Below are positions 1-64,000 of a DNA stretch of 64,000 nt, piece by piece (the first letter of the stretch is position 1; each line of letters begins with the position of its first letter). The stretch comes from Flaccisagitta enflata (Eukaryota). The translations under genes were made by a program, and so were the position numbers. The DNA lies in contig OZ231126.1 in assembly GCA_965153355.1 (NCBI GenBank), positions 38,254,001-38,318,000 on the forward strand, in the 5' to 3' direction. Under the pieces are notes generated by a model. It worked only from the letters and a program-made list of their open reading frames with translations. It was not told the DNA's origin and did no database searches.

Positions 1-114
1 GGCGAGAAACAAAAGACACCGACATTGAATAATAAAGAAAGAAGAAAAGCCAAAAGCACGCAAAAGAAACAAAAGCACACATACTTAATAGACGGACGGA
101 CATACATTTCTAAC

Positions 115-415
115 ACCCTCATTCCTAATTTTACTCCTCTTACATCCAACTAATTTACTTTTTACTTTACCCTTTGCCCTAACACACTCATTTCTTGTTT
201 TACTCCTCTTACATCTAACTAATTGACTCTTACATTCCCCCTATCATTCTCATTGCTAGTTATACTCCTCTTACATCTGACTAATCCACTCTTTACTTCC
301 TCCCATTCCCCTTACACCCTCTTACTTCCGACTAATTCACTTTTTACTTCCTCCCCTTCGCCCAAACACTCTCTCTCCTAGTTTTACTCCTCTTACGTCC
401 GACTAATTTACTCTT
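115..415. repeat. Degenerate pyrimidine-rich tandem repeat (~65-70 bp unit)
   Basis: Recurring ttttactcctcttacatc(c/t)(a/g)actaatt motif, about 5 copies. Confidence 0.7.
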
Positions 416-846
416 TTTTTTTCGACTTCTCAGCTTTCGAGATTCTCGAGACTTGACCTAATTTCGTCCAACGGAAGTCGTCTCACCGACTTATTGACAT
501 TTCTGATACAAAGAACAGTGGACAACTAGACAACTGGACAGAAGACAAATACTTTTGGCATATCTTACCCGCCTCTAACGATGGCACCTCTCACATAATT
601 AAACGAACTGGCAAAATGACCAAAATTGATAGAAATAATGCATTCACTGGGCTGAAATTTGACACAGAGGGGGCTAAAATATAGTATTTTCGCAATCCGG
701 CGCAAAATTGTGTACCAGGGAAAGTGCGTGGCTCTCAGCATGTTTTATGCCAAAAATCCAGTAAAAGATTTTGACTGATTTTGACAAGTAAATTTTTGAT
801 GATGAGATAACATAAAACTGCTTAAAATTTACCATGAAATGAATTA

Positions 847-1192
847 CCGTATTTCCTCTAATTAACGCCCCCCCTCTAATTAGCGCCCCCCCCCCCTCTT
901 TTAAAAAAAAATCCCCAAAACTAAGCTTCTCATTCTAGTGAAAATTATAGATACACATAATGAATACACAAATTAATTTTATTTTTTGTTTCTTTTTAGC
1001 TTCATGTGTGGATTTTTCTGTTGAAATCACATATTTTTATCTTTCCCTATCCTAAATCTTCTGTTTTACTTTAATTTTCAGTAATTTTTCTTAGTCTTGC
1101 ATGCTACAGGGGGGCGCTAATTAGAAAGTGAAAAAGGCAATGTCATTTTGCAATTTTGTAAGCGCCCCGGGCGCTAATTAGGGGAAATACGG
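847..1192. mobile_element. Tc1/mariner-pogo-type MITE
   Basis: TA|CCGTATTTCCTCTAATTAACGCCC ... GGGCGCTAATTAGGGGAAATACGG|TA: TIRs plus TA TSD. Confidence 0.85.
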
Positions 1193-1814
1193 TAATGTTC
1201 AAATTCCTGTACCACTAATAGACAAAAACGAGTCAACGGTACCAAAATACAGTCATTGACAGCTGCAAAAAGTATCAAAACTCTTTGTCAAATGTAATGG
1301 TTTTAGCAACGAACTTGAAGCTCAACCTTACCTAAATTTGCATGAAATCATTTCATGGGGCTATTTACAGCTATTGGTTGACAAGATTTGAAGTTTTTTT
1401 GTAGCACCCTCATGGGAATAACATGTTTTGATATGATCATTAACCTGGACTCCTGTTTCGGACTTTAAAAACGCAAATATGGACAATTTCTGATCCCAGT
1501 TCGCCTTAATTTGTGAGAGGTGTTAATTTAGTATGCAGCCATTCCCTTTGGGCCTACACCCTCACTCCTTCCCAAAAGGCATACAAATTACAGTGGACCA
1601 ATGCAACGAATCTTACAGACAAATTTCAACTGCCTCTTATGATGGCTCTTAAACTTCAGTCTGCACCCTAAACCCTCATTCCTTCCTAAACTGGATGCTG
1701 ATGCTCTACGAAACCCGGTGATCAATACCCTGAAACAGCAGACGAGTTCTATGATAAGATTCTTATCTACTATTCATCAAACTCGGATTGTAATTTGAGA
1801 GACTGCTTGAAAAA

Positions 1815-2050
1815 CCGAGTGACGCGGGGTCCCAATATCTTCGCGGACGGGTGGGCAGGAGCATACAACACCCACCCCTTTCCAACTCCCTCCTTCACAC
1901 CCCCTCCCATGCCTCGTCCCACATACCCACGGCATCTCAGACTTGATTTCACACTCTCCTACCTGAGCGTGACTGATGGACCAACAGTCGGAAGGATGGA
2001 CTAACAGACGGACAAAGCATCTTTTAGTGTTGCTAGTCTGCGACTAAAAA
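1815..2050 (-). mobile_element. Short HINE/DINE-1-like (Helentron-derived) dispersed repeat
   Basis: Same family as 18659-18853 and 62233-62450: gtgacgcggggtc...gcggacgggtgggcagg...GGAC microsatellite...gcgactaaaaa. Confidence 0.7.
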
Positions 2051-2579
2051 GTTAGAGGAAATTGCGTTCGCCACGTGGTTATGGCAGAACAGTCCAGTGG
2101 CCAAACATGAGCCATGAGCCATAAGCCATGGGGCTCCTCGAGGATCATCTCTAAACGATAAACGTGGAAAACCAGCACGCGATTGTTGGCTTTGAATAGT
2201 CAATTGAATAGTGATCAACATCACAAATTCTTTTTCTTTTCTTTGCTTAAAAGCCTTCACTCATCAAGGACCATATCAAGCCGTCCTCTCAACACTTCAT
2301 TCATGCCCTCTCTGACCTTGTTATGCCAATCCCCAAAACTTGACGACTGGACCTTCGCCTTAGTTCCTGGGTGACCCCGAGAAAGAGAGCAAGATGCCGA
2401 TGATGAGCGAGATACCAGAGGAAGAAATCGGGGTTTTATCGCTCTCCCTTCAACTACGCCTGTCGATGTTTAATGATGAGAAAACGATAGGATAAAGAAA
2501 AAAAAAGAACAAAACAAAAAAGGCATTCAAGCATTCAGGGTGCTTTTGACTTATCCTGCGCAACAACATTCTTTTCGGG

Positions 2580-3205
2580 TTTCGCGTATAGCGAAGCGAT
2601 GAGTAACGGTAGCAAAAAAAAAAAACGGAACAAAATGTTTTTTAAAGATTCAAAAGCATCCAATGAGAAAAACATAGCAAAATCCATGACCGTTTGAAAG
2701 CTCTGCGAAAGATCTTCAAAATGAGACCATGCTGGCTGTTCTGTCTTTATTCGTTAAGTAATGAGACAGCAATAAAGAAGAGGTGGTCATGAATGTAAAG
2801 GTTGAAGTCATAGAAGTTGTTCCTCTTTGTTATTTTATAAAAAAAGATAGAAAAATAATAATTTGAACTTTTTTCTTAGTGAAATTTATAGATTTTTAAA
2901 TTTTCTTTCATTCTAGACCAATCCCAGATCTGTATCTCAAACCGTTTAAAAGTTAGAGCTTGTTAAAGTGAACCAATATTTTTTCAAAACTTTTTTATTC
3001 AATCTGACTGCAAATTGAATATGGCAATGTTTTCATTCATTCTTACGCCATTTCTAAACGGATAAAGCTAGAATGACCAGCAACGTCGCATATGAAAGAT
3101 CATTTGCAGAGCTTTCAAACGGTCATGAATTTTCTATGGTTAGAATCATCACGTAAGCAAAAATCATCAAAACAATTTGTTCGGTTTTTTTTTTGCTACC
3201 GTTAC
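2580..3205. mobile_element. Palindromic MITE remnant sharing its core with 21066-22059 and 47416-48399
   Basis: gtaacggtagcaaaaaa / ttttttgctaccgttac inverted repeat around the shared agcaaaatccatga...gaaagctctgcgaaagatct core. Confidence 0.6.
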
Positions 3206-3700
3206 CAGACTAAGAATCCTTATCAGCTCATTATGTTTTCTATCTTTGCATCCACACTCATTGCCAAAGGCTTTGGTTTGGTGATGATAGCAACAATAGC
3301 GATGAAACTGTTGGCGTCGCCAACTTAGTGATGCTATTGCGGTGATGATAGAGAAAATATTTTCTTGCAATATCATCAGTAGGGACCTATTAGTTTAACA
3401 TGATTAAAATTCGCAATTCTATTAGTCCGATGGTCCGTGCATCCGTTTGTCCGTTTGATGGTATGTCGGTCCGTTTCGCCTTTGGAAATCACGCGGCTGA
3501 CGCATCGAGTAGGCGGATCAGTCTTGTTGAAATCTTGGTGACAGACAAAGACATAATTTTTTTTTAAGAAGTTTTTTTTTCAAAACTTCGCCTGCACAGA
3601 TAAGGCAACTCGTCTCAAAACAAGGTCAAGTTAAAGCCAATAAGTGCCCCTCGCTTGATTAAGAATTTGTGAATGAACGTTTTTCATGAATGAATGAATG

Positions 3701-3759
<59 letters not shown>

Positions 3760-4419
3760 GAAAATGAATGTGGTAAGGCATGAAAGTTGATAGGAATGAA
3801 GAAATACGTCAGAATCAGCCGTTTTGCACATTTTAAACGTTTGCGTGACCGACCGACCGACGAACCGACCGACCAACCGACCGACGGACATGACCTCTTA
3901 TAGAAGTGCAAGGACCCACTTAAAAAGAAACATATCTGAGAGATATAGAAAGGTATTTAAGAGTGTGAGAAAGAAGATCGAAATAAAGGTGCAAAAAATC
4001 AGTCACTTGAAGCCTCTTGAAGTCACTGAAAGGCTTATCGGTTCTCAATTGCGCAAATCAACAATCATCCCAACGTTATAACACACCCCTTGACTCGGAA
4101 AACACAATTGTCCAATCATGGGCAAATGAAATATCGTTATTAGCTTCTTTTCCTTCTGAAAAAATCCATCTAAAACCGATAGATTTGCAGTTACATAGAT
4201 CCCTTGACATCCGTTATTGCACGATTTAACTGTATACCATATTATTACAAAATGGCGTGAAGCCTTATTCGTTAAAAATGAAATCAAACAAAGATAATTA
4301 GCACATTTGTTAGAATATACTCAATGTGTTCTACCTCGCAGACAAAGACTTGATAATTCTTTTTTTCATCATTATTTTTGCTGAAGTCTAACTAAAAAGA
4401 TTTTCAAAATTCTTTAAAA

Positions 4420-4853
4420 ATCTTTTTTTTATATATAAGAGACAGATTTTTTTAACTCAGCCTGGGTGTTCATAAATTTTCGTCTGTTTTTAGCCTGAAA
4501 TTCTCTTAAAGTGTTCTTAATTTGTTCGATGTTCATAAATGTCTAATTTGTATAAAAATACCTTATTTAGAGCAGTTGTATCTTAAACTTGATAATTGTT
4601 TTATTTTTGTTGATATAATGCCTGATTTCATAAGCAAACTAAGAAAAGAAGTTATTTTTAAAGATAAACAACCTATATTTCAGAAAAATTTGAATTAAAT
4701 TCATTTTTTTAGATAAGAAACTTGAATAAAATTGTTTTCGAAAATGACCAAACTGAATCTCAGCCTGGGCATTCTCTTATTTTGTTCTTAAAATTTCGGC
4801 AAATCTCAGGCTCATGTCTCTTATAAACTGGTCTCTTATTAAAAAAAAAAGTG
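4420..4853. mobile_element. MITE (CAC...GTG ends, TA TSD family), inverted copy of 46131-46549
   Basis: Right end gtctcttattaaaaaaaaaagtg|ta; body is the reverse complement of 46131-46549; left end degenerate. Confidence 0.75.
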
Positions 4854-4973
4854 TATTTCATCAATATATACTAAGTAATTTATGATATGATTAAGCAATG
4901 AAGGTTTTTTATTTGCCCACGGTTACATATTCTAAATAACACTGAGTGCGACATCAGCCAAAGATGCCCACTC

Positions 4974-7397
4974 ATGTCGGCAGCGTCCACCACCAGTTCC
5001 GTCAGGCGGAGCTCTTCCGCAAGTAACGACAGAATTCCGTCTGAACTAGAGGATCTGAGAAGAGACATCATCGATGCCGGAGATGCTTACTGCGCGGCGC
5101 ATAAACGCTTTGAAACCAGAACTGATGATGAAAAGAGAAAGGCCACTGCGCCCGGCGTCAATCGAATGCGCCATGACTTCGGAAAAAAGATCCAGAATTA
5201 CATCGAGAAAGTTCAACTGTTTGCGAGCGACCTCAACCCTAACGACGCTGACAGCTTTCTTGCGGTTGAAGCGAGTTTTTATGATACATATTGGCGAATC
5301 TGGGAGAGAACGTCCTTCTTCGGTAACGCCAAGTATTTGGAGATCAATGTCCTTTCACCGGAAAATGTACTTGCTTTCCCACATCGAAAACAATCTGCTG
5401 AAAGCAAGTACCGCACCAGAGAGACGAACCCTACTCTAAGTATCAAACATCAAGCTCCGACTATTCCAAGCACTTCACTTCGGTCTAAACATCCAAATTC
5501 CAAAACTGACAGGGTTCGTCACCACGTAAAGACATCGATAGCCTCCTCCATCCTTCCTATTCAATCCAGTGATGAAAACAGAATTACTTATGTTCTGAAT
5601 TGGTTACAAAATAGTCCAACGCCACCGCCAAAACCCGAAGATGAGAACGACACGGCATCTACTGCGAGCAGCCGAAGTAGTAAGTCACGAGTCGGGATCA
5701 CGGGTAAAGACTGGCTGTCAATGTTGCTATACATCGACTACACGGGCCATAAAAAAAATCGACACGAACTGTGCGACTTAACTCCCTTTATTTATCATAC
5801 TGGAAATTTAACTCACTCTTCTCTAAGAGCGATTATAACCAGCGCTAGTTTCTATGTGATAAGTCTGGACGAAAAGAAATTTGCACCAAAATCTGTTGAG
5901 CCGATTTGTCAACATCATGTCATCGAATTCGCCTCGGAAACAAAATTTGTCTTCACAGTGGAAAAAAATAAGAGATGTATTGTCCTTCAATGCTGCCGAG
6001 CTCCAGAAGATCAGCAAGTTCCCTTAATTCGGTCTGAAGTAGATGGAACAAAAAGGAAAAATTTTGAAACGATGAAACTCATTCGCCGAAGAATGCTTGA
6101 TAATGGTAAAACAGTGTCACATATCATCAGTTTGATACAAAAACAAGGGGAATTGGATGAACCATACAATATCGCAATATCTAACTGTCAGGACTTTGCA
6201 AGGAGTGTTTGGCACTGTTTGACTGGTGAACAGTTGCCTAATGCCGCAAAATTCTCTCAGCTGACTTCTAAGGCACCATCATCGCCATCATCAGATAAAG
6301 ATGATGCCTCAAAAAGCGTTTTTGGGAAGCTCAAGCGCTCCCTTTCTTTAAAACGCTCACGGACATCTAGTGAACGTGAATCACAGTCAGGAAACGATGA
6401 AATTACCAAATTATCGAGCGACCCTGATACAACAGCATCTAGCATTCATAGTTTGATGCCATCCAGTCGACCTCCATCCCTTCTATCCATTCCTTCCACT
6501 CCATCAAACTCTGTTTCTTTATCTTCTTCTAACGAATCTCCACGGTCATACCTTCGCGACAAAAAAGATCGCGCCAATGCCCTCGAATGCGACGGAGGAT
6601 CAACATCCTCAACCATGATTTTGTCCAACACTTCCAAGTCGATATTTAGAAGTAAGGGCAAAACGCCGTTTGTCGTAAATCAATGGAACTCCAAGCTGGT
6701 TTACGTCACTTTCAATATGAACAATGAGGCTAACCGTTACGAGCTAAGTGATCTAAGTCTATTTATCCTCGACGAGCCAACGAGAAGCTCAAAAATAAAG
6801 AACGTCACCATTTTCTCAATAGCTCCGGATCATCCATTGATACCAAAGGGTCTCGGCATTGAACTAAGTTCAAAGCATCATTTTATCGAACTGGAGTCAG
6901 ATTCTGGTTTTTTGTTTTCTCTAGAAAAGAACAAGAAATGTATACTACTCCAAAAGTGTCTTATTCCATCAGACAATGAGGTACCGGTTATCCGGAAGCG
7001 TGCCGATACTAAAGCTCGTGGCAACATAGAATCCCTTCAACTCGTCAAAAGCCCAACGCTTAGTACGCGTAAAACTATCACTGATATCCTTGAATGGATT
7101 CGAACCGAAGATGAACTCCATAAACCGGGCAACACCAACGCGTCATGTTACAAGCCTTTTCACCAGAGGGTTTGGGATTTTATGTTGACGAGGCCCTCCT
7201 CTCTCGTCTTACCGCAAGAGCGTCTTCCACCAGTACCAGAAATCTCGATCCGAAAGAAAAGTGCGACCTTCAGTCGGCACGACCCGACCCGCCTTCCATC
7301 CCGCAGAATGAAGGAGAAAAAAAATCGCAGTTCCAATGCATCCATCTGGGATAGCAGACGTCTCTTTTTCTCACAGCCTAACCTTACCGAATATTAA
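4974..7397 (+). CDS. Intronless 807-aa protein with two tandem permuted papain-like (LRAT/PPPDE/NlpC-P60-type) domains separated by Ser-rich linkers
   Basis: Long complex ORF with higher GC than the flanks. Internal repeat: HHVIEFASE..FTVEKNKRCIVLQ vs HHFIELESD..FSLEKNKKCILLQ. Domain 1 has YNIAISNCQDF (His-before-Cys order). Family inferred from motifs only. Confidence 0.85.
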   Translation: MSAASTTSSVRRSSSASNDRIPSELEDLRRDIIDAGDAYCAAHKRFETRTDDEKRKATAPGVNRMRHDFGKKIQNYIEKVQLFASDLNPNDADSFLAVEASFYDTYWRIWERTSFFGNAKYLEINVLSPENVLAFPHRKQSAESKYRTRETNPTLSIKHQAPTIPSTSLRSKHPNSKTDRVRHHVKTSIASSILPIQSSDENRITYVLNWLQNSPTPPPKPEDENDTASTASSRSSKSRVGITGKDWLSMLLYIDYTGHKKNRHELCDLTPFIYHTGNLTHSSLRAIITSASFYVISLDEKKFAPKSVEPICQHHVIEFASETKFVFTVEKNKRCIVLQCCRAPEDQQVPLIRSEVDGTKRKNFETMKLIRRRMLDNGKTVSHIISLIQKQGELDEPYNIAISNCQDFARSVWHCLTGEQLPNAAKFSQLTSKAPSSPSSDKDDASKSVFGKLKRSLSLKRSRTSSERESQSGNDEITKLSSDPDTTASSIHSLMPSSRPPSLLSIPSTPSNSVSLSSSNESPRSYLRDKKDRANALECDGGSTSSTMILSNTSKSIFRSKGKTPFVVNQWNSKLVYVTFNMNNEANRYELSDLSLFILDEPTRSSKIKNVTIFSIAPDHPLIPKGLGIELSSKHHFIELESDSGFLFSLEKNKKCILLQKCLIPSDNEVPVIRKRADTKARGNIESLQLVKSPTLSTRKTITDILEWIRTEDELHKPGNTNASCYKPFHQRVWDFMLTRPSSLVLPQERLPPVPEISIRKKSATFSRHDPTRLPSRRMKEKKNRSSNASIWDSRRLFFSQPNLTEY

Positions 7398-7680
7398 ACC
7401 GACTTGGATCAACAAAATTCAAATGGTGAATTTACAAAATTCGATTTCTCATGGTGAATCTAGGAAATCGGTCACCGTATGGCCTAATGGTAGTTACTCG
7501 GAAAAAATGCCTCGGCATAACGGCCCATACTGGGTGATAGTATGAACCCTCCCCATCACGTTCATACCAAGAGCCAAATGTTCTACTTGGAAATTAGGCC
7601 AAAATGGCCTGATTTGGCCATTTCTCAGGCCATTTTGGCTATATCATGGAATTTGCGGCTTTTTTTCCATATCACTGGAT

Positions 7681-8187
7681 TTTTAGTCGCGTGAACGCGA
7701 CTCTAGAAGCCGCTATGTCGGTCGGTCGGTCGGTCGGTCGGTCGGTCGGTCGGTCGGTCGGTCTGTCCGTCTGTCCGTAACTTTTTTGAAATATAGGCTT
7801 TATAGTCGTTTCAAAGGTTATTGAAGGTTATTAAAGGTAATTATAGGTAATTTTTGGTAATTTTAGGTAATCTTAGGTAATTATAGGTAAATATAGGTAT
7901 TTTAGTAATCTGTATCATGTAAGTCAGAAAGGTTGTCTCGGACTATGAATTGAGGTAATTGTAGGAAATATAGGAAATAATGGGTAATTATAGATAATTA
8001 AAGATAATTTATGGTAATTTAATGTAATTGTAGGTAATTATAGGTATTTACAGGTAGTTGTAGGTAAATGTGGGTAATTATAGGAAGATATAGGTACTTA
8101 GTTATCTTCATTATCTTTATTACCTTAATTACCTTAATTACCTTTATTACCCTCATTACCACGCGACTAAGGTTTGTTGACCTTGTT
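7681..8187 (+). mobile_element. HINE/DINE-1-like element with (taggtaatta) minisatellite
   Basis: 5' TTTT-AGTCGCGTGAACGCGACT palindrome, (GTCG)n, tandem array, 3' subTIR CACGCGACT plus hairpin ending CTTGTT. Confidence 0.8.
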
Positions 8188-8213
8188 TTCGCTGAAACTG
8201 ATAACAACTGGTA

Positions 8214-8811
8214 TGACAGCGTCCCCCCGAAGGCAACATTTGTGTTTCAAAGAGGGTCAAAATGGAAATTTTGAATGAATGGAAATGGAAAAACAAGTGA
8301 ATAAAAATGATTCAGATAGCTCAGACATAATGTTTAAAAGAAAAATTTGCATTGATTTAGCAAGAAGGATCAAGTTTAGCCAATGTTACTTAAAAAGATT
8401 TATTGAAAATTTCTACTTTTTTCATTTTTGGTTACTGACAGGGGGCTGGTCTAAATTCTAAGTTTGCATAGAAAATGAAAATATCAAAAAACAAAGAACA
8501 TAGTTCTCTTCCCAAATCGATTGCAGAGAGAACTATGTTTTTCAAAATGCAAAATTTCCCTGTGTATGGCTTCCTTAGAATTTAGACCACAGAAAATGAG
8601 AAATTTGCTGAAAACCATCATTTTCCTGCTTATTTCCATGTCAATCGCATAGTTCAAATTACTTTTTAGGTCAGATTACGATATAATGGTATACACCAGG
8701 TGTCTTTAGAGACAAAATATCTACTAACAGCATTCCAGCTTCATTATTGTCTTGATAATGATGCAAAAAGTATGGTGAAACACTTAATTTTCCTTTGAAA
8801 ATTCGCCGTCG
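8214..8811. mobile_element. TA-flanked MITE; related inverted copy at ~39900-40507
   Basis: ta|tgacagcg ... cgccgtcg|ta; ggcaacatttgtgtttcaa and catagttctc segments match 40190-40507 in reverse. Confidence 0.65.
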
Positions 8812-9150
8812 TATCTTTTGAGACTATGAATACTTGCCAGGCAAAAAAAAGAAATAATCCGGTCAAATTGACCTAATATAGCCTGATTAAACACATTTTT
8901 CTGGCTTAAAATCTTATTTCATTGATTATCAAGCATTTAGAGTGTTTGTTCAAGCTTTCCTTCTCTGTAACTGTTACCTCATAAACAATATACACTGAAT
9001 ATATACAATCTTGGCCAGAAAACCCTAAATCTCAGGTCAAAATGAAGTAATTAGGCCACATATTGTCATTTTACAGCCCTTAAATCTCTATTGGAAGGCA
9101 TGAAGCTTTGATGACTGATAATTGATCATTTTCCCTCAAGAATTTCAAAC

Positions 9151-9151
9151 C

Positions 9152-9247
<96 letters not shown>

Positions 9248-9598
9248 CGCAGTTGTTGTTGCTGTTGTTGTTGCTTTTGTTGTTGCTGTCGCTGTTATTG
9301 TTGCTTTTGTTGTAGATGCTGTCGTTGTTGTTGTCATTGTCGTCATTGGTGTTGATATTGTTAACTGCTTTGTCAATGTAGTTGTTGTTGTTGTTGTTAT
9401 TGCTGTGAATGTTGTTATTGGTTTGTTGTTGTTTTTTTCAATGTTGTTGTTGATGTTGTTATAGTCGTTATTGTTGTTGTTGTTGTTGTTTTGTTGTTGA
9501 TGTTGTTTCAGTCATCGTTGTTTCTGTCGTTGTTGTTGTTGTTGTTGTTGTCTTTGTTGTTGTTTTTGTTCTTGTTGTTGTTGTCTTTGCTGTTGTTT

Positions 9599-9665
<67 letters not shown>

Positions 9666-9679
9666 CTTTGTTGTTGTTT

Positions 9680-9726
<47 letters not shown>

Positions 9727-9830
9727 AATTTTGTTATTGTCTTTGTTGTTGTTGTCATTTTTATTGTTGTTGTTGCTGTTGATGTTTTTGTTGTCATCAT
9801 TGTCATTGTTGTTGTTGTTATTGTTGTCGT
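9151..9830. repeat. (GTT)n microsatellite and degenerate derivatives
   Basis: Direct inspection; source of the poly-T/C/L/N ORFs. Confidence 0.95.
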
Positions 9831-10426
9831 TTAGGTTGTATCTGTTGTTGCTAGCTATACAAAATTGCACAGGATCTCATTTTCATTAGGCAATATTTGT
9901 ATTCCTTCTTTAACTTTTGTTTTATTATAAGTTAGACAGTTGTGGATAAGCAAGTTCTGGCGTTGGAAGCTTTGACAGAAATGCCAAGCCACTTGAATTT
10001 CGCTGAAGGCTGTTTTGTTGCGGATATGCGACTCCAGCTTGCCGGGTCATTCCGTTGGTCTGTCAGTTGGTCGGTCGGTCACATTTTTGATTTTCTAGTG
10101 GTTTTCACATTACTGCTCCTGCACAACCATCTGCAACTGGACTGCCGTGTATCTGGCCTTGTTTGATTGCGTGCTAGTGACATTGTGTTTGGTGTTGAGC
10201 ACGTAACTATATACAAATCAGTTGTTTGGTCTGTCAGAGCATTCTTACTTACCATTTGTAAAAGAACGATGCTCGTGTCATGGTCAACATTGATTCCTGA
10301 GTTAATGATTGATAAGTTATCTCTTCAATGTCGTTTACGCCACAAAAGGACTGGAATGTGGAAGTCGAATATGTCATTCAGTAAACATTCCACAAGGCTA
10401 ATACTCCAGAGAAAATAGCAGCCCAA

Positions 10427-11600
10427 AGGCAATAAGTGGTCAGCGGTACCCGTGCCCTGCTTGAGTAGTGTGTGACTTAAGTTGAGGGGGAGTAGGGCAG
10501 CAGCCCCGAAGGAGACAAAGACCTGTAGTACACAGGGGGAATCTGCCTGTCAGTACGTCTGTCCATTTGTCCGTTCATCCGCTTGTCCATTTGTCCCCCC
10601 CTGCCCCACCCTCAGGGTTTTGTCTCCTTTGGGGCCTATTCTGATCTAAATTCGGCCAAATATCCCAAATCCAAGCAATATGGCCCAAATCTAAGCAAAA
10701 TGGCCCAAATCCATGCATAATGGCCCAAATCCAAGCAAAATGGCCCAAATCCGGTCAGAATCTTGATATACTACCTAGGAAATATGTTTGGCGACACCTT
10801 CAATGAGAGATAGCTCAACTTTTCCTCAAGATAAGTAAACAAAATTTATGAGCATTTTAAACTACTTCAAAAACTCTACAATCTGAGCGCAATCTCGTCT
10901 TTGTGCGTCAAACCGATTAGAAATGACATATGTTTGAAGTTGCTTATATACTTTCAAAATTGGCAAAAAAATTTGAATTTATTTATTCCTCTGCTCTTCC
11001 ATCTTTGAAATGCTCTCAAATTTTAAAAAGATGTAACAGAAACATGCGGACATGTGGATTTTTAATCAGATTTTGGAAGGGGAGCAGTTCAGATTTATAA
11101 CCAAAATGACCAAAATCTACTATCATTACCTCAACCACCTCTTAGTTTAGATAAACAAACCAAACTGGCTGTCTCTTAATTGGATTGAAGATTATTTTTT
11201 TCCTTTGTTCTAGTTAGTATGAATATAAAAATAATTAAAACCAATCAGAGACATGAGTTTTGAGCACATGAGGGGGGAAGTATACTGCCAACCCTAAGTG
11301 TCGCCAAACTTTTTTCCTAGATAGTAGGAGGCCACAAAATAGGTCTAGGGGGCCAAAATGAAAGACCTCAGGCCAAAATTGGGGTTTTCTGGAAAGATTT
11401 GGGCCAGTTTGCTTGGATTTGGGCCATTATGCTTGGATTTGAGCCATTTTGCTTATGTTTGGGCCATATTGCTTGGATTTGGGCTATTTTCCAGAATCTA
11501 GGTCAGGATAGGCCCCAAAGGAGACAAAGCCCTGAGGATGAGGCAGGGGGGACGGACGGATGGACGAATGGACAGATTCCCCCGTGTTCTACAGATCATA
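10427..11600 (-). mobile_element. IR-flanked minisatellite element (family of 12583-13555) with a nested MITE
   Basis: gggcagcagccccgaagg..ctgtagtacacagggg and cccgtgttctacag; 20-bp tggcccaaatccaagcaaaa arrays in opposite orientations. Confidence 0.7.
10771..11324. mobile_element. TA-TSD MITE with CTA(C/T)CTA termini
   Basis: ta|ctacctaggaaatatgtttggcgacac ... gtgtcgccaaacttttttcctagatag|ta. Confidence 0.8.
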
Positions 11601-12582
11601 TACACAGCAATCCAGTTGCTGACAGTTGGGCCGGCTCAGTAATGCAAAAATCGCTCAGAATTCAGAAATATTGAGGACGGACAGACTGACCAACCTTCCT
11701 ACCGACCAACATGGCAAGGTGTAGAGCTGCGTGTATGCGTCTAAAAAACGGATACTACGCTATCAAATTTTCATGCCTCTAGACAAGTTTTTTAGGAGGA
11801 AAGAACATGTTTATTTGGCCATATTGGGCCATTTTGGCCTGATATCAAGGTTGCCCTATCCAAAAGTGTACCCATGCCGAAGAGATACACCCTAATACAC
11901 CCTTGCATAATAATTCTAAAGTAAAAAAAAACTAGGCTCTGCATTTTAAATCCTTTTACTCTTTAAAATGGATTTTTGGCCTTAAATCAGGCCATATTAG
12001 GTCAATTTGACCAGATTTTTTTCTTGCTTTAGCCCGGCATGTATCTAGAGAGTCATAGATTACCCATTGGCATCAGTTTTGGTAATAAAAATCCAGACAT
12101 ATGAAAAACAAGCCGCAAATCCCATGAAAGAGCCGAAATGACCTGAGAAATGGCCATATTAGGCCATTTTGGCCTAATTTCCAAGTAGAACATTTGGTTC
12201 TTGGTATGGAGGTGATGGGGAGGGTCCATACTACCGCCCAGTATGGGCCGCTATGCTGAGGCATTTTTTCCGAGTAACTACCGTTAGGCCATACAATGCG
12301 GTGTTACTGTCCGATAAATGCTCGAATAGGATTGCCTCGCTGTCTTCGGTAAAGAAGGATAAAATTTCAAATGACTCTTCCATACCCAATTTTGATGGCT
12401 TATTAAATTCGTGGCCTGTTTGATCGAGAGTAATTTATATTGTTTCCAATGAACAAAATCTTCAATCTGATTTATTAATAAGTAGTCGCTTACTGGTGGG
12501 CAGGGGCAGTTATGCGAATAGGCCGGGGCAATATGTAGGTGCGCAGGCGCTGTAAAATGGCCGGGCAGGGAACGTAATGCTC

Positions 12583-13555
12583 AACAGGTCGCCCAAGGGC
12601 AATATATGGTCAGCGATACCCTTTGCCCTGCTTTGAGTGATTGTGAGTTGGAGTGAGGGGAAGCAGGGCAGCGGCCCCGAAGGGGACGAAGTCCTGTAGA
12701 ACACAGGGGGACTTTTGTTTGTCCTGCCTTACGTGGATGAGATGCTACATAGAGGGTTGACTGAAGGCCTTCAAGAGCTTAAATTGAGGTCTAAGAAGGC
12801 TGATTTAGGGCCTGAGAATGCCAATTGGAAGCTTGAGAGGACTAACTTGAGGCCTAATTTGAGGCATGAGAGGACAGGTTTGAGGCATGGGAATTTCAAT
12901 TTGAGGCTTGCGAGGCCTAATATGAGGTCTGAAAGGCCAGGTTTGAGGCCTGAGAGGCCGGATTTGAGGCCTGAGAGGCTGGATTTGAGGCCAGAGAGGC
13001 TGGATTTGAGGCCAGAGAGGCTGGATTTGAGGCCAGAGAGGCTGGATTTGAGGCCAGAGAGGCTGGATTTGAGGCCAGAGAGGCTGGATTTGAGGCCAGA
13101 GAGGCTGGATTTGAGGCCAGAGAGGCTGGATTTGAGGCCAGAGAGGCTGGATTTGAGGCCAGAGAGGCTGGATTTGAGGCCAGAGAGGCTGGATTTGAGG
13201 CCAGAGAGGCTGGATTTGAGGCCAGAGAGGCTGGATTTGAGGCCAGAGAGGCAGGATTTGAGGCCAGAGAGGCTGGACTTGAGGTCAGAGAGGCTCTATT
13301 TGAGGCCAGAGAGGCTGGATTTGAGACCTGAGAGGCTGGATTTGAGACCTGAGAGGCTGGATTAGAGGCTTGAAAGGCTGGATTTGAGGCCTGAGATGCC
13401 GTATTTGAGGCCTGAGAGGCCAGATCTTAGGCCTGAGGGGCCTGATAAGGGGGGGGGAAGAACTAACGAACTAACGAACTAACGAACGGACGAACAAACG
13501 AAAGTCCCCCTGTGTTCTACAGGACTTCGTCCCCTTCGGGGCCGCTGCCCAAAAA
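12583..13555 (-). mobile_element. HINE-like element: ~50-bp inverted repeats enclosing a 21-bp minisatellite
   Basis: IR gggcagcggccccgaaggggacgaagtcctgtagaacacaggggg (from 12666) vs 13501-13550; unit gaggccagagaggctggattt about 20 times. Confidence 0.8.
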
Positions 13556-13694
13556 TCATTATTTCAGCCGATCTCGTCTAATCAAAATTATCGCGTTACC
13601 GTCTTCTGGACGGACGAACGGACCTACCTACCTACTGATACACCTTCTTAAAGTGTCGCTTAAGAAGGACTGTTTTTCATCTAAACTGTTCAAA

Positions 13695-14120
13695 TAAAAA
13701 CAAAGACAATCAAAACAAACAAAACAAAACAAACAAACAAAACAAAACAAAACAAACAAACAAACCAAACAAACCAAACGAACCAAACAAACCAAACAAA
13801 CAAAACAAACAAAACAAACAAAACAAACAAAACCAAACAAACAAACAAACAAACAAAAACAAAACAAACAAAAACAAAACAGACAAACAAACAAACAAAA
13901 CAAAAAACAAATAAACAATACAAATCAAACAAACAATACAAACAACAAACAAAACAAATAAACTAACAATACAAACAACAAACAAAACAAATAAACAAAC
14001 AAAACAAAAAACAAACAAAAAAATATACAAATCAAACAAACAAAACAGACAAAACGTTTGTTAGTTTTGTTTATTCGTATGTTTCGTTTGTTTGTTTGTT
14101 TTATTCGTTTCATTTGTTTT
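13695..14120. repeat. (AAAC)n-type microsatellite folding back into (GTTT)n
   Basis: Direct inspection; strand switch at aaacgttt near 14055. Confidence 0.9.
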
Positions 14121-14864
14121 CTTTGCCTTCTTTAAATCACTATCTCAAAAGAGCGAGTTTGTGTAAGCGTTTCAAACTTTCAATGTGTGATTCCACAACG
14201 CTGGAAGAGGTGTAGAGAATCTAGCAAACCTACTCTCATATAGGCAGATAGATAGATAGATAGATGGATAGATAGTTCGTTGGTCCATGTGTCTCTTCCT
14301 TGACTATTAGGTCATTTCGAAGGCCATTTACATTAATTCGAAATCATTCAATAAAGTCATTTCAAAGGTCGTTGTGGTCATTTCTGAAGCCATATAATTT
14401 TTTTTTGACCATTTTAGCAAAACAAGTCAATTTTGACATCCTTAAAGACCTTTAATTCACTTCACTTCAGTCATCTTTAAAATCAATTAGATCTATCAAA
14501 TTAAGTCTAGTAGTCATAGATTGTTCTTGTGCGCTCAATTTTGAGTAATTTGGCCTTTGGACTGGTTGAATTTTGAAACAGACAAACATGGAAGCCGATA
14601 AAGAGCAGATATCTCGATAGTGGGAAAGTTGAACAATTTTGCAAGGATAACGCGCATCGAGGCCACCTTGTGTAAACGCGAACAAAAAAGTGAAAGAAAA
14701 AGAAAAAAAGAAAAACAAAAGATAAACAAAAGAAACATGAACTGGAAAGAAAAGAAAATGTTGGAAGATCTTTTGAAGTCTTCCCTCCTAATTTGGATAA
14801 GGGAAAAAACTCGGGGACCTCCAAGGAGAACGTGAGAGAAGACCAATTATGAACGAGCCGGAGG

Positions 14865-14912
<48 letters not shown>

Positions 14913-15189
14913 GCAGGGGGAAAGGGTTCCAGAGGAAGATCTTTTATGCTGGACAGATAACAAAACAATGGCATTGTTTGAAAGAAAGGAAACGGACCGA
15001 TTTTTAACTCGATTACAAACCGATGAAAAAAGTTGCCAAAAAGGCGAATCCATTATCTCGTCTTTTTGTCACAAGATGTATTTGTTTCTGTGGCAGTGGT
15101 GGGCCACAGTAGGCCGTTTTGGGCAATACCAGCACTTTATTATTTTGGTCACTATATGGATTTTTTTTTGTACAATACAAACCTATTAG

Positions 15190-16260
15190 TGTATTAGAAG
15201 GTAAAATAAGGAAAAATATCCAGCTTTAAGGGCCCCAGAGGGCCCTATGGGCCCCAAAATGTCGATTTTGAGGAAAATAAGCTTTTTTGCCCATTTATTG
15301 TACTAAAATGATAACTTGGTGCCCATGAACTATCTTGCTTGAGTCAAGCTAACCCTGGTAAGCATTATCATAAAGTTTTACGGGCCCCAGAGGACCTTAA
15401 GGGCCTCAAAAAGGCCCAAAAACGCCAATTTTAAGGAAAAAAAAGCATTTTTTGCCCAGTTCTCACATTAAAATGATATCCTTATGCCTATATACTACCT
15501 TGCTTGGGTCAAGCTAGCCCTGGCAAGCAATCATGGAGCTTTATGTGTCCCAGAGGGCCCTAAGGGCCAAAAATAGCCAAAAATAGTTATTTTGAGGAAA
15601 AAAAGCTTATTTTCTCATTATTTTTAGTCAAATGACATCTTTAAGCCTTTGTACAAATTTACTAGGGTCAAGTTAGCCCTGGTAAGCAATATCACTGAGT
15701 TTTATGGGCCCCAGAGGACCCTAAGGGCCCAATAATGGCCAAAAAAAAGCAATTTTGAGCAAAATAAGCTTTTTTGCTAATTTTTGATGGTCAAATGATA
15801 TCTTCATGCCTATGTACAACCTTGGTGGGGTCAAGCTAGCCCTGGCAAGCAATATCAAAGAGTTTTACAGGCCCAAAGGGCCCAAAAAATGGCCAAAATG
15901 TGGCAATTTTGAGGAAAATAAGCTTTTTTGCACATCTTTTTTAGTCAAATGATATCTTCATGCCTATACACAACCTTGCTTAGGCCAAGCTAACTTTGGC
16001 AAGCAATATCATGGAGATTTGCGGGCTCCATGGGCCTTAAAGGGCCGCAAATTGAGGTTACAAGTGGTAATCGTGCTAATTTTGGTGATTTTTGCCTTAA
16101 ATAGTGTATCAATTTGCTATTTTCCATCCTTGGCAACTCTGCTTGAGTCAGAGTAGCACTAACAATCAATATCATATGGAATTACAGGCCTCAAGAGGCT
16201 AAAAGGGCCCAAACATGAGATTTCAAGCAAAAATATGGCAATTCAAGTTGATTTATGCCC
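15190..16260. repeat. ~178-bp satellite-like tandem array inside the Transib-like element
   Basis: gggtcaagctagccctggcaagc motif recurs near 15343, 15506, 15665, 15828, 15983. Confidence 0.8.
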
Positions 16261-16899
16261 ATGATTGTATATCAATTTTCTTTATGCTGATTCCATGTAA
16301 CCAAACAAACCCGGATGGGCAGCTGCCAGCGGGCGCAAGGAAAGAAATTGGCTGACATGACTGCAATATATTAAGGTCAAAGATCGATTGAAGGATGCTT
16401 CATGATTTGCATCATAAGTAGCTGGAGGATTATTTCCGCTATTAGGAATATGAGGGGGAAGAGGAGATCTTAAAGTAAAAGATCACCAGAGTAAAGGAGA
16501 GAGTGGGGAATTTTTAGTTGCAGACAAGCGACTCTTTAAGCCAGTTTGTGAGTTGGTTGGTCAGTTGGCTGTTCATCCATTTGTTGGTCTGTTGGTCTAT
16601 CCGTCCATCAAAAAGTCGCTATACTTGGATTTCTGTTGCCTACCTATTGAGTAATGTTATATATGGCCTTGTTCTACCTACAAATACATACGCCATTGCA
16701 ACTCAATTTTCAAACTGACCACAGGCTGATTATGATTGGGCCCAGGGCTTCACTGAGGATGTCTTGAGTTAGGGGAGGGATGTAGGAGAGGGATGTAGGA
16801 GAGGGATACTAAAGAGGGCTCAAGACCAGCTATGTCCGCGACTGGATTGCCGTGTATCCGGCTTTTAAGCCTCACATTATCTCAGGTTTTGGCCTTGTT

Positions 16900-17800
16900 C
16901 CCTTAACCACCACCGCACCTCCTCCTCCTCTACAGCTCCACCACCACCTTCACCACCATCTTGTCTTACATAGCACATTTTCCCGCTATGAACAAGAATT
17001 TCTCAAAGATCATCATTTTGAGCAATTTTTCACATTGCTGCTGCCCTCTACTACACCTCCTCCTCTCCTCCTCCTCCTCAGCTCCACCTCAACCACCACC
17101 TTCTACATTGTTCTTACCCACTATTGGCAAATGTGTTAATGAGCTTAGTCCCTCATCAATTTGTGCAATTTTTTAATTAACCCTTCTTCTCTCTTCCCAT
17201 TGCTCCTCCTCCTCCCCTCCTCCCTCCTCCTCCTCCTCCTCCTCCTCCTCCTCCTCCTCCTCCTCCTCCTCCTACCACCACCACCACCTTGTCATATACT
17301 GCACATTCATCTTACCCACTCAACAAGAATATGCAAATAAACTTGGTCTTATTTATAAATTTGCGAATTTTTGTCTGTGCCGCGCTGTCTTCTCCTCCTC
17401 CTTTCCTCCTCCTCCTCCTCCTACCACCACCACCACCTTGTCATATACTGCACAATCATCTTATCCACTCAACAAGAATATGCAAATAAACTTGGTCTTA
17501 ATTATAAATTTGCGAATTTTTTATTACACGCTATCTCCTCCTCCTCCTCCTCCTCCTCCCTCCTCCTCCTACCAACACCACCACCACCTTGTCATATACT
17601 GCACATTCATCTTACCCACTCAACAAGAATATGCAAATAAAACTTGGTCTTATTTATAAATTTGCGAATTTTTTCGATCTATTGCCACCGCTGTCTCCTC
17701 CTCCTCCTCCTCCTCCTCTCCTCCCCTCCTTCCCCACAACTTCCCTCACCTACCTAGTCATACAATGCACATTCCTTTTATCCACTATCAACAAGAATAT
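16900..17800. repeat. ~150-bp tandem repeat containing (CCT)n/(CCA)n
   Basis: cttgtcatatactgcacattcatcttacccactcaacaagaatatgc recurs near 17288, 17437 and 17588, with degenerate flanking copies. Confidence 0.85.
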
Positions 17801-18658
17801 GTTTTTTCAATAAACAATATATCAAAAAAAGTGGCTTAAAGATGAGAATTTACAATAGAGCAGATCTGGGATCCTTTTTATGAAAAGTGGTAAAATAGCA
17901 ACATGCTATTACTCCAAAATGGTGAGTTGTACAGTTATATGAGGAACCTGTCCCTGATAGACCATCACTAAAGTAAGAATTGCCAAAAAAATGTTCTTAA
18001 TGTTTTGGTGTACATAGCTAAAAAAATAAAACTGAATTTTTGCTCTTCCCCCCTCCATAGGATTATAATGGGAAGTCGCTCATTGATTTTTAAAAAATAC
18101 ATTTTTTAGTATTATGCAAAAACTATGAGTTGTACAGATATATGGAAACCTGATTATGAAACCACATAGTCTCCTCTACATATTTCAACCATAAAATGGT
18201 CTTAATGTTTTGGTGTACATGGTTTTAAAAAAATAAATAGAGTACTGACCACCTCTATTTTAAGCAAAATGAACCTCGTAACTCAATTTTTACCCCCCCC
18301 CCTGAGCCCCCAAAAGCCCAAAATGATCAAAAATTGTGATGGGTCCCTTCCACACTAACCAATACACTTCAGCTCCAATCATTATTTCATTATTTTTTTC
18401 ATTATTTAATTATTACTAAATTGGCCGTTTTTGCTTCCAGAGCCAGAGTCCGGGCAATTACATAGTGGGCACCTACTTCCGGTCAAGATAGGATCTTGTG
18501 GCTGGTTGAATGGAAGCATATAGACTAAAGATTAGGTTTGGCGTTTTTTTTTTCTTGAATTTTGACATACTGTGCCCTGTATAATACTGTGCTGGTTCGG
18601 CCCACTGTGTGGGCGAAGTTTGGCGGTGGGGGAGTATAAAATGCACAGGATTTGTGAG

Positions 18659-18853
18659 AACAAGTGACGCGGGGTCAAAATATCGTCGCGGACGGGTGGG
18701 CAGGGGCATCCAACCCCCATCCACATCCCGGGACACCCACTTACATGCACAAAAAGCATCTAACGCTTGTTTCCGCACTTTTCGACTCATGGTCACGGAT
18801 GGACAGACGAACGGACAAAGCCACTTATAAAGTTGCGTGTCCGCAACTAAAAA
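18659..18853 (-). mobile_element. Short HINE-like element
   Basis: aacaagtgacgcggggtc...agttgcgtgtccgcaactaaaaa. Confidence 0.8.
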
Positions 18854-19345
18854 TGAAATTGATTTCTACCCTTGTTAGCCTGGGAACACTTTTTAAAAGT
18901 TAAAGTATTCACATCGGATATGTGCCACTTGGAAAGAGTCAGAGCGAGGAAAAGGAAACGAGGGCCGATGGCGCTCAAGTCCGATTCTGAAGTTGGATGA
19001 TAAAGATAAGGCCAAGCTGGCCAACACGTGCTCCTTATGGCCTGATGGCCGAAAGTTTGCGTGACCGACCGACCAACGCATTCGACGGCCAACAAAAAAG
19101 GGAGTCGTCGAACGAATACGTTACCGATCAACAGACGGACACAGCCGGTCATAGAGGAGGCGCACCTAAAAATGACAACAATGCCGATACAAAAATGAGC
19201 AAACGTCACTCCAAAATACAGACGAATTGACGAATGTTCTCATCAAGAGAAGATCGGGCTTCCTTTTCGGACGCGGCCGAAGGCGGAAAAAGACACGACA
19301 TCAAAAGTCACGCAATCGCAAACACACAAAAAAAGGCTCACTTAA

Positions 19346-19530
19346 CAGTCAGTGGACAAACACAATAGGTGGATAATTCATATCATTGACTTCAATCCAA
19401 CCCACTGTTAATAAGTATAGTGTTGTTTATAATCACTGGTTGTTAAAATCACAGCCGGCTATACAGTATCACTCAAAATATAACTTTTATGCATCTTTTA
19501 TCCACCTATTGTGTTTTGTCCACTGGCTGA
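19346..19530. mobile_element. Small palindromic MITE, TTAA-flanked
   Basis: cagtggacaaacacaataggtggataa / ttatccacctattgtgttttgtccactg. Confidence 0.65.
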
Positions 19531-19850
19531 TTAATGGTCATAGAAATGTCTTGACAATCTCAGACAACAACAGATGAGGGGAAAACTGTCAAGAGAGACT
19601 GATATCATTTTTCAGCAGAAAAAAAAACATGGCAATACATCAAGGAAATATCATCACGAAAAAAGCTTTTGCATGTTTGACTGCTACTGATTTTGAGATG
19701 AGATTGAGATAAGCTGAGGAATTAAGGGTATAGGAAATCGTTTCCCAGACAAAAAGGAACAAGTTGTTATCCCAATGTCAACATGATGTAAACAAATCAA
19801 CCGTTAGAACTCAGAAGCCTTTCAAAATGAAAGAATTCCAACTTCTCCAC

Positions 19851-20168
19851 TAGAAACGGCTCAATTTGGGCATTCAAATGAAACACAATTTTCAAGCACT
19901 TTTCATGTTCCTTTTGCATATCAAGAGCTCATCCTTTTTGGATAATTGATTAGGACTTGATCCAGACACTACGCTGTAGTTTTGTAGAATTGATTGCTGG
20001 ACTTATGAGAAAAATTTCTCCCATATACAACTTCAGCATTGATGATCAGGTGCCTAGATCAAGTCCAAATCAATTTTCCAATGAGGTTGGGCTCTTAATA
20101 TGCAAATGGAACAGGAAAAGTGCTTGGAAATCATGTTTCGTTCAAATACCCAAATTGAGCCCACTCTA
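19851..20168. mobile_element. hAT-type MITE
   Basis: 8-bp TSD ttctccac on both sides, TAGA...TCTA ends, long imperfect TIR. Confidence 0.85.
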
Positions 20169-20744
20169 TTCTCCACATGATTTGAAATCATGTTTCACCA
20201 TCCCAACTCATCGGGGCGTGGACTGTCGCGGTCGGACAAACAGACAGACAAATGATCAGACAGACAGACGGACATATATTATACTGTTATTTGGAAATAA
20301 AGTCGAAGCAACGAAGTACCTTCGGCTTTTTGAGACCCGCAGAACTTTTTGGATATCCTTTTTCTCATGAGGCGTTTGGGAAAATTTATGTTTTTTTTCA
20401 AGCTGAATGAGCCTACTCATGAAATTAGCAGCTGAGAAAGAGCTAATTATTCTCCTTAAGATAGCGCCAAGCAGAATCCTGTGCAAACTGCAACCAATAG
20501 TTTTCGCGTTTCGATTTCTTGAATCTTTTTTTTTTTTTATCTTTTTTAACACTTTTCATACTTTCCCTGGATATTGATATTTTTCATATTTTCCCTGAAT
20601 ATCAATATTTTTCATTGATCCTAATTTCGAATCCTACATAACAGAAAAAAAAGTTACGCACATTGACTAACTTATAAGACTTTAGCTTTTAAGTCACTTG
20701 CATTTCACCCTGCTTGCTCATGGTTTTTGATGATGAACAAGTGG

Positions 20745-20880
<136 letters not shown>

Positions 20881-21065
20881 CATTTACAACTTTTTTCTTA
20901 CGGCGATTAACCACTGTTATTGGTACTGGTAGGATGATAGTGCAAGCATATATGCCTTTTTTTGCGTTTGTCTTCAAGTATCCCGGAGGCGTTGTTTTTT
21001 TTTCCTTTTTGTACCGTCAGGCCGTCAAAAAGTCAAATCAAAACTCAAACAATTACTTTTTTCTA

Positions 21066-22059
21066 CAGGGTGTTTCACGCGTTTTGAGGTTTAAAGAATC
21101 GACATAGCTTTTCTCCTAGAAAGGTTATTCCAATTCTGAAAAAAGGTCTGAATAGATCTTGAAGTGCAGTTTTTTTATGTCACCAATTTTTTATATCTGC
21201 GCTTTTAAATATGCCCACTATGTAAGTTTGAAGAAAACAACCATATCCAGCATGCATCTTTAATCCGGATAATTATGGCAAAAAAAATGGAAACTACTTG
21301 TTTGTTAGCGTTTCACATCCAAGCAATAAGAAAAACTTAGCAAAATCCATGATCATCTTGAAGCTCTGTGAAAGATCTTTCCAATGAGACCTTGCTGGTT
21401 GTCATATCTCTATCCGTTTAGAAATGGCAGAAGAATGAAGACCGGTGGTCAAGAATTTGGAAAGTCAGTAACACCTGATTTTCATGGGCTATCTTTATTG
21501 TAACATAGAAATTGAACAAATTGAGTTAGAAATTTGTTCTTGGCTCCATTTTATAGAAAATTCATGGCTCTTTAAGTTGCTCATGGATATTGAGTAGCTA
21601 AGACAATCCTGAGTTCGTAATTGACAAAAACAAAAAGAGTAAAATTTCTTGATGGAAAAGAATTGAAAGGAGCATTTTTTTCAATTTGTGATTTTTTTCT
21701 TTAATCTTTAGCCATTTCAAAATGAATGGAGCTACAACGTCCTGCAACGTCGCGTTTTGAAGATTTTTTTGCGGAGCTTTTAAACAGTCATGGATTTTTT
21801 GTAGTTCAGGCCAATAGTTGACCAGAAACTAAAAAAAGAAGTTGTCCATTTGTTTCTTTAACATGGTTAGTTAACTGGATAATGTTGTTTACTTTAAACT
21901 CCCGTAGCTCCCAAGCTAAAAAACGCAAATACAAAAAATTGGTGACATAAAAAAACTGCACTTCAAGATCTATTCAGACCTTTTTTCCGAATTGGAATAG
22001 CTTTTCTAGGAGAAAAGCTATGTCGATTCTTTAAACCTCAAAACGCGTGAAACACCCTG
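21066..22059. mobile_element. Tc1/mariner-type MITE, ~1 kb, TIR >130 bp
   Basis: ta|CAGGGTGTTTCACGCG ... CGCGTGAAACACCCTG|ta. Confidence 0.9.
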
Positions 22060-22979
22060 TACTCACTCCAATCTAAGAGCCTCCTCATAAATAAGTCACT
22101 AAAATTTTTCCACGATGAAACCTTTTATGGTCTCTGACAGATTAATGGCCTTTTTCTTGAAAAGTTTTGCCAATCGGAATTTAGACAGTCAGTGGGCAAA
22201 CGTGTTCCAATTAAGTACTCTACTCATGGACCTCGTCATTTACCATATAATTTTAGAGTGATCGAGTTTCCACTTCTTGCGCCAACTTAAGTGTTTTAAA
22301 GCACAGTTACACACCGTTAAAACGGATCCGGGAGTAATGGAAATCCGCCTGTAATGGATTTGAAATCTTAGTTCCTTTTCCTTAAATTTTAGTTGCAGAC
22401 ACGCAACTCTATATAAGAGGCATTTTCTATCTGTCCGTCTGTCACACACAAGTTGAAAACGCAAAAAAACGCGTATTTTGGATGCTGCAGTAAGTATTGT
22501 TTGTGTGTTTGTTGGAGGGGGGTTGAAGGTGTAGTTGGGATGAGGCTGGGGGTTGGATGCCCCTGCCCCCCCATATTGTGACCCAGCATTATTTTTTTTC
22601 TTACACTAGTTAAAATAAATCTACTTTTAACTAATGAAATTTCTCAGACCTTCAATATCCATTATTGCTAGGTTTAACTGTATTTGACTTACACCACTGA
22701 CCCCACCCGTTTATAATGTAAAGGTTCATCAGCATAACATGAAAATGCCATTATTTTCCTTCCACGACTATACGTTTTTAAGATGGATCTGTTTGTTAAA
22801 ACGAGAATTATGTTCTCAAGAGTCTCTTACGTATACTGTCATGAACTTAAATAATTTGACAACGGAAAGAGAAGAAAAAACAAAGAAGCTCCTCAGCGAA
22901 CATCAATGAACAAGACCGAGCACAAGTTCAGTCGCTTGAGGTTGGGCAGGGACAGCGAAGCCGAAAAAAGCGTTTCAAC

Positions 22980-24310
22980 CCGCCACATGCACAAGTTGAG
23001 CTAGCTGCATTATTTCTAGTCGCAAAAAAAAAATTGAGTGACGAGGCTAAAAAAGACTCAATCTTGTGTAAAAAAACCTGGGGAATCCAACCGTGACATT
23101 TTTACAGCCCTACGCGGGGGCTTTTAGAAACGGCCCCCAAAAAACACCCAAAAATGGCTATTTTTGGGTATTTTTGGCCTAAATTTGGCCAAGTGTTTAA
23201 TTTCATAGTTGGGGACACTTCAAGATGTAAGAGACTAGTAAAACAAGAATCATGATGATGGGGCTATTGTGGGGTACCTAAAAAGGCCCAAAAAGGACCC
23301 CTAAAGCGAAAAATAAATAGTTTTTTTTTCATTGAGGCCAAAAAAATTATTGGAATGCCTTCAAATTTAAAATGGAAGTTCCTTATAAATGCAACTACCA
23401 TCATGCAAAAATTTGTGGCCCTCTTTAAATGGCTTCATAGGAAAATTTGGCCACAAAAACCAAAAATCGCTCCAAAAAAATCAGTTTTTTTAGTTCATTG
23501 ACCTAAAAACAATATTTCAAGGTCAGGGTACCCCAATTTTTTTTTCTATTTTGCTAATATAAGATGTTTGGAGGTTCCAAAAAAAATTTCAGGCCATATT
23601 TCCAAAAAATGGCTGAGATATGACCATTTTAAGCGACGTGGTAAAAATGGAAAACGCCAAAAATGGTCATTTTTTGTGATTTTTTTAAAAAATTGGGTAC
23701 AAAAAGGGGTCCCGTTTATTTTAATTCATAGTTGGGGACACTACAAGATGTAAGAGATTATAAAAACAGGAATCATGATGATGGGGCTATTGTGGGGTAC
23801 CTAAAAAGGCCCAAAAAGGGCCCCTAAAGCGAAAAATATGTAGTTTTTTTTTCATTGTGACTACAAAAATGAATGGAATGCCTTCCAATTGGAAATGGAA
23901 GTTCCTAATAAATGCAACTACCATCATGTAAAAATTTGTGGCCCCCCTTAAATGGCTTCATAGGAAAATTTGGCCACAAAAAACAAAAATCGCTCCAAAA
24001 AAATCAGTTTTTTTAGTTCATTGACCTAAAAACAATATTTTAAGGTCAGGGTAGTCTCTTACATCTTGAAGTGTCCCCAATTATGAAATTAAACACTTGG
24101 CCTCCATTTAAATACCAAATTTTGGCCAAAAATACCCAAAAATAGCCATTTTTGGGTGTTTTTTGGGGGCCGTTTCGAAACGCCCCCGCGTAGGGCTCTA
24201 AAAATGTCACGGTTGGATTCCCCAGGTTTTTTTACACAAGATTGAGTCTCTTTTAGCCTCGTCGCTAAATTTTTTTTTTTTCAACGTAGCCCAACTTGTG
24301 CATGTGGCGG
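22980..24310. mobile_element. Foldback MITE with ~260-bp TIRs, 4-bp TSD and an internal direct duplication
   Basis: caac|CCGCCACATGCACAAGTTG ... CAACTTGTGCATGTGGCGG|caac; 23200-23530 repeated at 23720-24052. Confidence 0.85.
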
Positions 24311-24369
24311 CAACCCTCCCTCTCCATACGTAACCAACAGAATATACCTGCCAAACGACGGACGAACAG

Positions 24370-26675
24370 CGGTCAAATATAAATATCCGCTGGGCCAAAA
24401 GCTCAATTTTTAGAGTTTCAAAAAAAAAAAAAAAGTAACCGTCTCCAATTTTTTGCATACTAGTCAAAAACATGCCTTTTTAAGCAAAAAACTGCCATTT
24501 TTGGCAAAAAAAAGTGTGTCTAATTTTTTCGGCTCGCAATCGGGAAAAATGAAGTTGATTTTCTTAATCTACAGCTTTTTTAGGACTAGTGTGCAAAAAA
24601 TTGGAGACGGTTTTTTAGTCGCGTGCACGCGACTCTACAACCCGCTCCGTCTGTCGGTCGGTCGGTCGGTCCGTCCGTCCGTCCGTCCGTCGGTCCGTAA
24701 CACTTTGCTTTTTTTCGTCTTTTTGGGTCATCTGGAGTTATTTTGAGTCATTTTTTGGTTGTTTAGGGGAATTATTGGTTGCTTTTAGTCATTTTTGGTC
24801 ATTTTTGGTCATTTTTGGTCATTTTTGGTCATTTTTGGTCATTTTTGGTCATTTTTGGTCATTTTGGTCATTTTTGGTCATTTTTGATTATTTTTGGTCA
24901 TTTTTGGTCATTTTTGGTCATTTTTGGTCATTTTTGGTCATTTTGGTCATTTTGGTCATTTTGGTCATTTTGGTCATTTTGGTCATTTTTGGTCATTTTT
25001 GGTCATTTTTGGTCATTTTTGGTCATTTTTGGTCATTTTTGGTCATTTTTGGTCATCTTTGGTCATCTTTGGTCATTTTGGTCATTTTGGTCATTTTGGT
25101 CATTTTGGTCATTTTGGTCATTTTGGTCATTTTTGGTCATTTTTGGTCATTTTGGTCATTTAGGTCATTTTAATCATTTTGGTCATTTTGGTCATTTTTG
25201 ATCATTTTGGTCATTTGGTCATTTAGGTTATTTGGTCATTTTGGTCATTTTGAACGTTTTGGTCATTATTGGTCATTTTAGGTCATTTTGGTCATTTGGT
25301 CATTTGGTCATTTTTGGTCATTTTTGGTCATTTTTGGTCATTTTGGTCATTTTGGTCATTATAGGTCATCTTTGGTCATCTTTGGTCATTTTGGTCATTT
25401 TGGTCAATTTTGATCATTTTTGGTCATTCTTGGTCATTTTTGGTCATTTTTGGTCATTTTGGTCATTTTGGTCAATTTTGGTTATTTTGGTCATTTTTGG
25501 TCATTTGGTCATTTTGGTCATTTGGTCATTTAGTCATTTAGTCATTTTGGTCATTTTGGTCATTTTGGTCATTTTTGGTCATTTTGGTCATTTTTGGTTA
25601 AAGTTTGCTGGTTAAAGTCTGCTGGTTGAAGTCTGCTGGTTGAAGTCTGCTGGTCTGCTGGTCTGCTGGTTAAAGTCAGCTGGGCAAAGTCTGATGGTCT
25701 GCTGATGGTCTGCTGGTCTGCTGGTCTGCTGATGGTCTGCTGATGGTCTGCTGATGGTCTGATGGTCTGCTGGTCTGCTGGTCTGCTGGTTAAAGTCAGC
25801 TGGGCAAAGTCTGATGGTTAAAGTCTGCTGGTTTAAATCTGCTGGTTTAAATCTGCTGGTTTAAGTCTGCTGGTCAAAGTCTGCTAGTTTAAATCTGCTG
25901 GTTTAAGTCTGCTGGTTTAAATCTTATGGTTTAAGTCTTCTGGTCTAATGGTTTAAGTCTGCTGGTTTGAGTCTGCTGGTTAAAATGATATTAAAGATAA
26001 GTATGGTTTAAGTCTGGTTTAAGTCTGGTTTAAGTATGGTTTAAGTATGGTTTACGTCTGGTTTAAGTCTGGTTTAAGACTGGTTCATGTCTGATTTATG
26101 TCTGGTTTAGGTCTGGGTTAGGTCTGGTGTAGGTCTGGTGTACGTCTGGTTTTTGTCTGGTTTATGTTTGATTTAGGTCTGATTTAGGTCTGGTTTTGGT
26201 CTGTTTTTGGTCTGGTTTTGGTTTGGTTTGAGTCTGGTATGAGTCTGGTATGAGTCTGGTCTGAGTCTGGTTTTAGTCTGGTTTGAGTCTGGTTTGATTC
26301 TGGTTTGAGCCTGGTTTGAGCCTGGTTTGAGCCTGGTTTGAGCCTGGTTTCGGTCTGGTTTAAATCTGGTTTGAGTCTGGTTTGAGTCTGGTTTGAGTCT
26401 GGATTGAGTCTGGTTTGAGTCTGGTTTGAGTCTGGCTTAAATCTGGTTTTTGTCTGGTTTATGTCTGATTTAGGTCTGGTTTCGGTCTGGTTTAATTCTG
26501 GTTTGAGTCTGGTTTGAGTCTAGTTTGGGTCTGTTTTGGGTTGCGTTTAAGTCTGATTTTCGATAAAAAGATACAATGAGTCAGGTCAGTTCAGTTATTT
26601 TTGTCCTGCACGCGACTTATAGGTGTTGGCCTTGTTTATTTTTCAAAGGGTTTTGGTCTACCAGATATTTGACCG
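24370..26675. mobile_element. Palindromic MITE with 4-bp TSD, interrupted by a 2-kb HINE
   Basis: acag|CGGTCAAATAT ... ATATTTGACCG|acag; internal IR accgtctccaattttttgca / tgcaaaaaattggagacggt. Confidence 0.75.
24611..26636 (+). mobile_element. HINE/DINE-1-like element expanded by minisatellite arrays
   Basis: TTTTTT-AGTCGCGTGCACGCGACT, (GTCG/GTCC)n, then (tttggtcat)n, (gtctgctggt)n and (gtctggtttga)n arrays; 3' GCACGCGACTTATAGGTGTTGGCCTTGTT. Confidence 0.85.
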
Positions 26676-27507
26676 ACAGACAGTCTTTCCGAGTGTAAAG
26701 TCATCTATATCAAACTCAAAAATGGTGCAAGAACTCCTTAGAAAGGGGTGGTGATCATTTCCACGGTGCGTCTATTTTGAGCATTCAAATTTTCATAAAC
26801 GCATCTGCGAGATATGGCATTATTTGCGAATAATCAATGTAGAATAGAAACTAGGGTCGGTGAAACTCAATTTGATCGAAACGAGAGGCGAGATGGATGG
26901 TCACATGACAAGGCCTCAATAATTTAAGGGGTGTTTCGATTGGGGTTGAAACTCTTCAACTCTAATGTAAACAACAAATGACACTGGAAACCAAGTCGAC
27001 TTGCGGGGTCGAGTGTAAGAAGTAGGGTGCCGGGGGTTCTCAATCAGGAAAACTGGAGAGAGAGAGAGAGAGAGAAAGAGAAGAGACACACAGACAAACA
27101 GACAGACAGACAGACAGAAACGAAATCAGAGAAAGACGGAAGAAATGGACGAATCAGACATACAGAGTTACAGACTGAATGAACGTTGAAAAACTGAATA
27201 GATTCAACAAAATTATAGACAGTGGGATAGACAGACAAACCGATCGAAAGACAGTAACAGACCGACGGAGCTGAGCAAGAAAGAAAAGATATCAGGAGAT
27301 AGATGATTTCTTTTGTCGTCCTCCGGGGACGTGAAGTGTTGGCGTAGGAAAAGGAACAACAAAATCGAGTGAATTAAACGCAGATGGTTAAAAAGCCTAC
27401 TCTTTTGATTATATCCGTATTAAATCCGTCAGCTCATGATCACGTTTTCAGATGCATCCTCGCCTGTCTGTAAGCGAGCATTTTCACCTGTCCGCTCATA
27501 ACAAACC

Positions 27508-30500
27508 CACTAGGGCATCCAACGACCGCTAGGTTTAAACTAGGAGTACTTGAACTTTTATTGTGGTTTCTGTTGGTCAAGCCCATGTGGGATCCATGGC
27601 AATTGATTGCAAAATTTTTCCAGGACAAAATTTTTTTAAATTTCAATTTTTTTGTGGGTGGGTGGTACAGGCTATTTTCATCCTTTACCATCAGAACAAG
27701 GTAACTTCTTAAGCATTTATCTCCTAAACGAATCAACAAATTGACCTCAACTTGGGCTCATTTTAAAGAGGAGACACAGCTCTTTAAAATGAGCCCAAAT
27801 TGAGTTTAATTGCTCGATTCGTTTAGGAGCTACAGTCCTCCGAAGTTGATGTTATTTTAAGCCTTTACCATCAAAACAAGGTAAGTTCTATAGCATTTAT
27901 TTCCTAAACGAATCAACAAATTGACCTCAACTTGGGCTCATTTTAAAGAGGAGACACAGCTCTTTAAATGAGCCCAAATTGAGCAATTGCTCAGTGCGTT
28001 TAGGAGCTGCAGTCCTCCAAAGTTGATGTTATTTTTGGCCTTTACCATCAGAACAAGGTAACTTCTAACGCATTTATCTCCTTAACAAATCAACAAATTG
28101 ACCTCAATTTGGGCTCATTTTAAAGAGGAGACACAGCTCGTTAAAATGAGCCCAAATTGAGCCTAATTGCTCAATTCATTTGGGAGCAACAGTCCTCCAA
28201 AGTTGATGTTATTTTCAGCCTTAACCATCAGAACAAGGTAACTTGTAATTTAGCTCTAAAGCATATTTGTCGTAAACAAATCAACAAATTGACCTCAACT
28301 TGAGCTCATTTTAAAGAGGAGACACAGCTCTTTAAAATGAGCTAAAACTGACCTTAATTGCTCAATTTGTTTAGGAGTAATAGCCCTCCAAAGTTGATGC
28401 TATTTTTTTTACAGGGGTATGTATGATTGAGCGGCTTTAGATTTTATCACCCCCCCCCTTTGATTTTCTCCCCCGTGACCAGCGATATGTGGCAGCTTGG
28501 GACCTTAGGACTTAACAGCCAATTCCAAGCATGACATCAAATCTAAGAAAGACCGCAGTGATGCAGATTCATGGTAGCAAATAGCAATGCTACTTGGCAG
28601 GCAAGACCCAAATTGCGGTAATTGCGGCAGGAGAGGAAAGGGAAGGCAATTAAAGGGGTAAAGAAGAAAGGAAAGAAGAATGAAAGTAAAGGGAAAGATT
28701 ATCTTGTGGAAACAAGAGAAAGAAAGAAAGTAAGAGGAAGAAAGTAAGAAAGAGAGAAAGAAGGACAGACAGACAGAAAGACAGAAAAAAAGAACATTCC
28801 AAATTTAGAGACGGAATGATAGAATCAATAGTGAGTAAAAGCTGCAGCAGCTCTTGAAAGACCAATTCTGCTAAGCGACAGCTTGCAGAATCTTCCTCTC
28901 TGAACGTCGTTCAGTGAACGACTGCAAAACTAAGCATGACAGCTTTTTAACTGATTTGCCTTGATTTCTATGCTTTCTCAGCCAATATTAAAAAAAGTCG
29001 CAAAAGTGTTAGATGGTCAGCCTTGAGGCCCAATCCGTGCCTTGAGGCCCAATCCTAGCCTTGAGGCCCAATCCCAGCCTTGAGGCCCAATCCCAGCCTT
29101 TAGGCCAAATCCCAGCCTTGAGGCCAAATCCCAGCCTTGAGGCCTAATCCCAGCCTTGAGGCCAAATCCCAGCCTTGAGGCCAAATTCTAGCCTTCAGGC
29201 CTAATCCCAACCTTGAGGCTAAATCCGAGCCTTGAGGCTAAATCCCAGTCTTGAGGCTAAATCCCAGCCTTGAGACCCAAATCCCAGCCTTGAGGTCCAA
29301 ATCCCAACTTTAAGGCCCAAATTCCAACTTTGAGGCCAAAATCCCAGCCTTGAAGCCTAAAACCCAGCCTTGAGGCCCTAGATCCAGCCTTGAGGCCAAA
29401 ATTCCAGCCTTGCAGCCCAAATTCAAGCCTTAAGGCCCAGCTTTGAGGACTAAATTCTAGTTCTGAGGCCAAAATCCCTGAGACTTACTAAGCTTAGGTC
29501 ATCAGCCCCTTAAGGGCCGCTGCCCCTCTAACCACCTCACACCCACATACACTCACATAGGGGCAATTGGTACTGCTGACCATCTAACACTTTTGCGACT
29601 TTTTTTAATATTGGCTGAGAAAGCATAGAAATCAAGGCAAATCAGTTAAAAAGCTGTCATGCTTAGTTTTGCAGTCGTTCACTGAACGACGTTCAGAGAG
29701 GAAGATTCTGCAAGCTGTCGCTTAGCAGAATTGGTCTTTCAAGAGCTGCTGCAGCTTTTACTCACTATTGATTCTATCATTCCGTCTCTAAATTTGGAAT
29801 GTTCCTTTTTGGGCAGCGGCCCCAAAGGGGACGATGTCCTGTAGAACACAGGGGGACTTTCGTTCGTTTGTTCGTTCGTCCGTCCGTCCGTCCGTCCCCC
29901 CCTGCCTCGAGGCTCAAATCCCGGCTTCAAGGCCTAAATCCCACCCTCAAGGATCAAATCCCAACCTCAAGGCTCAAATCCCAGCCTTGAGGCTCAAATC
30001 CCAGCCTTGAGGCTCAAATCCTAGCCATGAGGCTCAAATCCCAGCCTTGAGGCTCAAATCCCAGCGTTGAGGCTCAAATCCCAGCCTCAAAGCTCTAATC
30101 TCAGCCTTGAGGCTCAAATCACAGCCTCCAGGCTCAAATCCCAGCCTCCAAGCTCAAATCTCAGCCTCCTGGCTCAAATCTCAGCCTCCTGGCTCAAATC
30201 CCAGCCTCCTGGCTCAAATCCCAGCCTTCAGGCTCAAATGCCAGCCTTCACACTCAAAATCCAGCCTCCAGGCTCAAATGCCAGCTTCCAGGCTCATCCC
30301 AGCCTCCAGGCTCAAATCCCAGCCTCGAGGCCCGCTCGGACGGATGGACGGATGGACGAACGAATGAAAGTCCCCCTGTGTTCTACAGGACATTGTCCCC
30401 TTCGGGGCCGCTGCCCTGCTACCCATCACCTACAATCACCAACTTACTAAGCAGGGCAACGGGTATCGCTGACCACATATTGCCCTTGGGCGACTGGTTT

Positions 30501-31664
30501 CTGTCTTTCTGTCTGTCTGTCTTTCTTTCTCTCTTTCTTACCTTCTTCCTCTTACTCTTTCTTTCTCTTGTTTCCACAAGATAATCTTTCCCTTTACTTT
30601 CATTCTTCTTTCCTTTCTTTTTTACCCCTTTAATTGCCTTCCCTTTCCTCGCCTGCCGCATCTACCGCAATTTGGGTCTTGCCTGCCAAGTAGCATTGCT
30701 ATTTGCTACCATGAATCTGCATCACTGCGGTCATTCTTAGATTTGATGTCGTGCTTGGAATTGGCTGTTAAGTCCTAAGGTCCCAAGCTGCCACATAAAC
30801 AAATTGAGCAATTAAGATCAGTTTTGGCTCATTTTAAAGAGCTGTGTCTCCTCTTTAAATTGAACTCAAGTTGAGGTCAATTTGTCAGTTTGTTTACGAG
30901 AAATATGCTTTAGAGCTAAATTACAAGTTACCTTGTTCTGATGGTTAAGGCTGAAAATAACATCAACTTTAGAGGACTGTTGCTCCCAAATAAATTGAGC
31001 AATTAGGCTCAATTTGGGCTCATTTTAAAGAGCTGTGTCTCCTCTTTAAAATGAGCCCAAGTTGAGGTCAATTTGTTGATTCGTTAAGGAGATAAATGCG
31101 TTAGAAGTTACCTTGTTCTGATGGTAAAGGCCTAAAATAACATCAACTTTGGAGGACTGTAGCTCCTAAACAAATTGAGCAATTAAGCTCAATTTGGGCT
31201 CATTTTAAAGAGCTGTGTCTCCTCTTTAAAATGAGCCCAAGTTGAGGTCAATTTGTTGATTCGTTTAGGAAATAAATGCTTTAGAAGTTACCTTGTTCTG
31301 ATGGTAAAGGCTTAAAATAACATCAACTTTGGAGGACTGTAGCTCCTAAACGAATTGAGCAATTAAGCTCAATTTGGGCTCATTTTAAAGAGCTGTGTCT
31401 CCTCTTTAAAATGAGCCCAAGTTGAGGTCAATTTGTTGATTCGTTTAGGAGATAAATGCTTAAGAAGTTACCTTGTTCTGATGGTAAAGGATGAAAATGG
31501 CCTGTACCACCCACCCACAAAAAAATTGAAATTTAAAAAAATTTTGTCCTGGAAAAATTTTGCAATCAATTACCATGGATCCCACATGGGCTTGACCAAC
31601 AGAAACCACAATAAAAGTTCAAGTACTCCTAGTTTAAACCTAGCGGTCGTTGGATGCCATAGTG
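27508..31664. mobile_element. Chapaev-like (CMC superfamily) foldback element, 4157 bp
   Basis: aacc|CACTAGGGCATCC ... GGATGCCATAGTG|aacc; arms 27508-29020 and 29575-31664 are reverse complements; four 180-bp tandem units per arm. Confidence 0.9.
29806..30499 (+). mobile_element. IR-flanked 20-bp minisatellite HINE-like element inserted in the right arm
   Basis: Absent from the left arm (empty site near 28785-28795); inserted in a T-run with no evident TSD; same IRs as 12583-13555. Confidence 0.85.
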
Positions 31665-31993
31665 AACCGCTTAGTTACATGGAGGACCTCTTCTGTGTTT
31701 CTGAGACAACTCCTCTGACAATCGTCGAAAAGCCTCCAATGGAGCATGTGCCCGTGGTTGGTTTTTAGTCGCTGGCTAAGCGACTCTATACAAAAGGGTG
31801 TGCAAAAAAATTGGTATTTACATATCATCATAAAAACAATACTTCTAGATGGCCCAATGAGATGAAAGTTGAAATACAATCTTACTATAGGTTCTAATGA
31901 ATGCTCAAGTGCATAGGTTTTGTGTTTAACTTGTCTGGTTTGCAAAAATAGTAGGGATTGGTAGTTCTGCTAAAATTGTACTCTACAATTTCA

Positions 31994-32317
31994 CAGGCGT
32001 GTATAATGTTGAGTATTCCCCCCCCCCAGTGGGGGGAGGAAATAAAATGAAATGGTTTGGAGATGGGGAAGAAAATCAAAAGCTTTAAAAAAAGAAAAAG
32101 AAAATTTTTGAAGATTCAACACTATTGGCAGTACCAAAAGGTAAAATGTAATTACTACAACACAATTTAACACTATTGAAACCTAAAATATACTGTTTTA
32201 TAGCTTTGAGGGAAAAAAAATCAAAGATTTTCTGACGCAACGCGACGCGTCGCGGGGAAGAAAATCAAATGCAGGTGGGGAATGAAATAAACAGCCACTC
32301 AATTTTATACACCCATG
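31994..32317. mobile_element. hAT-type MITE
   Basis: 8-bp TSD caatttca; CAGGCGTGTATAA ... TTATACACCCATG. Confidence 0.85.
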
Positions 32318-32390
32318 CAATTTCATAGGATTTTTACGGGAAAAAATAAGGCAAATGACAGCAATCATGTTCAACTGGAAAAAATATAGA

Positions 32391-33140
32391 CTGGAGGATA
32401 TTCATGATAGGTACTAAATAGCTTGTACTGAAATGACTAAAAAAAAAAAAGAAATTCTACGGGCAGTTCATGTTGTGGAGCTGTCTTGGGCTACTATTGT
32501 CATCATTTTCAGCTTTAAAAGTTTGCTTGCCGTGCCTTACCTTGAACTTTCCTTGGGTCAATGGGAAACTAAAAATCTCAAATTGCTCAAATCAAAATTT
32601 TAACTGCAGATTTGAAACTGCATGAAAAACTGTCTGTTGAAAGTGTTTTTCTCTTTTCAAAATTCCTTCGGGATCATTGTCAAAACCCACGCTAAACATT
32701 TCTAAAAAAGGTATGTTCAATGATTTTACAAAGAAATTAAAAGGAAAGGTATGTTCTGCGATATTTTAGAGCACTTTTGACCACCTTCTAATTGGAATAT
32801 CAAAAAAGGGAAAACACTTTCAATAGACAGTTTTTTTCCACACATTTCAAATCTGCAGTCAGAATTGGAATTTGAGAACTTTGAAATTTTTGATTTCCTA
32901 TAGGGTTAGGGTTTACAGAAGGTAAGGCGCGGCCACCTAAAATTTGAAATTCAAAAGTAATATCTATTTCAATAGAAGCCTGAGATAGTCCCACAACATG
33001 ATCTGCTCGTAGAATGTTAATTTCATTGCTTTTTGTCATTTAGGTACAGGCTAGTAAGTCTTAAGTAAGTCTCAAGTAAGAAATTTTTACTTGAGACTTA
33101 CTTAAGACTTACTCAACTACCTATCATGAATATCCTCCAG
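32391..33140. mobile_element. MITE with 23-bp perfect TIR and internal IRs
   Basis: ctggaggatattcatgataggta / tacctatcatgaatatcctccag. Confidence 0.8.
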
Positions 33141-33154
33141 GTATCCAGAAAAAG

Positions 33155-33665
33155 TATAGTAGATGTCGTCTAGACTTGGAAATACGGGGGAGCTCATAAC
33201 CTGAGCATCAGTAAAGTAGAGGGACTGATATTTTGCTTGTGCAATGTATAGACCCTAAGGGGTTGACGATGGGGTACGATATCCCCTTCGGCTTACCTTA
33301 GAAAAAAAACTTTCAGTATAAAACTTTAGGATCAATCACTTTTTCCGCAGAATTTCAGCTCAATCTATTTTCTTAAATTGCAAAACCAGCCTGGGATTCG
33401 AACCTGGAACCTTTCAACAAATAAACTGATCATGATATATCTGGAGTCAAGTGAGTTAACCACTTGGCCAATTCCAGAAGCTGATTAAGTTTAGTGAATT
33501 TGATTTAGTGCATTAATGAGAATTTTCTGTTCACAGAGCTGCCATACCCCATCGTCAACCCTATAGACATAAGCATTATACACATGCGGTTTCATTTCAT
33601 TTGCACAAATACTATTTAGGATATGAGGGCCCCCGTATTTCCAATTATAGACAACATATACTGTA
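33155..33665. mobile_element. Degenerate palindromic MITE with a tRNA-like centre
   Basis: ttggaaatacggggg / cccccgtatttccaa and gggttgacgatggggta / taccccatcgtcaaccc inverted pairs. Confidence 0.65.
33386..33478 (-). pseudogene. tRNA-derived fragment (Pol III A/B boxes), SINE head or pseudo-tRNA
   Basis: Minus strand TGGCCAAGTGG ... GGTTCGAATCCC; no convincing cloverleaf. Confidence 0.5.
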
Positions 33666-34629
33666 AAGGAACACTGATATACTTTAGTCCAACAGCACAA
33701 CAATAATGTTCAAAAGTTTAGTCTTAGCATCTTTAAAATCTGCTTAAAGAATCTTGAATTTATCATCACTTTTGATTTGTCCATTGAGACCAATATTTTT
33801 GGGACTATTGCAAACGGGCCTTTCCTGCCCTCTCACTCTTGCTTTCACAAATCTTTGCTGCTTATCCTCTGATAAAAACTCAAAAATATTAAATTGACAT
33901 GATTGACTTCGAACTTTATGGAAAAGTGTCTGTTAAAGATGGTTTTTATTTGTTTACTCCAAAAAATACCAAATTTTTTGCACATCCTGTTAAGCGGCTG
34001 TGTCCGTAGGAAGGTAGGTAAAGCGAAATATATGACGTGAAATTGACTAAAATAGTGACTTCGTACATGCCCCTGCCCAGCCACATTACTGCCCCTGCCC
34101 ACCCGCATTACCGCCCCTGCCCACCTGCCGGCGACTACTTATCGGCCTTGTTTTTCACAGTGCTTGATCGACTAAAGGGGGAGTTATAAATCAACTATAG
34201 GGGGAGTCAAACATTGAATAGGGGAAGTCAAACTTAGGGGAAAGTCAAACATCTCTCCGCGCGCCTTAATTTTCAGAAGCGAAGACTCGTCGGGGGATCT
34301 CATTAACAAAATGATTGACTGAGTAAACGAGTGACTTTTGTTTACTTTCTCAAACCGCGCGGCGAATAACAGCTCAAGGTCGCCATTAGAGGAAGCCACC
34401 GAATCCCGTCGGCGAATAGGTCCATACTGCCTGTCTCTCCCAATGCCCTTCCGCCTCCACCCCCCCCCTCATTTGAACCAGACTTTTACAAGCAATGCAT
34501 GTAAGGGACATGGGCAGAAATTAGAAATGCGCCTTTTCATGTCACGCCTCGGCACTGACCCATCCGCAAGCGGTACTGTTTTCGAATTCGGTGATGTCTT
34601 TTGTTTTACTGACTTTCTAAGCGGGTTTT

Positions 34630-34720
34630 TATTTAGGGTTAGGGGTAGGGTTAGGGTTAAGGTTGGGGATTGGGGTTGGTTTTAGGGTTAGGGTTAGGGT
34701 CAGAGCTATCGTTAGGGCAA
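34630..34720 (+). repeat. Interstitial degenerate (TTAGGG)n
   Basis: ttagggttaggggtagggttagggttaagg...tttagggttagggttaggg. Confidence 0.8.
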
Positions 34721-36121
34721 GGTGAGAGCCGTGTTAGATACATTTCAACCCGAATCTACTCGAATTAAAGCTTCGCCCAAACGGGAAAACCTGATAAAAA
34801 CAAAAGATCAGTATTGTCTTCGAAATTTTTTCCTTGGCAAGCACCAACAATCTGACAGTCAAGCACTGAATCGTACTGAGACGCTGGTCCACGACTAGAA
34901 CAAGGCCGGATAGACGGCCAACAAGTAGTCACTTGCGGGTGGGCAGGGCCAGTGAAGCGGGTGGGCGGGAGCTGTATTACATGTATGGGTGACTAGGGGC
35001 TGTAATGTAATGCCAAATTCGAGTCATCCCGAATTTCGCGTTTCCGACCATCCGACGGACGGACAAACCCTATATTGAGTCGCTTAGCAAGCGATCATAA
35101 ACGGCAAACTGGACGCGGACCATAATACGGCAAATGTTGTTCTTATTTTCTTTCGAGTGAGTGTGGGACTACTGACGATATCTATCAAATTTTGTCCAAA
35201 TCCTCAAGCGCGAAACTCCGACAGTAAACAAAATGTACTTTCTCGAAATCTTTGGAAGGGAGACAATAGGCTGAGTCTGAAACATTAGGGGGTATTTTGA
35301 GCATTTTCAAAGCTGTGTCACAGTTGTAAAAATGCAACCACATTGATGATTTTTGGTGTGCATCCTCCTTGAACATTGTACTTTGACTAAAAAATGGAAT
35401 TTTGGGCTGAACTGCCTACAAAATGACCAATCTACCCCTTTTACCTACCACTACTTTGTCAAATATGGATTTTTGAAGCTTGACAACCCCAAATCTATCA
35501 TCAATATATCCAAAAAATGAATTTTCCCAAGGTATCCTGAACTTGGGTTATGCTTATTAGATGTTACTTAAGGGATTTGGGCTAAAAAAATCCAAATCCA
35601 CCAGTTTGTTTTTTCCTGATATTGTCCTCAAGCCAACTCCACTACTTTTTGACCAAATTTGCATAAATATCGTATATTACTTCCAATTGAGTTTTTTGCA
35701 GTCAAATTCTATAACCTAAGTCCAAAAACTCTTTCAATCCACTCATCAGCACTTCAGCTAAGGAGCCGACTCAAAAATTGCTACCTTACTCAACCTCTAG
35801 GCTCAGAACGAGATCTTATGTTTTCCTAGTTCTACCTTATCAGCGTGAGAGGTCGCGAGGGGCGTTGTCTCCTGTCTTTGCCATAGCCGCAACAGGAGCT
35901 TAAAAAAGCTTATAGTTATATGAGCCATTATGTAATTATAGACGGAGAAAATCCTTAACTATCTTCCAACGAACGCAAAAAAAAAAAACCTTAATAAATG
36001 GGTAAAACCCAAAACATAAACATAAACCAAGTAACACTTCCTTTGTCCGTCTTTTATTCTCATCACAGCTTCAAATCATAGAAGAAACCTATTAGTGGAA
36101 TAATTGGAAATTTAATCTTTG

Positions 36122-37983
36122 TCAAAGTGAAAAAGAGAAACTTCCAAAGCCGAAGCCTTTCTTAGGTTTGTGATGTTTGTGCATTTTCTTGGCCATCTTC
36201 TTTTCGTGTTTCATTTGTTTCTTGGCAAGTTTGGGGTCGTAAGCTGGGCCTCCCATCATCACCGGCGGACCCGCGGGCACCATCATCGGCGGCCCCGCCG
36301 CCATCATCGGCGGTGGCGGTCCTGCGTACCCCGGAGGCGGCGGGCCGTATCCCGGTGGTGGAGGTCCTGCGTATCCCGGAGGCGGAGGTCCTGCGTATCC
36401 TGGAGGTGGTGGTGGGCCGTATCCGGGAGGTGGAGGACCACCGGGAGGTGCCCCGCCTCTGGCACCCATAAGGATTTGATCCGCGGTTTGCTGATCTAAT
36501 TTTGACGAAAGATTTATTTTGCAATCATTAAACATTTGAACAATATTTTGAATAGAAGTCTCGTGGAGATTTTTGATCAAGTTCACGAAGCCTCATAAGT
36601 CACAATGACAACAACCCCAAAAGGGCAACAGTCGCCTGCGTCTGGAAATGACAAACAAAAGAGTAAAAACATGTTAAAATGCTAAAAATTTTGAAGAATG
36701 TTAAAGAATGTTAAAAAATGTTAAAAAATGTTAAAAAAGTTGAAAAATGTTAAAAAAAGGTTAGAAAAGGTAAAATGTTAAAAAATTTTTAATAAATGTT
36801 TAAAAATGTTAAAAAATGTTAAAAAATGTTAAAAAATGTTAAAAAATGTTAAAAAATGTTAGAAAATGTTAAATAATGTAAAAAAAAAGAAAAAAAACTT
36901 TCTAAATTTAAAAATGTTACGGACGGACCGCCACCGCCGATGATGGCGGCGGGGCCGCCGATGATGGTGCCCGCGGGTCCGCCGGTGATGATGGGAGGCC
37001 CAGCTTACGGACGGACCGACAGAGCAAGGTGTTGAGTCGCGTGCACGCGACTATAAACCTTCAAATTTTGTATTCTTTCTGATTTAAAAAATGTCATAAT
37101 CATCATCAAACTAGGACTATATCCTATTAGATCTGTTATTGTCAATTCACACGTGTAACCTTTGATATTCTCCATCTCATTTATATCTTTTTAGCAGAAA
37201 CATGCCGCCAGTGCAATCGACTTGTCACAAAAGATCAATTGGCGCGTATTCGTCACAGATGAATGGACTTTTTTTACCTTGTTGAGAAAAAAACGCGCCC
37301 AGAACGTGATTTTTGTTTTGAGGATCTTGAAGACGAGGCGCAAAAGCTTGCAGAACGCCGAATTTCGCTTGAGGTGCAGCTTGATCAAACTCACGACAGC
37401 AGGCCGCTGGAAATTGTTGGAGAGAAAGAGAGAAAAGAGTTATGAAGAAATCAAGAAAAGGATAAAACAGACAGGCCCACAGTTAGACAGAAAGGAGACA
37501 GGTAGACACACTGACATGACACATAAAGAGAGAATCTTAAGTTCAACGGAAAGTGAGGTAAATGTTAAATGAATGAATGAATGAATGAATGAATGAATGA
37601 ATGAAGGAATTCAATGTATGAATTTTAAGTTCGATGTATGAATCATATGAACAAATAAATGAACGAATACCTAGATCAGCGGCGGTGATTCCGGCGCATT
37701 TTTGGGCGAGCAACTGAGCAGCTTCCGATTTCATCGGCGTCGGCTGTTGGAACAGGTGGAGGATGTGTGGGCATTCGTTGCCGTTGACGCCGCCGGCAGC
37801 ACGAATCACCTGAATGAATGAAAAAATGAATGTCGAATGAATGAATGAATGAATGACTGAATGAGACAGGTGGATGCTGTGAGGACATTTGTTGCCGTTG
37901 ACGCCGTTGGCAGCCCAAATCACCTGAATCTTGTCTTCATCCCGTTGACACTGCTGCACGGCACCCAACAAAGTGCCAGCCAT
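36122..37983 (-). CDS. 4-exon gene, 233 aa: DUF4476/PROSER1-N-like domain, GY(A/G)PPPP repeats and Lys/His-rich tail; complement(join 37924-37983, 37671-37809, 37278-37406, 36122-36495)
   Basis: All introns GT-AG with consistent phases (0,1,1); 702 nt open from ATG to TGA. Sequence ...KFGVLQAFAPRLQDPQNKNHVLGAFFSQQDQQTADQIL resembles the DUF4476 pattern by eye. Confidence 0.85.
36608..37057 (-). mobile_element. HINE in intron 3 with (aaaaaatgtt)n array and a captured exon fragment
   Basis: Ends gagtcgcgtgcacgcgactataaa; GGAC microsatellite interrupted by an exon-4 copy. Confidence 0.8.
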
Positions 37984-39350
37984 GATGCCGACAGAAAAAG
38001 TGACCAGCAAAAAAAAAAAAAAAGAAAAAAAAAAGGTAATGAAATAAAACCGACAGAAAGTGGGAAAGGGACGAATTGATATGTACAGGTGGAATTTAGA
38101 ATGAATTTGAATCAACCAATGTTTATACCATGAACTAATTTCGGAGGGACGGAAAGACGAAATGTTCAAATAGTGTGCGAGCCGGTCTTTTCATACGAAG
38201 AATCAGCACAAGTAAAGATACGAAAACACGGATAAAACAAGGAACGTGGGTTTACAATATCGTCGCGGACGGGTGGGCAGGGCGTCCAACCCCCATCCAC
38301 ATTTCAACCTCTACCCTTACACATAAAGCATGCGATCTTTGCGACCCGATCACCACGGTCCGACGGATGGATCGACGGACGGGACAAAGCCTCTTATAGA
38401 GTCTCTGGTCCTCGACTAAAAGGGAATTTTTTTATAAGACGAAATTAAGGAGCGGAAACAGTTCAGAAAATGATAACGGGACAGTCTGGACTATCAACGG
38501 GCTTGAATACCGCAAAGGCTCGTCGGCCGCTTTCAAAGCTGGACCAGGATTACACGACGCCAAATTAGGATGCTAATAAATATAAGAAGCTTGGAACATT
38601 ACTCTTTGAAAATATATTTTTCTACTAAATAGAGAGTGTGCATTCCATGACATTTGGGTGAAACAAGCATTTCTTGCACAACAGGTTAGCAATGGATCCA
38701 GACAGCTCCTCTTCAGTTTTAAGGCAATTTTCTGCTGTCGCCACTTCGTCTTTGTTCTCTGAGGTACATAAGAAGTGCGGCAAGGAATTACATTAATCAT
38801 GAAACAACATCTCAGACAAAACAGATCCAAGGAGGGAGAGCCTAAATTTCTTCCGTAGTTGACTAAACAAGGTTTTGTAAGAGCTAGTTTGTTCTTATGT
38901 CATTTTAATCAGTTCAAAAATGAATCCCATAAGTTTGCTAAAGATAACGGGCTGTAAAGAAGCAGCGCATGCACGTCATAAAAAACAGCAATTTTTTTAC
39001 ATCAACCAGTCGTCATGGCAAGGAGGTGATGTCATATTCTGTGGTTATTTTGTGATATTATGTCGTCTTTGGCCTTCCTAGTATATTCGCAAGCATATAA
39101 ATGCGTTAGCTGCTCCTCTCCATCCAGAATATCTATCAGACTAGTTGAATAAGTTTCCAGAAATTGAGGAAACGCAATTCAATGAAACCGTTTTTTGTGG
39201 AAAAGCCTTCAACGAGCCGGTAACTAATTTAATAAGTCAAATTCAACCAACTAGGATGGTCTTTACTTGTGTTTGATCTGAAAAAAATGTAGTAAATCAC
39301 ACTTTTGAAAATAGATTTGAACACTGCATGATCAAATTAGTCATCCAAGG

Positions 39351-39864
39351 ATTGCACATGGTCAGCGGTACCCGATGCCCTGCTGAGTGATCCAGTGAAG
39401 AAGTGGAGTGAGAGCAGGGCAGCGGCTCCAAAGGACCAATGTCCTGTAGAACACAGGGGGGAATTTCGAGACATCCGTCCGTCCTGAGGGGGCTCTAGAT
39501 GGCTGATTTATGCCACTGAAGGCAAATCTGAGGGTTGGAGGGCATGATTAAGGCTTGGAGAGCAGATTTGAGGTTTGGCGGGCTGGTTTAAAGTTTGGAG
39601 GGCTGAATGAAGGTCTGGAGGGCAGATTTGAGGTCTGGGAGGCAGATTTAGGGCATGGGGGGGGGGGCTGATTTGAAGCCAAGAGGGCTGATTTTAGGCC
39701 TGGAGGGCTAAATTGAGTCCTGGGGGGGCTAATTTGAGGCCTTGATGGTCAACGGGGGGGGACAAACGGAAGGACGGACGGATGGATGGACGGACGGATG
39801 GACGTCTCAAAATTCAACCCTGTGTTCTACAGGACATCGTCCCTTTGGGGCCACTGCCCAAAAA
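39351..39864 (-). mobile_element. IR-flanked minisatellite element (family of 12583-13555)
   Basis: ggtcagcggtacccg...gtcctgtagaacacagggg / ccctgtgttctacaggac...ctgcccaaaaa. Confidence 0.75.
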
Positions 39865-40609
39865 CCGTCGTCGATTTTTTCCAGCTTGGAAATCATCTCT
39901 ATAAGAGGGCAATTTTTTGAAGGAAGACAAAGTGTTTCACCCTACTTTTTTCATCACTTTCTGGACAATATTAGAGCAAGAATGATTTTAAAAGACAAAT
40001 TGTCTCTAAAGACACTTGGTGTATACATCTCTATCGTATTTTGACCTCAAAAGTAATTCTAACTTTGCAATTCAAATGAGAAAAACAAGAAAATCAAGAT
40101 TTTAAATGCAATTTTGTTTACATTTTTTTGTTTGTTCTTGCCATTGAAATTCTAAGACTCTCAAATGCAGGGAAATTTTGCATTTGCAAAAACATAGTTC
40201 TCGTCATAATCAATTTTGGAAGAGAACTATGTTTTTTGTTTTTTCATTTTTTATGCAATCTTAGAATTTCAACGAGCCCCCTGTCAGTTACAAAAAATGA
40301 AATTCTCAGTGATTTGCATTATATTTTCTATATCAATTCTTGCGAGATATGGTTCTATTTTATGTTTGAATGCAAGTTATGCAAAAAAATATCAATCAAG
40401 ATATATCTCAATAATTATTTCAGTTTAATCGTGGAATTTTAACCATTTTAATTTTTTACTTTAGTTCCCATTGAAACACAAATATTGCCTTCGGAAGAAC
40501 GCCGTCATAAGTGAAGAATTTTTTGCGAGCAAAAATTCACATACTGCACTGCTAAGCTCAACTTTTCGGAGTCTGTTTCTTTCTTTTATATTTAGCTGAA
40601 AGCACTCAC

Positions 40610-43123
40610 GATTTCCACTTTCTTAATGATGACGAAGGCGAAGGTGGTGGAGGTGTGGGCTTGGTGATGGGACATTGTTCCCATCGGCGTCTTAGTCGTT
40701 GCCGGTAATCGTCGTCGTCTTCCTCCTCTTCCTCGTCCTGGATTTGCCGCATTTTGATGGCGTAACCGACGGAAACGCTCGATGCTTCCCTCATCATCTT
40801 CGGGGTATTTTTACGAGCGATTTTCACGCTAGAGAGAAAAATGTTAAAAAATTTTCATTTGATGATTTCAGCTCAGTCCACTTTTTAGTCGTGTGCACGC
40901 AACTCTATGACCCACTCTGTCAGTCCGTCGGTCGGTGCGTCGGTTAGTCCGTAACACTTTGCTTTTTTTCGTCACTCTACGTCATTCTAAGTTGATTTAA
41001 GTCATTTCTAGTCATTTCAAGTCATTTCAAGTCATTTTTAATCATTTTTTGTCATTTTGGTCATTTTTGTCGTTTTTTTTGTCATTTTTGTCCTTTTTTG
41101 TCTTAATTAGTCATCCTAAATCAGTTTAAGTCAGTTTAAGTCATCATGGGTCATTATAATGCATTTTAAGTCAAATTAACATTTTTTGTCATTTCTAGAA
41201 ATTTTGTCATATTTTGTAACAGTAGGTCATTTTAAGGTATTCTTAGTCATTTTAAGGCATTATTAGTCTTTTGAAGTCATTTCCAGTCAATTGAAGTCAT
41301 TTTAAGTCATTTTGTCATTTCTTATTTTGAAACTGGTAGGTTTCCAAACCTGAATTGAAATTGGTGGGTTTCAAAGCTGGAATTGAAACTGGTGGGTTTC
41401 AAGGCCTGAATGGAAACTGGTGGGTTTCAAAGCTTTAATTGAATGTGATGGGTTGCAAGGCTTGAATAGAAACTGGAGGCTTTCAAAGCTTGAATAGGAA
41501 CTGCACTGGAGGCTTTCAAGGCTTGAATTGAAACTGATGGGTTTAAATATTTATATGAAACTGGTGGCGTTTAGAGGCTTGATCTAAAACTGATGGGTTC
41601 AAAGGATTGAATTAAGACTGATGGGTTTCAAGACTTAAATTGAAGGTGGTGGGTCCAAAAGCTTGAATTGAAACGGCTTGAACTGAGACGGCTTGAACTG
41701 AGACTGGCGGATTTTAATGGCTTTAATTGAAACTAGTGGAGTCAGGCCAATGAAACTATTCATGTCCCGCACGCGACATATAGGTGTTGGCCATGTTTCT
41801 AATAAAACTATTCCATGGAAGTCAACAACAAATAAGAACACTACAGTAACAATCGTTGCCCTAACTACTTTTAGTAAGCAGTTTGCTTTTGGGTTAGATA
41901 GAGATGGAATGTTTTTCAGATTGTTTTATGGAAAACTGGGAGTGGTGCGCGTATTAACTAGTCAGCGAGGGTTCACAACGCCCTCTGCCATTTATTTTAG
42001 TTTGGGTATAGTGAGGGATATTGTTCCACTTTTCATACTAGCAGAAACAATGATGAAAAAAACAAAACAACAACAACAACAACAACAGCAATGAAGGCAA
42101 AAACAATGAGGTTACTAGAGCATGTATCCGTAAAATGTATCGTTGTCCTTCATAAATCCTTGGACAGGTTGAAATTTGATGAAAATTTGTCTGAAAGTGA
42201 AATGAAATGTTGGGAGGAAATCCTCATTTTCATATGCATTAGATCTGATCGAACGAATTAAGAAGTGCAGAAAAAGACTTGACAAAACAGCTTGATGAGG
42301 TTTTTTTTTTACCTCTTGATGATTCCCAAATCCCCTACGACCGGAAGTGGAGCGTCCTGCGATTCGTAGTATAATTCCATTGTTGTTACCATACCTTAAA
42401 GGCGCAAAATGAAAGCAAAAAAAACGGATAAAAATTTAATGTAAGATGGACTTGACGGGCTTGACGCCACCTGACTACTATCTAAAAAATAGAAATGTTC
42501 CCACCTCTGAACTCAATCAATTTATTGATTCATTACCAAATACTAGTCAATGACAAATCTTTCAATTATTGGTGTGAGCTCCTTCTTGCTGAATTATGGC
42601 CGCCATTTGTCAGAGAAGCGATTTGTACAGCTTCCTGAGGCATTTTGAAGTGATGACTTACCAGGCCTCCAGACAGATGCGCCAAATTTAGGCGGTTAAC
42701 ACACACACATAAGAAAAAATATGAAAAACACACTTCTAGTCGGCCTAGTGTGCTGAAATTTGAACTGAAGAGTTTTCAAACCTTTGTCCTACTACAGTAA
42801 AAATTTCATCATGATCGGCCAACCAGAAGTATATCTTTATTGCTTTTATTTCCTAAGTTTATAATCCGCGGCACATGTTTTAGGAAACTTTCAAAAGGAA
42901 CAATTTCATTCAGAGTGTAATAGCTTTTAAGCCCATTGAGATAGAGACACGCGAATCGCACAGATCGCTTGGAAATTTGAAGGGCTTCAATTTGGTCACC
43001 GATTTTTTGTTAATCAGTTGAATTGTTTGGGTTCTATGCAATAAAACGTGCGGGAACATTTCTATTTTTTAGATAGTACAAAGAGAAATGAAGATTGTGA
43101 CGATGTTAAACAACAAACACAAT

Positions 43124-43215
<92 letters not shown>

Positions 43216-44520
43216 CGTCGGCGTCGCCAAAACGAAAATAAACACCAGCTAAACTTTTGCAGAATATTCCTGTGTCTAGATTGTTATACCGTTGTTAATG
43301 TTGGCAATGGAGAAAAACAAGAAAACTAAAGAAAGCAGTTAAAGATCAGAATAAAGTAATAAAACAGTGAGCATCTTGGCCGAGGCTGCGGGCTCACAAG
43401 CAAAAGGTGATTACAACCATCACCTTAAGCTTGGCTGGCTTAGACGTCCCGTCACCAACTACCCAAGATGCAAATTACAAAAATGATGAAAAATTAGTGT
43501 AGAAGAGAGAGAGAGATTAAATGAGAAGAGGGAGGAGAGAAAGGAGAAAATGGTGAGATGAACAGAGTGGAGATGAGTCTATCGGGTGCTCCGCATAGCA
43601 AAAGTTGGTTATTTGTTTCCGCCCTATTTACCTAACGTGGAGTGGCTAATTTCAATACCCTTACCATTATTATTTCATTTAAAATCATCTTCCGCTTTTT
43701 TAGAAAATTGTTTTTGAGGACCTAATTTGCATAATGTAGTGGGATAAAACAATATTCAGACATTGTTTGAATTAACTTTTAAATACAAATTACTTCTCTT
43801 CATAGGATTGTAATTCTGCCTTTTCATTAGCTCCTTCATAGCTTACGAGCTGATATTTTAGTTTATTTTTACAAACATCATAATTTTATAAAACAAATTA
43901 TTGTCCTTCTTGTAACAAAACTACACAGGATATTTCTGAATTCTGGGAAATCTGTGATAACTTGAAAGCTAAAACAAAAACGAAAGATAAAGGAATTTTG
44001 AAAAAAGGAAAATGATAATCTTCATGATTTTTGCTCCTTCACATTACTTAAGAAGGGTGAAGGCTATGCCGGATCAACATATAGGCTAAAAAAGCTATAG
44101 CTTAGGGCCCCGCGCCTCAGGGGGGCCCCGCGCCTGCAGCACCCACCCCTAGAAAAAAAAGAGAAAGAAAAAAAAAGAAAGAAAGAAAGAAAGAAAAAGA
44201 AAGAAAGAAAGAAAGAGAAAGAAAGAATGAAAGAAAGAAAGAAAGAAAGAGAAAGAAAGAATGAAAGAAAGAAAAAGAAAGAAAGCGAAAAAGAAAGAAA
44301 GAAAGAAAGCAAAAAAGAAAGAAAGAAAGAAAGAAAGAGAAAGAAAGAATGAAAGAAAGAAAGAAAGAAAGCAAGAAAGAAAGCAAGAAAGAAAGAAAGC
44401 AAGAAAGAAAGCAAGAAAGAAAGAAAGCAAGAAAGCAAGAAAGAAAGCAAGAAAGAAAGCAAGAAAGAAAGCAAGAAAGAAAGCAAGAAAGAAAGCAAGA
44501 AAGAAAGCAAGAAAGAAAGC

Positions 44521-44585
<65 letters not shown>

Positions 44586-45268
44586 GATATGCTTAACGGT
44601 AGAAATGTCATATTTTGTTGTTCTGTTCTAAGTTCTTTATATATGAAAGTTGGACAACATTACTACTCAACCCTACCTTACTTAAGGATGAGAGCCTTTG
44701 GAGCACTCACTGGTGTTTAATCCGGACCCATCACAACTATCCTTAGTAATGAAAAACAACCAAGTCTATCTTTACATTATCATAAAATTGTTAAAAAAAA
44801 ACAAAAAAACAATCCAACCAAACAGAAAAAATCAATGATTTTAACCATTTTCTCAAACAATCATGTCACTTAGGCAGATGGGAAGTTACGCATGTAGATA
44901 AAATTTCAATTGACTGGTTTTGAATTATATGTAAACCGGGGGAAGGGAGGTTACCAGGGGGCCAGGGGGCAAAGAGAGGGTCAGGGGGCCAGCTAACCTA
45001 ATAGCCCCGCGCCTTGTTGATCCGGCTTAGGGTGAAGGGATACTCCCAACTTTTTGCTATATGAAGCACCCAAATGAGTCTAGGTTATCACCTGGTGAGA
45101 GGAAAAATTTCTTTGGCGGTGAAACTCTGAGCGTGGCGTGATTGCCTATGACCAGCTCATCTTGAAAGGGAAGCGCGTACGTCACTCGGGCAGACGAATC
45201 TGGACGGGAAATGAACTGCTGGTATCTGCTTGTAAACGAATGATCGGACAGATGAACGGACAATCGAA
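40610..45268 (-). CDS. Partial gene of unknown function: exons 45092-45268, 42313-42394, 40610-40828
   Basis: AG/GT boundaries with matching phases (1/1, 1/2, 2/2) give ...RLSVHLSDH...FFLSP-GMVTTMELYYESQDAPLPVVGDLGIIK-SVKIARKN...EEEEEDDDD...; start and end exons uncertain. Confidence 0.65.
40882..41797 (+). mobile_element. HINE with two minisatellite types (intronic)
   Basis: tttttagtcgtgtgcacgcaact ... gcacgcgacatataggtgttggccatgtt; duplicate at 53334-54249. Confidence 0.8.
42478..43076. mobile_element. TA-TSD MITE
   Basis: ta|ctatctaaaaaatagaaatgttccc ... gggaacatttctattttttagatag|ta; duplicate at 54930-55528. Confidence 0.85.
44065..45029. mobile_element. TIR element carrying an (AAAG)n array
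   Basis: tatgccggatcaaca / tgttgatccggctta TIR, flanked by gggtgaagg(c/g) direct repeats. Confidence 0.65.
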
Positions 45269-45677
45269 CTGTAGCACAGGAAGCAGCTTATGGAGTCACG
45301 AACCTTTAGGTAGAGAAATCATACGCTAGAAGGGGGGCGGGTGTAGGCGCCGCCATGGCCTATCCGGCGGTTTTCCGTCCAGAACAACGTTAAAATGACA
45401 TCGTTACATTATATGAGTAAACCATTTGCTTGTGCAATGGTCTTTTCCGATGCTTTTGCATTGATATCATTTATGCTAATGAATAAGCTTCAGCATTATT
45501 CGTTTATAGAAAGCCTTAGATTTCAAGGTGCTTAAACTTATGCATGAGCTCTGTTGATTTGGATGGTCCATGATATCCATTCAATGGATTCCTAGTTACA
45601 AGGCTGTCTTAATCAATGGAGTTTCAGGTTAAGCACTACGACACTGAACCTTGAATAAAAAATATTTTTTGAGTGGC

Positions 45678-46064
45678 TTTTTAGTCGCGTGCACGCGACT
45701 CTACACCCCGCTTTGGTCGTCTGTCGGTCCGTCCGCCGGTCGGTCCGTTTGTCCGTGGTCGGTCCGTCCGTCCGTCCGTCCGGCTACACTTTACTTTTTT
45801 GTAGCGTCAACTCTTGGGCCTTTAAGTCATTTTAGTCATTTAGTTTCTATTTTTGAGTCATTCTAAGTCATTTTAAGTTATTTAAAGTCATTTTAAGTTA
45901 TTTTAAGTCATTTTTGGTCCTTAGGTTTTTTAGACATTTTAAGTCCTTTTTGGACATTTTAAGTCATTCTAAGTCGTTCTAAGTCATTCTAAGTCATTTT
46001 AAGTCATTCTAAGTCCTTCTTACCCTGTAAATCTCGCACGTGACTTATAGGTGTTGGCCTTGTT
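45678..46064 (+). mobile_element. HINE with (aagtcatttt)n
   Basis: Same 5' palindrome and 3' end as 24611-26636. Confidence 0.8.
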
Positions 46065-46130
46065 ATTTCTCTGGACTACTTTCTTGGGCTAATTAATAGT
46101 GCTTTCATACTGAGCTTGAACAGGATCATA

Positions 46131-46549
46131 CACTTTTTTTTTTATAAGAGACTTGAGCCTGAGATTTGTCAAAATTTTAAGAACAAAATAAGAAACAGCC
46201 CAAGCTGAGATTTAGTCTTGGCCGTTTTCAAAAGAACTTTTTCTTTTTAGTTTTTTATTTAAAACTTGAATTGTATTCAAATTTTTCAGAAATATAAGTT
46301 TTTTATCATTAAAAATGACTTCTTTTTCTAGTTTGCCTATGAAATCAGGCATCTAAAAAAAAACAAAAACATGATGATTATCAAGTTTAAGATACAATTG
46401 TTATAAATAAGGTATTTTTATACGATTTATATATTTGTAAACATCAAAAAATCAAGAACACCTTAAGAGAATTTCAGGCTTAAAATGGCTGAAAAATTAA
46501 GAACACCCAGGCTGATTTCAAAAAAGTTGTCTCTTATAAAAAAAAAGTG
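46131..46549. mobile_element. MITE, TA TSD
   Basis: ta|cactttttttttttataagagac ... gtctcttataaaaaaaaagtg|ta. Confidence 0.85.
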
Positions 46550-47075
46550 TAAGTTGCTTATGTCCATTTCCTTGTGCAATGGTCTCATTATAATGTTTTT
46601 GCATTGCGTGTTAGAATTCTTGATCAAACAGCTATGGCTTTATCTTAATTACAAAAAGCAAAACAGATATTTTGCCTGAATCATATGTTTGCTTCAACCT
46701 TGCAACATGTTGCATATAGTGGGGGCCCCGCTACCTTAAGTGCCTAGGGCCCCGCACACGGTTGTTCCGGCCCAGGGCAGGGGCAGTGATAGAAAAGATC
46801 ACTAGGGCATTTGAGCAAAATGCAGGAGCAGTGAGTTGACTGAGTTCAAAAAGCTTAAAAACGCCGAAAAAGTAAAAAGGGGATTGACCAACCAACCAAC
46901 CGACCGACTGACATAGCGGGGTGAAGAATCGCGTAGCACGCGACAAAAACAGGCTCTCATCTTTAAGTTAATTTGGGTTTGAGTAGAGACGTTGTCCAAC
47001 ATTCATTAACGTTTTCGAGACAGACTCTTACAAAGTTTCTCAAGGCTTTTCCCTCGATGTTCTTTCTTTTCTCAG

Positions 47076-47202
47076 CTTCGGAACACCGAGAACGAGCTCG
47101 TGATCTTATTGGTTGCGCACCCTGCAGGACAATGGTTGCAACTACTTCAATCTCCCGAGCACCATGAGCAAAAGAACGTCGAAATTCTGTACTTGCCACA
47201 TG
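47076..47202 (+). CDS. Orphan internal exon (LRNTENELVILLVAHPAGQWLQLLQSPEHHEQKNVEILYLPH)
   Basis: Polypyrimidine tract plus CAG acceptor, G|GTAAG donor, open frame, GC-rich; partner exons not identified. Confidence 0.5.
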
Positions 47203-47415
47203 GTAAGAAATTTTACACTCTTTTTATTGAGTAAGGACAAAGTTTATAAGGGCAACGAGGCTGAAATTTTGCCAAAAATTAAGGACATTTTAAAGATAAA
47301 GCCCAGCCTCAGATTTATAAAAAAAATGTTTTGATTGACAATTTAAATTGTTTTTACACAAATTTAAGAGGAAATTATCTTATCTATATAAAATTGCAAC
47401 ATTTTTTGTTTAACA

Positions 47416-48399
47416 CAGTATGTTTCATCTCGACTGGAACGAAAAACGACAGCGTCATTCGAAAACGAAAAAAAATAATCAAATTCTGAAAAATGTTCCT
47501 GAAACTGCATGTTTTGGCATTTGTTCATGCCAAGTTTCAACCTTCCATGTCAATTATGTAAGCTTCTATCTAAATTTGAAGCGAGACTATCACTTTTCTC
47601 TTGCTTCTTTTTTCCTTTTGAATTTCAGGCAATCATCTTTGACATGTTTGCCAGTGTTTAACATCCAAGCAATGAGAAAAACATAGCAAAATCTATGATC
47701 ATTTCTGAAGCTCTGTGAAAGATCTTTCAAATGAGTCCATGTTGGTTGTTCTGGCTTCATCCGTTTAGAAATGGCATGAAGATGGAGAAGGTTGTCAGAA
47801 TTTTGAAAACTCATTAGAGGATTTTCATGTTTTTACTTGTCATATTGTAGAGATCAAAGGCGTTGAGTTAAATACTTGTTCTCAACGCCATATTAAAGAA
47901 AATTTGAAGCTGTTTAATTTGCTCATGGATATCAAGTAGCTTTGAAAACCTTGTGTTGCATCATGAAGAAATATGTAACGATCAAACTTGTGCATTGAAA
48001 AAACAAACAAATTTGCACTTTTTTCAATCGGCAATGTTTTGCTTCAAGCCCGTGCCATTTCTAAACAAATAAAGCTACAGTAACCAGCAACGTCACATTT
48101 GGAAGATTTTTCGCAGAGCTTTCAATTGGTCATGAATTTTCTGTAGATCAGGCCCATATGAAAACAGAAACTAGGAAGACAAGTTTTTTTTTTTTTTGGC
48201 CTTGGTTGAGAGGAAATGAAATTATAGGATCCATTCAAATTTAGATAGAGGCTTCACTGACAGACATGGAAGGCTGAAACTTGGCATGAACATATGCCAA
48301 AACATGCAGTTTCAGAAACTTTTTTTCAGAATTTCATTGACTTTTTTCATTTTCAAATGACGCTGTCATCTTTCGTTCCAGTTGAGATGAAACATACTG
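47416..48399. mobile_element. ~1-kb palindromic MITE (CAGT termini)
   Basis: cagtatgtttcatctc...ctggaacgaaa / tttcgttccag...gagatgaaacatactg|ta; core shared with 21066-22059. Confidence 0.85.
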
Positions 48400-48631
48400 T
48401 AACATATTTCTTTGTTTCAAAGTAGTAACTATCATATTCAACTTGTATTTACTCAAACTAAACATAAGTTATTTCAATGAGTATAGTTTCATTGTAAAAA
48501 AATCATAGAAAAATATTAAGGACATGCTAAGAACATTTCAGCCTGAAATTTGCAAAGATTTAAGGACAATCCAGGCTCAGAAGAATTTAGCTGGTCCTTA
48601 AAAACTGAAAAAAGTGTAAATGAAGATACAC

Positions 48632-49780
48632 TTTTTGGGCAACGGCCCCGAAAGGAGCCGATGACCTATGCTTTCACATATGCAGGATTTTTCCTTCATC
48701 TCCTTCTCCTCCATCTCCTCCTCCGTCCCTCCCTCCCCCCCAAGGCTCAAATCCCAGCCTCGAGGCTCAATTTCCAGCCTCGAGCTCGAGAGGGTCAAAT
48801 CCCAGTCTCAAATCCCAGTTTTAAGGCTCAAATCCAAGCATTTAGGCTTCAATCCCAGCCTTGAGGCTCAAATCCCAGCATGGAGACTAAATTCCCAGCC
48901 TCAAAGCTCAAATTCCATCCTCAAAGTTAAATTCTGGTCTTGAGGGTCAAACCCCAGCATCAAGGCTCAAATCTCAGCCTCATGCCTCAAAACATACAGA
49001 GCGTTCATATTTTGAAGAAGCGGGAAGCGCCGCTTCTCGGAAGGTGAAGGAATTTGTTGGAAGATCTTGGAAGATGAAAAAGAGAAAGAAAGAGAACAAG
49101 GCCGGATACACGGCCAATACCAGTCGCGGACGGGTGGGCAGGGGCGGAAATGCGCGTTTTCACACTTTCCAACTCGATCACCACGGACCAACCAACCGAC
49201 CAACCAACCAACCGACGGACGGACAGACGGACAAAACCTCTTATAGAGTCGCTTGTCCGCGACTAAAAAGAGAAAGAAAGAGAAAAAGAGAATGAAAGAA
49301 AGAAAAAAAAAAAGAAAAAAAGAAAAAGAAGCAAAGAGAGAGGCAATGAAAGAAACAAAGAAACAAACAAAACAAGATTAATAATGCAAGGGTCTCTGGA
49401 GTACTAAGAGGTATTTTGACGGACACAAAAAAATCTGATTATTTGATTGAATCAAATCATTTTTCAAACGTTTTGCACAATCGATTCTATGTCATGGCTA
49501 ATTTGGGTGAAAAAGAGATCTTGCATGTTGTTTAGTGAACCATTTTGCAACTTTTAACTAGGAAGGGCTACCAACAGACATGAAAATCTATGTCGGAAAC
49601 TAATGAGGCAGAAATTCTGCCTCTCGGAAGGTTTACAAAATATGAACGCCTGAATTAGACCCAAGATCAGGCCTCTAAGCTCCAAAACAAGCTTCTGAAA
49701 CCTCTCAGACAATCACACACATCCACATACACACATAGGGGCAACGGGTACCGCTGACCATCTAACGCTTTTGCGACTAT
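48632..49780 (+). mobile_element. Minisatellite HINE-like element with a nested short HINE (49095-49269)
   Basis: tttttgggcaacggcccc start, ggctcaaatcccagcct array, 3' gggcaacgggtaccgctgaccatctaacgcttttgcgact. Confidence 0.65.
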
Positions 49781-50727
49781 CATTTATAAGAACGTCACTT
49801 TTTGGGCAATGTTCCTAAATTTTGGCAACTTCAAAGCTTAAACGTTTGTAAATTATTAATTTATTTAAAAACAGTTTTTTAACCTTAAATCAAAAATGTT
49901 CTTAATGGGTTTGAGTTTGTTTTCTGGGAATAAATGAAGGGAAATGTCAATCAAACTACAAAACAGCAGGTTTACACATTCTAAATGACTCAAGAATATG
50001 GAAACATTCATAATTGCCCTCATTCTTTCATGGTCTTCATCATATACTATATAGTGATAAAACATAACTAATCCACTGTTGAGTCATCGAATCGTTGGAA
50101 CTTCATTCAATAATAAAGCACGAGTTTGACGTCACTGAAATTGAGCAAACTCGTTGGGAATCATATCTAGCGCACGAGATCACGTTGTCTTCTAGAGCTA
50201 AACTTATTTTTAGATGCGTCCTCGCATCTCTATAAGAGGGTGTGTCCCTTGGTCTGAATGTCTGTCTGAATGTCCGTCCGGAACGCGAAATTTTTAAAAT
50301 GCGATTTTTAGGGTTTTCCCTTCATTTCTCTTTGTCTCTTCACGTCTCTTCTTGTCTCTTATATTTCTTATGTCTTTTTTGTCTCTTTTGTCTCTTTTGT
50401 CTCTCGTAGCTCCTATATGTCTCTTATGTCTCTTTACTCTCTTTCATCAGTTTCGTCTCTTTCGTCTCTTTCATCTCTTTTGTCCCTTTCGTCTCTTTTT
50501 CTTTTGTCTCTTTTGAGTATTTTGAAAACTACCTCAGTTCTATTTTTTGGGTCAAATTTAGATAAATCAGTACATATGAAGAGGCAGTATATCTTTGATT
50601 TCACTAGTTTCAATCAGTAAAAGCGACAACTGAAAGAACACCAGTGATAGCGGCTATCGCCGTGACGGATATTTTTCACTGAGCTCTTGTATTCAGTCAT
50701 TGCAAATATTTTTATTTGTTAGTATGA

Positions 50728-51296
50728 TTACGGCTCGTAGTTTCGACTATCTGTCCATTTATATTCTGACTGACTGACGATGGTAGACGCAAAGGAAATT
50801 AGGCGTAGATTGGAAAATGGTGTTGCGATGGTCTCGTTCTTTAGGAAAAATTTCAACAATCTGAGAGGGGGACAAAATGAAAGGGAAGTTGGGCATGAGA
50901 TATTGGTCAACCAATGCATGAAAACAACATGAGATCAGGATAGACATTGAGCAGAAACAGCCAATAACAACATGTACATCTTATGCAGAGGCCATGAAGC
51001 CAGATCAGTACACTGCCCCCGCCCTGCCCATCCACTAAATCCACCCATGTCACCCCAATAATCAGTTGACCGGACAGACGATAAAAAGGATGCAAATGCA
51101 GGACGCAGGATGCAAGATGCAGGATGCAAACGATAAAAAGATAAAAACAGACGATAAAACAATAAAAAACCAGACGACAAAAACAATGATAAAACACTAA
51201 AACACTAAAATGATAAAACTTACTTTATGCCCAATTTCCATGGTTTCCCACCGGCGTCGTTATCGTCATTAATGTCAGATGTCCGTTCATATGTCT
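50728..51296 (-). CDS. Two putative exons (51224-51296, 50728-50860), unknown product
   Basis: ttttcAG and GTAAGT boundaries, then ccccctctcAG; phase-2 join reads ...DINDDNDAGGKPWKLGI-K-LLKFFLKNETIA...NYEP*. Confidence 0.35.
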
Positions 51297-52064
51297 CTGA
51301 AAATAAAAGAGAAAATAAAAGAGATGAGAGACTTATGAAAGACATGAAAAACCCAGGGCGCACATCATAAAATCACACAAAAAGCCATACATTCCATTAC
51401 GAAGCGACGCCACGATGATATATGTATATATACGCAAAATCGACGCATAAAACATACGACGAAGAAAAAATGCAAAGAAAAACGAAAAAAAAAAGTGTCA
51501 TCCACGTATATCCAAATTGGACAAAAGAGCAGAACCATATGGGTAACCATCTGGTGCCATACAAAACAAGGCCGGATACATGGCTACCCTAGTCACGTGC
51601 GGGTGGGCAGGGGCCATGATTGAGGTCAGTGGAACATTTGGGCAGGAGCAATACGGCCAAAACCCCCATTAACCCCGAAACAGTAAAGTGTGACGGACTG
51701 ACGGATGGACCGACGGACGGACAGACCGATGGACGGACTGACAAAGTTGGTGTAGACGCGTAGCACGCTAGACTAAGTTAGTTTTATGAGAGCGGGCAAC
51801 AAAGGCGCCGAATTGGAAAGAAAGAAGAAAAGAGACATTCACTTCAAAGTTCATCAACGCTTCCATACTTATAAAAATGCACACATTTCCACAGTTAGAT
51901 TAAATCAACAGCAATTGTATGTATTGATTGCTCAGTTTACATATGCTTTTTTTCAATAGTTGTAGTACAGATGTCAAAAAAAGAAAGTTGCAATGAGGCC
52001 TTCACCGTTGGGTAAAATGTGAGTAAGTTAACAAATTTTGTTTTATAACATTCTCTATACTCAG

Positions 52065-52597
52065 CCTATTTTCTGTATCAAATGGTTGTGTCCGCCCGGC
52101 GTCACACCAAACCCTTCCGCTGAAGAAGAATCGTGGCGCCATGAGCGTCGCCGTTGTGGGGCAAGCATGACCCATTTTTGCGACACGCTTGTCATTTTGG
52201 GCGGTTACCGTTTTGAGGACTCAGGCAAGAACAGATTCCAGTTCGATACCGTGCATCAAAATGCTCTCTTCTTTGATCTCCAATCAGAGACTTGGACTCG
52301 GAAGATTGTATCAGGTTATTGCATGCCTTATATCACAGAAATCAAAATTCCTGTACATAACTTTTAATGTTTACCTAAACTAACCAATCGGTAGTATTCC
52401 TTTATGACCATTACTTTACCAGTAAAGGCGGCTAACACCGACCGGAAAAAGGTTGTAAATGGGAGTATCCTTTTTTCAGTGCATTATCTTCTGTGTATGC
52501 ATTTCTTGCTGTCTGGTTGATTGCCTGTGTGTTTTTGTCATTCAATTTGTGCTTCATTTTCCTCTCTGTCTTCCTCTGTGTGTGTGTGTGTGTGTGT

Positions 52598-52662
<65 letters not shown>

Positions 52663-52884
52663 AAAAACTTTATTTCTCCCCTATGTTTCAAAAAGTCAAA
52701 TTATGTAAATTGACATTTTTACAATAACTTCTCCTTCCTGATGCATCCATATGCATACATATTCTCAGACTCTCATGGTGTGCCTTTAAGAAAAATGACC
52801 GGAAGTGCAACTCACTTTGTAATCCAAAGAAATGAACTACGGATACTCTTCTATGGTGGAGTTGAGATGTCGGCCAATAAGGAG
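52065..52884 (+). CDS. Kelch-repeat protein fragment: exons 52065-52314 and 52769-52884
   Basis: RRCGASMTH..LVILGGY...FFDLQSETW and ..ILFYGGVE Kelch-like motifs; phase-1 GT-AG join is in frame. Confidence 0.7.
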
Positions 52885-52960
52885 GTGAGGTTACGGAACT
52901 ACTACTCGACTCATAAAAAAAGCCGCACTTTTAAATAGCAAATTGTCATACTGAATTTTA

Positions 52961-55575
52961 AAGTGAAGAATTTTTTGCGAGCAAAAATTCACATACTGCA
53001 CTGCTAAGCTCAACTTTTCGGAGTCTGTTTCTTTCTTTTATATTTAGCTGAAAGCACTCACGATTTCCACTTTCTTAATGATGACGAAGGCGAAGGTGGT
53101 GGAGGTGTGGGCTTGGTGATGGGACATTGTTCCCATCGGCGTCTTAGTCGTTGCCGGTAATCGTCGTCGTCTTCCTCCTCTTCCTCGTCCTGGATTTGCC
53201 GCATTTTGATGGCGTAACCGACGGAAACGCTCGATGCTTCCCTCATCATCTTCGGGGTATTTTTACGAGCGATTTTCACGCTAGAGAGAAAAATGTTAAA
53301 AAATTTTCATTTGATGATTTCAGCTCAGTCCACTTTTTAGTCGTGTGCACGCAACTCTATGACCCACTCTGTCAGTCCGTCGGTCGGTGCGTCGGTTAGT
53401 CCGTAACACTTTGCTTTTTTTCGTCACTCTACGTCATTCTAAGTTGATTTAAGTCATTTCTAGTCATTTCAAGTCATTTCAAGTCATTTTTAATCATTTT
53501 TTGTCATTTTGGTCATTTTTGTCGTTTTTTTTGTCATTTTTGTCCTTTTTTGTCTTAATTAGTCATCCTAAATCAGTTTAAGTCAGTTTAAGTCATCATG
53601 GGTCATTATAATGCATTTTAAGTCAAATTAACATTTTTTGTCATTTCTAGAAATTTTGTCATATTTTGTAACAGTAGGTCATTTTAAGGTATTCTTAGTC
53701 ATTTTAAGGCATTATTAGTCTTTTGAAGTCATTTCCAGTCAATTGAAGTCATTTTAAGTCATTTTGTCATTTCTTATTTTGAAACTGGTAGGTTTCCAAA
53801 CCTGAATTGAAATTGGTGGGTTTCAAAGCTGGAATTGAAACTGGTGGGTTTCAAGGCCTGAATGGAAACTGGTGGGTTTCAAAGCTTTAATTGAATGTGA
53901 TGGGTTGCAAGGCTTGAATAGAAACTGGAGGCTTTCAAAGCTTGAATAGGAACTGCACTGGAGGCTTTCAAGGCTTGAATTGAAACTGATGGGTTTAAAT
54001 ATTTATATGAAACTGGTGGCGTTTAGAGGCTTGATCTAAAACTGATGGGTTCAAAGGATTGAATTAAGACTGATGGGTTTCAAGACTTAAATTGAAGGTG
54101 GTGGGTCCAAAAGCTTGAATTGAAACGGCTTGAACTGAGACGGCTTGAACTGAGACTGGCGGATTTTAATGGCTTTAATTGAAACTAGTGGAGTCAGGCC
54201 AATGAAACTATTCATGTCCCGCACGCGACATATAGGTGTTGGCCATGTTTCTAATAAAACTATTCCATGGAAGTCAACAACAAATAAGAACACTACAGTA
54301 ACAATCGTTGCCCTAACTACTTTTAGTAAGCAGTTTGCTTTTGGGTTAGATAGAGATGGAATGTTTTTCAGATTGTTTTATGGAAAACTGGGAGTGGTGC
54401 GCGTATTAACTAGTCAGCGAGGGTTCACAACGCCCTCTGCCATTTATTTTAGTTTGGGTATAGTGAGGGATATTGTTCCACTTTTCATACTAGCAGAAAC
54501 AATGATGAAAAAAACAAAACAACAACAACAACAACAACAGCAATGAAGGCAAAAACAATGAGGTTACTAGAGCATGTATCCGTAAAATGTATCGTTGTCC
54601 TTCATAAATCCTTGGACAGGTTGAAATTTGATGAAAATTTGTCTGAAAGTGAAATGAAATGTTGGGAGGAAATCCTCATTTTCATATGCATTAGATCTGA
54701 TCGAACGAATTAAGAAGTGCAGAAAAAGACTTGACAAAACAGCTTGATGAGGTTTTTTTTTTACCTCTTGATGATTCCCAAATCCCCTACGACCGGAAGT
54801 GGAGCGTCCTGCGATTCGTAGTATAATTCCATTGTTGTTACCATACCTTAAAGGCGCAAAATGAAAGCAAAAAAAACGGATAAAAATTTAATGTAAGATG
54901 GACTTGACGGGCTTGACGCCACCTGACTACTATCTAAAAAATAGAAATGTTCCCACCTCTGAACTCAATCAATTTATTGATTCATTACCAAATACTAGTC
55001 AATGACAAATCTTTCAATTATTGGTGTGAGCTCCTTCTTGCTGAATTATGGCCGCCATTTGTCAGAGAAGCGATTTGTACAGCTTCCTGAGGCATTTTGA
55101 AGTGATGACTTACCAGGCCTCCAGACAGATGCGCCAAATTTAGGCGGTTAACACACACACATAAGAAAAAATATGAAAAACACACTTCTAGTCGGCCTAG
55201 TGTGCTGAAATTTGAACTGAAGAGTTTTCAAACCTTTGTCCTACTACAGTAAAAATTTCATCATGATCGGCCAACCAGAAGTATATCTTTATTGCTTTTA
55301 TTTCCTAAGTTTATAATCCGCGGCACATGTTTTAGGAAACTTTCAAAAGGAACAATTTCATTCAGAGTGTAATAGCTTTTAAGCCCATTGAGATAGAGAC
55401 ACGCGAATCGCACAGATCGCTTGGAAATTTGAAGGGCTTCAATTTGGTCACCGATTTTTTGTTAATCAGTTGAATTGTTTGGGTTCTATGCAATAAAACG
55501 TGCGGGAACATTTCTATTTTTTAGATAGTACAAAGAGAAATGAAGATTGTGACGATGTTAAACAACAAACACAAT

Positions 55576-55616
<41 letters not shown>

Positions 55617-55634
55617 AACAACAACAACAACAAC

Positions 55635-55667
<33 letters not shown>

Positions 55668-56798
55668 CGTCGGCGTCGCCAAAACGAAAATAAACACCAG
55701 CTAAACTTTTGCAGAATATTCCTGTGTCTAGATTGTTATACCGTTGTTAATGTTGGCAATGGAGAAAAACAAGAAAACTAAAGAAAGCAGTTAAAGATCA
55801 GAATAAAGTAATAAAACAGTGAGCATCTTGGCCGAGGCTGCGGGCTCACAAGCAAAAGGTGATTACAACCATCACCTTAAGCTTGGCTGGCTTAGACGTC
55901 CCGTCACCAACTACCCAAGATGCAAATTACAAAAATGATGAAAAATTAGTGTAGAAGAGAGAGAGAGATTAAATGAGAAGAGGGAGGAGAGAAAGGAGAA
56001 AATGGTGAGATGAACAGAGTGGAGATGAGTCTATCGGGTGCTCCGCATAGCAAAAGTTGGTTATTTGTTTCCGCCCTATTTACCTAACGTGGAGTGGCTA
56101 ATTTCAATACCCTTACCATTATTATTTCATTTAAAATCATCTTCCGCTTTTTTAGAAAATTGTTTTTGAGGACCTAATTTGCATAATGTAGTGGGATAAA
56201 ACAATATTCAGACATTGTTTGAATTAACTTTTAAATACAAATTACTTCTCTTCATAGGATTGTAATTCTGCCTTTTCATTAGCTCCTTCATAGCTTACGA
56301 GCTGATATTTTAGTTTATTTTTACAAACATCATAATTTTATAAAACAAATTATTGTCCTTCTTGTAACAAAACTACACAGGATATTTCTGAATTCTGGGA
56401 AATCTGTGATAACTTGAAAGCTAAAACAAAAACGAAAGATAAAGGAATTTTGAAAAAAGGAAAATGATAATCTTCATGATTTTTGCTCCTTCACATTACT
56501 TAAGAAGGGTGAAGGCTATGCCGGATCAACATATAGGCTAAAAAAGCTATAGCTTAGGGCCCCGCGACTCAGGGCAGGGCCCCGCACCTGAAGAAGAAAC
56601 AGCTAGAAGAAAAAGAGAAGAAGATAGAGAAGAAAGCAAGAAGAGAGAAGAAAGAGATGAAGAAAGCAAAAGAAAGCAAAAGAAAGCAAAGAAAGAAACG
56701 AAAGAAAGGCAAGAAGCAAGAAGAAAGCAGAAAAGAAAGCGAAAAAGCAAGAAAAGAAAGCCAAGAAGAAAAGCAAGAAGAAGCAAGAAAGCAGAAAA

Positions 56799-56852
<54 letters not shown>

Positions 56853-57690
56853 GATATGCTTAACGGTAGAAATGTCATATTTTGTTGTTCTGTTCTAAGT
56901 TCTTTATATATGAAAGTTGGACAACATTACTACTCAACCCTACCTTACTTAAGGATGAGAGCCTTTGGAGCACTCACTGGTGTTTAATCCGGACCCATCA
57001 CAACTATCCTTAGTAATGAAAAACAACCAAGTCTATCTTTACATTATCATAAAATTGTTAAAAAAAAACAAAAAAACAATCCAACCAAACAGAAAAAATC
57101 AATGATTTTAACCATTTTCTCAAACAATCATGTCACTTAGGCAGATGGGAAGTTACGCATGGTAGATAAAATTTCAATTGACTGGTTTTGAATTATTATG
57201 TAAACCGGGGGGAGGTTACCAGGGGGGCCAGGGGGGGCAAAGAGGAGGGGTCAGGGGGCCCCGCGCCCCTAGCCTAGCTTAGGGCCCCGCGCCTTGTTGA
57301 TCCGGCTTAGGGTGAAGGGATACTCCCAACTTTTTGCTATATGAAGCACCCAAATGAGTCTAGGTTATCACCTGGTGAGAGGAAAAATTTCTTTGGCGGT
57401 GAAACTCTGAGCGTGGCGTGATTGCCTATGACCAGCTCATCTTGAAAGGGAAGCGCGTACGTCACTCGGGCAGACGAATCTGGACGGGAAATGAACTGCT
57501 GGTATCTGCTTGTAAACGAATGATCGGACAGATGAACGGACAATCGAACTGTAGCACAGGAAGCAGCTTATGGAGTCACGAACCTTTAGGTAGAGAAATT
57601 ATACGCTAGAAGGGGGGGGGGTGTAGGCGCCGCCATGGCCTATCCGGCGGTTTTCCGTCCAGAACAACGTTAAAATGACATCGTTACATT
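52961..57690. repeat. Segmental duplication, copy 2
   Basis: Matches 40509-45410. Confidence 0.95.
53062..57548 (-). CDS. Duplicate of the partial gene: exons 57372-57548, 54765-54846, 53062-53280
   Basis: Same sequence and splice sites as copy 1. Confidence 0.55.
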
Positions 57691-59169
57691 CAAGTGAGTA
57701 AACATTTACTTGTAAAATTGGTGAGACTGATAACAATTCGTTCCGTGTACTTTGGCTTGGCGTTGATCACGATGACGTTTGGATGCACTTCAAACCGTTC
57801 TCCAGCTGAGCCAGGACGGAAAGAAAATTGAGTTTAATGAGTCTAATCTCTCTTTGTTTTCAGTCCCATTTGGCTATTTTATGATATCTGAAAATGAAGA
57901 GGGGCCTTGTCAATTGTGTTGTGGTGTAAAACATGATGAAAATGTCAAAGTTGGTTGTCGACACAGTCAAAAATGACATGTACGGGCGTTAAGCACGTCA
58001 GATATGTCAAAGTTGAATTGCCACATTGACAATGTGGCCATGAATACGGCATGATACAACATTTTAATTCCAAGCCGCACCTGTCTCTGTGGAAACCCGA
58101 TGATTAAGTTTTGAGTCGTTGGGCAATTCACGCATATCGGTCTGATGAATGACTGCCGAATGCTCTGTAAGTTAGGTAACAAACTTTGGAAAAAATTTCG
58201 AAGACGATACTGATCTTTTGTTTTCCCGTTTGGGCGAAGCTTTAATTCGAGTAGATTCGGGTTGAAATGTATCTAACACAGCTCTCACCTTGCCCTAACG
58301 ATACAGTCAGTTGTAATTACACAAACTGGCGTATAATGATATCTAGGCGGATCATCGATTTAGCTCATGTAGTAAAATCAAGCGATATTTGGAGATTCTA
58401 TCGTATTTCGTCATATCCTAACTTTCGCGATAAACTGAGATCTCCGCATATACAAATCCCGAATTTTCGATTTTTTTCTCCAAATGGATATTACGATATT
58501 AGCGATGACTTTGTCAAAAAACATCAGAGAAAACTTTGATATGATCCAAGTGGACCACGAAGAGATATAAGGCGAACGTCTGTCGTGGGTATGCATACGG
58601 CCATGAAGGTGAAGAAAGACAAGGCCGGATACACCTAACCGTAAATGATATCTAATGAAATGATAGCTCTATCAGTCCTAACCGTAGAAACATATGACAA
58701 TGGAATGAATGAATGAATGAATGAATGAATGAATGAATGAATGAATGAATGAATGAATGGGAGAGTAACATTAATTGTGAACAAGACGTGTTTCGAAGTG
58801 ATGTGAACATTTTCTGCGATTTTTCACACGAGCGTGACTGAGCAACCGACCAACCAACCGACAAGCAGAGCCTCTTATCGGGAAAAAAGTCGAAGTCAGT
58901 CTTCGACTTTTTGACCTATTCGAGAGAAACGGGGTTTTCATTTTCTTATGAGAAAGTTGAGGGTCTCCTAGGGCAGATTGGGGCCTCAAATGAAATTGAT
59001 AGGGTAAGTAAATTGGATAATTCTCTTTCATTTGGCGCCAAGCAAAATGCTCTACAACAAATACTTTTTGCGCTATGATTTTTTAGAGATTTATTTACAA
59101 AAAATTCAAATGCGATTTCTTTCGATTTTTTTTTATTTTGTGTAAGATCGATAAAGGAGTCAATTCTTG

Positions 59170-59550
59170 TTTACTTAAGCATGCAAATACAAAAAAATGT
59201 TTATGAGCACAGTTGCTCATCTGTAAGGGCGGTTTTGAGCATTTTAGCTCATTTAGCTCACTTACCTCAGTCTGTTCTTTCTGATTATAAATACAATAAA
59301 TGAATGAATATTTTCATACTTGTTTAAGCAAGCAAATAAAAAAAATATGTCAGTGAGCAGAGCTGCTCATCTGTGAGAGTTTTTTTAAGTATTCTAGCTC
59401 ATTTAGCTCATTTAGCTTGCTCTTTTACTTTGATTTGAAATAGGATAAATAAGATAATGTTTTGATTTAAGCATGCAAATACAAGAAAGCAAAGCTGGTT
59501 GTCTGGTTGAATTATTCTAAATATTTTAGCTCATCTAGCTCATTTGGCTC
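59170..59550. repeat. Degenerate ~150-bp tandem repeat
   Basis: taagcatgcaaata...tagctcatttagctca, three copies. Confidence 0.7.
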
Positions 59551-60280
59551 GGTTCCATTTTTTTCTGATTTTCAGTGCAATCAATACATACAATTGCTTT
59601 TGATTTGATCTAATAAATAAAAAAAATTCAATGACTGAAGACAAAAGCAGGGTGAAAAGTGACCAATGCTTACGACTTTTTTCCTCACGGCGACAGCCGC
59701 CATTACTGGTAGAGGTGCTATAGCGCACCTAACAAGGACGGATATACGTTAGGGGCAGCAGGGTCACAAAAAAAATCGCAGACAATTCATCAATGTTACG
59801 GACCAACAGATCTACCGGTCGACCGACGGACCTGACTAACCAACCCAGCACAGCAAGGCGTAAATATGAACACCTTATTGATTATAAAAAGTGACACAGG
59901 TCACAATATTTTTGCGGACGGGTGGGCTAACCCCTAGCCTCACCCCAACCCAAACAAACACACAATTTAACAAGGCCGGATGGACCGTCAAAGCGGGGTG
60001 TAGGGTCGCGTAGCACACGACTAAAAACTGCAGCATCGTGAATGCGCGTTTTCCGCGTTTTCAACTCGAGCGCAATGGTTTCCTGATTAGTTGCGTGTGC
60101 GCGACTTTCCACGTTACTGTGCCGGTGTGCCCTGCTGTTGTTTCGAAAGAGTAAATGTCAATGTACTAACGTCGATGACACTTGTACCTTGTTAATTTGA
60201 ATAACTTCATTCTAATAACAGGCAGTAAAGGAAGAGGCCCGAGCTTCGAAGGCATGGCGAGCAAAACAGGCTATTGTAAA

Positions 60281-60451
60281 AACAAGGCCGTATACACGGC
60301 AGCATTAGTCGCGGACAGGCGGGCAGGAGCAGAAAACCTGAGTGACTTTGTTACGGACTTTATTACGTGACTTTGTTACAGACCGACCGACTGACGGCCC
60401 GACCGACGGACCAAAAAGTGGCTTATGGAGTCGCGTGTCCGCGACTAAAAA
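60281..60451 (-). mobile_element. Short HINE-like element
   Basis: aacaaggccgtatacacggc...gagtcgcgtgtccgcgactaaaaa; relatives at 38238-38421, 49095-49269, 51565-51776. Confidence 0.8.
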
Positions 60452-61033
60452 CTGTTTGGACGGCTACGACGCGTGTCCTGGTTAGCAACTGTGACACCAA
60501 AGAGACGTGGATGGTAATCAGCGAGGGCTATTGGAGTGGATACGAAGTGTTTTCCTGTAATTATCGAAGCTAAAAGCAGCGACAAAGTTTCGACATAAGC
60601 CACACAGGACAACCACTTGACTTGGCAATTGAAATTTCCGCGGAAATAAAGCGACAATTGCGGTGATATTTCATTTCGCGTGGTGGACCCTTTTACAGTA
60701 CATTTTGAGCAAAAGATGTTAATCTGTAAGATTGTATTCGATTATTTATTTTTTTTATAAAAGGATTATTGTGTCAAAATCTATAAAGATATTTTTAACT
60801 TTCTCATGGACTATTATATTCAAAATTAAATTGTAAAATTGTTTTGTTAAGCTGTGAGATTGTATTATAAAAAATGTGATGAATAGTTTTTATTACATAT
60901 ATATATTACTGTATTAAATGAAAAGAAAATTATTGTTGATTCTTGCCAATTAATATCATGGTTAAGTATTTTAATGCAATTAGGCTTTTCATAACTTTTT
61001 GAATACTGAATACAAAATTACATAGATTAGATA

Positions 61034-61596
61034 CAGTAGATTCCCTCTTGACTTGAGATAACGGGGGCAAGTATTATGAAAAGACAAATGAAGCCAGGGG
61101 AGTGATATTTGGAATACAGACTAATAAAAGGGTGATTTATTCCCCATGATAGCTGGTTGCCAAGCAAACACATTTCTGTGTATTCTCGCAAAAATATCAA
61201 TAATTTGAGAAATATATTTAGAGAACATTGCTTAAAATCAAATTTGCAACAACTTTCCCACAGTATGCTCTTTAAGAATATCAATTGTTTGGCTGTTGTT
61301 AGAGGCCATCACACATAGTTACGCTCCCTAGCAACGGCCAATCGAGCGATATTCTTACAGAACATACTGTGGGAAAGTTGTTGCAAATTTGATTTTAGGC
61401 AATGTTCCCTGAAAAAATTTCTCAAAATACTGATATTTTTGCCAGTATACATGGAATTGTGTTTCTATAGCAACCAGCTATCATGGGTAATAAAGCATCC
61501 TTTTATTAGTGTATATCCCAAATATCACTCCTCTGGCTTCATTTGTCTTTCCATAATATTTGCCCCCATTATCTCAAGTCTAGACGGAATCTACTG
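61034..61596. mobile_element. Almost fully palindromic Tc1/pogo-type MITE
   Basis: ta|CAGTAGATTCC ... GGAATCTACTG|ta; arms ~230 bp. Confidence 0.9.
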
Positions 61597-61653
61597 TATA
61601 TAAAATGTTTCCCCTAACGCAGTTTTGCTTGAAATGTACTGTACGGACAGTAA

Positions 61654-61965
61654 GTTTGCCAGGGTGCCAAAAAAGCCAAAATTGAACTTCCCCTGGCACA
61701 AACATTCTTCCTTGCAAATTTTACTTCTAATAAGCCATCCCAGCTTAGTTAGGGTAAGGTTGAAGATTGCATTGAATTGTCATTGCAATCAATATTTTTA
61801 TCATGCAAATTTTATCTCTGTCAAAAATATCAATGGAAACTTTAGTCATCATAACGTTGGTTCCCGATTGATTTGAAAGTCGCGAAATGGCTCATTTCAA
61901 TGCATTTTTGCAACATTTTTGAAGGAGGAAATTCAATTTTGTTTTTTTTAAGCACCTTGGCAAAC
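61654..61965. mobile_element. Degenerate MITE
   Basis: gtttgccagggtgc..aaaattgaacttcc / ggaaattcaatttt..gcaccttggcaaac. Confidence 0.6.
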
Positions 61966-62021
61966 GTAATGGACAGATAGAGTTAATGACCCCTTAAAGT
62001 GAAAGAAATAGAATGCCACTG

Positions 62022-62165
62022 TTTTTAGTCGCGTGCACGCGACTCTACAACCCACTCTGTCCGTCTGTCCGTCTGTCCGTCTGTCGGTAATACTTAGCTT
62101 CACTTAGCTTTTTCGCCGCTCCTGCCCACCCGCACGCGACTTCGGCTCGTGTATACGGCCTTGTT
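62022..62165 (+). mobile_element. Minimal HINE (no tandem array)
   Basis: tttttagtcgcgtgcacgcgact...(gtcc/gtct)n...gcacgcgact...ggccttgtt. Confidence 0.85.
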
Positions 62166-62232
62166 CAATCTATGTGTTGGTACAAAAAATGTTTTAACAA
62201 TACATGTATGTAAAAAACGCGATCCATTTATG

Positions 62233-62450
62233 AAACAAGTGACGCGGGGTCACAATATCGTTGTGGACGGGTGGGTAGGGGCATCCAACCCCCATCTACA
62301 CCCCAACCCATCCCCAACACTCAAACATACACAAAAAGTATCAAAAATGCTCGTTTTCCCACTTTTCAACTTGATGACCACGGACCAATGGACGGACGGA
62401 TGGACGGAAGGACAAAGCCTCTTATAGAGTTGCGTGTCCGCAACTAAAAA
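62233..62450 (-). mobile_element. Short HINE-like element
   Basis: Close copy of 18659-18853. Confidence 0.85.
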
Positions 62451-64000
62451 GAATCATCGTTGTTGTCTATGATCATATTCGGGTGAGTCAATATGCATAA
62501 GGTCTTCTGCTCAGCACATCAATAATAAAGAACAAAAACAAATTCTAAAATCTTCACTAATCATTTTTAAAAAAATTTAAGTATCCTCCTTTTTTTCAAC
62601 CCTATTTAGCTCTTACTTGATATAAACAATTATTTTTTCATGATTTATCCTTTAATATTCTCTATAAGTTGATTGTAAGAACTTTTACTTATTGACACAC
62701 CCGAATGCTGCTTTTACACACAAACTTAAGCATAACTGAATGGGCGACTCCTTAAACAAGTGACGCGGGGTCACAACATCGTTGCGGACGGGTGGACAGG
62801 GGCATCAAACCCTCATCCAAACTCCCACCTTTGGGTGTGTCAATATGCAAAAGGTTTTCTGATCAGATGGTCATCAACAGGGATTGTTGGAACATTAATT
62901 CTAAGATACTTACCATTTTTCTTTTTCCAAATTTCATTCATCTTCTGTTTTTTGCTTGATCCCCATTTATCCCCTAATTTGTATATTGTAGTGCCATTGG
63001 TTTTGCACCTGGAGTATTGATGACAAGGAAAAGAATCAAAACACATAAGTTCTTTTATTCTTTATACTATAAAAGATTAGTCAAAATCTTCTACTTATAT
63101 ACAAAATGATTTAGTAATATAAAAATCAAAATTTTTAAAATGATTTATTGATCTCATTTTCAACAAAACTCGGTGCAGTCGCTAAAAGTATATATATTTT
63201 TGACAATCTTTACATGCGCTAAAAAAATGGAAAATGATTGAAATTGAAAAAAATAAAAACGGTAAGTGTTTTGTAATTAGTGTCTTCATACTCCCTGATG
63301 ATGATGAGCTGATCAAAAGACCTTTTGCATATTGACACACTCGACTCCCACCTCCACACACATATACACCAATGCATCTTAAACGCCTGTTTTCTCAGAT
63401 TTCGACTTTTGTACAGGGACCGACGGGTGTCCGCAACTAAAAACTATGGCATCACCTTTACGACTCAGTACTCTGAGTACATGAAATGTCAGGATAAAGT
63501 AAAGCTATCATTTGATAGTTTGTGTGTGTCAATGTAAGTGGCGCCATTAGGTCATTTTTGGTCAAACACTGAATAAAAAGAGACTTCCTGTCTTTACCCA
63601 GTTTACGTCAATCCTTGAGTTGAAAAGTGTACACGTAAATGCGCGCGTTTGTTTGTGTGTGTGCCATAAGTGGATATAGGAATACATCTTTATAAGAGGG
63701 TCTGTCCATCGGTCCGTCCGTCTGTATGTCCATTACGCTTCCTTAAAAGTCACCGTTTTTTGCACTTTTCAGCCGCGGCGATGTTGCTCATCAGATGCTT
63801 TAAGGTTGTTTGATTTATCTGTCCGTCCATTGACCTGTCCCTCCGTATACCTGACATGTTTAGCGCCAATGTCAATATAGGTAGGGACAGTCAGGACACA
63901 TCGTTGCTAGGTCGGGCTTGTTACACAACAATGCCGTATTCAGCTGTGTCAATACGTAAAATGTCTTTTAATCTAACCATCAACATTAAAGAACAAAAAT

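Follow-up and report, generated by a model that had tools for sequence, protein, structure and literature searches.

The inverted pair of 85 nt described here is best explained as a real and recent insertion of 88 nt, in which the 3' end of a DNA strand would have left an intronic mobile element by means of microhomology, copied part of a coding exon of the same gene and then returned to the element, a reading to which we assign a probability of about 0.78 on the evidence of the sequence. The event most likely belongs to a known mutational class, that of template-switch or filler-DNA insertions, of which it would be an unusually clean and intact example, and the insert most likely has no selected function.

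A repeat search over positions 35000-39000 found the inverted copy to be the reverse complement of the exon arm over 85 nt with 100% identity, the two arms (Table 1) being separated by 602 nt; both the coordinates and the reverse complementarity had been claimed in the earlier note, and the peptide that it quoted for the exon arm is the same as the translation of that arm. The copy carries the exon sense on the plus strand and is therefore antisense inside the pre-mRNA of the gene. Inverted pairs that are 40 nt or longer, with arms no more than 3 kb apart, number 52 in the window, that is, in the whole stretch of 64 kb that was analysed. Among the 25 longest of these 52 only two are 100% identical, the 85-nt pair and a 236-nt pair at 28786-29021/29575-29810, and the 85-nt pair is the sole one found to touch a coding exon. 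A third copy of the 85-nt piece was sought in the window by a sensitive blastn search with positions 36400-37300 as query, and none was found. A chance origin of the pair was ruled out, because a perfect match of this length is far beyond expectation in 64 kb, and it is also contradicted by the junction simulation described below. The window as a whole is dense in repeats, with 129 tandem-repeat rows in addition to the inverted pairs, and a duplicate of 3.9 kb, 98.5% identical, lies nearby.

Table 1. Coordinates of the gene, the HINE-like element, the inverted pair and its junctions in the window
Feature	Position	Strand	Evidence or remark
Donor arm, 85 nt of the last coding exon, Met/Pro-rich tail	36238..36322	-	Tail kept in homologues P0002-P0004
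Inverted copy of the donor	36925..37009	+	100% over 85 nt; missing in 8/8 other aligned HINE left flanks
14-nt direct repeat TTACGGACGGACCG, left copy; the final 6 nt are common to the exon (departure microhomology)	36917..36930	+	
14-nt direct repeat TTACGGACGGACCG, right copy; the initial 5 nt (TTACG) are common to the exon (return microhomology)	37005..37018	+	
Exon 1, coding part from ATG	37924..37983	-	Gene model and homologue alignment
Exon 2	37671..37809	-	Gene model and homologue alignment
Exon 3, with DUF4476-like stretch	37278..37406	-	Gene model, Pfam, homologue alignment
Exon 4, coding part including stop codon	36122..36495	-	Open frame, gene model, homologue alignment
Intron 3, 782 nt, GT..AG; holds the HINE and the inverted copy	36496..37277	-	Gene model and homologue alignment
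HINE-like element, putative non-autonomous Helentron, in the gene's orientation; 3' boundary approximate	36605..37057	-	Motif and alignment evidence; definitions as given in PMC4067079 and PMC7492417
HINE 5' end: T-rich flank, then subTIR and nearby inverted repeat (AGTCGCGTG CA CGCGACT)	37035..37057	-	
HINE central tandem array, 10-nt unit, ~22.7 copies	36664..36886	.	
HINE right flank, degenerate; weak palindrome and conserved TTGTT tail after the 3' subTIR candidate	36610..36641	-	

The host gene lies on the minus strand and has four exons, which encode a protein of 233 aa with a Pro/Gly/Tyr/Met-rich tail; its three introns are all GT..AG (3/3), and the open frame of exon 4 ends in a stop codon at 36122-36124. 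Homologues were searched among longer proteins with the contiguous open stretch 37672-37983 as query, and three of 65 candidates passed (E-values of 5.7e-25, 4.8e-20 and 2.5e-17; lengths of 216, 226 and 206 aa), with identities of 48-60% over the query stretch. The spliced 233-aa model is colinear from end to end with these three proteins (P0002-P0004), with 0 gaps at the exon junctions, and for this reason the labels "exon 4" and "intronic", which had been given from the letters, are correct under the four-exon GT-AG model. The three homologues also carry Met-rich repeats at the matching position of the tail, and the coding segment is therefore old. In the gene of the window the donor corresponds to CDS nt 502-586 (codons 168-196), the arm starting at a codon boundary, and it continues in frame a pattern of 21-24-nt repeats that occupies exon 4 (tandem rows at 36253-36313 and 36308-36436). 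A duplicate of 64 nt, 86% identical, is also present within the host gene.

The product of this gene is probably a DUF4476-type protein. The DUF4476 profile (PF14771) gives scores of 24.6, 20.6 and 23.4 bits in the homologues, two of which reach the gathering score of 22.5, and exon 3 of the window gene, scored by itself, gives 13.3 bits against this cut-off; the separate exons of the gene had sub-threshold Pfam matches only. Lophotrochin is described as a spiralian gene derived from DUF4476 (PMC7441323). A profile of the three homologues, compared with 1.84 billion representatives, matched 53 proteins at E <=0.001, and the family is narrow, because most of these matches span the Pro-rich stretch only; clear matches of full-length type are P0002 itself and P0005 (236 aa, 4e-18, profile positions 10-179). 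A query of the ESM Atlas with P0002 gave no usable match.

The acceptor, judged from its motifs, is a HINE-like element. In the published description of the oyster Cg_HINE (PMC7492417), the left flank is formed by a 5' subTIR, a complementary inverted repeat and a GTCY/GTCC/GTCK microsatellite, and is followed by tandem repeats and by a right flank with a 3' subTIR and a palindrome; a definition of DINE-1/HINE elements is given in PMC4067079. The intron-3 element has, in plus-strand order, the 10-nt array, a GGAC-type microsatellite, the motif AGTCGCGTG CA CGCGACT and a T-rich run, and the palindromic motif is taken as the 5' subTIR with its inverted repeat and not as a 3' hairpin because the Cg_HINE layout places it so. 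This 5' motif (37035-37051, minus strand) is conserved in the alignment of left flanks and has four close matches in the window against 0 expected. A looser pattern for HINE 5' ends detects 10 sites in the window, all of them preceded by a T run (TTTAT in the intron-3 copy). Nine of these ten ends were taken into the left-flank alignment, the variant at 60087 being omitted, and in 9/9 the conserved 5' end is present with a (GTCC/GTCG) microsatellite directly after the subTIR and inverted repeat, interrupted by the insert in the intron-3 copy. This copy is the only one of the nine with the exon fragment, which was found in none of the eight other aligned left flanks of the window. Arrays related to the 10-nt one are present in the HINE copies at 24783-25598 and 45821-46015.

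At the opposite end, a candidate 3' subTIR reads AGTCGCCTGCGT on the plus strand (36630-36641) and agrees at 9/12 positions by comparison of the aligned letters, with a palindrome that is merely CCCC/GGGG-like. This right flank was aligned by MAFFT with four other copies around GCACGCGACTT...TGGCCTTGTT, and a blastn search for right-flank similarity gave nothing convincing. The subTIR and inverted repeat, the microsatellite, the tandem array and the flank alignments together bear out the Helentron-like or HINE identity that the earlier note had proposed for the host element.

Reading of the junction sequence places the insert inside the microsatellite, as had been noticed before, and shows the repeat seen on both of its sides to be the 14-nt TTACGGACGGACCG. 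The proposed microhomologies were also found at the junctions, namely GGACCG (6 nt, 36925-36930) and TTACG (5 nt, 37005-37009), both shared with the exon. Between the two copies of the 14-mer there are 74 nt for which the exon is the sole possible source, and these, with the 6 nt of GGACCG and the 5 nt of TTACG, make up the identity of 85 nt; the net insertion is of 88 nt, composed of the 85 exon-identical nt and GAC. The microsatellite ends in CCGTAAC in 4/9 left flanks, the intron-3 copy included, and in this copy a motif of that type stands on both sides of the insert, the junction copy toward the HINE 5' side being CCGTAAG. Such twin motifs fit a target duplication, in which 14 nt of an originally short microsatellite would have been doubled, better than the loss of a longer one; if the original microsatellite was longer, the right microhomology would be of ~3 nt and the 14-nt repeat would be partly a coincidence.

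The junctions were simulated with random local fragments of 74 nt set at random HINE positions (200,000 trials, the return being allowed anywhere up to 20 nt to either side). A match of 6 nt at the departure point was obtained with a frequency of 0.0016, one of 5 nt at the return point with a frequency of 0.072, and both together with a frequency of 0.00039 (0.04%); the junction microhomologies are non-random. A loose fragment joined in at a staggered cut, which would have left a true target-site duplication of 14 nt, was rejected as the source on this simulation, because the exon would have to match 6 and 5 flanking nt by coincidence. It is unlikely, too, that the 88 nt do not exist in the animal and entered the microsatellite during assembly or polishing, through a mis-join or a chimeric read. 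The site is a microsatellite in a window with the repeat density given above, and such places are error-prone, but the insert has unique sequence on either side, its junction words of 6 and 5 nt are too short to mislead an assembler, and mis-joins do not leave a target duplication of 14 nt, which is the mark of a biological process. Missed-adapter palindromes in long reads give rise to long fold-backs and not to an island of 85 nt. The anatomy of the junctions, as far as it can be read from the letters, thus argues against an assembly artefact.

As a side effect of the insertion, the pre-mRNA of the gene could form a perfect duplex of 85 bp, according to the predicted folds. In the stretch 37050-36200 (851 nt) of the pre-mRNA, this duplex is predicted by the minimum-energy and also by the centroid structure, with -343.1 kcal/mol against a shuffle mean of -209.8 (z = -15.5; 0/20 shuffles were as good), and the two arms folded by themselves reach a predicted -215.5 kcal/mol with 74% G+C. 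The earlier note had described a GC-rich duplex of 85 bp across the exon-4 acceptor; the duplex and its composition are as described in these predictions, but the acceptor is looped out and not covered, being located within the loop of 602 nt, where it follows the intronic arm by 429 nt and precedes the exonic one by 173 nt. Effects on splicing, on editing and on dicing into siRNAs are possible because of the predicted duplex. A long intramolecular duplex of the type that marks ADAR substrates and hairpin-RNA loci is present in the predicted folds, the transcription of the gene being assumed, and ADAR homologues are reported across lophotrochozoans (PMC6651903). The exon arm contains 11 adenosines, seven of which would recode if edited (six Met to Val and one Tyr to Cys), the remaining four being synonymous. 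In the DNA, the exon-4 acceptor is now flanked by the 85-bp inverted repeat, through which the spacer could become inverted, with disruption of exon 4.

Two ways in which this duplex might matter were weighed. It is rather unlikely that the insertion created a freshly made self-targeting hairpin, in which the antisense copy in the HINE would form a duplex in every pre-mRNA and lead to ADAR hyper-editing or to dicing into small RNAs. If this were true, hyper-editing would introduce the six Met-to-Val changes and the Tyr-to-Cys change in the tail, the small RNAs would act against the gene's own mRNA, and the antisense gene fragment would spread through the genome if the HINE copy were later mobilised; the locus would then be the first step of a Helentron-type fragment acquisition, and of the origin of hairpin-RNA or siRNA loci, caught in the act. 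Less likely still is a selected regulatory hairpin, with the duplex being kept for ADAR recoding of Met codons, for control of exon-4 splicing or for the production of self-directed small RNAs. What speaks for it is the predicted fold, present in both types of prediction with its low z value, together with the stability of the isolated arms, the seven recoding adenosines and the wide distribution of ADAR homologues. Against it, the arms have no differences and hence no covariation as a sign of constraint, the structure belongs to a single locus with 0 Rfam matches (E <=1, positions 35000-39000), and a new neutral mutation would be expected to show just such perfect identity.

The direction of copying was established from the homologues and from the other elements. 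The exon is, by sequence comparison, the donor and the HINE the acceptor, because the Met-rich tail is retained in the homologues, whereas the piece is missing from the other aligned HINE copies of the window. An inverted repeat is symmetrical by itself, so the Met/Pro-rich coding segment might as well have come from the HINE and been copied into the exon, but this is highly improbable, given that proteins of only 48-60% identity already have Met-rich repeats at the same position of the tail, that the segment is missing from 8/8 other aligned left flanks and that, in the exon, it is in frame and extends the 21-24-nt pattern. The 0 differences between the arms over 85 nt suggest that the insertion is evolutionarily recent, although this is not proven, because gene conversion between the arms could also preserve their identity. 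For comparison, the 64-nt duplicate within the host gene and the nearby one of 3.9 kb have identities of 86% and 98.5%.

Copying from the exon by a local template switch, as proposed in the earlier note, is the best account of the junctions and of the 14-nt duplication: the copied segment agrees at 85/85 positions with a nearby stretch read in reverse complement, and a single switch-and-return accounts for the insert. We infer the order of the steps, and the enzyme pathway and polymerase behind them, from the product alone. Synthesis of the plus strand would have proceeded along the short microsatellite in the HINE of intron 3 as far as ...TTACGGACGGACCG (36930), where the 3' end would have detached and paired, via GGACCG, with the plus strand of exon 4 at 36317-36322, ~600 nt away. 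The plus strand of the exon would then have been copied backwards as far as 36238, giving a new end ...CTTACG, which after a second detachment would have paired again, via TTACG, where the microsatellite begins, at a point 9 nt upstream of that of departure. With the resumption of synthesis GAC GGACCG would have been copied once more, and the return upstream of the departure point would therefore have generated the 14-nt direct repeat. This may have happened at a stalled replication fork, by a jump from the leading strand to the lagging-strand template, or, equally possibly, by fold-back synthesis during the repair of a break in the microsatellite.

The claim that the gene fragment had been captured by a Helentron-like element is upheld as regards internal acquisition, as the host fragment lies inside the element and has microhomology at each of its junctions, and is not upheld as regards a later movement or multiplication of the intron-3 HINE copy. 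The other HINE copies were searched for the insert, and amplification of a chimeric element was not found in the 64-kb window, where 0/8 other aligned left flanks have it and there is no third copy. The filler-DNA model of Helitron capture, as set out in PMC6544945, which cites Gorbunova and Levy 1997, predicts short homologies at both ends of an internal fragment, with 2-13 bp reported. By analogy, the product here is a HINE with an internal exon fragment of that kind, whose donor is still adjoining. Few gene fragments are described in Helentrons and HINEs by Thomas et al. (PMC4067079); histone fragments are carried by eight Culex Helentron copies (PMC4067079). A literature search for papers combining "Helentron" and "template switch" found none. 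Helitrons and Helentrons, such as those eight Culex copies, do capture host fragments, but classical rolling-circle transduction, in which transposition would have run past the terminus and taken flanking host DNA (end bypass), is scarcely credible and was rejected, being contradicted by the internal position of the insert, which lies within the left-flank microsatellite, away from the 3' terminus, by its inversion and the microhomology at its junctions, and by its presence in no other aligned HINE left flank of the window; for fragments trapped within an element, end bypass is excluded in the account of PMC6544945.

By itself, the insertion is a single structural variant of a known mutational class, and the event was probably neutral. 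Its value lies in being a clean natural example of a long and perfect inverted repeat arising in one step by template switching, of the internal uptake of filler DNA by a Helentron-type element, with both microhomologies intact and the donor adjacent and identical, and of the birth of an intron-exon RNA duplex, three phenomena that are otherwise mostly inferred from old and eroded cases. It shows how a HINE could acquire a gene fragment internally and, if the insert is polymorphic, the alleles with and without it would constitute a natural experiment on the effects of the duplex on splicing, editing and small RNAs.

Several known systems resemble this locus in part. Intronic editing-complementary sequences pair with an exon for ADAR editing, as at the GluA2 Q/R site, and in them, as in this gene, part of an intron is complementary to the adjacent coding exon of one and the same pre-mRNA. 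Their duplexes are short and imperfect and have been conserved, whereas the one predicted here is of 85 bp, perfect and probably new. At the DNA level, synthesis-dependent MMEJ, or snap-back synthesis by polymerase theta, produces inverted copies near a break by priming at inverted microhomologies, followed by rejoining. At breaks in yeast, fold-back synthesis has been found to template inversions that are 2 to about 150 bp long (PMC11724301), and these are similar to the present case in the inverted copy near the break, the priming by inverted microhomology, the unwinding and the joining to the other end. Most of those reported in that work are of <14 bp, with a loop of 41 nt, whereas here 85 nt were copied with a loop of ~600 nt, and a break in the microsatellite is an assumption here, in contrast to the double-strand breaks of the yeast system (PMC11724301).

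Template-switch mutations provide a second likeness. The four-point model of Loytynoja and Goldman (PMC5453318) describes reverse-complement copies of this kind, at a scale of clusters within tens of bp, and a single template-switch event is reported to be able to create perfect stems or RNA hairpins (PMC8794818). As in the events treated in these two works, a nearby stretch was copied here as its reverse complement by what appears to be a single switch-and-return, leaving a perfect repeat capable of forming an RNA stem, and the order of the four switch points in the model of PMC5453318 also accounts for the 14-nt duplication. The copying of 85 nt over ~600 nt goes beyond the short-range events of PMC5453318 and PMC8794818, and the ancestral state is available here only by proxy, through the other HINE copies of the window. 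The distance of 602 nt also exceeds the scales given in PMC5453318 and PMC11724301, and this counts against the switch reading.

The acceptor, for its part, is comparable with the published descriptions of Cg_HINE and DINE-1-type elements (PMC7492417, PMC4067079) in its 5' subTIR with the inverted repeat, its GTCY-type microsatellite, its central repeats, its candidate 3' subTIR region and T-rich flanks and its multiple copies in the window, and differs from them in the degenerate right flank and weak 3' palindrome of the intron-3 copy. Its fragment is like those of the filler-DNA model of Helitron capture (PMC6544945) in being an internal piece of host DNA, with junction homologies of 6 and 5 nt here and of 2-13 bp there. 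Unlike the cases considered in that account, the acceptor in this locus is a HINE, on the Helentron side, a class in which few gene fragments are described (PMC4067079), and it is the host gene that served as donor, at a distance of 600 nt and with its sequence still identical.

Intron 1 of the host gene, which carries in intron 3 an inverted copy of 85 nt of its own exon 4, is exactly 114 nt long and its reading frame is open throughout. A 64-nt stretch made up of the 6 nt preceding exon 2 and the start of that exon is repeated with 86% identity, the second copy directly following exon 1; the two copies are spaced 114 nt apart, and the remainder of the intron is made up of a (CATT)n microsatellite. 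The 38 residues that would be encoded if this intron were read through are missing from all three homologues in the alignment with the spliced model. Intron 1 looks as if it holds, or arose by, a partial duplication across the AG|GT site, although the ATTCAG common to both copies could derive from the (CATT)n microsatellite instead.

The exon-4 reading frame stays open in the inverted copy, on the plus strand. There, the copy lies in a predicted stop-to-stop frame of 52 codons that reaches from the repeats of the HINE (the non-autonomous Helentron-type element of intron 3) into its microsatellite. The window is saturated with this HINE family: at least ten HINE-type 5' ends are present in the 64 kb, identified by a motif pattern (T run, AGTCGCG...CGCGACT, GTCY microsatellite), and some copies contain very long arrays of 10-14-nt units. 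Simple repeats include an interstitial telomere-type repeat (11 TTAGGG units) and a 680-nt (TGT)n array with about 227 units.

Another feature of the window is a segmental duplication in direct orientation, about 5 kb long, with 98.5% identity over 3,902 nt and then 93.3% over 1,142 nt; the tandem-repeat rows inside it are identical between the two copies. There is, in addition, a large palindromic structure, whose outer parts match at 96.5%; both arms carry 180-nt tandem arrays, and a perfect 236-nt inverted pair lies inside the structure.

Coordinates of the features (window positions)
Feature	Position	Note
Telomere-type repeat	34633-34700	
(TGT)n array	9152-9831	
Intron 1	37810-37923	
Exon-2 start and preceding 6 nt	37752-37815	family D5
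Second copy of exon-2 start	37866-37929	family D5
52-codon frame	36877-37035	plus strand
HINE-type 5' ends	7680, 18831, 24611, 37035, 45678, 49247, 60087, 60429, 62022, 62428	motif pattern
Long HINE array	24783-26559	example
Segmental duplication	40509-45433 / 52961-57713	direct
Palindromic structure	27508-31664	
Matching outer parts of the palindrome	27508-28373 / 31664-30796	
Inverted pair	28786-29021 / 29575-29810	

The host gene, at 36122-37983, encodes a small protein of DUF4476 type, which contains PPPGY repeats and ends with the basic stretch GFGFGSFSFSL. Its family is very narrow: a profile search found one other full-length-type cluster among 1.84 billion representatives, and a homologue yielded no usable match in the ESM Atlas. 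Lophotrochin, a spiralian ciliary-band gene, is described as DUF4476-derived (PMC7441323).
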